Part shown: positions 1 to 42,368 of the stretch, in pieces
Position numbering within the stretch: the stretch's first letter is position 1
How the letters are laid out: every line of letters begins with the position of its first letter
Assembly (NCBI GenBank): GCA_017461635.1
Contig: JAFTXK010000099.1
Coordinates: 1 to 42,368 of the forward strand
DNA length: 42,368 nt
Origin: Clostridia bacterium
GTDB taxonomy: Bacteria > Bacillota > Clostridia > Oscillospirales > CAG-272
Direction of reading: 5' to 3'
The notes under the pieces: model-generated
Database searches by the model: none
Told to the model about the DNA's origin: nothing
Seen by the model: the letters and a program-made list of their open reading frames with translations, nothing else
Made by a program: the position numbers and the translations under genes

Positions 1-1463
1 GCTTCCTCTCTTGCCTGTCTCTCTTCGCGGAGAATGTCGCTGATAGAGCCGTAAGCTCTGTGACCCTGCTCCTTAACCTCGATGATGCGGAACTTAACTG
101 TTGTTCCGACGAGGGTATTAAGATCGCCGGACTTCGGAACGCCGCTGCGTGCGCCGGGGATAAATACTCTGGTTGCGCCTGCAAGAGCGATAACGCCGCC
201 CTTAACAGCCTCGATAACCTTACCCTCAAGAACAGTCTTTGCCTCATAAGCGGCAACGATCTCGCCCCAGTTCTTATCGGAATCTGTGCGCTTCTTTGAG
301 AGCTCGGCAATGCCTTCAATATCGCTTACGCGAATAACAAATGCCTCAACCTCGTCGCCGACCTTGAACATATCCTTAAGATTTACAGAAGGATCGTCTG
401 TGATCTGCTCAGCCTTGATAACGCCGGTAACCTTATATCCGACATCAAGCTGAAGCTCAGCGTTCGAAACGGCAGTAACTATGCCCTTAACGGTATCTCC
501 TGTATTTAAAGTTTTGCAAAGCGATTCTTCGAGCAGCTCTTCAAAGTTTTCAATTTTTGTGCTCATTGTTTTGTATACCTCCTCTATTATGCCGGGAGGG
601 GTTGAAGCCCCTGCGGCGATTCCCACCTTTTTTGCGGTGGGCGGAATCAGTTTGCCCAGCCCGTCTGCGTTTTCAACCCAAACGGTGTTCATGCAGATAT
701 TCTTGCATATCTCGGTAAGCTTGGCAGTATTGGAACTGTCTTTTCCGCCGATCACAATCATATAATCACAGACACTCGCTAAGCGTTTCGCCTCGAGCTG
801 CCTGATTTCCGTAACATTACATATTGTATCAAAAATTATCGGATTTGTACAGTGTTTTTTGAGAACATTTTGAGTTTTGTGCCATTCTGACAATTTTTGA
901 GTTGTTTGAGCGACCAAAACGGTCGTTTTTTTGTTGAAAATGTCCATAGAAAATTTTTCTAAGAAATTTTCAAGCTCCATGGCGGTGCAGAAAACATATT
1001 TCTCATGCTCCGCATGGCTGACTATGCCTCTGACCTCGGGATGAAGCGGGTCGCCGAGAATGATAAAAAGTGTATCCTCTTTCGAATGCTCATCGGCAAG
1101 ACGGTGTATCTTCGTAACGAAGGGACAGGTGCAGTCGACATAGGTAAAATAAGGATTATTCTCGGCGCATTTGCGCAGTCTTTCGCTTATCTCTTTTGTA
1201 ACTCCGTGAGTGCGGACGAAAACCTTCACCGGAGAGGCTTCGGCGGCTGTCAGTGCCAGCTCCTCTATTTCATCTTCTTCGAGAACTTCCACACCTTTTT
1301 TGAGAAGCTCATTATTATATATCGTATTATGAATGATATGACCGAGAGTAAAAATACGGACATTCTTGCCTTCAGAAGCGATCGCTTCTTCAAGCTTATC
1401 TGTAGCTCTCTTGACTCCGAAACAAAAGCCCGCATTTTCGGCAATGATTATTTCTCTTTCCAT
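1..1463 (-). CDS. ispH: Bifunctional IspH (HMBPP reductase) / ribosomal protein S1-domain fusion, truncated by the window edge
   Basis: Translated by hand because it is absent from the ORF track (no stop inside the window). ATG at 1463 gives MEREIIIAENAGFCFGVKRA. It carries DCTCPFV, DTICNVTEIRQ, IGGKDSSNT and GIAAGASTP, then reads in frame into S1-type sequence (MSTKIENFEELLEESLCKTLNTGDTVKG). Typical cmk-plsC-ispH/S1 order. Confidence 0.93.
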   Translation of the reverse strand, partial: MEREIIIAENAGFCFGVKRATDKLEEAIASEGKNVRIFTLGHIIHNTIYNNELLKKGVEVLEEDEIEELALTAAEASPVKVFVRTHGVTKEISERLRKCAENNPYFTYVDCTCPFVTKIHRLADEHSKEDTLFIILGDPLHPEVRGIVSHAEHEKYVFCTAMELENFLEKFSMDIFNKKTTVLVAQTTQKLSEWHKTQNVLKKHCTNPIIFDTICNVTEIRQLEAKRLASVCDYMIVIGGKDSSNTAKLTEICKNICMNTVWVENADGLGKLIPPTAKKVGIAAGASTPPGIIEEVYKTMSTKIENFEELLEESLCKTLNTGDTVKGIVTAVSNAELQLDVGYKVTGVIKAEQITDDPSVNLKDMFKVGDEVEAFVIRVSDIEGIAELSKKRTDSDKNWGEIVAAYEAKTVLEGKVIEAVKGGVIALAGATRVFIPGARSGVPKSGDLNTLVGTTVKFRIIEVKEQGHRAYGSISDILREERQAREE

Positions 1464-1468
1464 GCCCG

Positions 1469-2071
1469 TCACAGCTCGCGTATTTTCTCATAGATGAGAT
1501 TGGTTATACGCGCCATTTCTTCTGTTTTGCTGAGCTCCGTATCGATGGAAAGCTCAGCGGAGGGGATCTGTTTGCCTATAATAACTTCGATCTTTCTGAA
1601 AGGACACCAGGCATTGTTTTTGACCTTTATCCTTACGGGCAGAACGGGAACCGATACCTTGGAGAGAACCAGCGCCGCGCCGTTTTTGAATTTTGTGTCT
1701 TCGAGCGCCACTCCCTTGCAGCGTGTTCCTTGAGGGAAGATACCGACGCAGTGACCTTCATTCAGCAGATCTATGGTCTTATGTATCGCACCGATATCGC
1801 CTGAGCCTCGGTTTACGGGATAAGCACCGAAGGCTCGGATAAGAGAGCTTAGAACGGGTATCTTAAAAAGCTCCTTTTTAGCCATATAAAAGGGCTCGGT
1901 CTTGCGCAGAACCGCGCTTATGCAAACGGGATCAAGCAGAGTAACGTGATTTGAGCAGAGCAGGATTCCGCCCTCGCCGGGGTCGTTTTCAAGTCCCGTG
2001 ACCTTAACTCTGAAAAGCACTCGTACAATGACTGCTACAATACCGTGGACGATCTTGTAACCTTTTCTCAT
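1469..2071 (-). CDS. plsC: 1-acyl-sn-glycerol-3-phosphate acyltransferase
   Basis: NHVTLLD (HX4D) and FPQGTR motifs; directly downstream of cmk. Confidence 0.92.
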   Translation of the reverse strand: MRKGYKIVHGIVAVIVRVLFRVKVTGLENDPGEGGILLCSNHVTLLDPVCISAVLRKTEPFYMAKKELFKIPVLSSLIRAFGAYPVNRGSGDIGAIHKTIDLLNEGHCVGIFPQGTRCKGVALEDTKFKNGAALVLSKVSVPVLPVRIKVKNNAWCPFRKIEVIIGKQIPSAELSIDTELSKTEEMARITNLIYEKIREL

Positions 2072-2742
2072 TTGATTTCCCCGACCCTTTCTTTTATGAT
2101 CTCAATAACACGGTCGATGCTTTCCTCAAGAGAATGCTCCGAATTATCGAACATGATCGCATCCTCAGCAGGCACTGCGGGCGCAACAGCACGGCTTCTG
2201 TCGTTTTCGTCGCGCTCGATCATCTCGCTGAGAACATCCTCGTATCTTACCTTTACACCCTTTGCGGTAAGCTCGTCATAGCGGCGGCGCGCACGGGCTT
2301 CGTTTGAAGCGGTCATAAATATTTTGACGTCCGCATCCGGAAGAATGACAGTGCCGATATCGCGACCGTCCATTACCACATTGTTCTTTCTCGCGATGGA
2401 TTTTTGAGTTTCGAGAAGAAATTCTCTCACCGCGGGGATGGCGGAAACTGCCGAGGCATACATCGATATCTCGGGCTGTCTGATCTTATCACCTAAATTT
2501 TCGCCGTTAAGATAAACGCATTGAATACCGTTTTCATATTTAACATCAAGCTCTATTTCGGGAAGAAGTGCCGAGACCTCTTCCGCATTTTTCGGATCCT
2601 TGTCCTTTGTGCGGACATAATATCCTATACTTCTGTAAAGCGCACCCGTGTCAACATAAACTATGCCGAGCCTTGCGGAAACAGCCTTTGCAACACTGCT
2701 TTTACCTGATCCGCTCGGACCGTCGATTGCAATTTTTATCAT
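2068..2742 (-). CDS. cmk: Cytidylate kinase
   Basis: IAIDGPSGSGKS, DTGALYR and MDGRDIGTVILPDA motifs. Confidence 0.97.
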   Translation of the reverse strand: MIKIAIDGPSGSGKSSVAKAVSARLGIVYVDTGALYRSIGYYVRTKDKDPKNAEEVSALLPEIELDVKYENGIQCVYLNGENLGDKIRQPEISMYASAVSAIPAVREFLLETQKSIARKNNVVMDGRDIGTVILPDADVKIFMTASNEARARRRYDELTAKGVKVRYEDVLSEMIERDENDRSRAVAPAVPAEDAIMFDNSEHSLEESIDRVIEIIKERVGEIK

Positions 2743-2761
2743 AATTAATACCTCTCAATAT

Positions 2762-4024
2762 TTAATAATTACGAGCAGCATTCTCTCCTGCAAGCGCCGC
2801 TGTGGAAAATGCGATCTGAAGATTAAAACCGCCTGTGTAAGCATCTGCATCAATGATCTCTCCTGCAAAATAAAGACCGCTCACAAGCTTTGATTCCATG
2901 GTTTTCGGATTTATCTCCTTGACCTCAATTCCGCCCGAGGTGATTATCGCTTCCTCGATGGGGCGGAATTTCAGAAGCGGGATTCTAAAATGCTTCAGCA
3001 GACCGACCAGCGCCTTGCGTTCTTCCTTGGTTATGGAATTGCATTTTTTTCTCGGATCGATGCCGGAAAGCTTAACCACCGTATCTATCATCTTCTGGGG
3101 AAGCAGTCCGCCCAGAGAATTGACGAAATCCTTGTTATTATATTTTGAAAAATCCGAAATTATCCGCGCATCCAGAGTTTTTTCATCAAGGGCGGGCTTG
3201 AGATCGATCTCAGCGGTGTATTTTCCCCGCCCGATATCTCTCAGATGTGCCGATGCACTCAGCACCAGCGGTCCTGTAAGTCCGAAATGGGTAAACATCA
3301 TTTCCCCGAAATCGTCAAAGACAGCCTTTCCGCTTCGGTTATCGATAACGGAAAGCTTGATATTCTTCAGTGAAAGCCCTTGCATACCCGCGCAGATCCT
3401 TCCGTCCTCAACTATGGGGACAAGTGAGGGAATAAGCTCTGTTACCGTATGTCCGAGCTCCTTTGCCATGCGGTAGCCGTCTCCGTCCGAGCCCGTAAGA
3501 GGATATGACATTCCACCCGTGGCGAGAATAACCGCGTCAAATTCGTATTCATTTGAGCCGGTAATAAGACCTGTAGCTTTTCCGTCCTCTGCCGTAATGC
3601 GCCTGACCATTTCATGCACTATATTACAGCCGGCATCCCTGCATTTTTTCTTCATGGCATCAACTATATCCTGAGCCTTGTCGGAAACAGGGAATACACG
3701 CTTTCCGCGCTCGGTTTTAAGCGGAACACCTGCCTCCTCAAAGAAATTTTTTGTATCCTCCGAGGAGAAATTGCTGTAAGAAGCGTAAAGAAAACGGGGA
3801 TTTCTCGGAATATTGGCAAAAAATTCATCACGGTCGCAGTCATTGGTAACATTGCATCTGCCCTTGCCCGTGATCCTCAGCTTTTTGCCGAGCCTGTCCG
3901 TCTTTTCAAAAACCGTGACGGCGGCACCGAGCTCTGCCGCTTTCACCGCCGCCATCATGCCCGCCGCACCGCCGCCGATAACGGCAACGCAGACGAGATC
4001 AGAACTTGTCTTTTTTATAAACAT
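2762..4024 (-). CDS. HI0933/BaiN-family NAD(P)/FAD-dependent oxidoreductase
   Basis: IGGGAAG, ITGKGRCNVTN, ATGGMSYPLTGSDGDGY and TGGFNLQIAFS motifs. Start moved from 4099 to ATG 4024 (MFIKK) to reduce overlap with rpiR; the exact start is uncertain. Confidence 0.9.
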   Translation of the reverse strand: MFIKKTSSDLVCVAVIGGGAAGMMAAVKAAELGAAVTVFEKTDRLGKKLRITGKGRCNVTNDCDRDEFFANIPRNPRFLYASYSNFSSEDTKNFFEEAGVPLKTERGKRVFPVSDKAQDIVDAMKKKCRDAGCNIVHEMVRRITAEDGKATGLITGSNEYEFDAVILATGGMSYPLTGSDGDGYRMAKELGHTVTELIPSLVPIVEDGRICAGMQGLSLKNIKLSVIDNRSGKAVFDDFGEMMFTHFGLTGPLVLSASAHLRDIGRGKYTAEIDLKPALDEKTLDARIISDFSKYNNKDFVNSLGGLLPQKMIDTVVKLSGIDPRKKCNSITKEERKALVGLLKHFRIPLLKFRPIEEAIITSGGIEVKEINPKTMESKLVSGLYFAGEIIDADAYTGGFNLQIAFSTAALAGENAARNY

Positions 4025-4862
4025 CGTATTCGTCCCAAATTGTTTCAAGTTTTTTGAGCTGTTCGCTGAAAAGCTCCTGGCGCTCCCGTGCAACGGCAAC
4101 TATGATAGCATTTATAATGCTCAGTGGCGCAACGAGAGAATCCACATAGGAGACCATATCGCTCTCGGCTGTCAGAAGCTGATCGGCATATGCTGCGATA
4201 GGCGAACGCTTGCTGTCGGTCAGCGCGATAACGTCCGCACCGACCTCCTTTGCATATTCAACGGCATTGATTATCCTCTGAGAATATCTGGGGAAGCTGA
4301 TGGCGATCATTGTATCATCCCTCGAAAGATGCATGATCTGTTCAAACATCTCGCTGCCCGAGGTGGTCTGAACGAAATGAACATTGTCAAAAACCATGCG
4401 CAGATTGAAATTCAGGAATCCCGCAAGGGCAGAGGAGGAGCGAACGCCGATTATATATATATTCTTTGCATTGACGATCTTGCGGATCGCTTCGGCAAAG
4501 GATTCGCGGTCGATGCCGTCAAGAGTTCTTTTTATTTTTTCCGCATCCGAGAGAAGGACCTTTTCAAGCATGTCTCCGTCGCCGATGAGGCTGTTTGTTA
4601 CCTCGATCCTCTGAACGGCGGTAAGCATATTGCGGATAAGCTCCTGAAGAGCGCGCTGAAATTCGGGATATCCCTCAAAGCCAAGCTCGCAGGCAAAGCG
4701 TACTACCGTTGATTCGGAAACGCCCACAAGACTGCCAAGCTTTGAGGCTGTCATGTAAGCTGCCTTTTCATAGTGATCGAGAATGTAATTCGCAATCAGC
4801 TTCTGCCCCTTAGAGAAGGTGGGCATCTGATTTTTTATGGTCATCAAAAGGTCTCTTTTCAT
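3999..4862 (-). CDS. MurR/RpiR family transcriptional regulator (HTH + SIS)
   Basis: SKGQKLIANYI...VSESTVVRFACELGFEGYPEF HTH and SIS-domain ISFPRYS; GAGGTG 5 nt before ATG 4862. Confidence 0.93.
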   Translation of the reverse strand: MKRDLLMTIKNQMPTFSKGQKLIANYILDHYEKAAYMTASKLGSLVGVSESTVVRFACELGFEGYPEFQRALQELIRNMLTAVQRIEVTNSLIGDGDMLEKVLLSDAEKIKRTLDGIDRESFAEAIRKIVNAKNIYIIGVRSSSALAGFLNFNLRMVFDNVHFVQTTSGSEMFEQIMHLSRDDTMIAISFPRYSQRIINAVEYAKEVGADVIALTDSKRSPIAAYADQLLTAESDMVSYVDSLVAPLSIINAIIVAVARERQELFSEQLKKLETIWDEYDVYKKDKF

Positions 4863-4899
4863 AAACACACCTCATAGCATGCGCAAAATTTCATCCTAT

Positions 4900-4928
4900 A
4901 TTATAAAACAAATAAAGCGAGTTGTCAA
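4900..4928 (-). promoter_or_regulatory. Sigma-A promoter for the rpiR-cmk-plsC-ispH run
   Basis: Perfect TTGACA-17 bp-TATAAT on the minus strand. Confidence 0.85.
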
Positions 4929-5015
4929 TATTATTATTTTGCTAATTTACAACCTGCACAAAAAAATTGCGAAAAAATTGTCAAAAATCCCGATAGAGAA
5001 ATTTGTAAAATCCAC

Positions 5016-5044
5016 TTTACATTTGTCGAATAACATGGTAAAAT
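5016..5044 (+). promoter_or_regulatory. Sigma-A promoter for the uracil permease
   Basis: TTTACA-17 bp-TAAAAT with extended -10 TG; TGTCGAA in the spacer. Confidence 0.65.
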
Positions 5045-5047
5045 TAT

Positions 5048-5211
5048 AACCGTAATCCGAAATCACTGCAGCGGCGGAAGCGTATGCTCTGAAAAGGAAC
5101 CGAAAAGCATATCACTTAAGCCGAAACAGTGAAAAGTCCATTGTATCGGTATTTTTTTGTGCATAAAGACAAAAAGATCGGCGAGATACTTTGAAAAACG
5201 GAATACAGGTT
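5048..5211 (+). ncRNA. Putative structured leader RNA upstream of the uracil permease (family unknown)
   Basis: Nested complementary segments found by eye: tcactg/cagtga, cggc/gccg, tatgct/agcata, gtatc/gatac, tttttgt/acaaaaa, plus an imperfect closing helix 5048-5059 with 5199-5211. Confidence 0.4.
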
Positions 5212-5242
5212 GGGTAAATAAATCAAATCGGAGGACAGAGAA

Positions 5243-6619
5243 ATGAAACTAATTTACGATGTCAATGACAAGCCCAAATTCGGTCAGCTAATTATCTTCG
5301 CTATCCAGCAGCTTCTTGCGATCATGGCGGCAACTATCGCGGTTCCTGCAATTATCGGTAACGGAATGACAGCTTCTGCTGCACTTTTCGGAGCGGGAGC
5401 GGGAACAATTATTTATCAGCTCTTTACAAAATTCAAGAGCCCCGTGTTCCTCGGTTCATCTTTTGCTTTTATCGGTTCAATGTTTGCGGCATTTGCAGGT
5501 GCTGCCTCGATGTCTCTCGGATATCTCGGACTTCTCATCGGCGCTCTTTTTGCAGGTCTCGTTTATGTTGTTATCGCTATTGTGGTTAAGTTCGCGGGCG
5601 TTAACTGGATAAATAAGCTTATGCCTCCCGTTGTTATCGGTCCTACAGTTGCCATCATCGGTCTTTCGCTTTCCGGCTCTGCCATAAAGGACGTATTCTC
5701 TTATGCTCCTCAGGACAGCAACGGATCATTTATCATGACAACAAATGTCTGGATATCTCTGATATGCGCTCTTGTAACATTGGCAGTGGTTGTTGTTTGC
5801 TCCACATACGGCAAGAAGATGGCTAAGCTCATTCCTTTCATTATTGGTATCCTCTCGGGCTATGCTGTTGCCATGGTATTTACCCTTATCGGTATCGCAA
5901 CAGATAATGCAGGTCTCATTATCATCGATTTTGCGCCCTTCAAGGCTCTTGTTGCAGACGGCGTAAGTCTGAATACATTCATTGCAGTTCCCGAGTTTAC
6001 CTTCCTCGAGGCGATCAAGGGTGCAAAGGAATTCAGCTGGTCTTATGTTGCTACTATCGCGGTTGCTTATGTTCCCGTTGCATTCGTTGTTTTTGCAGAG
6101 CATATAGCTGACCACAAGAATCTTTCTTCCATCATTGAAAAGGATCTTCTGGAGGAGCCCGGTCTTCACCGTACTCTTCTCGGAGACGGTGTTGGTTCTA
6201 TAGTAGGTGCATTCTTCGGCGGCTGCCCCAATACGACCTACGGCGAGTCTGTAGGATGTGTTGCTATCACAAGAAACGCTTCCGTGGTTACTATCACAAC
6301 CACAGCAATACTCTGTATGCTCATTTCCTTCATATCTCCCTTTGTTGCATTCCTTGATTCTATCCCCGGATGTGTAATGGGCGGTGTTTGCATAACGCTT
6401 TATGGCTTTATTGCAGTTTCGGGTCTTAAGATGATACAGAAGGTAGATTTTGAAAACAGTGCTAATCTCTTTACAGCATCTGTTATCCTCATCGCCGGAA
6501 TCGGCGGTATGGCTCTTGCGATCGGCAAGGTAACTCTTACCTCTATCGCAACAGCTCTCATTCTCGGTATCCTCGTAAATGTTCTTCTTTCGAGAAAAAC
6601 CAACAACGACGCCGAATAA
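5243..6619 (+). CDS. pyrP: NCS2 family nucleobase (uracil) permease, PyrP/UraA-like
   Basis: Highly hydrophobic; PVFLGSSFAF, AEHIADH, RTLLGDG and PNTTYGE motifs; GGAGG RBS. Confidence 0.88.
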   Translation: MKLIYDVNDKPKFGQLIIFAIQQLLAIMAATIAVPAIIGNGMTASAALFGAGAGTIIYQLFTKFKSPVFLGSSFAFIGSMFAAFAGAASMSLGYLGLLIGALFAGLVYVVIAIVVKFAGVNWINKLMPPVVIGPTVAIIGLSLSGSAIKDVFSYAPQDSNGSFIMTTNVWISLICALVTLAVVVVCSTYGKKMAKLIPFIIGILSGYAVAMVFTLIGIATDNAGLIIIDFAPFKALVADGVSLNTFIAVPEFTFLEAIKGAKEFSWSYVATIAVAYVPVAFVVFAEHIADHKNLSSIIEKDLLEEPGLHRTLLGDGVGSIVGAFFGGCPNTTYGESVGCVAITRNASVVTITTTAILCMLISFISPFVAFLDSIPGCVMGGVCITLYGFIAVSGLKMIQKVDFENSANLFTASVILIAGIGGMALAIGKVTLTSIATALILGILVNVLLSRKTNNDAE

Positions 6620-6658
6620 TAAAACTCAGACAGCTGTAAAAAATCAGCTTGAATAGAC

Positions 6659-6696
6659 AAAGAAACATCCCGTCAGATCTGACGGGATGTTTCTTT
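6659..6696. terminator. Bidirectional intrinsic terminator (perfect 38-bp palindrome)
   Basis: aaagaaacatcccgtcaga|tctgacgggatgtttcttt between convergent genes. Confidence 0.8.
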
Positions 6697-6716
6697 AGCT
6701 CTCTAATGTTACCTTA

Positions 6717-7490
6717 TTATTTATCTGATTTTTTAAAGAGCTCCTGCCTGTATTCTCTGGCAGTTTTTCCATACATTTTTTTGTATAGCTTGGAAAAATT
6801 TGAGATATCCTTAAAACCGCAGGAATATGTAGTTTCTTTAATGCTTTTTCCTTCCTCAATGTAGCGTCTTGCGGCTTTGAGCTTGGTGAAGATCAAATAT
6901 TGCTGAATTGTTTGCCCTGTCTCTTTTTTGAAAAGCCTTGCGAGATAGGAACGGGAAAGATTCATGTTTTTTGCAATATCTTCAATTTTTATATCCCCGG
7001 TGTAATTCTGCTTTATATAGTCCTTAATTGATCTGACATAATTATTTGACGGACTATCATTATCGGAGAGTATATCCGAATGCCAGCGAAAGAGCAGAGA
7101 AGCGAGAAAGGATGCCTTATTGCCCTTAAAATCCTCAACCTTGGCAAGCTCCATAAAGAAATCCCCGTCACCCTTAAAAACAGGAGGAAGTATCGTAAAA
7201 TCATTGCAAAGATTACCGTCAAAGCCCATATAGTATATCGACCAGAGATCATTCGGATCAGGACCGTAAGAGCCTATCTTTCCTTTGGGAATAATGAAAG
7301 CATCGCCGGCACCGACATTATAAGTAATGCCGTCTATGGCATAAAAACCGCTGCCGCTTTCAATATACTGTACCATGGTAAAATTGTGGATTCTGGGAGG
7401 GGTAATATCATCGTTTTCAGCAGTGCTATGTCCGAAAAAAATAGGATTCAGATCTTTGTATTTACTGACGATCATTGTTTCTTTACCCAT
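6717..7490 (-). CDS. AraC family transcriptional regulator (cupin ligand domain + HTH), paralog 2
   Basis: QYIESGSG cupin; IAKNMNLSRSYLARLFKKETG and CGFKDISNFSKLYKK HTH motifs. Confidence 0.93.
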   Translation of the reverse strand: MGKETMIVSKYKDLNPIFFGHSTAENDDITPPRIHNFTMVQYIESGSGFYAIDGITYNVGAGDAFIIPKGKIGSYGPDPNDLWSIYYMGFDGNLCNDFTILPPVFKGDGDFFMELAKVEDFKGNKASFLASLLFRWHSDILSDNDSPSNNYVRSIKDYIKQNYTGDIKIEDIAKNMNLSRSYLARLFKKETGQTIQQYLIFTKLKAARRYIEEGKSIKETTYSCGFKDISNFSKLYKKMYGKTAREYRQELFKKSDK

Positions 7491-7493
7491 CGA

Positions 7494-8294
7494 TCAATCC
7501 TCCTTTTCGCCCTCGCCCGGGTGATCCAATTTAAGTGAAAGAGATTTCTTATATTTCATCGGCGATAAGCCGAGATATTTTTTAAACATTTTTGAAAAAT
7601 TGGAGAGATCGCCGAAGCCGCAGGAATAAGCTGCCTCGGTAACGCTCATTTTGTTTTCAAGGCAAAGCTTAGCCGCTTTGAGGCGAACCGAAACTATATA
7701 TTCCTGAATAGTCTGCCCGGTGCTTTTCTTAAAGAGCCTTACGAGATATGAACGGGTCAGATTTATTTGTTTGGCAATTTTTTCAACGCTGATATCATTC
7801 ATATAATTACTATTGATATAATCCTTGATCTGCTGAACATAGTTATTTGTGGGCATATCATCATCCTGACAAATCTCGGCATGCCAGCTGAAGAGCAGTG
7901 AGGTGAGCATGGAGACCTTTCTGCCCGAAATATGTTCAACCTTGCTGATCTTGCGGAAGAATTCGGCATCCCCCTTAAAAACAGCCGGAAGCCTTGCAAA
8001 GTCATTGCTCAGCTCTCCGTCGAAGCATATATATCGGTAAAACCAAGGATCTTTATCATCGGCTTTGTAGGTGGCTGTTTCACCGGCAAGGATAATGAAA
8101 GCCTCGCCCGGGTGCACTTCATATATTTTGCCGTTCTTTTCCAGTGTCCCCTTGCCGCTCTCAACATAATGAACAAGAGTATAATTTCTTGCTTTCGGAC
8201 CGGTGGTTTGTCCGCTTGAGCATTGCTCATATCCATAATTCCGCGGATTAAGATCCTTGAGATTACCTTCTACCGAATAAAAATGATTGATCAT
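7494..8294 (-). CDS. AraC family transcriptional regulator, paralog 1
   Basis: YTLVHYVESGKG cupin; LTRSYLVRLFKKSTG and CGFGDLSNFSKMFKKYLGLSP. Start placed at ATG 8294, downstream of the predicted promoter. Confidence 0.93.
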   Translation of the reverse strand: MINHFYSVEGNLKDLNPRNYGYEQCSSGQTTGPKARNYTLVHYVESGKGTLEKNGKIYEVHPGEAFIILAGETATYKADDKDPWFYRYICFDGELSNDFARLPAVFKGDAEFFRKISKVEHISGRKVSMLTSLLFSWHAEICQDDDMPTNNYVQQIKDYINSNYMNDISVEKIAKQINLTRSYLVRLFKKSTGQTIQEYIVSVRLKAAKLCLENKMSVTEAAYSCGFGDLSNFSKMFKKYLGLSPMKYKKSLSLKLDHPGEGEKED

Positions 8295-8330
8295 GGTATC
8301 ACGCCCTTCTGAGTTTTTTCGCGTGTTCAC

Positions 8331-8360
8331 ATTATACCATATTAAAAACAAATTATGCAA
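8331..8360 (-). promoter_or_regulatory. Sigma-A promoter for the AraC pair
   Basis: TTGCAT-18 bp-TATAAT with extended -10 TG. Confidence 0.6.
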
Positions 8361-8661
8361 GGTGTTTTTCAAAAAAAATCCGCAAAATACAAAAGTGGAT
8401 ACGATATGACCATTAAGATGTGCAAAAATGGTAAAAATGTATGCAAAATATTCATTACTGCGTTTGTTATCAGAGAATATTTATTACAGGTTTCATAGTT
8501 TTTGTTATTTTAAATCCTATCTGAACGGATCAAATTTCCTTGAATGGATAAATTTTTATTTTCTGACAAATTTATTTACAGGCATTTTTCTTTTTAGGTA
8601 TTGCAAGTTCACATTTTACTATATTTTGGTCAAGTGATGCAAAGACTTTTTGGCTAATGTG

Positions 8662-8670
8662 TGATACAAT
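8662..8670 (+). promoter_or_regulatory. Extended -10 element for the giant secreted protein
   Basis: TGaTACAAT about 40 nt before the ATG; poor -35 (AAGACT). Confidence 0.4.
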
Positions 8671-8709
8671 ACAAAAGTAAATACCAAAATTTTAAATTTG
8701 GAGGAAAAT

Positions 8710-11700
8710 ATGAAAACTTTAAAAAAGAAACAAATTATTGCTTTTTTGGTTATGGTAATGTTTGTTATGCTGAGCTTCTCTGCATATGCAACCGAATCAA
8801 AAATAACCGTAACCGAATACGGCTATGTGTCGGACGGTCTCGTTTCCTATTATAAAGGAAGCGGCAATGAGGGTAAAACCTATTGGGAAGACCTTGCAGG
8901 TGATAACGATATCACAGGTCTTACTCTTGATGACACAAACAAGTTTACAAACAAAGGTCTGCAGATTACATCTACAAAACAAACTCTTCCCACCGGTATT
9001 AAAAACGTCCTTACGGGCGATAGCTTCACCGTGGAGATCTATCTCAGCGATTTTGTGAATAACTCTGTCTCGTTCAATAATATTTTGAAATGCGGCGAGC
9101 CTTTCTCGTTCTTCGTAAGAAACAACGAGGACACTCAATACATCGAATTTAAACATATAGGCGGCGGAGCAGAGGGGGCACGCCATAAGGTGTCGATCTC
9201 GCCCGCGGAGGATTTGAAGGATGGTTTGCTGTCTCTGACATATACCGTCGGCGGTACAACATGTCTTTATCTTGACGGTGTACTTATAAGCGAAAAGACA
9301 TCAGCACTGGATAATTTGGATATTTCATCAAGTCCTGCTATCGGCGAAGGAGTAGATGCGGTTTATAATTCCATGCGTTGCTATAACCGCGCACTCTCGG
9401 TAGAGGAAATAATGATAAATGCTGCTGCCGATGTTGCAAAGAATGAATACGGCTTTGCCGCAGACGGACTTGTTTCCTATTATGAGGGAAGCGGCAACGT
9501 AGACGCAACAGAATGGAAAGACCTGGTTGGCGAAAACCATATTACTGCGGCTACTGATACACTTAAGGGTCTTACAATAAATGATACCAACTACTTTACC
9601 GAAAAGGGCTTTGCGGTAAATAATACAATGCAGTATCTCCCTTCGGCTATTATAGACGATGTTATTGCAACATCTGCCTTTACAGTTGAGATCCACCTCA
9701 GCGATTTTACACCTGCCAATCAAAGCTGGTGCCACATTCTGAAGCATGATACCGATAATTTTTCATTCTACATTGATAGTATAGGTAATGAGCTGAAATT
9801 TAAAAATGAGGCAGATGGCAGCAGTGGCAGCAGACCTACATCAACAGGTATGCTTGACAAGCTTCAGGATGGGCTTCTCACCTTGACATTTGCCGCAGGA
9901 GGCAAGACCGCTGTTTACCTTAACGGCGAGCTGCTTTCATCGGCAACTGCCGCTACCGGCAATCTGAATCTGGACAGTACAAAGGGGCTGTTTTTTGGCA
10001 ACGGTTTTGCTGCTGTATATGAATCCATGCGTTTCTATAACCGCGTTCTTGACCCCAAAGAGATCATGGCAAATGCAATAACCGAAATGGAGTTGACTGA
10101 AACAGCGCCCGATCCCGAGCCCGAGCCCACACCCGAGATTCCCTATGTAACCGATGGTCTTGTTTCCTATTATGAAGGAACGGGCAACGAGGGTAAAACC
10201 ACATGGGACGACCTTGTAGGTGATAATGATATTACCAATCTAAAAACAGACGATAACAATTATTTCACTGAAGAAGGCTTTAAGATCTATACCAATGTAG
10301 AGAAAGCCGGCATTATGCCCGATGCCATTGCAGCGCTTCTCGAAGGCGATGCCTTTACCTTTGAGATACATATAAGCGATCTTAAAGATGAAGGTGTGGA
10401 TGCATCACATGGCTATAATGATTTATTGAAGCATGATGCAAATAACTTTTCTTTTTACAGACAGTTTTCTTCAGATACAATTTACTTAAAAAACAACCAA
10501 GATGGCAGCCGTCCCACCGCCTCTGAAGCACTTGACACCTTGCAGGATGCTATCATTACTGTTACCTTTGCAAAAGGCGGCAAGACTGCAATTTATGTAA
10601 ATGGTGAGCTCTCCACATCTGTTGATGCCTCACCTTCGAATATCGGGCTTTCCACAGAAAATGGTAATAATCTTTATTTCGGCTATAATGTTAACGCCGT
10701 ATATAAAGCAATGCGTTTCTATAACCGCGTGCTTACCGAGGATGAGATAAAAGCAAATGTTGAAGCAGCAGGCATGACGCCTCTACCTACATATATCGAT
10801 GTTGCACAGCCTGTGACCAATATCGTAGGCGATATCTCTGCGATTCGCGAGGTTAGCAGTGCGGCAGAGCTCTCTGAGCTTCTTGCAGATTCTGCTATGC
10901 TCCCCGCAACAGCAATCTTCACAGCAGATAAATCTCTGAATCTTCTTGATGAAAACGGAAATGCTTTTTCTACAGTTTCAGAGATCATCGCTGAAATGGG
11001 ATATCAGATCATCCCCGCATTCCGAGTTGAAACAGAAGAGGCGGCAGTGGCTGTCGGCACATGGCTGAATGAGAATTTTACCGATGCATTCATTATCAGC
11101 TCATCACCTACCGTTCTTGCGGCAGGAAGAACAGTAGCTCCACTTGTTGGCGGCGTTATAGACTATAGCAATACCTATGCTCTCAAAACCGCGCTCACAA
11201 AGGATGACTGCATTGCTATCCGTAAGGAGATCTTTAAGAATATGGCAACCGTTGCCATTCTTCCGGGTGGACTTTGCGATGCTGACACAGTTCAGTATCT
11301 CTATGAGCGCCAAGTCGGAGTTTGGGCAAGCATTTCCGATGAACCCACTACAGCCGAAACCTTCGGCGCAGTGAATAGCGGTGCTCTCGGCGTTATTTCC
11401 GATGATACCGCACTCGTTCTCAATACAGCAATAAATCTCCCCGAAATGACCATGACCCGCACACCTCTTAATATCGCTCATATGGGCTTTGCTGATACGG
11501 GTATTAAGAGAAATCACTATAGCGGCATCGTTTATTCCTATGAAAAAGGCGGAAAGACCATCGAATTTGATGTTTATCTCACTGCCGAAGATACAGACGG
11601 CTCAAGACAGCTTATTATCAACCATGATGCAACCATCACGGCAACCGACGGCAATACATATACCATCGCCGAAACCCCTTGGTCAACTCTGAAGGAGCTG

Positions 11701-14112
11701 AAGACCGCATCAGGCGATTATGAATTTGATATTTCAACCGTTGAAAGCGTTTTTGAATATTTCAAGGATAAGGAGGATGCAATACTTCTTCCCGAGCTTA
11801 AGGCGGCAAGTGATATCAGCGTTGTTGAAGAGATATGGAAGCTGATAGAGAAATACGGTCTCTATGATAATGTGGTCGGACTCACCTTCAGCACGGATTT
11901 CATTGCAAAATCCAGAGAGATATGCCCCGAACTGCCCTTTGTAAAGGTCGGTTACAACAGTCCTGTTTTTGAGGGCAATACAGATGGTGGAATTCTTGGC
12001 GTAAAGAAGCTTGTAGGTGAATTAAATGCCATTTATGATGCTTCTGTCGGCGACACTGTTGCACATGGCTCTGCAAGAGCGATGCTGAAGCGCGGTATGC
12101 TTCTCTATGCTTTCGATAATACAACTGCAAAGATACCGTGGTATTTCATGACAGGTACCAGCTCTATTTCAAATGACTGGGTTGACGGTAATATCATAAA
12201 TTATCCCCTTAATATAAATGTCATGGGTGCGGCTGACGGCGAATATGTAGTACCCGGCAAAACCCTGAGCCTCAGCGCAGTTGTTGATTCATACAGATAC
12301 CTTGATACCTCTGTGACCGATTTCACAGTTGAAATTCTCGCGGGCGCAGATCTTGTTACCGTTAGCGGTGCTGATCTGACCTTCGGAGAGACAGCAGGTA
12401 AGGTTACCTTCGTTCTTTCATATACAAAGACCATACCTCAGAGAATTGACAGCGAAGTTGAAACATATCCCGAAATGGAATATACCGTATATTCCGATCC
12501 AATAACTGTCATTATCACTGATTTTGACGGCTCTGTAAAAACAGAGGGCTACTCCATCAAGCTGAAACCTACCAAGACCGCTGAAAACGGTCTCCGCAGT
12601 ATCTTCTCCTTTGATAATAATAAGAACGCCTTCTTTGTGGATCAGGGCTATGAGCTTCTCGAATACGGCGCAGTTGCAGTCTCCGAGGCAAGATATATCC
12701 TTGACGGAAGCGTTGTTACCATAAGCTCTCAAGCCGATGCCGAGGGTAATTATCAGCTCGAAACAGGCGGTCAAAAGGTCGTTGTTTGGAAGAATAACGA
12801 ACCCGTAGGTAAAACGCTCGGAACAAAGGACGGAATCGTTTACTATTGCCTTGCAGTAACAAATTATACCAAGAATCACAGCGATAATGTATATTTCTGC
12901 GCATACTCCATCTATGAAGATCCGAACGGCAAAATTATTGTAACCACCAAGGACTATGGAATTGATGGCTATAATGCTGTAAACCTCTATCAGACCACTC
13001 TCGATATGTATATAAACGGCGCGATCAATTCTTCAAATACACATGATACCGCCGTTTGGAATACTCTTCTCACCGGTGCAGTCACCCTCACCGAGAGCGA
13101 TTATCGTGCAGACCAGGTCTATAAGCTTGATGCCGATGGAAATGCAACAACAGAATATTATTCCGGCGATTTCGAATTCAAGGAAATTCCCCTTTGGATG
13201 AAGAAGAGTGTAAATAACGATATCAAGCTTACTCTCTTAAATAATCCCAATAATACTGCAGATACCTCGGATGATACATGGGTAGCTGTCTATCGCGGAA
13301 GCGGTTCTCTTATTTCAAATTATGATAACCGTACTTATTCACAGCTCAGTGCTTGTGAGGGTGATGTTATCGGTAATATTTCCGCTTCCGGACTTGCGGC
13401 TTCCAGCCCCAGACTTCTTCCGGAATCGACTAATAAGATCAGAACTGTTATAATGGATGATGGCATTACGGGCTTTGGTGATTATGTTTGGTTCAGAGTA
13501 TATAAGATCGAGACTGTTGTATATCCCAAATCTGTTACAACTGTTGCCGCTAGTGCATTCTATTATGTACAAAATCTTAAGACTGTTTACAGAGCAAATG
13601 CCACAGGCGAGATGCAGAATAATACCGAAGGACTTGTTGATCTTTCAAATGTTGAAAGTGTAAATACAGCGGCTCTTCTCCGAAACTCCTTCGGTATGAG
13701 CGCGGTTCATCTGCCGAGAAATATTACAACTATTGATACAAAGTTCCGTGAGGAAAACTACAGTAATAATCTGACCAAGATCTGGTGCGGCGATACAGCA
13801 ATGCCTGCAGATGGAATCATTGATCTTACAGGTGCTGTAAATCTTACAAAGTTTGGTAATAACAGTCTTAACAACATGCCCAAGATCACTGTAGTAAAAC
13901 TGCCTGATAGCTGTACCTCTTTCGGTACCGATGTGTTCAAAAATACTCCAATAACAGAGATCTGGCAGGCAACCTATAATGCAGATGTTGCCGCATATTG
14001 TGAAACAAACGGTTTGAAGTATTACGATATGAAGGGCAATGAGCAGGTTGATCCCCTGTCGATCCCCGGTGATGTTGAAGCAGGCGAATCAGCAGTTTGG
14101 CCTGAGTCCTGA
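8710..14112 (+). CDS. Giant secreted protein (1800 aa): signal peptide, 3 LamG/ConA-like repeats, degenerate + intact glycerophosphodiester phosphodiesterase-like domains, Ig-like and unknown module, BspA-like LRR tail
   Basis: GGAGG RBS then ATG 8710; N-terminus MKTLKKKQIIAFLVM...AYA; three ~200-aa repeats DGLVSYY...FTVEI...MRFYNRVL; GDPD motifs NIAHMG, IEFDV, IINHD and PELK; tail with VHLPRNITTI and VKLPDSCTSFG. Confidence 0.75.
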   Translation: MKTLKKKQIIAFLVMVMFVMLSFSAYATESKITVTEYGYVSDGLVSYYKGSGNEGKTYWEDLAGDNDITGLTLDDTNKFTNKGLQITSTKQTLPTGIKNVLTGDSFTVEIYLSDFVNNSVSFNNILKCGEPFSFFVRNNEDTQYIEFKHIGGGAEGARHKVSISPAEDLKDGLLSLTYTVGGTTCLYLDGVLISEKTSALDNLDISSSPAIGEGVDAVYNSMRCYNRALSVEEIMINAAADVAKNEYGFAADGLVSYYEGSGNVDATEWKDLVGENHITAATDTLKGLTINDTNYFTEKGFAVNNTMQYLPSAIIDDVIATSAFTVEIHLSDFTPANQSWCHILKHDTDNFSFYIDSIGNELKFKNEADGSSGSRPTSTGMLDKLQDGLLTLTFAAGGKTAVYLNGELLSSATAATGNLNLDSTKGLFFGNGFAAVYESMRFYNRVLDPKEIMANAITEMELTETAPDPEPEPTPEIPYVTDGLVSYYEGTGNEGKTTWDDLVGDNDITNLKTDDNNYFTEEGFKIYTNVEKAGIMPDAIAALLEGDAFTFEIHISDLKDEGVDASHGYNDLLKHDANNFSFYRQFSSDTIYLKNNQDGSRPTASEALDTLQDAIITVTFAKGGKTAIYVNGELSTSVDASPSNIGLSTENGNNLYFGYNVNAVYKAMRFYNRVLTEDEIKANVEAAGMTPLPTYIDVAQPVTNIVGDISAIREVSSAAELSELLADSAMLPATAIFTADKSLNLLDENGNAFSTVSEIIAEMGYQIIPAFRVETEEAAVAVGTWLNENFTDAFIISSSPTVLAAGRTVAPLVGGVIDYSNTYALKTALTKDDCIAIRKEIFKNMATVAILPGGLCDADTVQYLYERQVGVWASISDEPTTAETFGAVNSGALGVISDDTALVLNTAINLPEMTMTRTPLNIAHMGFADTGIKRNHYSGIVYSYEKGGKTIEFDVYLTAEDTDGSRQLIINHDATITATDGNTYTIAETPWSTLKELKTASGDYEFDISTVESVFEYFKDKEDAILLPELKAASDISVVEEIWKLIEKYGLYDNVVGLTFSTDFIAKSREICPELPFVKVGYNSPVFEGNTDGGILGVKKLVGELNAIYDASVGDTVAHGSARAMLKRGMLLYAFDNTTAKIPWYFMTGTSSISNDWVDGNIINYPLNINVMGAADGEYVVPGKTLSLSAVVDSYRYLDTSVTDFTVEILAGADLVTVSGADLTFGETAGKVTFVLSYTKTIPQRIDSEVETYPEMEYTVYSDPITVIITDFDGSVKTEGYSIKLKPTKTAENGLRSIFSFDNNKNAFFVDQGYELLEYGAVAVSEARYILDGSVVTISSQADAEGNYQLETGGQKVVVWKNNEPVGKTLGTKDGIVYYCLAVTNYTKNHSDNVYFCAYSIYEDPNGKIIVTTKDYGIDGYNAVNLYQTTLDMYINGAINSSNTHDTAVWNTLLTGAVTLTESDYRADQVYKLDADGNATTEYYSGDFEFKEIPLWMKKSVNNDIKLTLLNNPNNTADTSDDTWVAVYRGSGSLISNYDNRTYSQLSACEGDVIGNISASGLAASSPRLLPESTNKIRTVIMDDGITGFGDYVWFRVYKIETVVYPKSVTTVAASAFYYVQNLKTVYRANATGEMQNNTEGLVDLSNVESVNTAALLRNSFGMSAVHLPRNITTIDTKFREENYSNNLTKIWCGDTAMPADGIIDLTGAVNLTKFGNNSLNNMPKITVVKLPDSCTSFGTDVFKNTPITEIWQATYNADVAAYCETNGLKYYDMKGNEQVDPLSIPGDVEAGESAVWPES
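8815..10758 (+). repeat. Three tandem LamG-like coding repeats (starting ~8815, ~9445, ~10144); a fourth copy lies at ~14355-14990
   Basis: Recurring peptides DGLV(S/A)YY and (M)R(F/C)YNR(V/A)L; near-identical DNA atgcg(t/c)ttctataaccgcgtgcttaccgagga at ~10711 and ~14934; PEPEPTPE linker at ~10110-10140. Confidence 0.85.
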
Positions 14113-14136
14113 TCCTTATTCAAAATATCAAATTCC

Positions 14137-14207
14137 CGGCGGCCGCTTTTGGCGTTCAGTTTCTTCCTTTCATAATTTATATATAATTTTTTAAACTGCG
14201 GCCGCCG
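14137..14207. repeat. GC-rich inverted repeat around an AT-rich spacer between the two giant genes
   Basis: cggcggccgc (14137-14146) and gcggccgccg (14198-14207), with inner cagttt/aaactg. Confidence 0.6.
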
Positions 14208-14243
14208 ACTTTATTAAAAAACGCATAATTAAGGAGATAGATC

Positions 14244-17200
14244 ATGAAAAGATCAATATTAAACCTTTGCGTGATAATTACGCTCATTGCAGCCATGCTG
14301 TCGAGCTTCGCGCTGGTTTCATTTGCTTCTGAAGCAAATGAAATTGCGAAGAATGAATATGGTTATGTTTCAGACGGTCTTGTTGCATATTACGGCGAGG
14401 GCGGAGATACCGAAAATAAGCTCTGGAAGGATCTTTCGGGAAATAATAACGATTTTTCCGTAACCCTTAACACTGCAAACTATTTTGATGCCGAAGGCGG
14501 CGGACTTAAGGTTGGCTCAACCCAGCATTATCTCCCTGAGGCTGTTTGCAATGTTCTTTTGGGCGAAAGCTTCACTATTGAGCTTCATATCAGCGATTTT
14601 GTTGATACAGATGAAACCTACAATAGATTTGTCCATTACGGCGAAGCATTTTCTCTTTTCAGAAATGACAGCTCGGACACGCTTTATTTAAAGAATGGAT
14701 ATTATCCTTCTGATGACGAAAGCTTGGTTCAGGGAGAGCGTCCTTCTATCACAAAAGCTGATAAGAATCTTCAGAACGATCTTGTCACTCTTACCTATGA
14801 TGCAGACGGAAAGACCGCCTTCTATCTGAACGGCGAGCTTATAACGAGTGTATCTACCTCCGGTAAGGCAATTGGTCCTAAGAGCACCGATAAGCTTTGC
14901 ATCGGTGAGGGATGCGATGCATTTTACCGTTCGATGCGCTTCTATAACCGCGTGCTTACCGAGGAGGAGATCAAGTCAAATGTAGCAAATGACGGCTTAA
15001 CTCCCTCTCCCTCATATATTTCGGTAGCACAGCCCGTAACAAATGTTATCGGCGATATCTCCGCTGTAAGAGAGATCAACAGCGCAGAGGAGCTTGCCGA
15101 AGTTATAGCTGCCGAAAATAAACCCTCCACAGCGATCTTTACCGTAGATTCTTCTTTGAAAGTCCTTGACGATAGCGGAGCTGAGATATCCAAAGTTCTT
15201 GATGTCATTGCGGCAATGGAATATAAGATAATACCCGTTTTCAGAGCCGAGGATATTGCCACAGCAGAAGCTGTTGCGGCATGCCTTGAAGAGAATTTCA
15301 CCGATGCCTTTATTATGAGTTCTGTTCCCGCAGCTTTGAATGCGGCTCGCACTGTAGCTCCCAATGTCGGCGGTGTTATTGACTATACGAATACATATGC
15401 GCTTAAAGTATCTCTCACAGAGGCAGATTGCTCGGCGATCCGCAGTGAAATATATTCAAATAACGCAACCGTTGCAATGCTTCCTGCCGCACTCTGCGAT
15501 ACCGAAACTGTTCATACACTGCTTTGGAATCAGGTAGGCGTTTGGGCAAGACTTTCCGATGCTCCTACAGAGACCGAAAGGTTTGCGGCTATAAAATCAG
15601 GTACTTTCGGCGTTGTTTCCGATGATACCGAAGGCATTCTTGCCACAGCATCGTCGTTGCCCGAAAATACTATTACCCGCCGCCCCATAAATCTGGTTCA
15701 CAGAGGCGCAACCGATTCCGAAACTATCGTAAAGAATACATATGAAAGCGTTGTTTATGCCTATGAGCAGGGCGCAAAGTATATTGAATTCGATATACAT
15801 ATGACAGCACCCGAGGAGGGTGGAGATGACAGCACGAGAAAGATAGTTCTCCATCATGATGCCAATACATCCGCCTCCAATAGTATTGACGGAACTACAG
15901 TTTATGATATCTCCGAAACAGCTTGGTCTGTTCTCTATGAAAATATGATCTTCAATTATACAGATAGTGCAGGAAATATTACCGGAAGCTATAAATTATC
16001 GGATTTTGAGGACGTATGCAAATATTTTGCAGGCGAGGTTGACGGCACTCCAAAAACAGACTGCATGCTCTTTGTTGAAGCAAAAGCGGGCAATGATGTT
16101 ATGATGATCGAAATGCTCTATGATCTCATTAAAGACTATGGACTTGAGGATCAGTTCGCTCTTCTCACATTCGAAACCTCTTATATAAAGAAGCTTCGTG
16201 AGATTGCTCCCCATATTCCTACAACTCTGCTGGTTTCGAATTCCAATATCGTCGATTCCAATGCAGATATGACCCTTCAGGGCGTAAGAGAGCTGGTCAT
16301 GCCCATCAATTCTATCTATGAGCCCGCACAGTATAATTCGGGCGACAATCTCGGCAAGGTGAGCGCAAGAGCTCTTCTTAAGCGCGGTATTTTCCTTTAT
16401 GTTTGGTCGAGCGGAAGCGAGATCGATTGCACAGCAAAGGGCTATAACGGAATCACCTCCGATAATCATTGGCTTCTCAATGCCTTCCCCTGGGATATAA
16501 CCGTTAGCGGCATCAGAGAGGATGGGCTCGTAAGCGCAGGCGGAGCACTTGATATTTCCGCTTACGGCGAGACATATGATGAGAGCGTAGCTCTTGACGG
16601 CATATCCGTAAAGATACTTGAAGGCGCAGACCTTGTAAAAGCTCTTGACGGAAGAAGGATCACCTTCGGAGAAAACACGGGCAATGTAACTTTTGCCGCT
16701 GAATATTCATTCCAGAATAGCGGATATACCTTCACAGTATATTCCGATCCCGTAACTGTCGAGATTACAGATCAGGTCTTCTTTGACGGTGCTGTAAAGA
16801 CCGAGGGCTTTGCTATTCGTATGGAGGAATATAACGGTCTCAGAGGCTTATTCAGCTTCGATACCAATAAGAATGCTGCCTTTATAAGACAGGGATATGA
16901 GCTCATCGAATATGGCGCAATAGCCGTTTCGGAAGAGGTATATAAGGCAAACGGAAATACCGTAACCCTTGACCCCGAAACCTTTGAGCTTACCTGTGTA
17001 GGATATAAAGCCCCCGTAAGGATCGGCGATAAATATCAGAATAAGACCCTTGGAACTAAAGACGGTATCGAATCCTACTGTCTTGCAATAACAAATTTTG
17101 AAAAGCATTTTAATGATAATGTATATTTCTGCGCATATTCCGTTTATAAAGATCCGAATGGCGAACCGGTTATAACTCTGAAGGATTACGGCATTGAGGG

Positions 17201-18230
17201 ATATAATACCGTAAATCTCTATCAGCTCACACTCGATATGTATGTAAACGGTGCTATCAATGCATACAATACCGATGTGGCTGCCGTATGGAATACGCTT
17301 CTTACAGGCGTTGTAACTCTCTCCGAGGGTACAGACTATGTCGAATCCGAGACCTTTGGCGATACCTTTATTATGAAGGAATTTGCTGCATGTGGAACGG
17401 CGGCTGTTGCCGGAATAACCCTGACTGTTGTCAATGATCCGAAAAATGATGAGTGGATTCTTATCTATAGGGGCGAGGGTAATATCCCCGGCACAGGCTG
17501 GGATATCAAGCATCAGCTTGCAAGCGAGCGCGCCGAAGCTTATGCGCTTACCAATCCTATTCTTACCGCAGAATCCGATTCCAAGATAACGACTGTTATT
17601 ATCGATTACGGAATCACGGGAATTTCCGGAGCTTACTCATTTGCTCAGCTTAATTTTGATACCCTGGTATATTCGGATACCTTTAAGACAACGAAGGGCA
17701 GTATGTATTATCATTGCCCGAATATCGTTACAGCTTATAAGGCAATGGCTGACGGCGAGATGCATACCGTAGAGGAAAGACTGGCGGATTATTCTCATGT
17801 TGATAATCTTGAAACAGGTGCTATGTTTGTTAATGTATCTGCACCTCCTTCCAAGATACATTTGCCTTCAACCCTTACAGCTATTGCAAATAATTTCCTC
17901 AAGGGTGCCTGGAGTACTGCCAGAGTTACGAAGATATGGTGCGGTGATACAGTAGAGCCCGAGGCAGGCGTGATCGACCTTACCGGTGCGAATATCGTAT
18001 CTATCGGTGCATATGCATTCCCATATCTTGTAAATATCAATACCATAAAGCTTCCCGATAGTTGCACCACTATCGATTCAACGGTATTTACCGATGCAGA
18101 TAGAGGTACTACCCCGATCAAAACCGTTATGCAGAATACCTATAACGCTTCCATAGCGGAATTCTGCACGACTAACGGTTATACCTATTGTAACCTCAGC
18201 GGCACTGTTCATACCGCTCCCGCTGAATAA
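14244..18230 (+). CDS. Secreted paralog (1328 aa): signal peptide, 1 LamG-like domain, degenerate + intact GDPD-like domains, shared module, LRR-like tail
   Basis: AAGGAG RBS; signal peptide ending VSFA; GDPD motifs LVHRG, IEFDI, VLHHD, VEAK and GITSD; collinear with the upstream gene. Confidence 0.78.
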   Translation: MKRSILNLCVIITLIAAMLSSFALVSFASEANEIAKNEYGYVSDGLVAYYGEGGDTENKLWKDLSGNNNDFSVTLNTANYFDAEGGGLKVGSTQHYLPEAVCNVLLGESFTIELHISDFVDTDETYNRFVHYGEAFSLFRNDSSDTLYLKNGYYPSDDESLVQGERPSITKADKNLQNDLVTLTYDADGKTAFYLNGELITSVSTSGKAIGPKSTDKLCIGEGCDAFYRSMRFYNRVLTEEEIKSNVANDGLTPSPSYISVAQPVTNVIGDISAVREINSAEELAEVIAAENKPSTAIFTVDSSLKVLDDSGAEISKVLDVIAAMEYKIIPVFRAEDIATAEAVAACLEENFTDAFIMSSVPAALNAARTVAPNVGGVIDYTNTYALKVSLTEADCSAIRSEIYSNNATVAMLPAALCDTETVHTLLWNQVGVWARLSDAPTETERFAAIKSGTFGVVSDDTEGILATASSLPENTITRRPINLVHRGATDSETIVKNTYESVVYAYEQGAKYIEFDIHMTAPEEGGDDSTRKIVLHHDANTSASNSIDGTTVYDISETAWSVLYENMIFNYTDSAGNITGSYKLSDFEDVCKYFAGEVDGTPKTDCMLFVEAKAGNDVMMIEMLYDLIKDYGLEDQFALLTFETSYIKKLREIAPHIPTTLLVSNSNIVDSNADMTLQGVRELVMPINSIYEPAQYNSGDNLGKVSARALLKRGIFLYVWSSGSEIDCTAKGYNGITSDNHWLLNAFPWDITVSGIREDGLVSAGGALDISAYGETYDESVALDGISVKILEGADLVKALDGRRITFGENTGNVTFAAEYSFQNSGYTFTVYSDPVTVEITDQVFFDGAVKTEGFAIRMEEYNGLRGLFSFDTNKNAAFIRQGYELIEYGAIAVSEEVYKANGNTVTLDPETFELTCVGYKAPVRIGDKYQNKTLGTKDGIESYCLAITNFEKHFNDNVYFCAYSVYKDPNGEPVITLKDYGIEGYNTVNLYQLTLDMYVNGAINAYNTDVAAVWNTLLTGVVTLSEGTDYVESETFGDTFIMKEFAACGTAAVAGITLTVVNDPKNDEWILIYRGEGNIPGTGWDIKHQLASERAEAYALTNPILTAESDSKITTVIIDYGITGISGAYSFAQLNFDTLVYSDTFKTTKGSMYYHCPNIVTAYKAMADGEMHTVEERLADYSHVDNLETGAMFVNVSAPPSKIHLPSTLTAIANNFLKGAWSTARVTKIWCGDTVEPEAGVIDLTGANIVSIGAYAFPYLVNINTIKLPDSCTTIDSTVFTDADRGTTPIKTVMQNTYNASIAEFCTTNGYTYCNLSGTVHTAPAE

Positions 18231-18234
18231 TTCA

Positions 18235-18275
18235 AACTAAAAAACGGACTGCCTCGTGCAGTCCGTTTTTTAGTT
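18235..18275. terminator. Bidirectional intrinsic terminator
   Basis: aactaaaaaacggactgc-ctcgt-gcagtccgttttttagtt between convergent genes. Confidence 0.88.
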
Positions 18276-18855
18276 ATTCATAAAATTCATCTCTCAGTAT
18301 CGCGCAAACGCCGATGTTTTTGTATTCGCCCTTAATGAGCATTCCGCCGCGGCGTATTCCCTCAAAGGTCATGCCCGCCTTTTCCATAACTCTTCTGCTG
18401 GCATCGTTTCCCTCAATGAATTTTGCCTCGGCTCTGTTCAAAGCGAGGTTGTCAAAGCCGAATTCCATCACGGCATGAAGCGCTTCGGGTGCAATACCCT
18501 GACCTCTGTATTTTGGATTGAGAACATATCCCATTTCCGCGCAGTCGTTTGAATAATCAAAGGCTGTAAAGCCGCAGGTTCCTATCATCTTTCCGTTTTC
18601 CTTCAGAGTGATCGCCCAGTCAAAGAAATCTCCGACGCGATATCTTGTCCCAAGATATTCAAGATAATCCCGAGTATAGCGCATATCGGGGTGTGGAAAC
18701 CAGGTTAGATATCTTGTAACATCACTGTCGCATGCATATTCATACATATCCTCGGCATCATCTGCACGAAGCCGACGCAATATCAGACGCTCGGTCTCAA
18801 TATCCGGCATCCTGGTAAAAATTTTGTATATCAAAGCTCTTTTAATGGTCATCAA
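18274..18855 (-). CDS. RimJ/RimL-type GNAT N-acetyltransferase
   Basis: IETERLILRR, AEMGYVLNPKYRGQGIAPEA and NDASRRVMEKAGMTFEG motifs. Confidence 0.9.
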   Translation of the reverse strand: MMTIKRALIYKIFTRMPDIETERLILRRLRADDAEDMYEYACDSDVTRYLTWFPHPDMRYTRDYLEYLGTRYRVGDFFDWAITLKENGKMIGTCGFTAFDYSNDCAEMGYVLNPKYRGQGIAPEALHAVMEFGFDNLALNRAEAKFIEGNDASRRVMEKAGMTFEGIRRGGMLIKGEYKNIGVCAILRDEFYE

Positions 18856-18883
18856 CCCCTGTTTTTGTTAAGTTGATGCTTAC

Positions 18884-18912
18884 ATTATATGCCAAAACGG
18901 AAAGTTTTGCAA
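18884..18912 (-). promoter_or_regulatory. Sigma-A promoter for the GNAT gene
   Basis: TTGCAA-17 bp-TATAAT. Confidence 0.7.
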
Positions 18913-18951
18913 GTTTTTTCGTTAAAAATATATAAAATTTATTTAAAATAC

Positions 18952-18987
18952 TGTACAAATTGACATTTTTGTGATACAATATAAGAT
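18952..18987 (+). promoter_or_regulatory. Candidate sigma-A promoter(s) for the asnB run
   Basis: TGTACA-17-TACAAT with extended TG, overlapping TTGACA-16-TAAGAT. Confidence 0.5.
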
Positions 18988-19032
18988 GAACATTTATGCT
19001 TTGGCGATTTTTTCGGAAAGTGAGTTATAGAT

Positions 19033-20871
19033 ATGTGCGGATTTGCGGGTTTTTCCGGCAGACTTGAAAATAAAAAAGAAATAATAAACGCAATGATGGA
19101 TCGCATAGTCCACCGCGGACCCGATATGGCGGGAGATTTTACCGATGAAGATATGGCTCTGGGCTTCAGAAGGCTTAGCATCATCGATCTCTCCGAGGAT
19201 GGCGCACAGCCCATGTATAATGAGGACGGCAGTATCGTTATAGTTTTTAACGGCGAGATATATAATTTTGCCGATCTGCGTGCAGATCTCATATCAAAAG
19301 GGCATATATTCAAATGTCATGCAGATACAGAGGTGCTGGTCCACGGTTATGAGGAATACGGTGAAAAAATAGTGGAAAAGCTCCGCGGAATGTTTGCTTT
19401 TGTTATCTGGGACAGAAATAAAAAGACCCTTTTCGGAGCAAGAGATCATTTCGGTATAAAGCCCTTTTATTACGGCAATACCTCGGATGGCTCTCTTATC
19501 TTCGGCTCGGAGATAAAGAGCTTCCTCGAGCATCCGAATTTTGTAAAAGCGGTCAATAAAAGAGCCCTGCGCCCTTATCTTACCTTCCAGTATTCCTCTA
19601 TGGAGGAGACCTTCTTTGAGGGAGTAAAAAAGCTTCCTCCTGCGCATTATTTCACATGGAACGCAGAGCAGGGAATGAAGATAGAGCGTTATTGGGATAT
19701 TGATTTTACAGAGGGACCGGGATCCTTTGAGCATTATCGCGATGAACTGGATAAAACCGTGCGCGAATCTGTCGCGGCGCATAGAATAAGCGACGTCAGG
19801 GTAGGCTCATTCCTTTCGGGCGGCGTTGATTCCAGCTATATCACCGCGGCACTGATGCCCGATGAGACCTTCTCTGTTGGCTTTGCCTATGATAAATTCA
19901 ATGAAACCGATGAGGCAGGCGAGCTTTCAAAAATTCTGGGTATTAAAAATTTCAAAAAGATCATCAATGCCGATGAATGCTTCGAGCATTTTGAAGAGAT
20001 CCAGTATCATATGGATGAGCCTCAGTCAAATCCCTCGTCAGTACCGCTCTATTTCCTTGCAAGGCTGGCAAAGGAGCATGTAACGGTCGTTCTCTCGGGA
20101 GAGGGTGCAGACGAGATATATGCCGGCTATGAATGGTATGATGAAACGCCCATGATGCGTAAATATAAGAAGCTGCCTCGGTTCATCCGAGCTGCGGCGG
20201 CATCGGTTGCGGGGAAGCTGCCATATTTTAAAGGACACGATTTCATAATAAAGGGAAGCTCCCGCCCCGAGGACTATTTTATCGGACAGGCTCTTGTATT
20301 CCCCGAAAAGGAAGCACTCTCGGTGCTTCGTGACGAATATAAAAACGCACCGTCCGTTAAGGATATCACAGCGCCCATCTATGCGAGAGTGAAAGGGAAG
20401 AGCGAGCTCGTAAAAAAACAGTATCTTGATCTGAATCTTTGGCTTCCGGGTGATATACTTCTCAAAGCTGATAAGATGAGCATGTCAAGCTCCCTTGAGC
20501 TTCGCGTGCCCTTCCTTGATAAGGTCGTTATGAAGCAGGCGCAGGAGATCCCAAGCCGCTTTAAGATAAACGAAAAGAACACAAAGTACGTCCTGCGTGA
20601 AGCATCGCATAAGACATTGCCCGATGAATGGGCAAACCGTACCAAAAAAGGATTTCCCGTTCCGATACGCTATTGGCTTCGTGAAGAGAAGTATTATAAT
20701 ATAGTAAAAGAATATTTCACAGCCGATTATGCGTCAGAGTTCTTTGAGTGTGATGCAATAATGAAGCTTCTTGACGATCATAAGGCGGGCAAGGCGCAGA
20801 ATCAGCGCAAGATCTGGACGGTATTCACCTTCCTTGTCTGGTACAAAAAATTCTTCATTGAGGAAAAATGA
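19033..20871 (+). CDS. asnB: Asparagine synthase (glutamine-hydrolysing), probably AsnH-like D-Asp amidotransferase
   Basis: N-terminal MCG, HRGPD, RRLSIID, FNGEIYN, FLSGGVDSS, LSGEGADE and LRVPFLD motifs; adjacent to a D-Asp ligase. Confidence 0.93.
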   Translation: MCGFAGFSGRLENKKEIINAMMDRIVHRGPDMAGDFTDEDMALGFRRLSIIDLSEDGAQPMYNEDGSIVIVFNGEIYNFADLRADLISKGHIFKCHADTEVLVHGYEEYGEKIVEKLRGMFAFVIWDRNKKTLFGARDHFGIKPFYYGNTSDGSLIFGSEIKSFLEHPNFVKAVNKRALRPYLTFQYSSMEETFFEGVKKLPPAHYFTWNAEQGMKIERYWDIDFTEGPGSFEHYRDELDKTVRESVAAHRISDVRVGSFLSGGVDSSYITAALMPDETFSVGFAYDKFNETDEAGELSKILGIKNFKKIINADECFEHFEEIQYHMDEPQSNPSSVPLYFLARLAKEHVTVVLSGEGADEIYAGYEWYDETPMMRKYKKLPRFIRAAAASVAGKLPYFKGHDFIIKGSSRPEDYFIGQALVFPEKEALSVLRDEYKNAPSVKDITAPIYARVKGKSELVKKQYLDLNLWLPGDILLKADKMSMSSSLELRVPFLDKVVMKQAQEIPSRFKINEKNTKYVLREASHKTLPDEWANRTKKGFPVPIRYWLREEKYYNIVKEYFTADYASEFFECDAIMKLLDDHKAGKAQNQRKIWTVFTFLVWYKKFFIEEK

Positions 20872-20872
20872 A

Positions 20873-22102
20873 ATGACAGAAATAGAAATAGATCTGATCC
20901 CCGTCCTTCTGGGAGGAGACCTTAACAGCTATAATGTAGCCCGTGCATTCCATGAAAGATACGGCATAAAGACCCATGTTTTCGGCAGATATCCCATAGG
21001 TCCTACAAAGGATTCGAGGATAGTTGATTTCCATGTTATCCCAAAGCTTGATACCGATGATATCATGGTTGCCGAAATGCAGAATTTTGCCGAAAAGCAC
21101 AGCGGAGCGGCACTGCTTCTCCTTGGATGCACCGATGATTATGCGGCAATGATAATCCGCAATAAAAACCGCCTTGAGGATAAATATATCTGCCCTTATA
21201 TTGAAGAAGAGCTGATGGATAAGCTGGTCAGTAAAGCAGTTTTCTATGAGATGTGCGAAAAATACGGCATACCTTATCCGAAAACAAAGATACTGACAGC
21301 AGATTTTACCGAAAGCGATTTTACTGAAGAAAATCTCGGCTTTACTTATCCTATAATCGTCAAGCCTTCCAGCAGTATTGCCTACTGGAAGCATCCCTTT
21401 GAGGGCATGAAGAAGGTCTATACCGCAAAGAATCCCGAGGAAGCGGCAAAGATCGTCAAAGAGATCTATTCCGCAGGCTATCCCGATAAAATGATCCTGC
21501 AGGATATGATCCCCGGAGACGACTCCAATATGTATGTTCTCACAGCTTATTCGGATAAGGATAATCAGGTCAAGATGATGTGCCTCGGTCATGTTCTTCT
21601 TGAGGAGCATACTCCAAAGGGACTTGGCAACCATGCCGCTATCATCACCGAATATAAGCCCGAGCTTACCGAGCGATTCAGAGAAATGCTTAATGATATT
21701 TCTTACCGCGGCTTCTCTAATTTTGATATCAAATACGATCCCCGTGATGGCTCGATGAGAGCCTTCGAGATAAATCTCCGCCAGGGAAGAAGTAATTTCT
21801 ATATAACTGCGGCGGGAATAAACCTCGCAGAGATACTCGTCCGTGATAATTTCCTCGTCGAAACTCTCGAATATACCGAGTGTAAGGAAAGCCGCCTCTG
21901 GCATACTATCCCCTTCGGTGTCGTAAAAAAATATGTCCATGATAAGCCTTCTCTTGAAAAAGCCAAAAAGCTCAGAAGCGAAGGCAGATCAAAGACATCC
22001 CTCTGGTATGCATATGACCTTCTAAGAAGCCCTAAGAGACTTATCTGGGTCGCCGAGCATATGCGCCGCCAGTACGGAAAATATAAAAAATACTGCAAAT
22101 AA
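20873..22102 (+). CDS. ATP-grasp D-aspartate ligase (Aslfm/YxbA-like)
   Basis: PVLLGGDLNSYNVARAFHE, LQDMIPGDDS, GHVLLEEH, LGNHAAI and FSNFDIKYD...FEINLRQGRS resemble enterococcal/lactococcal D-Asp ligases; start moved to ATG 20873, right after the asnB stop. Confidence 0.82.
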   Translation: MTEIEIDLIPVLLGGDLNSYNVARAFHERYGIKTHVFGRYPIGPTKDSRIVDFHVIPKLDTDDIMVAEMQNFAEKHSGAALLLLGCTDDYAAMIIRNKNRLEDKYICPYIEEELMDKLVSKAVFYEMCEKYGIPYPKTKILTADFTESDFTEENLGFTYPIIVKPSSSIAYWKHPFEGMKKVYTAKNPEEAAKIVKEIYSAGYPDKMILQDMIPGDDSNMYVLTAYSDKDNQVKMMCLGHVLLEEHTPKGLGNHAAIITEYKPELTERFREMLNDISYRGFSNFDIKYDPRDGSMRAFEINLRQGRSNFYITAAGINLAEILVRDNFLVETLEYTECKESRLWHTIPFGVVKKYVHDKPSLEKAKKLRSEGRSKTSLWYAYDLLRSPKRLIWVAEHMRRQYGKYKKYCK

Positions 22103-22126
22103 ATAAAAAATTATGGAGGCGAACTC

Positions 22127-23614
22127 GTGAAACTCTGGGAGCTTTTGAAAAATGTTAACATAAATGCCCCTCTTTCGGGAAAGCTCGGCGAAATCGAGAT
22201 AAGCGCAGTCTGCTGTGATTCCCGCAAAGCAATGCCGGGTTCTGTTTTCGTCTGCATAAGCGGTGCCGTTTCTGATGGACATGATCATGCTCCGTCGGCA
22301 TATGAAAAGGGATGCCGTATCTTTGTGGCAGAAAGAGAGCTGTCTCTGCCAAAGGACGCATTTGTTCTGATAGCGGATAATACGAGGATCGCTCTTGCCG
22401 AAATGTCTCAGACCTTTTTCGGAAACCCTTCAAAGGAGCTGAAGGTCATCGGAATTACGGGCACAAAGGGAAAGACAACAACTGCGCATCTTATCTATCA
22501 TGTGCTGAATACCTCGGGGATAAAAGCAGGCTATATCGGTACGAACGGCATTATGTTCGACGGTAAATTCTATGAGACCGTCAATACCACCCCCGAAAGC
22601 TATGACCTTGCGCAGTATATGCGCAAAATGCTGGATTCTGAGGTTAAATATCTGGTTCTCGAAGTATCCTCACAGGCAATCTATATGGATAGGATACGCG
22701 GAATGGAATTTGAGACCTGTGTTTTCACCAATCTTTCTCCCGATCATATCGGCGGAAATGAGCATCCTACCTTTGAGCATTACCGCGATTGCAAAGCAAG
22801 GCTCTTTTCCGAATATAAGCCTAAGATCGCAATATTTAATGCCGATGATGAGGCTTCGGATTATATGATGAGTAATTGCCCCGCGCCTAAGTTCAGCTAT
22901 TCCATAAAGGGAAATGGACATTTTCTTGCAGAGAAGCTTGAATATTACCGCGATGGCGGCAGACTGGGCGTAAAATTTGATATGAAGGCAGGAGGTGAGC
23001 TGTCGGCGAAGGTGGATCTGCCTCTTCCGGGCGATTTCAATGCTTCAAATGCACTTGCCGCGGCGGCTGTTTGCATAAGCGCCGGAGTTTCCTTTGATAA
23101 GATCGTTTCGGCACTATCAACAGCCTCTCTCAGAGGGCGCTTTGAGATAGTCGATGCGCTTCCTTATGCAACCTTCATAATAGATTATGCTCATAACGGC
23201 GTGAGCCTTAGAAGCGTTCTTACTACTCTTCGTGCCTATGAGCCCAAAAGACTGATCTGCGTATTTGGCTCTGTGGGCGGCAGGACAAAACTGCGCCGCG
23301 CTGAGCTCGGAAAGGTTGCGGGCGAGCTCTGCGATCTATGCATAATCACCTCGGATAACCCGGATAATGAACCGCCTGAGCAGATAATCGATGAGATAGC
23401 GGCGGCATTCGGAGAGGGAAGCTGTCCCTATGTAAAGATCCCGAGCCGCAGAGAAGCAGTGCTCTATGCCGTCAGAAATGCACGCAAGGATGATATAATT
23501 CTCTTTGCGGGCAAAGGTCATGAGGAATACCAGCTGATATGCGGAAAGCGAGAATATTTCTGCGAGCGTGAAACGATAATCGAAGGCGCGTTCGGAATGT
23601 TACTTGGCAGGTGA
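22127..23614 (+). CDS. murE: UDP-MurNAc-dipeptide:diamino-acid ligase MurE, non-DNPR type
   Basis: GITGTKGKTTT, NTTPES, LEVSSQ, DYAHN, SDNPDNE and AGKGHE motifs; GGAGG RBS with GTG start. Confidence 0.93.
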   Translation: MKLWELLKNVNINAPLSGKLGEIEISAVCCDSRKAMPGSVFVCISGAVSDGHDHAPSAYEKGCRIFVAERELSLPKDAFVLIADNTRIALAEMSQTFFGNPSKELKVIGITGTKGKTTTAHLIYHVLNTSGIKAGYIGTNGIMFDGKFYETVNTTPESYDLAQYMRKMLDSEVKYLVLEVSSQAIYMDRIRGMEFETCVFTNLSPDHIGGNEHPTFEHYRDCKARLFSEYKPKIAIFNADDEASDYMMSNCPAPKFSYSIKGNGHFLAEKLEYYRDGGRLGVKFDMKAGGELSAKVDLPLPGDFNASNALAAAAVCISAGVSFDKIVSALSTASLRGRFEIVDALPYATFIIDYAHNGVSLRSVLTTLRAYEPKRLICVFGSVGGRTKLRRAELGKVAGELCDLCIITSDNPDNEPPEQIIDEIAAAFGEGSCPYVKIPSRREAVLYAVRNARKDDIILFAGKGHEEYQLICGKREYFCERETIIEGAFGMLLGR

Positions 23615-23617
23615 GAT

Positions 23618-24331
23618 ATGGCATTATATAAATTTGCGGACAGAGTTTTTGAGCTAAAGAATAAATATAAATATACCGATAAGATCTGTGCCGATTATGC
23701 AATAGATGAAGCAACTCCCGATTATGTTATAGAGGTCACAGCGGATGAGATAATGAAGGAAAGAGTAGATGATAGCTCTGCTTTTCCGCCTCCTTATCTC
23801 GAATCTCTTGCGATATACAGAAAGATCGCAGAATGTCTTGCCGAGGAGGGTTGCTTTCTGATGCATGCCGCAGTCATCGAATACCGCGGTAAGGCGTATG
23901 CCTTCACAGCGAGGAGCGGCACAGGCAAAACCACTCATGTCTCTCTTTGGGAAAAGGCATTCGGAGAGGATGTAAGAATAATCAACGGCGATAAGCCCCT
24001 TGTTCGAAGGATAATAAAGGATGGAAAAAGCGAATTTACCGTTTACGGTACACCCTGGTGCGGTAAAGAACGTAAACATATAAATGCAAGCGCGCCTCTT
24101 GCAGGCTTTTGTCTGCTGGAACGCTCGGCGGAAAATTTCATAACCCCCGCAGGAGAGGAAGCAGTTCCTTTTCTTCTGGGACAAATGCTCTTAAAAAAGA
24201 ATATTCGCTATATGGGGGCTCTGATGGCATTTGCCGATGCTCTTGTGACGAGTGTTCCCATCTACCGTCTCGGAGTAAATACCGATATTTCGGCGGCTGA
24301 GGTCGCCCGTAACGGACTTTGCGGAAAATAA
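23618..24331 (+). CDS. HPr kinase/PEPCK-related P-loop kinase
   Basis: LMHAAVI...AFTARSGTGKTTH, IINGDKP and YGTPWCGK motifs. Confidence 0.75.
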   Translation: MALYKFADRVFELKNKYKYTDKICADYAIDEATPDYVIEVTADEIMKERVDDSSAFPPPYLESLAIYRKIAECLAEEGCFLMHAAVIEYRGKAYAFTARSGTGKTTHVSLWEKAFGEDVRIINGDKPLVRRIIKDGKSEFTVYGTPWCGKERKHINASAPLAGFCLLERSAENFITPAGEEAVPFLLGQMLLKKNIRYMGALMAFADALVTSVPIYRLGVNTDISAAEVARNGLCGK

Positions 24332-24351
24332 AATCGGAGGATATATAATAT

Positions 24352-24630
24352 ATGAAGATCAGTGAAGGATTCGTAGTTCAGAAGATAGGGGAAAGCTTCT
24401 ATGCAGTTCCCGTAAATAAAAATCCTGCCATCGGAAATGGCATGATAAAGCTGAATGAAAGTGCTTATCTTATGTGGAAGAAGATCGAAGAGGGCCTTGA
24501 TCTCGATCAGATAGCTGAGGCTCTTACAGAAGAATATAATGTGGATAAGGAGACTGCTCTGAGGGATGTTAAAGCCTTTGCGGGGCAGCTCGGAAAGGTC
24601 GGAATCCTTGAAGGAACAAATGAAGCTTGA
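24352..24630 (+). CDS. PqqD-family RiPP recognition element (RRE)
   Basis: 92 aa; MIKLNESAYLMWKKI...IAEALTEEYNVD...ALRDVKAFAGQLGKVGIL; GGAGG RBS. Confidence 0.88.
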   Translation: MKISEGFVVQKIGESFYAVPVNKNPAIGNGMIKLNESAYLMWKKIEEGLDLDQIAEALTEEYNVDKETALRDVKAFAGQLGKVGILEGTNEA

Positions 24631-25054
24631 GGAAGCGCTTCCTCTGATCGAAGCTGCGTTTTCTGCAGGAGTATCATTTCGATTTTTTCCAAGGGGAACC
24701 AGCATGCTCCCCATGCTCAGACAAGGGATCGATTCTGTTAGCATCGTTTCTCCTAAGCTGAGAGAGCCGAAGGTGGGAGAGGTAATTCTCTATCGCAGAA
24801 AAAACGGAGCATTTGTTCTCCATCGTGCGATCGGCAGGGAAAAGGACGGCAGCTTTATCTGCCGCGGTGATAATCAGGGGATTCCCGAGCGCGGAGTTGC
24901 TCAGGATAGCATCATAGGAGTCCTTGAGGGCTATTATAAGGGCGAAGCTTGGATCTCAGCTGATGATTTTGAATATAAGAAGTATGTAAAGAAACGAATG
25001 AAGACGGGATGGCTAAGGAATCTTAAAGGAATCTTGAGAAAAATAATAAAATAA
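24620..25054 (+). CDS. S24/S26-family (signal peptidase-like) serine peptidase without a membrane anchor
   Basis: GTSMLPML, FVLHR and CRGDN motifs; ATG 24620 with AAGGA RBS overlaps the end of the PqqD gene. Confidence 0.82.
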   Translation: MKLEEALPLIEAAFSAGVSFRFFPRGTSMLPMLRQGIDSVSIVSPKLREPKVGEVILYRRKNGAFVLHRAIGREKDGSFICRGDNQGIPERGVAQDSIIGVLEGYYKGEAWISADDFEYKKYVKKRMKTGWLRNLKGILRKIIK

Positions 25055-25065
25055 AGGGATTTTTT

Positions 25066-26229
25066 ATGGATGGATATATAAGTTACAGGAAGAGGATGCA
25101 GATAATTGCAATTATCTCAATAGTGCTGGCGGTGATCCTCGCCGCATCTCTGTATTTTCTTCTCTCAGGGTATAATAGAAGAGAACAGGAAAAGAGAGAG
25201 GAGCTTCATAAGCTCGATATCGAGAAATATGAAGAGCTGAAGGAAAATGATGTTTTCTATGGAGAAGATATCACCGATAAGGATAGAGAACTTCTCGATA
25301 AGATGAAGAATTATGATTTTTATCAGAAGCTCGAGGAAAGGCTTGATACCTATGTTGGATTTTTCGGAACCGAAGCGGTAAGAAAAACGAAGAACGACAA
25401 TAACTGGGTAGGACAGTTTTTTGAAGCAGTGAGAAATAAATATTCCTATGCCAGAGGTATAAATTCCGGTTCTCGCGGTACGGATTCGCTTTACGGATAT
25501 ATAGCTCTGAATACCTCTGCTCTTCAGGTTTTTGAATATTTCGATCTCGTAGTTGTATGCTATGGAGCTTATGATGATCCCGAAACCTTTGCAACATATT
25601 ATGACGGTTTTCTCAGATCTGTCAAGAACCAAAATGAGAAATGCGAAATATACTGCATCATAGAGGCGAATGCGGAAGGGTATAACGAAAATGCGGAAAC
25701 TGTCAGACAGCTCTGCGCACTTTACGGCGGAATATGCATAGATATGAACGAATATTTTGAAAAACACGGAATAGACTATTCTATGACCCTTAACGGCATT
25801 GCTCCCAATGCATATGGGGATATCGAATATCTGAATGCCGTAATGGATACCATAGAAGAAAACCTTGAAAGCGGCAGAAGGGTAACGAGGGAAAACAGAG
25901 TTAATTTCTCCACAACAAGGAATTTTGATAATTATAAGTTTGTAAGTATGTCTGATATGAAGAAGATCAGCGATACTGTATATGAATTTTCCTCTTCGGG
26001 TAAAATGGCAACTCTGGTCTATAAGATAAGCTCCGGAGGGGGAAATACAAAGGTTTATGTGAACGGAAAAAAGGTAATGACCTGCGATATCAGATACGGA
26101 GATTCGGATGAACTCGGAGTTATTCTCATTTCTTCGGAGCTCGGAAGCATGAACCGTATAAGAATAGAAACAGCATCTGAGGATGTTGCCTTAAAAATAT
26201 ACGGAGTAGCTCTCAGCGGTGCAAAATGA
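25066..26229 (+). CDS. Membrane-anchored SGNH/GDSL-like protein with degenerate catalytic blocks
   Basis: One N-terminal TM helix; FFGTE, DLVVVCYGAYDD and NGIAPNAYG line up with the SGNH blocks GDS, GxND and DxxHPN. Confidence 0.55.
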   Translation: MDGYISYRKRMQIIAIISIVLAVILAASLYFLLSGYNRREQEKREELHKLDIEKYEELKENDVFYGEDITDKDRELLDKMKNYDFYQKLEERLDTYVGFFGTEAVRKTKNDNNWVGQFFEAVRNKYSYARGINSGSRGTDSLYGYIALNTSALQVFEYFDLVVVCYGAYDDPETFATYYDGFLRSVKNQNEKCEIYCIIEANAEGYNENAETVRQLCALYGGICIDMNEYFEKHGIDYSMTLNGIAPNAYGDIEYLNAVMDTIEENLESGRRVTRENRVNFSTTRNFDNYKFVSMSDMKKISDTVYEFSSSGKMATLVYKISSGGGNTKVYVNGKKVMTCDIRYGDSDELGVILISSELGSMNRIRIETASEDVALKIYGVALSGAK

Positions 26230-26999
26230 TTCAGAAGGAAAAGCTTGAAGAGAATATTCATATCGGTCATAGGGAGAGAATGCGCGAAAAGATACTCGCG
26301 GGAGCTGCAGACAGCTTCACAGATCATGAAGTGCTTGAATTCTATCTCTTGGGAGCATATCGGCAAAAGGATACAAATGCTCTTGCCCATTCGCTGATAT
26401 CGCGGTTCGGCTCTATCAAGGGTGTTTTGGATGCATCGTCTGAGGAGCTTTGCTCAGTGCCTATGGTGGGCAAGGGCGGAGCGGCATATCTTAAGGGAAT
26501 GTCTGAGCTTATGCGCAGATATTTCAATGCAGAAAATAAAAAGCAACAATTTGATAAGCTGGATCAGGTCGGAGATTTTTTTGTTCATCAGTTTATAGGC
26601 TTTGGAAAAGAGAATATCTGCGTTTTGCTTCTTGATAATGCAATGTGCTATATCGATAGCTGTATGATGAACGAGGGCTCGGTAAATTCAGCGAAATTCG
26701 ATCAAACCAAGCTGTATCAGTATGCATTTGGAAGGAACGCGTCGAATGTTATCATCGCGCATAATCATCCGAGAGGGATCGCGATCCCATCAGAGGAAGA
26801 CAAAAATATAACCTCGGTTCTCTCAGTGGGATTGGGGCATCTCGGTATAAAGCTTGTTGAGCATTTTGTTGTCGCCGATGATAGGTATACTCCCATCATG
26901 CGCAATTCTCAGTTTGTTTCTTTGAAAAAGATCTCCGAGGAAATGCTGACTTTCGATGAAAAGGAATATATTACAGGTATAGCACGGGAAATCAAATGA
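26226..26999 (+). CDS. radC: RadC-family JAB domain protein
   Basis: GHRERMRE, HhH-like region, AHNHPRG...PSEED and EHFVV. Confidence 0.88.
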   Translation: MIQKEKLEENIHIGHRERMREKILAGAADSFTDHEVLEFYLLGAYRQKDTNALAHSLISRFGSIKGVLDASSEELCSVPMVGKGGAAYLKGMSELMRRYFNAENKKQQFDKLDQVGDFFVHQFIGFGKENICVLLLDNAMCYIDSCMMNEGSVNSAKFDQTKLYQYAFGRNASNVIIAHNHPRGIAIPSEEDKNITSVLSVGLGHLGIKLVEHFVVADDRYTPIMRNSQFVSLKKISEEMLTFDEKEYITGIAREIK

Positions 27000-27073
27000 G
27001 AAAGATCTTCAGCTTCGAAGATCTGATATCGAAAAAATTCCATCCAATCACCTAATTTCGAAAGGAGAATCCC

Positions 27074-28012
27074 TTGGCAGAAATACAGCTGAAAGAGATA
27101 AGCGAAGCACTGGCAGACGATATAGTCGCTTGTGTAAAAGAAGCGGATCTCGAATATATGAAGTCAATAAATGATGTTGCCGATGCCCTGGAGCAAAAGG
27201 GAGCCAAAATAGTGCTTCTCTCAGGACCCAGCAGCTCGGGAAAAACCACAACGGCAAATATCCTCAAGGACCATCTTGCAGAAAGAGGACATAAAACCGT
27301 TATCGTTTCGCTTGATAATTTTTACCGAGATAAAGATGATCCCGGCTATCCAAAAGATGATAACGGAATGCAGGATTATGAAGCTGTGGAATCCCTTCAT
27401 ATCGATAAGATCAGAGATTGCCTCAAAAAACTGCTTTCGGGAGAGGATGTCAGCATCCCACGATATGTTTTTGAGGAAGGAAGGGCACAGCAGGCTGCAA
27501 TACCGATTAACCTTCCCGAAAACGGACTCGTTATAATGGAAGGATTGCATGCGCTGAATCCTGTTATCACCGAAGGTCTCGACAGCAGTCATATAATAAA
27601 AATGTTTATAAGTGTTTCCACTAATATAAATGAAGGAAAGCGGCGGATCCTCTCGGGCAGAAAGATAAGATTTATCCGCAGAATGACCCGTGATTCACTC
27701 TATCGCGGATCAAGCGCCGCGGCGACATTGGCTCGCTGGAGCAGTGTTCTTGCGGGAGAAGATAAATATCTTTATCCCTTTAAAGAAACAGCAGATTTTC
27801 GCATCAATACATTTCATAAATATGAGCTTGCAGTTATGAAGCCCTTTGCCGAAAAAGCGATATCGGATTCCGAAAGTGAGCTTTTCGGTGAATATATCGA
27901 GATCATTAAGAGTGCTCTCGCAAAGTTCCGGGCGGCGGATATCTCAAATGTACCTCAAACCTCTCTTATTCGTGAATTTATTCCGGGCGGCAAATATGAA
28001 AGCCAATATTAA
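27074..28012 (+). CDS. Uridine/nucleoside kinase-like P-loop protein
   Basis: SGPSSSGKTTTA, SLDNFY, MEGLHALNP, RFIRRMTRD and SLIREFI motifs; AAAGGAG RBS with TTG start. Confidence 0.8.
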   Translation: MAEIQLKEISEALADDIVACVKEADLEYMKSINDVADALEQKGAKIVLLSGPSSSGKTTTANILKDHLAERGHKTVIVSLDNFYRDKDDPGYPKDDNGMQDYEAVESLHIDKIRDCLKKLLSGEDVSIPRYVFEEGRAQQAAIPINLPENGLVIMEGLHALNPVITEGLDSSHIIKMFISVSTNINEGKRRILSGRKIRFIRRMTRDSLYRGSSAAATLARWSSVLAGEDKYLYPFKETADFRINTFHKYELAVMKPFAEKAISDSESELFGEYIEIIKSALAKFRAADISNVPQTSLIREFIPGGKYESQY

Positions 28013-28063
28013 TAAAAATCTCCCGTCAGATCAAATCAGATCCTGACGGGAGATTTTTATTAA
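28009..28063. terminator. Bidirectional intrinsic terminator with 21-bp arms
   Basis: ttaataaaaatctcccgtcag-13 nt loop-ctgacgggagatttttattaa. Confidence 0.88.
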
Positions 28064-28092
28064 AGTTATAAATAGCATTTATTCTTAATAAA

Positions 28093-28860
28093 TCAGTTGT
28101 TTTCGCCTGAATCAGCATTTCCGCCGAGCTTAGCATACTGCTTCTGCTCATAGGAATCATTTGCCGAGTAATTTCCGTAGGGCTTGTCATAATAGCGTTT
28201 TCCAAGCATGTAAGATTTATAGGAATAATGTGCGGATTCAGCCATATTGAGTACGGCACCTATAATGTGGCAGCCGCTTCTTGTAAGCTGAGCCTTGATG
28301 CTCTGAAGCGTACGGTAGCTGACATGGTTTGCGGCAACATTGAGAATAACGCCGTCGCATTGCGCCGCTATTACCGCCGCATCGATAACGAGCCCCAGAG
28401 GAGGAGTATCGATAATTATGTAGTCAAATACAGAACGGTAATATTCGAGCATTTCGGAAAAACGCTTGCTTCCGATAAGCTCAACAGGATTTGGCGGATA
28501 CGGGCCTGCAAAGGCAATATAGAAATCTGGATACTGTGTGCCGTAAACGATCTCATCGCATTCAGCCTGTCCGGAAAGATAATGGCTCAGACCGAGAAGA
28601 TCCTGCTCCTCGATATGCTTTTCCGCAAGAACGGATTTGCGCAGGTCGCTGTCAATGAGAAGAACCTTTTTGCCGGATTCGGCAAGGCTCTTGGAAAGCT
28701 CAAGAGAAACAAAGCTCTTGCCCTCATTCTGAGTGGAGCTGGTAATAGCGATCACCTTGGTATCCGAACCGCTGAAAAGAACATTGGTTCTGAGAGTTTT
28801 AAAGGCCTCTTTGACCTCATAGCGTTCGGGGGTTTTAGTTATTAAATTAACTGTATTCAT
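28093..28860 (-). CDS. cpsD: CpsD/CapB family tyrosine-protein kinase (BY-kinase)
   Basis: EAFKTLRTN, TSSTQNEGKS, LLIDSDLRK and IIIDTPP motifs; Tyr-rich C-terminus. Confidence 0.92.
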   Translation of the reverse strand: MNTVNLITKTPERYEVKEAFKTLRTNVLFSGSDTKVIAITSSTQNEGKSFVSLELSKSLAESGKKVLLIDSDLRKSVLAEKHIEEQDLLGLSHYLSGQAECDEIVYGTQYPDFYIAFAGPYPPNPVELIGSKRFSEMLEYYRSVFDYIIIDTPPLGLVIDAAVIAAQCDGVILNVAANHVSYRTLQSIKAQLTRSGCHIIGAVLNMAESAHYSYKSYMLGKRYYDKPYGNYSANDSYEQKQYAKLGGNADSGENN

Positions 28861-28921
28861 ATGTTTATAATTTATCGCTTGCGCGGCGAAATCCTTTCGT
28901 AGAATATTGAAGTTAAAAAAT

Positions 28922-29704
28922 TTATTTGCGCGAGGCTTTCTTTTTTGCCGATTTTTTGCTCTTGTTCTTCGGACGTCTCAGCATAGAAATATCGGGAATA
29001 GAACCGAGAACGCATACGCCAAGCGCTTTTTCAATATCTTCTGTGGTTCTGACATTGTCATTGAACATATGAACGAGTACGACTATAGCCGCGGAGATAA
29101 CAACACCTGCGAGAACGGCAAGAATGATGTTAGTGCTCATCACGGGACTGGAGGGGGCAGAGGGGATCTCGCCCAGCTCTTCGATGGTAATATCCTCAAC
29201 ACCCATGATCTCAATAGCCATTTTTCTCGATACCTTTGCAAAGGCATCAACGAGAAGCTTGGCTCTCACTGGATCTTTATCCGTAACGGTAATATCAACG
29301 AAACGTGTCTCATTATTATCAAGAGAAATCTGACCGCCGAGGGTCTTGTAATTAGCGGGATCCTCGCCTACTGTTGTGAGGACCTGGCGATATACCTCAT
29401 TGCTCTTGATAAGGATCTTGAAGTCATCCTTAAGTGTAACGGCACTGTTAAGGTCGTTTATCGAAGTTGCCATTGAGCTTTGCCTGTTAAGTATGTAAAC
29501 TCTGGCAGTGGAGCGGTACATGGGAGTTGCGAGCTCAGCCGTATAGAAATAAGCTCCTACGGCGGCGATGAGACCGACCAGTATAAGTATCCATAATTTG
29601 CTCATGATAACGGCGATAAGCTCACCGATAGTAACTTCGTATTTGCTTTTTTCTTCAGTCTCAAGTCCGGACCCGAGAATAAACTTGTTGTTTTCAGCGT
29701 TCAC
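28922..29704 (-). CDS. cpsC: CpsC/Wzz-type polysaccharide co-polymerase / BY-kinase activator
   Basis: Two TM helices; TPMYRSTARVYI, PSAPSSP and NVRTTEDIEKALGVCVLGSIP. Confidence 0.88.
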   Translation of the reverse strand: MNAENNKFILGSGLETEEKSKYEVTIGELIAVIMSKLWILILVGLIAAVGAYFYTAELATPMYRSTARVYILNRQSSMATSINDLNSAVTLKDDFKILIKSNEVYRQVLTTVGEDPANYKTLGGQISLDNNETRFVDITVTDKDPVRAKLLVDAFAKVSRKMAIEIMGVEDITIEELGEIPSAPSSPVMSTNIILAVLAGVVISAAIVVLVHMFNDNVRTTEDIEKALGVCVLGSIPDISMLRRPKNKSKKSAKKKASRK

Positions 29705-29760
29705 TTTTTTGTACCTCGTAACATAAAGTTATAATATTTTTTGATGATTTTATATGAGTA

Positions 29761-29789
29761 ATTATAACATAAACCCGAGCCGAATGCAA
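29761..29789 (-). promoter_or_regulatory. Sigma-A promoter for cpsC-cpsD
   Basis: TTGCAT-17 bp-TATAAT with extended TG. Confidence 0.7.
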
Positions 29790-29889
29790 CAGTTTTTACA
29801 AAAAAATAAAAAAAACAAGAAAAAACCGATGTGAAATTAAAAAAATATAAAATTTTTTGACAAAAAATCTTATAAAAGTCGATCATCGC

Positions 29890-29918
29890 TTGACATTGGA
29901 AGAAAAATGTGTTATTAT
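29890..29918 (+). promoter_or_regulatory. Sigma-A promoter for the SLH gene
   Basis: TTGACA-17 bp-TATTAT with extended TG; A-tracts upstream. Confidence 0.75.
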
Positions 29919-30010
29919 AAATAATAAATTCCGTTATTGGGGAGAAAATGCGTAAAAGTGCAGAAGTAAATTCCGAGAAAAAATGCTTTTAAGTATTTTT
30001 TGCCGAAAAC

Positions 30011-30038
30011 GGAAACATTTTTCGATATTGTCCGTCTA
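30011..30038 (+). promoter_or_regulatory. Candidate ECF-sigma promoter for the SLH gene
   Basis: GGAAAC-16 bp-CGTCTA, about 45 nt before the ATG. Confidence 0.45.
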
Positions 30039-30082
30039 AATAAAAGGGCAAATCCAAAAAGAAAATTTACGGAGGTAAAATT

Positions 30083-33000
30083 ATGAGAAAAACAATCACA
30101 AGAGCATTTTCGGCAATTCTTTGCTTTGTAATGCTCGCAACCTGCGCTCTCTCAGCATCGGCTGCGGGAGACTTCTCCGATGTTAAGAGCAGTGACTGGT
30201 ACTACGATTATGTCACCTACATGTCGGATAAGGGTATCATCAGCGGTTATACCGATGACACGTTCAGACCCAATAGATACGTTACCCGTTCCGAGTTCAT
30301 CAAGATGATGGTTGAGACCTTCGGTCTTACAGCCGAGGCATCCATCAGCTATAATGATGTTGATGAAGATATCTGGTATTATGATTATTACCGCAAGGCA
30401 GCGGCACAGGGCTTCCTTGGCGAGGTCTTCACAGGAAGAACCATGCGCCCCACAGAAGATCTGACCCGTGAAGAGGCGGCAGCTCTCCTCATGGCATATC
30501 TTGCTTATCCCGAGGATGAAAAGGCATCTTCCTCCGAGTTCGCGGATTACAGCGATATCTCTTCCGCATATAGAGACTATGTTCTTCAGGCTGTTGAAGC
30601 AGGTATCATCGTGGGCTTTGATGAAGGCGATGAATTTACATTCCGTCCCGATTCAACACTTACACGTGCACAGGCTGCAAAGATCCTTGCGGTTGCCGCA
30701 GGTACAATTGCGGATGCCGGCGTAAGCAACAGCCTTGAATTTGACGAGAGCGATAATCTCGTTGTAACAAAGGCATGCACCATCAGAAATCTTGATATCC
30801 CCGGTAATGTCATCATCAGCGAAGGCGTTACAAGCGGAACAGTAAACTTTGTAAACTGCGAGATAGAGGGTACAGTTTCTAACCGCAGTAAGGCAACTGT
30901 AGCATTCTCAGGCGGTTCTGTTGAAATTCTGGATCTTGATGTTGCTTCCGCTTCTGTTGAGCTTAAGCAGTCTGCAGAGATCGCAGAGCTTAATGCATAT
31001 TTCTCAGGTGCTTCCGTAGAGTTCTTCACCAATGCACTTGTTGAAGAATTTAATGTTGTAAGCGGATCTACCGGTGTCAGCGTATCCGGAAGCGGCGAGA
31101 TCGAAACTCTTACCATTGAGGCTAATTCCTTTACATCCACCATCACTCCCGAAGACTGTCAGATAGACAGCGGTGTTTCCGCAACAGTCGGCGGAGTTGC
31201 ATATAAGGACGGCGTAAAGGGTAATATCGAAGTTCTCTGGGCAGATGACAGCGAGTTCATCGTATTCGAAACATATAAGAGCGGTTCTGTCCGTTATTAT
31301 TATACCGCGTCATCAAGCGCACCCTCTAAGACCAATTTCACAACAAATTATAATAATGCCGCAAATAAGGCAAGCCTTACAGCTACAGCAGGCAAAAAGT
31401 ATACCGAGGCTATCGACGGAGTTTCCACAAGCCTTGATGATTTCCCCTATATCGTAGCTGCTCTTGTCGACGGCTCTACCGTTACAAGCACTCCCATCGT
31501 TATCAACCGTGAGGGCTCCAAGTATGGCTTTACCGTAATGCCCACACTCACCATCAGCACTACAAATGATGTTGTTAAGTGCACTCCCGCAGTTGCAGGA
31601 ACTCTCTATTATTATTATACAAATGATTCAACCGTTCCCGCAACCTTTGCTGCTGCTCAGAATGCTTATAAGGCAACCGCAAGCACCGTTAAGGGTACAA
31701 TAGATTGCTCTGCATCTTCTGTAAGCAAGACCACAAAGGCAGTTACCGCCGTTGAGGAATATGCATATTGCGTATTTTATTATCTCGGTGATAACGAAAT
31801 GCAGTATCAGCCCATCCTTCTTGAAAGACCCTATATGACAAACGGACTTTCAAATGAGCCCTATATCCTTATTTCCGAGAAGGCTGACGGCAAGGATACC
31901 CTTGTTATCAAGGCTCCTACCTCCGGCACAGTTAAGGTGCTTTATACAAACAGCACTCTGAATTATACAATTTCCAGCTTCACAACTGCATATAATTCCG
32001 CAAATGTAACTCCCGCGGCAGGCGAGGTCAAGCTGGCATATTCAGGCAGTGTAAGCGCAAATAAGGAAGTAAGCATCTCTCTTGCAAAGAGTACCGATAT
32101 CGATAAGGAAGGCTATAAGTACGCTATCGTACAGTATGGCAGCAACCTGCCCTTCAGAGTTGCAAGAATCACTGATGTCGACGGTTTCGAGAGCGATACT
32201 CTTCCCACAGTTCTCAAGACCACCGATAAGGATATCATCGTATTTACACCCATAAGCGATGCGGCTTACGGAAATTCCGTTAAGTATATGTATATCAGCA
32301 CCAATAAGAGCTTTACACCCGAAAGCTTTGAAACGACCTATAAGACCATTGCGGATAACGTAAAGAAAGAGATCTCTGTTTCATCCGGTATAATGGTAGA
32401 GGACAAGTCCGAAAAGCAGAGCTCCAATATCAGCGAGCAGTATGTTGCTTTCATGTATATCGGCTCTAACGGTGCTCATCAGCCTGTAACCGTAGCCCGC
32501 GGCGCAGTCGGAAACGGCTTCGTAGGCACACCCACAGCTTCCTATGATGTTGATAAGGCGAATGCAACCCTCACATTTAATGCTAAGGTTCCTTTCGATC
32601 TCCAGTATTTCGTTGTCGAAAAGAATACATACAGCACCGATTCTCTTGCTCATATGTTCGATACAGGCAGAGATAACGATAATAAGGATATCGCTATTAA
32701 TACCATCTATAAGAAGGATGTTGACCAGGGCGAGAACAAGATATCTCTTACAACAATAGCAAAGGCAGATAAGTATATCGCTCTCAGAGCTAAGGATACA
32801 AATATCAAGTATACTCCAATTATCATCAGCATTTCAACCGTTGATGACGGTATCAAGGGCGGAGATGTTCCTTCCATCAGCTTCTTCAGCAGCGATGGAA
32901 ATATCCATATCACTATCAATGCTTCCACAGATGCACTGGGCGATACCTTTGAGTATTATTATACAAAGATTAAGCCCGAGACCACAGCAAATTATAATAC

Positions 33001-33532
33001 CATCTTTAAGGGATCTGATCCTTCCGGTTCTTATAAGATCACATCAAATGATTCCTCGCTCACCTTTGAGGCAGGAAGATGGCTCGATATGGCAGATTAT
33101 GTATATCTTGCATACAGAGTTGTTGATAACAGCGGAAACAGCATGACACCCGGTTATGTAACTCTGCCTATCGACTACCGTGCAAATGCACATATCATAC
33201 ATGATAGCAATGAGCAGGGCAAGATCCTTGTTGCGCCTGTTGATACAGCGAAGTATACCGTTTACTGGTTCTATAGCCCCACCAAGCTGAACCTTACAAA
33301 CGATAACTATGCTTCCACATACAGCAACTATTCTTACAGATACAACAGAAACTATAAGAATATTGAGGCTGAAGTTGCTAACGATCAAGATAATCCCGAG
33401 GTTATCATCACTGATTTCACACAGCCTGCTGACGGCAAGACCGTATATAAGTATATTTACGTTTGCCTGAAGGATGCTAATAATAAATATTATCAGCCTG
33501 TTGAATTGGTAGTACCCGGTACAGAATCCTAA
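30083..33532 (+). CDS. S-layer homology (3x SLH) surface protein with ~7 tandem beta-rich repeats
   Basis: Signal peptide ending ASA; FSDVKSSDWYY, GIISGYTDDTFRPN and TRSEF/TREEA/TRAQA motifs; GGAGGT RBS. Confidence 0.9.
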   Translation: MRKTITRAFSAILCFVMLATCALSASAAGDFSDVKSSDWYYDYVTYMSDKGIISGYTDDTFRPNRYVTRSEFIKMMVETFGLTAEASISYNDVDEDIWYYDYYRKAAAQGFLGEVFTGRTMRPTEDLTREEAAALLMAYLAYPEDEKASSSEFADYSDISSAYRDYVLQAVEAGIIVGFDEGDEFTFRPDSTLTRAQAAKILAVAAGTIADAGVSNSLEFDESDNLVVTKACTIRNLDIPGNVIISEGVTSGTVNFVNCEIEGTVSNRSKATVAFSGGSVEILDLDVASASVELKQSAEIAELNAYFSGASVEFFTNALVEEFNVVSGSTGVSVSGSGEIETLTIEANSFTSTITPEDCQIDSGVSATVGGVAYKDGVKGNIEVLWADDSEFIVFETYKSGSVRYYYTASSSAPSKTNFTTNYNNAANKASLTATAGKKYTEAIDGVSTSLDDFPYIVAALVDGSTVTSTPIVINREGSKYGFTVMPTLTISTTNDVVKCTPAVAGTLYYYYTNDSTVPATFAAAQNAYKATASTVKGTIDCSASSVSKTTKAVTAVEEYAYCVFYYLGDNEMQYQPILLERPYMTNGLSNEPYILISEKADGKDTLVIKAPTSGTVKVLYTNSTLNYTISSFTTAYNSANVTPAAGEVKLAYSGSVSANKEVSISLAKSTDIDKEGYKYAIVQYGSNLPFRVARITDVDGFESDTLPTVLKTTDKDIIVFTPISDAAYGNSVKYMYISTNKSFTPESFETTYKTIADNVKKEISVSSGIMVEDKSEKQSSNISEQYVAFMYIGSNGAHQPVTVARGAVGNGFVGTPTASYDVDKANATLTFNAKVPFDLQYFVVEKNTYSTDSLAHMFDTGRDNDNKDIAINTIYKKDVDQGENKISLTTIAKADKYIALRAKDTNIKYTPIIISISTVDDGIKGGDVPSISFFSSDGNIHITINASTDALGDTFEYYYTKIKPETTANYNTIFKGSDPSGSYKITSNDSSLTFEAGRWLDMADYVYLAYRVVDNSGNSMTPGYVTLPIDYRANAHIIHDSNEQGKILVAPVDTAKYTVYWFYSPTKLNLTNDNYASTYSNYSYRYNRNYKNIEAEVANDQDNPEVIITDFTQPADGKTVYKYIYVCLKDANNKYYQPVELVVPGTES

Positions 33533-33541
33533 AATAAAATC

Positions 33542-33572
33542 AGGATGCCGCGCATTGCGCGGCATCCTTTTT
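33542..33572 (+). terminator. Intrinsic terminator after the SLH gene (possibly bidirectional)
   Basis: aggatgccgcgca-t-tgcgcggcatcct followed by a T run. Confidence 0.85.
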
Positions 33573-33578
33573 ATATGT

Positions 33579-35153
33579 TTAATATATCATAATAAACTGC
33601 CTTCCGGAAATGTCTTCATTCCCTTTAAGCGAGGGAAGATCATTCATTTCTGCAATAGATCTCAGCGAAGTGCCGAATTTTTTTGCCACAGTCCAAAGTG
33701 TTTCGCCTTTTTCGGGATAATATACCGTAATGCCCGAATTGCTGTCGTCATTGTTCTCCTGAGAACGAATACTGTCTGCTATCCTGATGCATTCCTCGCT
33801 CATGAGACAGTAGGAGATAGATATCTCCGCCTCGCATATAGCCTTGTCTCCTTCGATCCTGCATCGAGCGGAATTTACCGTAGGCTTGGCACTGAGCGAG
33901 ATCTTCTTTCCCGTAATATCCGCTCCCGTGTCAAGTGCAAATGGAATCGAGATCTCTCCCGATGCATATTCGCCGCCGTTTCTCGAAAGAACCCAGAGCT
34001 TGATATTTCCGCCGATAATACCGTTTCTGCCGTTTTGAGAAAGCCCCTCAATGCGAACCGAGGCATTCCTGTCAAGTATCTCACTACCCTCGGAGAGTGA
34101 AAGGTCGCTAAGGGGGAAGCTTTCGGCAACCGTCACCGTTCCGTTTCCGCATTTTTCAAGCGCTTCATATTTAAAATCCCTGTAATCAACAGTGCTATCC
34201 ATGCCGGGAACAAAAAGATCCTCAGTGACCGTTACAGCGGTCGTCACAGCGGTATCGGCTTCAAGAATAACTTCGGTGTCGATGAGATATCTGTTCTCAC
34301 TGTTGTTCAGACGTATCTCTCCGCATATTCCCCTTATATTGTGAGATGTCTGCTCACCGCCGTTCTCTGCCGAGAGCTCGATATCATGCGTAAAGGGGAT
34401 CTTTTTTGTGTAAGAACCGATCTCGCCTGTCTCCTTGTTCTCCATTAAAGTCTCGGATATGACCTCTCCGCGGCAGTTAAGACGGTTTTCTCCTCTGCTT
34501 ACATCTGTGATATTGACGTTTCCACGGCTGATTATCGGGCGCATGTTTTCCGTACTGCCGCTGACGGTTATCTCATCGCTGAGCTCAATGACCTCGCTCA
34601 TATTTCTATAAAATGCAGTGCATTTCGGCTCGGAAATCAGCTTTTCGGAGCTCTGAGAGCTTCCTCTGAGACCTGCATCGGTTTCATCATAGCCGTAAGC
34701 GCGTACGAGAGCATGGAGACGGCATTTAACATTGACCTTTCGGGGAGCGGTTACTCTGACATGAAGCATGTCTGCATTTATATCGGCAAAGGCGTCTCCC
34801 CCGGAGCTCCAATCGATGTGAGAAGGCACTTCGGGTTGAACCTCAAAGCTGAAATCCTCTCCCAGCGGTACTGAAGCAAGCTCACCGTCGGATGTGCAGT
34901 AGATGAGATCATAATCAATGCGTCCCGAAAACTCTATGCTGTTTCCTATGTATCGGGAGATAGGAGATATCTTTGAGGTGACTCCAAGCATTTTTCTTAT
35001 CTCGGGCAGATAATCCGGAAGGGTAAAATCAGAGGAAAGCTCTGTTCCGGCGTTCTTTTCAAAGAATTTGACCCTGATTCTGTCATTTTCGGGCGTAAGC
35101 GTAAATTCGGTAGGAATTCCGAAGCGTTCAGTATTTTTGTTTTCCATTGCCAA
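33579..35153 (-). CDS. SPOCS (DUF3794) + C-terminal LysM protein, SipL-like spore coat morphogenetic protein
   Basis: DFTLPDYLPEIRKML at the N-terminus; C-terminal VYYPEKGETLWTVAKKFGTS...IAEMN LysM; 524 aa. Confidence 0.78.
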   Translation of the reverse strand: MAMENKNTERFGIPTEFTLTPENDRIRVKFFEKNAGTELSSDFTLPDYLPEIRKMLGVTSKISPISRYIGNSIEFSGRIDYDLIYCTSDGELASVPLGEDFSFEVQPEVPSHIDWSSGGDAFADINADMLHVRVTAPRKVNVKCRLHALVRAYGYDETDAGLRGSSQSSEKLISEPKCTAFYRNMSEVIELSDEITVSGSTENMRPIISRGNVNITDVSRGENRLNCRGEVISETLMENKETGEIGSYTKKIPFTHDIELSAENGGEQTSHNIRGICGEIRLNNSENRYLIDTEVILEADTAVTTAVTVTEDLFVPGMDSTVDYRDFKYEALEKCGNGTVTVAESFPLSDLSLSEGSEILDRNASVRIEGLSQNGRNGIIGGNIKLWVLSRNGGEYASGEISIPFALDTGADITGKKISLSAKPTVNSARCRIEGDKAICEAEISISYCLMSEECIRIADSIRSQENNDDSNSGITVYYPEKGETLWTVAKKFGTSLRSIAEMNDLPSLKGNEDISGRQFIMIY

Positions 35154-35181
35154 AATCCTCCTGCGTTATCTTTTTACTAAA

Positions 35182-35209
35182 ATCTATGCGAAATTCTATT
35201 TTCTCATGA
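35182..35209 (-). promoter_or_regulatory. Candidate mother-cell sigma-E promoter
   Basis: tcATG-16 bp-CATAGAT upstream of the coat gene, resembling the sigma-E consensus ATa...CATAnanT. Confidence 0.5.
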
Positions 35210-35228
35210 CAAAATACTCATATAAATA

Positions 35229-35257
35229 TTGCTTTTTTTCGTGAGTTGTGATATACT
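35229..35257 (+). promoter_or_regulatory. Sigma-A promoter for the SGNH-lipid kinase-phosphoesterase operon
   Basis: TTGCTT-17 bp-TATACT with extended TG. Confidence 0.65.
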
Positions 35258-35286
35258 ATTTAAAATAGAAAAATTTCGGAGGGCTT

Positions 35287-36360
35287 ATGATACTCGCAAA
35301 GGTTGATAAAAATTTTGCATTTGAAACAAGCATAGATCGAGATGATATAGTCTGGTTCAGCATAAGAGAAGAACCGTTTGAAATTTACGGTCTTTATGAC
35401 CCGAAAAATTCAGAAAAATTTTGCAGAATGCCCGCCGATGTTGCCAAAAATGTCAGCGCAAATGTCAGCGGACTTAATTATAATACCGCTGGCGGAAGAG
35501 TAAGATTTTCAACCGATTCTCCCTATGTGGCAATTAAAACTGTTCAGAATTTTAGTCACAACTCTCGTATGACACATGCGATGGAGAGCGGCTTTGACCT
35601 TTATTCAATGAAGAACGGACATTCATCCTTCGTTACTTCTTTTATTCCTTCGGTAGATGCAGTAGTAGGCTTCGAACGGCTTAAGGAAACATATAACAGC
35701 GGAGAAATGACTGCCTATACCTTGAATTTTCCGCTTTACGGCGGGGCGAAAGAGGTCTACATAGGCATAAAAGAGGGCTCGCATCTTGCAAAGGGAGAAA
35801 AATATCTGGATATTAAGCCTGTTGTTTATTATGGCTCCTCCATAACCCAGGGCGGCTGTGCATCCCGTCCGGGTAACTGCTATCAGGCAATAATTTCCGA
35901 GAGATATAATATCGATTATATCAATCTCGGCTTTTCGGGAAATTGCAAGGCTGAGATTCCCATGGCAGAATATCTGAGCGGGCTTGATATGAGCATTTTT
36001 GTTTGCGACTATGACCATAATGCACAGACTGTCGATTATCTTGCATCCACCCATCGCCGCCTCTATGATATTTTCCGTGAGAAACAGCCGGATAAACCCT
36101 ATATTATGATATCAAAGCCGGATATATGGAGTTGGAACAGGAAAGACGGAGACAGGAGAAGGGAAATAATCTTCAAAACCTTCAGTGATGCAAGAGCCCT
36201 TGGCGATAAGAATGTATATTTCATTGACGGCAGATACCTCTTCGGATCGGATAACCGAGAAAACTGCACTATCGACGGCTGTCATCCAAACGATCTCGGC
36301 TTCTACCGCATGGCGGAGAATATAGGAATAGTTATAAAAGAGATACTCGAAAATTTCTGA
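35287..36360 (+). CDS. SGNH/GDSL hydrolase with N-terminal GxDLY domain
   Basis: SGFDLY, YGSSITQG, NLGFSGN, DYDHN and DGCHPNDLG motifs. Confidence 0.88.
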   Translation: MILAKVDKNFAFETSIDRDDIVWFSIREEPFEIYGLYDPKNSEKFCRMPADVAKNVSANVSGLNYNTAGGRVRFSTDSPYVAIKTVQNFSHNSRMTHAMESGFDLYSMKNGHSSFVTSFIPSVDAVVGFERLKETYNSGEMTAYTLNFPLYGGAKEVYIGIKEGSHLAKGEKYLDIKPVVYYGSSITQGGCASRPGNCYQAIISERYNIDYINLGFSGNCKAEIPMAEYLSGLDMSIFVCDYDHNAQTVDYLASTHRRLYDIFREKQPDKPYIMISKPDIWSWNRKDGDRRREIIFKTFSDARALGDKNVYFIDGRYLFGSDNRENCTIDGCHPNDLGFYRMAENIGIVIKEILENF

Positions 36361-36404
36361 GATTTTTCATGGATATCAAAAGCAAACAATGTGAGGGAAA
36401 ATCA

Positions 36405-37352
36405 GTGAAACATATTTTCATCATAAACCCCGCAGCAGGAAAGGGAGATTCCCTTGATAAGCTGGAATCGGATATCAAAAAAACAGCAGATGGCTGCGGT
36501 GCCGAATATGAAATATACCGATCAAAGAGCGTTGGCGATGCCGAGATATTTGTTAGGAACACATGCCTCGGCTCAGACGGTTCTCCTATCAGATTTTATG
36601 CCTGTGGCGGCGACGGCACTGTCAATGAGGTCTTCAACGGCACTGCAGGCTTCAATTTTGCAGAGGTAGGTATCCTGCCTATCGGTACGGGTAATGATTT
36701 CGTAAAAAACTTCGGTAATGCCGAAGCCTTTATGGATATCTCAGCTCAGCTTGGAGGCAAGGTTATCAGAATAGACGGTATCAAGGTCGGAGAACGCTAT
36801 GCCGTAAATATGGTGAATATGGGCTTTGACTGCTCGGTGGTCGAAACTGTGCAAAAGATAAAAAGACGTCCGTGGATATCCTCGGGAATGGCATATATCG
36901 CAGGCGTTGTCATCGAATTTGCCAAGATGCCGGGAGCAAAGCTGAAAAAGCTCGTTATCGACGGCAGAGAGATCGATGATCGTGAGCTTCAGCTCTGTAC
37001 CTTTGCAAACGGAGGCTTTTACGGAGGAGGCTTCCATAGCGCGCCTCTGGCAAAGCCGAATGACGGAATGATCGATGTTTGCTATGTCAAGCGAGTGTCA
37101 AGAATTCAGTTCGTCACAATGATCGGAAGCTATAAAAAAGGCACTCATCTTGAAAATGAGCGCATTATGAAGGTCGCCGAATATCACAAATGCAGAAGTG
37201 CCTGCATAGACTTTGAAGGCGAAACAAGTGTGTGTATCGACGGAGAGATCACAAAAATGAAAAGTCTTGAGCTTGAGCTTTGTCCTCATATGTTCGGTCT
37301 TGTTCTGCCTTTGGGTGCAGATTATGATGGCTCTCCGAAGGAGACAGAATGA
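36405..37352 (+). CDS. YegS/BmrU (diacylglycerol kinase family) lipid kinase
   Basis: IINPAAG, CGGDGT, PIGTGNDF, GFYGGG and IDGE motifs; GTG 36405 has a GAGG RBS (ATG 36369 is the alternative start). Confidence 0.9.
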   Translation: MKHIFIINPAAGKGDSLDKLESDIKKTADGCGAEYEIYRSKSVGDAEIFVRNTCLGSDGSPIRFYACGGDGTVNEVFNGTAGFNFAEVGILPIGTGNDFVKNFGNAEAFMDISAQLGGKVIRIDGIKVGERYAVNMVNMGFDCSVVETVQKIKRRPWISSGMAYIAGVVIEFAKMPGAKLKKLVIDGREIDDRELQLCTFANGGFYGGGFHSAPLAKPNDGMIDVCYVKRVSRIQFVTMIGSYKKGTHLENERIMKVAEYHKCRSACIDFEGETSVCIDGEITKMKSLELELCPHMFGLVLPLGADYDGSPKETE

Positions 37353-37873
37353 AGTTACTTGTGGTTTCGGATTCCCATGGTAAGGTGGAAAGACTGCGCC
37401 GCGCGGTAGAGCTGAATAAAGACGCCGATGCGATAATACATCTCGGTGACGGATATAACGATCTTCGGTATGTCGCCTTGCCCGATATTCCTGTATATAA
37501 GGTAAGAGGGAACGGCGAGGACTGGCTTAAAATGAGCGGAAATGATGTTCCCCGTGACCTTCTTCTTGAATTTGACGGCATTAAAATACTTATGATGCAT
37601 GGTCATACCCATTCGGTAAAAAGCGGCTTTGACCGAGCCATACGTTATGCACTTGATAAGGGCGCGGATCTGCTTCTCTTCGGACATACTCACGGAGCTA
37701 TCGAACGCTATATTCCGAAAGGAAGCGAAGTGGGCTTTGGAGAAGCCGAGAGGGATATCTATATCTTCAATCCCGGTAGCATCGGTGAGCCGCGCTTCGG
37801 AGAACCGAAATTCGGTCTTGTCACCATAAGAGAAGGGAAGCTTCTGCTCAGCCATGGAGAGATCGATCTTTAA
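37349..37873 (+). CDS. YfcE/MJ0936-family metallophosphoesterase
   Basis: SDSHG, HLGD, VRGN, MHGH, FGHTH and NPGS motifs. Confidence 0.9.
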   Translation: MKLLVVSDSHGKVERLRRAVELNKDADAIIHLGDGYNDLRYVALPDIPVYKVRGNGEDWLKMSGNDVPRDLLLEFDGIKILMMHGHTHSVKSGFDRAIRYALDKGADLLLFGHTHGAIERYIPKGSEVGFGEAERDIYIFNPGSIGEPRFGEPKFGLVTIREGKLLLSHGEIDL

Positions 37874-37875
37874 AT

Positions 37876-37904
37876 AAAAAACCGCCGCAGGTTGCCCCGC
37901 GGCG
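37876..37904 (-). terminator. Intrinsic terminator for spoVG
   Basis: Minus strand cgccgcggg-gcaa-cctgcggcg followed by a T run. Confidence 0.8.
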
Positions 37905-37991
37905 TAAAAGAAGAAAAAACGTTTGAAAATAAATTTTCAAACCTGGGATCGCGGATCTCTCCGCAAAACCCAAAATTATGAAGAAAACCTG

Positions 37992-38321
37992 TTAAAGTGC
38001 TTCGGAGCTCGCTGCTTCAGCAACAGCTTCTGCACCCTCTGTATATTCTGTATACTGATCTGCTTCAGCGAGAGCCTTCTCGTAAGCTGAGATAACAGCG
38101 TCCTCAAGCTTTGCTCTGAAAGTGGCATTGATTGGATGGACGATATCGCGGTATGTCTCATCGGGGTTCTTTCTGCTGGGCATAACGATGAAGAATTTTT
38201 CTCTTGCATTGATGACCTTAATGTCATGGAGAGCCAGCTGGTGGTCAAAGGTAACCGAAACGATCGCCTTCATTGGTCCCTCATCAAAAAGCTTTCTTAC
38301 TTTTACATCGGTGATTTCCAT
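37992..38321 (-). CDS. spoVG: Septation regulator SpoVG
   Basis: MEITDVKVRK...MKAIVSVTFD...HDIKVI...MPSRK...YRDIVHPIN; AAGGAGG RBS. Confidence 0.95.
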   Translation of the reverse strand: MEITDVKVRKLFDEGPMKAIVSVTFDHQLALHDIKVINAREKFFIVMPSRKNPDETYRDIVHPINATFRAKLEDAVISAYEKALAEADQYTEYTEGAEAVAEAASSEAL

Positions 38322-38528
38322 TTTTGTACCTCCTTAGAATCGACCAAATTGTCTTTTTGTTATATTCTTACAAATTACATTATTATTATATAGTTTTATT
38401 TTGACACTTATTCAATAGTAACTACATCTTTTTGTGAAGTTTTCGGAATTTTATGTTAAGGTTATGTGAAGAGCGTGCGAAAAAACTTCACGAAGCGAAT
38501 CAAATTTTGAAGATAAGAGGCTGATAAT

Positions 38529-39941
38529 ATGTCTGTTAATAATACACATCTCGGCTTTGAAGCAATAAAAGAGAAGCTGGCAAAATGCAAAAGCGTGTTT
38601 TTTATCGGCGCGGGCGGTATCAATATGTCCTCACTTGCGATAATAACAAAACAGCGAGGCTTCAAGGTAGGCGGATCGGACAGAACCAAAACAGAGCTTA
38701 CAGAGCGTCTCCAAAAATGCGGTATCGAAATGCATTATGAGCATGATGCGGCAAATCTGGAGGGCTATGATGCGGTAGTCTATACCGTTGCCATCTCTCC
38801 CGATAATCCCGAATATGTAAGGGCTCAGGAAGAAGGACTGCTCTGCTTATCGAGAGCGGATTATCTCGGATATGTCATGACGGGATATAAAAACCGCATA
38901 GGAATCTGCGGTATGCATGGAAAGAGCAGCTGTACCTCTATGTGCGCTCAGCTTTTCATGGATGCCGAGACTGATCCTACAGTGCTTTCGGGCGCAGAGC
39001 TCGCGTCAATGGGCGGTGCTTTCCGAATAGGCGGTGAGGAGTTTTTCATCTTCGAAGCCTGCGAATATATGGATTCCTTCCTTGATTTCAATCCCACCGT
39101 TGCTGTTATCCTCAATATCGAAATGGATCATGTAGACTATTTTCATAGCATGGAGCAGATCAGAAGATCCTTTGCTGATTTTGCTGCTATAACGGGTAAG
39201 GACGGCTATGCCGTTGCCAATGCCGATGACGGCGATGTTCTGCTGGTAATGAATGAATATGAGGGAAATGTCGTTACCTTCGGCGTTCAGTCCGAGGCGG
39301 ATTTTGTTGCAAAAAATATTAAGTATATAAAGGGCAGACCCGATTTTGATATTTATCATAAGGGCGAGCTTTATACGCATATCTCGCTTTCCGTAACAGG
39401 TGAGCATAATGTCTATAATGCACTGGCGGCAACAGCGGCGGCATGGGTCTGCGGCATCAGCGGAGAGAAGGCAAGATCAGGTCTTGCTTCCTACCGCGGC
39501 GCAAAGCGCAGAATGGAATTCAAGGGAACTCTTATGGGAGCTGACGTTTATGATGATTACGGACATCATCCCACAGAGGTAAAAACAACTCTTGACGGAG
39601 TTAGCCGCATGGGCTATGATCGGCTTTGGTGCGTTTTCCAGTCGCATACATATTCAAGGACCAGCGAGCTTTTCGATGAATTCGTTCATTCCTTCGATAG
39701 TGCCGACAGAGTTATCTTCGCGGATATCTATGCCGCAAGAGAAACCGATACGCGCGGAATGAGCGGGGAAGTGCTGGCAGATGCTCTCGGAAGCAAAGCG
39801 TCTTATGAGGGCGGTAATAAAGAGATCGCAAAGCGTCTTCATGATGAGCTTCGCGCAGGCGACGTTCTCATTGTAATGGGCGCAGGCGATATCTATAAGC
39901 TTTATGACGAACTTGATCTTGAAAAAGGAGTGTATCCGTGA
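38529..39941 (+). CDS. murC: UDP-N-acetylmuramate--L-alanine ligase
   Basis: FIGAGGINMSSLA, GMHGKSS, EACEY, NIEMDHVDY, DDYGHHPTE, FQSHTYSRT and MGAGDI motifs. Confidence 0.95.
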   Translation: MSVNNTHLGFEAIKEKLAKCKSVFFIGAGGINMSSLAIITKQRGFKVGGSDRTKTELTERLQKCGIEMHYEHDAANLEGYDAVVYTVAISPDNPEYVRAQEEGLLCLSRADYLGYVMTGYKNRIGICGMHGKSSCTSMCAQLFMDAETDPTVLSGAELASMGGAFRIGGEEFFIFEACEYMDSFLDFNPTVAVILNIEMDHVDYFHSMEQIRRSFADFAAITGKDGYAVANADDGDVLLVMNEYEGNVVTFGVQSEADFVAKNIKYIKGRPDFDIYHKGELYTHISLSVTGEHNVYNALAATAAAWVCGISGEKARSGLASYRGAKRRMEFKGTLMGADVYDDYGHHPTEVKTTLDGVSRMGYDRLWCVFQSHTYSRTSELFDEFVHSFDSADRVIFADIYAARETDTRGMSGEVLADALGSKASYEGGNKEIAKRLHDELRAGDVLIVMGAGDIYKLYDELDLEKGVYP

Positions 39942-40246
39942 TGAAAAACTCAAGCAAATTCAAGGATGAAAATCTGGACCGCCTTTTTTGCGGTATACTT
40001 AAACTGGAAAATCTCGATGAATGTTATGCTTTTTTCGAGGATCTCTGTACCATTCCCGAGCTTAAGGAAATGTCGAGAAGAATGACCGCCGCAAAGATGC
40101 TCAGAGATAATAAAGTCTATTCCGAGATCGCCGAGCTTACAGGGCTCAGCACAGCAACCATCAGCCGCGTGAACCGCTCTCTGAAATACGGAAATGACGG
40201 CTATTCGGTGGTTTTTGAGCGTCTTGAGGGGGATAAAAATGACTGA
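39938..40246 (+). CDS. yerC: YerC/YecD TrpR-like protein
   Basis: ECYAFFEDLCT and STATISRVNRSLKYGNDGY motifs. Confidence 0.9.
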   Translation: MMKNSSKFKDENLDRLFCGILKLENLDECYAFFEDLCTIPELKEMSRRMTAAKMLRDNKVYSEIAELTGLSTATISRVNRSLKYGNDGYSVVFERLEGDKND

Positions 40247-41027
40247 AGGCTATGATGTTATTGCCGATGTTTATGATAAGCTGAATGCTGATATCGATTA
40301 TAAAGCTTGGGCTGATTTTGCGGAGAAGGCATTTGACCGCTTTCTCGAAAAAAGACCCGAAATAGTTCTTGATCTCGCTTGCGGAACGGGCAGTATGACC
40401 GTAGAGCTGGCAAAGCGCGGTTATGATATGATCGGTGTTGACGGCTCTGAGCAGATGCTCTCAGTCGCATCCGAGAGGGCATATGTCAATTTCGGCGAGG
40501 ATGATGAATACCGCCTGCCGATACTCTATCTGCTCCAGGATATGCGCTCTTTTGAGCTTTACGGCACTGTTGGCGCGGTTCTTTGCTGTCTTGACAGTGT
40601 GAATTATCTTACAGGCGAAGGCGATCTTGATAAATGCTTCGCCGCCGTGCATAATTATCTTGACCCTGACGGAATTTTTCTCTTTGATGTGAATACACCG
40701 CATAAGTTTAAGAATATTTACGGCGATAATGCATATATACTTGAAGATGAAATAGAAGGCTCAGCGGTCTACTGCGGCTGGCAGAATTCTTTCGATGAGA
40801 AAACCGGTATCTGCGATTTCTATCTGACCCTTTTCTCAGAGGGCGAGGACGGAAAATATATCCGCGAGGAGGAGCATCAGAGAGAACGCATGTACAGCAT
40901 GGAGGAGATCCGCAAGGCGCTGGAAAAGAACGGCTTCGAATGTCTCGGCGCTTTCTCGGATTATTCTTTCAGCGAAGCCGAAGAGAAGGACGAACGGTGG
41001 TATATCGCCGCAAGAGCAATAAAATAA
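40239..41027 (+). CDS. Class I SAM-dependent methyltransferase
   Basis: VLDLACGTG, IGVDGSEQML, QDMR and LDSVNY motifs; start moved to ATG 40239 (GAGGGGG RBS). Confidence 0.9.
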   Translation: MTEGYDVIADVYDKLNADIDYKAWADFAEKAFDRFLEKRPEIVLDLACGTGSMTVELAKRGYDMIGVDGSEQMLSVASERAYVNFGEDDEYRLPILYLLQDMRSFELYGTVGAVLCCLDSVNYLTGEGDLDKCFAAVHNYLDPDGIFLFDVNTPHKFKNIYGDNAYILEDEIEGSAVYCGWQNSFDEKTGICDFYLTLFSEGEDGKYIREEEHQRERMYSMEEIRKALEKNGFECLGAFSDYSFSEAEEKDERWYIAARAIK

Positions 41028-41045
41028 ATAAGGAAGTAAATCAAA

Positions 41046-41942
41046 ATGTCTGATAGATCAACTATTCTCCGTGCAATGACGGCAGACGGAAGCGCGAGAA
41101 TACACATAATAAATTCCACAGCAATAGTTAATACAATGGTGGAAAAATTCAAGCCCACGCCAACAGCAACAGCGGCACTGGGCAGACTTCTCACAGCAAC
41201 CTCTCTCATGGGGTGCATGCTGGGTAATAAGGATGATACAATTTCGGTTACCGTGAAAGGTGACGGACCTGCGGGAAAGCTGATAGCTGTGGGAGATTAT
41301 TACGGAAATGTGCGCGGTTATATTCAGAATCCGGACGTGGACGTTCCGAAAAAGCCTAACGGAAAGCTTGATGTAGGTGCGGCTGTCGGAAGCGGCATGC
41401 TGAATATTGTCAGGGATATAGGCGGCGAAGAGCCGTATGTTGGCTCAACAGAGCTTGTCAGCGGCGAGATCGCGGAAGATATCGCGGCTTATTATGCACA
41501 TAGCGAACAGGTACCTACAGTCTGCGCTCTCGGAGTGCTGGTGGATACCGACCTTACATGTAAGAGCGCGGGAGGCGTGCTGATCCAGCTCCTGCCCTTT
41601 GCCGATGAAGGAACTATAGATCTTATCGAACGTAACGCGGCATCGCTTACAAATGTTTCAAGACTTTTCGATAAAGGACTTTCAAATAAGGAGATCGCGG
41701 ATATCGCACTCGCGGATATTCCATATGACCTTTTTGATGAGATCGAGGTGGAATATAAATGTACCTGTAGCCGCGAGCGTATGAAGAAGGCTCTGCTTTC
41801 CATCAAGGAAAAGGACATTTACGATATGCTCCGCGAGCAGGTTGAAGAAGGTAAGCCGGAGGAGCTGGAGATATTCTGCCGCTTCTGTAACTCAAATTAT
41901 GTGTTTACAAAGGCGGAAATCGATAAGGCTCTGGGTAAGTAA
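41046..41942 (+). CDS. hslO: Hsp33 redox-regulated chaperone
   Basis: [22 protein letters not shown] and Zn-binding CTC...CRFC motifs. Confidence 0.96.
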
Positions 41943-41994
41943 TTGCCCGAAAGAAAATTTTTTTGAAAAAACTCAAAAAAATGCAAAAAAGGTA

Positions 41995-42023
41995 TTGACA
42001 AATAGATAATAAAGTGGTATAAT
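41995..42023 (+). promoter_or_regulatory. Strong sigma-A promoter of the tRNA operon
   Basis: Perfect TTGACA-17 bp-TATAAT with extended TG and upstream A-tracts. Confidence 0.9.
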
Positions 42024-42059
42024 ATGTACCGTTGTCACGGAAAATGTGAGAACGGACAT

Positions 42060-42135
42060 GGGAGCATAGCCCAGTTGGGAGAGCATCTGCCTTACAAGCA
42101 GAGGGTCATAGGTTCGAGCCCTATTGTTCCCACCA
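42060..42135 (+). tRNA. tRNA-Val(TAC)
   Basis: 76 nt; acceptor GGGAGCA/TGTTCCC, anticodon loop CTTACAA, GGTTCGA, encoded CCA. Confidence 0.95.
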
Positions 42136-42139
42136 TGTT

Positions 42140-42216
42140 GGCCCGGTAGTTCAGTTGGTTAGAACGCTAGCCTGTCACGCTAGAGGTCAGGGGTTCGAGT
42201 CCCCTTCGGGTCGCCA
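42140..42216 (+). tRNA. tRNA-Asp(GTC)
   Basis: 77 nt; anticodon loop CTGTCAC, GGTTCGA, encoded CCA. Confidence 0.96.
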
Positions 42217-42250
42217 TTAAATGAGTCTTGGAAATATCCTGGGCTTATTT

Positions 42251-42326
42251 GCCTCTGTAGCTCAGTTGGTAGAGCAGGGGACTGAAAATCCCCGTGTCGT
42301 TGGTTCGATTCCGACCGGAGGCACCA
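42251..42326 (+). tRNA. tRNA-Phe(GAA)
   Basis: 76 nt; anticodon loop CTGAAAA, GGTTCGA, encoded CCA. Confidence 0.96.
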
Positions 42327-42331
42327 CTTTT

Positions 42332-42368
42332 GCGGATTTAGCTCATTTGGTAGAGCGCGACCTTGCCA
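42332..42368 (+). tRNA. tRNA-Gly(GCC), 5' half only (window edge)
   Basis: GCGGATTTAGCTCA...GAGCGCGACCTTGCCA. Confidence 0.85.

Follow-up and report, generated by a model that had tools for sequence, protein, structure and literature searches.

Linear polyphosphorylated peptides (LPPs) are products of a RiPP pathway, lppA-K-B-S-D-N, of Paenibacillus alginolyticus DSM5050 and were first described in 2026, in Bacilli, where their clusters are located in capsule loci (Popov et al., Nat Commun 2026, PMC13381572). According to that account, the substrate is a small peptide, the kinase LppK polyphosphorylates Ser3 of the core, the peptidase LppS (S29/H68/D93) requires LppB for cleavage, and residues N33, Y60, D70 and F74 of LppB hold the YxxP motif of the leader (PMC13381572). 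Lasso clusters with an HPr kinase, a PqqD protein and a nucleotidyltransferase have been described from rumen bacteria, in a paper that mentions neither 'S24' nor 'S26' (PMC7533575). Here, we analyzed a 42,368-nucleotide stretch of DNA from a Clostridia bacterium (the window), in which genes for an HprK-like kinase, a PqqD-type RRE and an S26-like peptidase follow murE (Table 1). We consider it probable that this trio supplies K, B and S, the core of an LPP-type pathway that yields a linear phosphorylated RiPP, and that it represents a split, clostridial variant lying behind murE in its genus. A sequence-only reading had seen in the trio a recognize, cleave and phosphorylate set of the RiPP type, and this notion is now supported. 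Its further remark that such trios are unexplained is superseded, since the trio corresponds at the level of protein families to LppK, LppB and LppS. It had also noted that the leader proteases of lasso pathways are transglutaminase-like rather than S26; S26-type leader peptidases are now known because LppS is one (PMC13381572).

Table 1. Positions of the trio and its flanking genes in the window.
Feature	Position	Strand	Remarks
murE (context only)	22127..23614	+	NF001126 458 bits, cut-off 373
LppK-like HprK-fold P-loop kinase, 237 aa	23618..24331	+	Pfam 38.1 family PF27840 'ScmC'
LppB-like discrete RRE, PqqD family, 92 aa	24352..24630	+	PF05402
LppS-like soluble archaeal/ER-type signal-peptidase-I homologue, 144 aa	24620..25054	+	alternative start 24566
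Membrane-anchored SGNH-like protein, 387 aa, companion of the trio in one lineage	25066..26229	+	weak Lipase_GDSL_2

The tight packing that had been read from the DNA was confirmed throughout. A gap of 3 nt separates the end of murE from the kinase ATG, 20 nt lie between the kinase and PqqD genes, and the PqqD gene overlaps the ATG of the peptidase by 11 nt, the favored peptidase start being the downstream one of the two ATGs in an alignment of 20 sequences. Together with asnB and an ATP-grasp gene, murE and the trio are closely packed in the same orientation. The view that no terminator interrupts the stretch from asnB to radC also stood, since a consensus scan found no convincing site on the + strand there; the three weak + strand matches in this interval are all intragenic, and terminator-like sites numbered 17 in total versus 12.2 +/- 4.1 in shuffles.

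The homology and folds of the three proteins are observed, as are their conserved catalytic and leader-binding residues. In the kinase, the Walker A motif SGTGK[TS]TH and the motifs NGDKP and GTPWCGKE are invariant across 24 homologues, and a fold search with the AF2 model (pLDDT 93.6) returned HprK/P (1kkm_A, E 2.9e-6) and then PEP carboxykinase as the best PDB folds; searched as a profile against PDB sequences, the kinase gave P-loop noise only (E >= 0.29). The family counts at least 581 species records. Its Pfam assignment, PF27840, was available precomputed on kinase homologues, in an atlas that names the family ScmC. The SynChlorMet cassette pairs ScmC with a PqqD-type protein, and the kinase here shares with ScmC both the Pfam family and a weak match to TIGR04249. 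A SynChlorMet reading was nevertheless rejected, as the TIGR04249 score was 20.4 bits against a cut-off of 125 and no ScmE or ScmF radical-SAM maturase exceeded the cut-off of 400 anywhere in the genome (best scores 43.8 bits for TIGR04250 and 33.3 bits for TIGR04251).

The RRE is of the discrete B1 type known from lasso and LPP pathways. It matched PF05402 at E 2.1e-17, and a profile built from 12 homologues matched TbiB1 (2.3e-11), TfuB1 (3.4e-8), PbaB1 (4e-7) and LppB (PDB 9x8z_B; 8.7e-6), with PqqD itself at 0.015. LppB, which was the sole LPP protein compared, thus ranked beneath the three lasso RREs, and the single RRE sequence matched it weakly (E 0.25); the RRE here is no nearer to LppB than to lasso B1 proteins. 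In an alignment, its residues N35, Y62, D72 and F76 correspond to LppB N33, Y60, D70 and F74. The Tyr- and Pro-holding positions are kept, and binding of a YxxP leader is predicted from this conservation.

The motifs that had been named for the peptidase were all recovered and are invariant in 20 of 20 homologues: GTSMLP (Ser28), LHR (His68) and GDN (Asp84), numbered from the favored start. The reported lack of a transmembrane (TM) segment was likewise borne out, the highest Kyte-Doolittle mean over 19 residues being 1.13, and on this ground a housekeeping type I signal peptidase was rejected. The protein matches TIGR02228 (sigpep_I_arch) at 1.7e-8, a score under the family cut-off. Its AF2 model (pLDDT 94.4) found human SEC11C (7p2q_A, 2.9e-4) as the best PDB fold, followed by bacterial SPase I and LexA/UmuD. 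Archaeal/ER-type signal peptidase I, MEROPS S26B, includes SipW of Bacillus and SEC11 of eukaryotes. The peptidase has their fold and their Ser/His(/Asp) catalytic residues. It lacks a membrane anchor, in place of which the model shows a helix at the N-terminus and a long amphipathic one at the C-terminus. As it is genetically tied to the RRE and the kinase, it would cut leaders in the cytoplasm and not serve secretion. More than 7,000 protein clusters matched the peptidase profile, not all of which necessarily stem from such cassettes.

The system shares several parts with phosphorylated lasso clusters of the paeninodin/pseudomycoidin type, namely an HprK-like kinase for which a Ser of the precursor is the target (predicted here), a B1-type RRE, a PF14907-type nucleotidyltransferase, a candidate ABC exporter and a [Y/W]xxP leader. 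In those clusters, PadeK is the kinase and PsmN the nucleotidyltransferase, and W is typical in the leaders. The leaders here carry Y or F instead, and a serine SpI-like peptidase takes the place of the transglutaminase-like B2, neither B2 nor a lasso cyclase being found in the window or the assembly. Neither a lasso B2 (PF13471) nor any further Asn-synthase-like cyclase or PqqD was detected in the assembly, which is 84.6% complete, and the lasso reading was rejected for want of both the macrolactam cyclase (C) and B2. The possibility that asnB is a hidden lasso cyclase was rejected as well: it is the sole true Asn-synthase of the genome, with an intact GATase domain, scoring 529 bits on TIGR01536 (cut-off 267) and 248 on the lasso cyclase model NF033535 (cut-off 525).

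Upon surveying loci of other species, we found the kinase, the RRE and the S26 peptidase together in 38 of 80, and fusions joined the kinase to the S26 peptidase (L071) or the latter to PF14907 (L025, L037, L054). Hence, the association of the three genes is far beyond chance. In the relatives' cassettes, short peptides with a YxxP leader, an ABC exporter and a PF14907 nucleotidyltransferase are encoded alongside the trio genes: 23 of the 38 loci add the exporter and/or PF14907, and all five parts (kinase, RRE, S26, ABC exporter and PF14907) occur in 9/80. Taken singly, PF14907 adjoins the kinase in 15/80 loci and an ABC exporter lies within 6 kb of it in 23/80. In a class-level sample around the genome of L071 (401 genomes searched and 399 scored, those listed all of at most 2.5 Mb), 114 of the scored genomes gave a match to the S26-like profile, and no Paenibacillus-type LPP locus was identified among them.

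The gaps of the window hold no precursor-like ORF. We clustered the small ORFs adjoining the cassettes de novo and built an HMM from the resulting precursor family, which gave nothing at E <= 1 in the window and exactly one match among the six-frame ORFs of the organism's own genome (E 2.5e-9; runner-up 0.42). The designation of the trio as precursor-less therefore stands for the window and falls for the genome, and the distant peptide that had been proposed as the substrate now has a candidate, on contig C63. This candidate precursor is an acidic peptide of 36 aa (C63:22689-22799(-)), MKNYIAPKMDIVLLDVEDIITTSENDNEVGASDIFG, and its gene has a Shine-Dalgarno sequence and a terminator-like hairpin. 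The family to which it belongs comprises 45 unique peptides, of 31-54 aa (median 39) and with variable acidic tails, of which 34 carry [YF]xxP and one is encoded in this genome. The clostridial consensus reads xKxxYExPxxEIIxFExEDIITTS; Ser23 of the C63 peptide closes the D-[IV]-[IV]-x-x-S block and is near-invariant in the family. Like the LPP precursor, the candidate has a YxxP leader and, close to where leader and core would meet, a conserved Ser. The published LPP leader, YxxPxVLxHQxIxFETxxS, had no genuine match in 81 sequences (the 80 loci and the window), where the corresponding regular expression hit twice, once inside a PqqD gene and once in a 24-codon ORF; the precursor profile, searched against PDB chains with the LppA leader in 9x8z as its target, gave 0 matches.

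The existence of this peptide family, its uniqueness in the genome and its kinase-linked distribution are observed. Among 121 relatives' genomes, which are not independent samples for such counts, the peptide occurred in 33, all of them among the 62 that are kinase-positive and none among the 59 that are kinase-negative; outside the genus, the counts were 19/45 and 0/59. In at least 13 of the 80 loci, no more than 10 kb separate it from the kinase, and it is frequently located immediately upstream; in five relatives (G036, G040, G091, G097 and G110) its gene precedes the kinase gene by ~100-730 bp, which is the published A-K order. That the machinery is active on some other peptide or protein tail, while the C63-type peptide belongs with surface-protein genes, is in our estimate an unlikely alternative, given that the peptide is confined to kinase-positive genomes and often sits directly upstream of the kinase, and that Y/F-x-x-P, the motif bound by lasso and LPP RREs, meets an RRE that keeps the Tyr- and Pro-holding residues. 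In its favor, 13 of 30 relatives' loci have the start of the peptide gene at most 60 nt after a long ORF on the same strand, and in this genome it starts 128 nt after the gene for a BspA-type LRR protein; moreover, the motif is unlike the published LPP leader, and the precursor HMM found no peptide in 29 of the 62 kinase-positive relatives. Structure prediction of the RRE, the peptidase and the C63 peptide as a complex scored 0.67, 0.64 and 0.65 against 0.02 and 0.02 for partner-replaced controls, with a peptidase-replaced control equally high at 0.68, which by the rule of the method leaves the prediction neutral on binding.

The remaining parts of the proposed LPP-type pathway would be encoded in trans. 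The sequence-only reading had pointed to a cognate nucleotidyltransferase and an ABC transporter, and both accompany the trio in relatives, as described above. PF14907 is absent from the window and present in trans as one copy in the genome, on contig C138 amid housekeeping genes; across the relatives it was found in 54/62 kinase-positive and 14/59 kinase-negative genomes. The MsbA-like ABC exporter of LPP clusters is also absent from the window, and the best among the many ABC exporters of the genome, C114:2762-4489, scored 443 bits compared to 481-870 bits for cassette-linked exporters, the majority of which had served for training. With exporter, nucleotidyltransferase and precursor all missing from the operon, the trio might be taken for the decaying remnant of a five-gene cassette, functionless and kept by read-through from murE. 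Reduced architectures are indeed common: the kinase stands without other cassette genes within 6 kb in 22/80 other-species loci, which indicates that the kinase family is not tied to the cassette, and the peptidase has been lost from 5 of 16 same-genus loci, with no precursor match in 3 of those 5 genomes. We regard such decay as quite improbable, however, because none of the three ORFs is disrupted and their catalytic and leader-binding residues are invariant, and because the genus keeps the kinase in 16/16 genomes, the precursor in 13/16 and PF14907 in 15/16 although these genes are unlinked, the pattern expected of a maintained split pathway.

A further alternative, and to us a very improbable one, takes the cytoplasmic system to be truly precursor-less, recognizing, cleaving and phosphorylating envelope proteins of the SLH or giant secreted kind at their N-termini or priming phospho-glycosylation together with cpsC/D and peptidoglycan genes. 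It fits the tight same-strand arrangement of the trio with asnB, the ATP-grasp gene and murE, with no evident terminator, and the presence in the window of cpsD/Wzz-like genes, an SLH protein and two giant LamG/GDPD/LRR proteins; precursor genes often sit behind large surface-protein genes, and the Bacilli LPP clusters lie in capsule loci (PMC13381572). Against it, a cognate-looking small precursor tracks the kinase (33/33 peptide-positive genomes are kinase-positive), and the studied homologue acts on a small peptide (PMC13381572). Furthermore, murE adjoins the kinase in 12/16 same-genus loci and in 0/13 loci outside the genus, with one weak murE-like match, 8 kb off, in the 80 wider loci. 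As this linkage is confined to one genus, the conservation beyond the genus that had been set in advance as the test of the envelope proposal was not found, and action on SLH or giant envelope proteins is not supported. Nor is the priming of phospho-glycosylation with cpsC/D, given that just 5 of the 80 other loci have Wzz/CpsD-like genes at a distance of up to 7 kb. The SGNH-like gene next to the trio shows a similarly narrow range, lying behind the trio or the RRE in 14/16 same-genus loci and in 1/80 wider loci (L004); its product has one N-terminal TM segment and matches Lipase_GDSL_2 at 24.1 bits, under the cut-off of 32.9.

We therefore return to the LPP-type reading of the trio, and the mechanism that we propose is modeled on the lppA-K-B-S-D-N system, which has been studied by experiment. 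In it, the RRE would bind the Y-x-x-P leader motif of the 36-aa acidic C63 precursor, and the HprK-fold kinase would phosphorylate Ser23, possibly repeatedly. The soluble Ser28/His68/Asp84 peptidase, supplied with its substrate by the RRE, would cut off the leader in the cytoplasm. A further modification may come from the PF14907 nucleotidyltransferase on C138, and the short acidic product would leave the cell through an ABC exporter, for which C114:2762-4489 is the best candidate. In this genus, the trio would have been inserted behind murE, parted from the remaining pathway genes. We infer the role of the C63 peptide as substrate, its phosphorylation and cleavage sites and its export.

At the level of protein families, the system shares with LPP the HprK-like kinase, the B1-type RRE with conserved residues for Tyr and Pro, the soluble Ser/His/Asp SpI peptidase, PF14907 and a candidate ABC exporter. 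Neither system has a cyclase or a B2 protease, and the K-B-S gene order is the same. The two differ in that only K, B and S are clustered here, joined to a murE operon, with A and N on other contigs and D uncertain. The precursors here are short and acidic-tailed, with D-[IV]-I-T-T-S in place of FETxxS and a different spacing of YxxP, and the host is a gut Clostridia lineage. Such a lineage goes unmentioned in the main text of the LPP paper, in which none of the terms 'Clostridia', 'Ruminococc', 'Lachnospir' and 'gut' appears, and a literature search on linear polyphosphorylated peptides returned only that paper and nothing on a clostridial variant, though the supplements of the LPP paper may list clostridial members or may show them to lie outside the family (PMC13381572).

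For the window itself, the outcome is mostly one of clarification, in that an 'unexplained trio' belongs to a known type of pathway. Beyond it, the data point to a much larger sister group of LPP in gut and rumen Clostridia, with its own family of short acidic precursors and with pathway genes that may be scattered over the genome. Such scattering would lead cluster-based genome mining to call many loci 'orphan' or to miss them, while the link between precursor and enzymes would be recoverable through co-occurrence instead. One may further speculate, as a distant prospect, that the LPP-like peptides of Clostridia belong to the envelope and are not secreted as antibiotics, where a short, strongly acidic polyphosphorylated peptide, perhaps with a further nucleotidyl or glycosyl modification, would serve as a teichoic-acid-like anionic element of ribosomal origin or as a partner in the display of those surface proteins on the wall whose genes its own gene often follows. 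This idea draws on the frequent coupling of peptide genes to genes for LRR/BspA, Ig-like and GDPD surface proteins and on the position of the maturation genes behind murE in the genus, with predicted co-transcription. Overall, the recurrent position of precursor genes after those for surface proteins, and that of the enzyme genes after murE in one genus, offer testable hints on the function of this peptide family.

The trio of kinase, PqqD-family and peptidase genes behind murE was confirmed. In the window, which is the entire contig C78 (42,368 bp) of a 2.13-Mb MAG (84.6% complete, 44% GC), ORF coordinates reproduced the spacing claimed in the sequence-only reading, with gaps of 3 nt and 20 nt followed by an 11-nt overlap. 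A consensus scan returned no convincing plus-strand terminator from asnB to radC, in line with the same reading, and the peptidase, described there as anchorless, lacks a hydrophobic segment. Upstream, asnB retains an intact glutamine amidotransferase domain and forms an apparent operon with the ATP-grasp gene and murE (19033-23614, +), a set that we take to resemble the D-Asp ligase/AsnH cross-bridge genes of lactic acid bacteria. Read from its listed TTG, the ATP-grasp ORF would share 100 nt with asnB, so its true start probably lies further downstream.

Coordinates of the trio, its neighbours and related features (unprefixed, window; C63, C114 and C138, other contigs of the same genome; L025 to L071, kinase loci of other species; L086, own-genome precursor locus)
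Feature	Location	Strand	Remark
Giant proteins	8698-14112; 14244-18230	+; +	1804 and 1328 aa; Laminin_G_3, GDPD, BspA-type LRR_5
asnB	19033-20871	+	TIGR01536, 529 bits
ATP-grasp gene	about 20771-22102	+	443 aa; only weak, CPSase-like matches
murE	22127-23614	+	
P-loop protein (kinase)	23618-24331	+	237 aa
PqqD-family protein	24352-24630	+	92 aa
S24/S26-like protein	24620 (or 24566)-25054	+	144 aa (or 162 aa)
SGNH-like protein	25066-26229	+	membrane-anchored
radC, then uridine-kinase-like gene		+	same run of genes as trio
CpsD-like tyrosine-kinase ATPase	28093-28860	-	
Wzz/CpsC-like gene	28922-29704	-	
SLH-domain protein	30083-33532	+	1149 aa
Candidate precursor gene	C63:22689-22799 (= L086:7690-7800)	-	HMM E 2.5e-9
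PF14907 nucleotidyltransferase	C138:19646-20803		sole copy; housekeeping neighbours
ABC exporter candidate	C114:2762-4489		443 bits
Kinase-S26 fusion	L071:4195-5346		
S26-PF14907 fusions	L025:1143-2690; L054:10909-12462; L037:1068-2561		
FB2012 radical-SAM gene	L070:7324-8634	+	
FB2012 precursor-like peptides	L070:731-850; L070:20614-20711	-; +	

The kinase matched nothing in a Pfam profile search; its homologues are assigned to PF27840, a newer family named ScmC in an atlas. Its AF2 model (pLDDT 93.6) is closest in fold to HprK/P (E 2.9e-6), with PEP carboxykinase next, and the motifs SGTGK[TS]TH, NGDKP and GTPWCGKE are invariant. The PqqD-family protein is a discrete RRE of the lasso/LPP type: a profile of 12 sequences matched TbiB1 (2.3e-11), TfuB1 (3.4e-8), PbaB1 (4e-7) and LppB (8.7e-6), with PqqD itself ranking well behind these. 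In the peptidase, the Ser, His and GDN motifs noticed earlier correspond to Ser28 (GTSMLP), His68 (LHR) and Asp84 (GDN), invariant across 20 homologues. The best match of its AF2 model (pLDDT 94.4) was human SEC11C, followed by bacterial SPase I and LexA/UmuD, which agrees with the match of its sequence to the archaeal-type SpI family TIGR02228 and with His, not Lys, as the base.

A pathway of this type has been known since May 2026. Popov et al. (Nat Commun 2026, PMC13381572) defined linear polyphosphorylated peptides (LPPs). Besides the precursor gene, the lppA-K-B-S-D-N clusters carry genes for a kinase resembling HprK, a discrete RRE, a peptidase similar to archaeal-type SpI, an exporter resembling MsbA and an uncharacterised NTP transferase. 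According to that paper, the clusters contain no cyclase and often reside in capsule loci of Bacilli; in B. subtilis, LppK adds 1-4 phosphates to core Ser3, leader removal by LppS (S29/H68/D93) requires presentation by LppB, LppN has no visible effect, and the final product and its role are undescribed to date. The window trio shares the three functions and the K-B-S order, as judged for LppK and LppS from the published description and for LppB from sequence. By alignment to 9x8z_B (chain numbering offset by 18 from PMC13381572), N35, Y62, D72 and F76 of the window RRE align with N33, Y60, D70 and F74 of LppB, for which that paper reports roles in fixing the kink at Pro, lining the Tyr pocket, hydrogen bonding to Tyr and sandwiching Pro. 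However, LppB matches the window RRE less well than do three lasso RREs, and the published leader motif, not found in the window or the 80 kinase loci examined, differs from that of the clostridial peptides.

These peptides emerged when small intergenic ORFs were clustered de novo. The resulting family had 13 members from 9 loci, many of them encoded shortly before the kinase gene, with the consensus xKxxYExPxxEIIxFExEDIITTS and a variable tail. The sequence-only reading had called the trio precursor-less and suggested looking across the genome for short leader-motif ORFs, a nucleotidyltransferase and an ABC transporter. No family peptide occurs in the window, but the family HMM, run on all six-frame ORFs of at least 18 codons, found a single match in the genome (runner-up, E 0.42), on C63, so that the description stands for the window and fails for the genome. 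This gene encodes MKNYIAPKMDIVLLDVEDIITTSENDNEVGASDIFG; a Shine-Dalgarno sequence AAAGGAGGA lies 8 nt ahead of it, the stop is followed by a GC-rich hairpin, and 128 nt separate the gene from a preceding one for a 1151-aa BspA-type LRR protein. A PF14907 nucleotidyltransferase was likewise found, on C138. The C114 gene is the top ABC exporter candidate (the remaining ABC exporters score at most 368 bits), and its assignment to the pathway is weak. The 84.6%-complete assembly contained no detectable lasso B2, cyclase-like Asn synthase besides the genuine asnB, second PqqD or ScmE/ScmF radical-SAM maturases.

Among 121 relatives, the kinase occurs in 62 (16/16 in the genus of the window), the peptide family in 33 (33/62 kinase-positive, 0/59 kinase-negative, 13/16 in the genus) and PF14907 in 68 (54/62, 14/59 and 15/16). 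Outside the genus, 19 of 45 kinase-positive versus 0 of 59 kinase-negative genomes carry the peptide (Fisher p 8e-9, overstated as related genomes are not independent); the HMM left many kinase-positive relatives without a detected peptide. In G036, G040, G091, G097 and G110, about 100-730 bp separate the peptide gene from the kinase gene downstream of it. The 45 unique peptides span 31-54 aa, with [YF]xxP in 34, W at its first position in none, and a near-invariant Ser at median position 23; all 41 delimitable tails are net negative (median charge -4). Such a combination, in which the leader is conserved and the core varies, is typical of RiPP precursors. In 13 of 30 relatives' precursor loci, the peptide starts at most 60 nt past a long same-strand ORF; ten upstream ORF fragments that were scanned contained LRR_5 (1), Big_2/InlB-B-repeat (1), GDPD (1), weak F5/8-C (1) or no domain (6). 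A GDPD-containing large protein gene precedes the precursor gene in relative L138, and GDPD also occurs in the two giant proteins of the window; the precursor-family search found no precursor-like ORF behind these or the SLH protein.

The linkage to a peptidoglycan operon, noted in the sequence-only reading, did not generalise. Across 16 other genomes of the genus, murE stands directly 5' of the kinase in 12, compared with none of 13 loci from other genera, and the attachment is thus lineage-specific, not a system feature. Of the 16, 11 carry S26 and 14 carry the SGNH membrane gene behind the trio or the RRE, with one more locus interrupted by a contig end. G004, G005, G007, G008 and G009 lack S26, and the last three also gave no precursor match; where the peptidase gene is missing, the SGNH-like gene lies directly 3' of the RRE in four genus genomes and in L004, a locus from another species.

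The kinase family comprises at least 581 species records. Scoring cluster-built HMMs within 6 kb of the kinase at 80 loci, we found the kinase alone (22), the trio only (14), the trio with an ABC_membrane/ABC_tran exporter (10), with PF14907 (NTP_transf_5; 5) or with both (9), kinase plus S26 (8), kinase plus RRE (7) and other combinations (5). The conserved gene set of these loci includes neither murE nor asnB. Natural fusions join the kinase to S26 and S26 to PF14907, and S26 matches from a class-level search sat within open frames of 370-385 and about 520 aa, comparable in length to these fusions. The suggested involvement of cpsC/D-type machinery fared poorly, with comparable CpsD/Wzz genes at most 7 kb from the kinase in only 5 of the 80 other loci; those of the window lie 3-4 kb downstream of the trio on the opposite strand. 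A radical-SAM gene directly upstream of the RRE-NTase-kinase-S26-ABC cassette of Ruminococcaceae bacterium FB2012, together with Cys in the tails of that genome's two precursor-like peptides, suggests an additional cross-linking step.

We propose that the RRE would bind the leader at Y4-x-x-P7. From the homologous LPP system we infer the subsequent steps: the kinase may phosphorylate Ser23, possibly several times; the Ser/His/Asp peptidase, fed by the RRE, would cut near the D-I-I-T-T-S block, perhaps following a Thr ahead of x-S (compare FET↓xxS in LppA, although the YxxP spacing is unlike that of LppA, with Y at -16); and the PF14907 protein and an ABC exporter would contribute in trans. Relative to the print found in our literature search, what is new is how large the clostridial group is, the distinct family of short acidic precursors that it carries, the dispersal of its pathway genes, among which co-occurrence allowed the precursor to be recovered, and the murE fusion in one genus.
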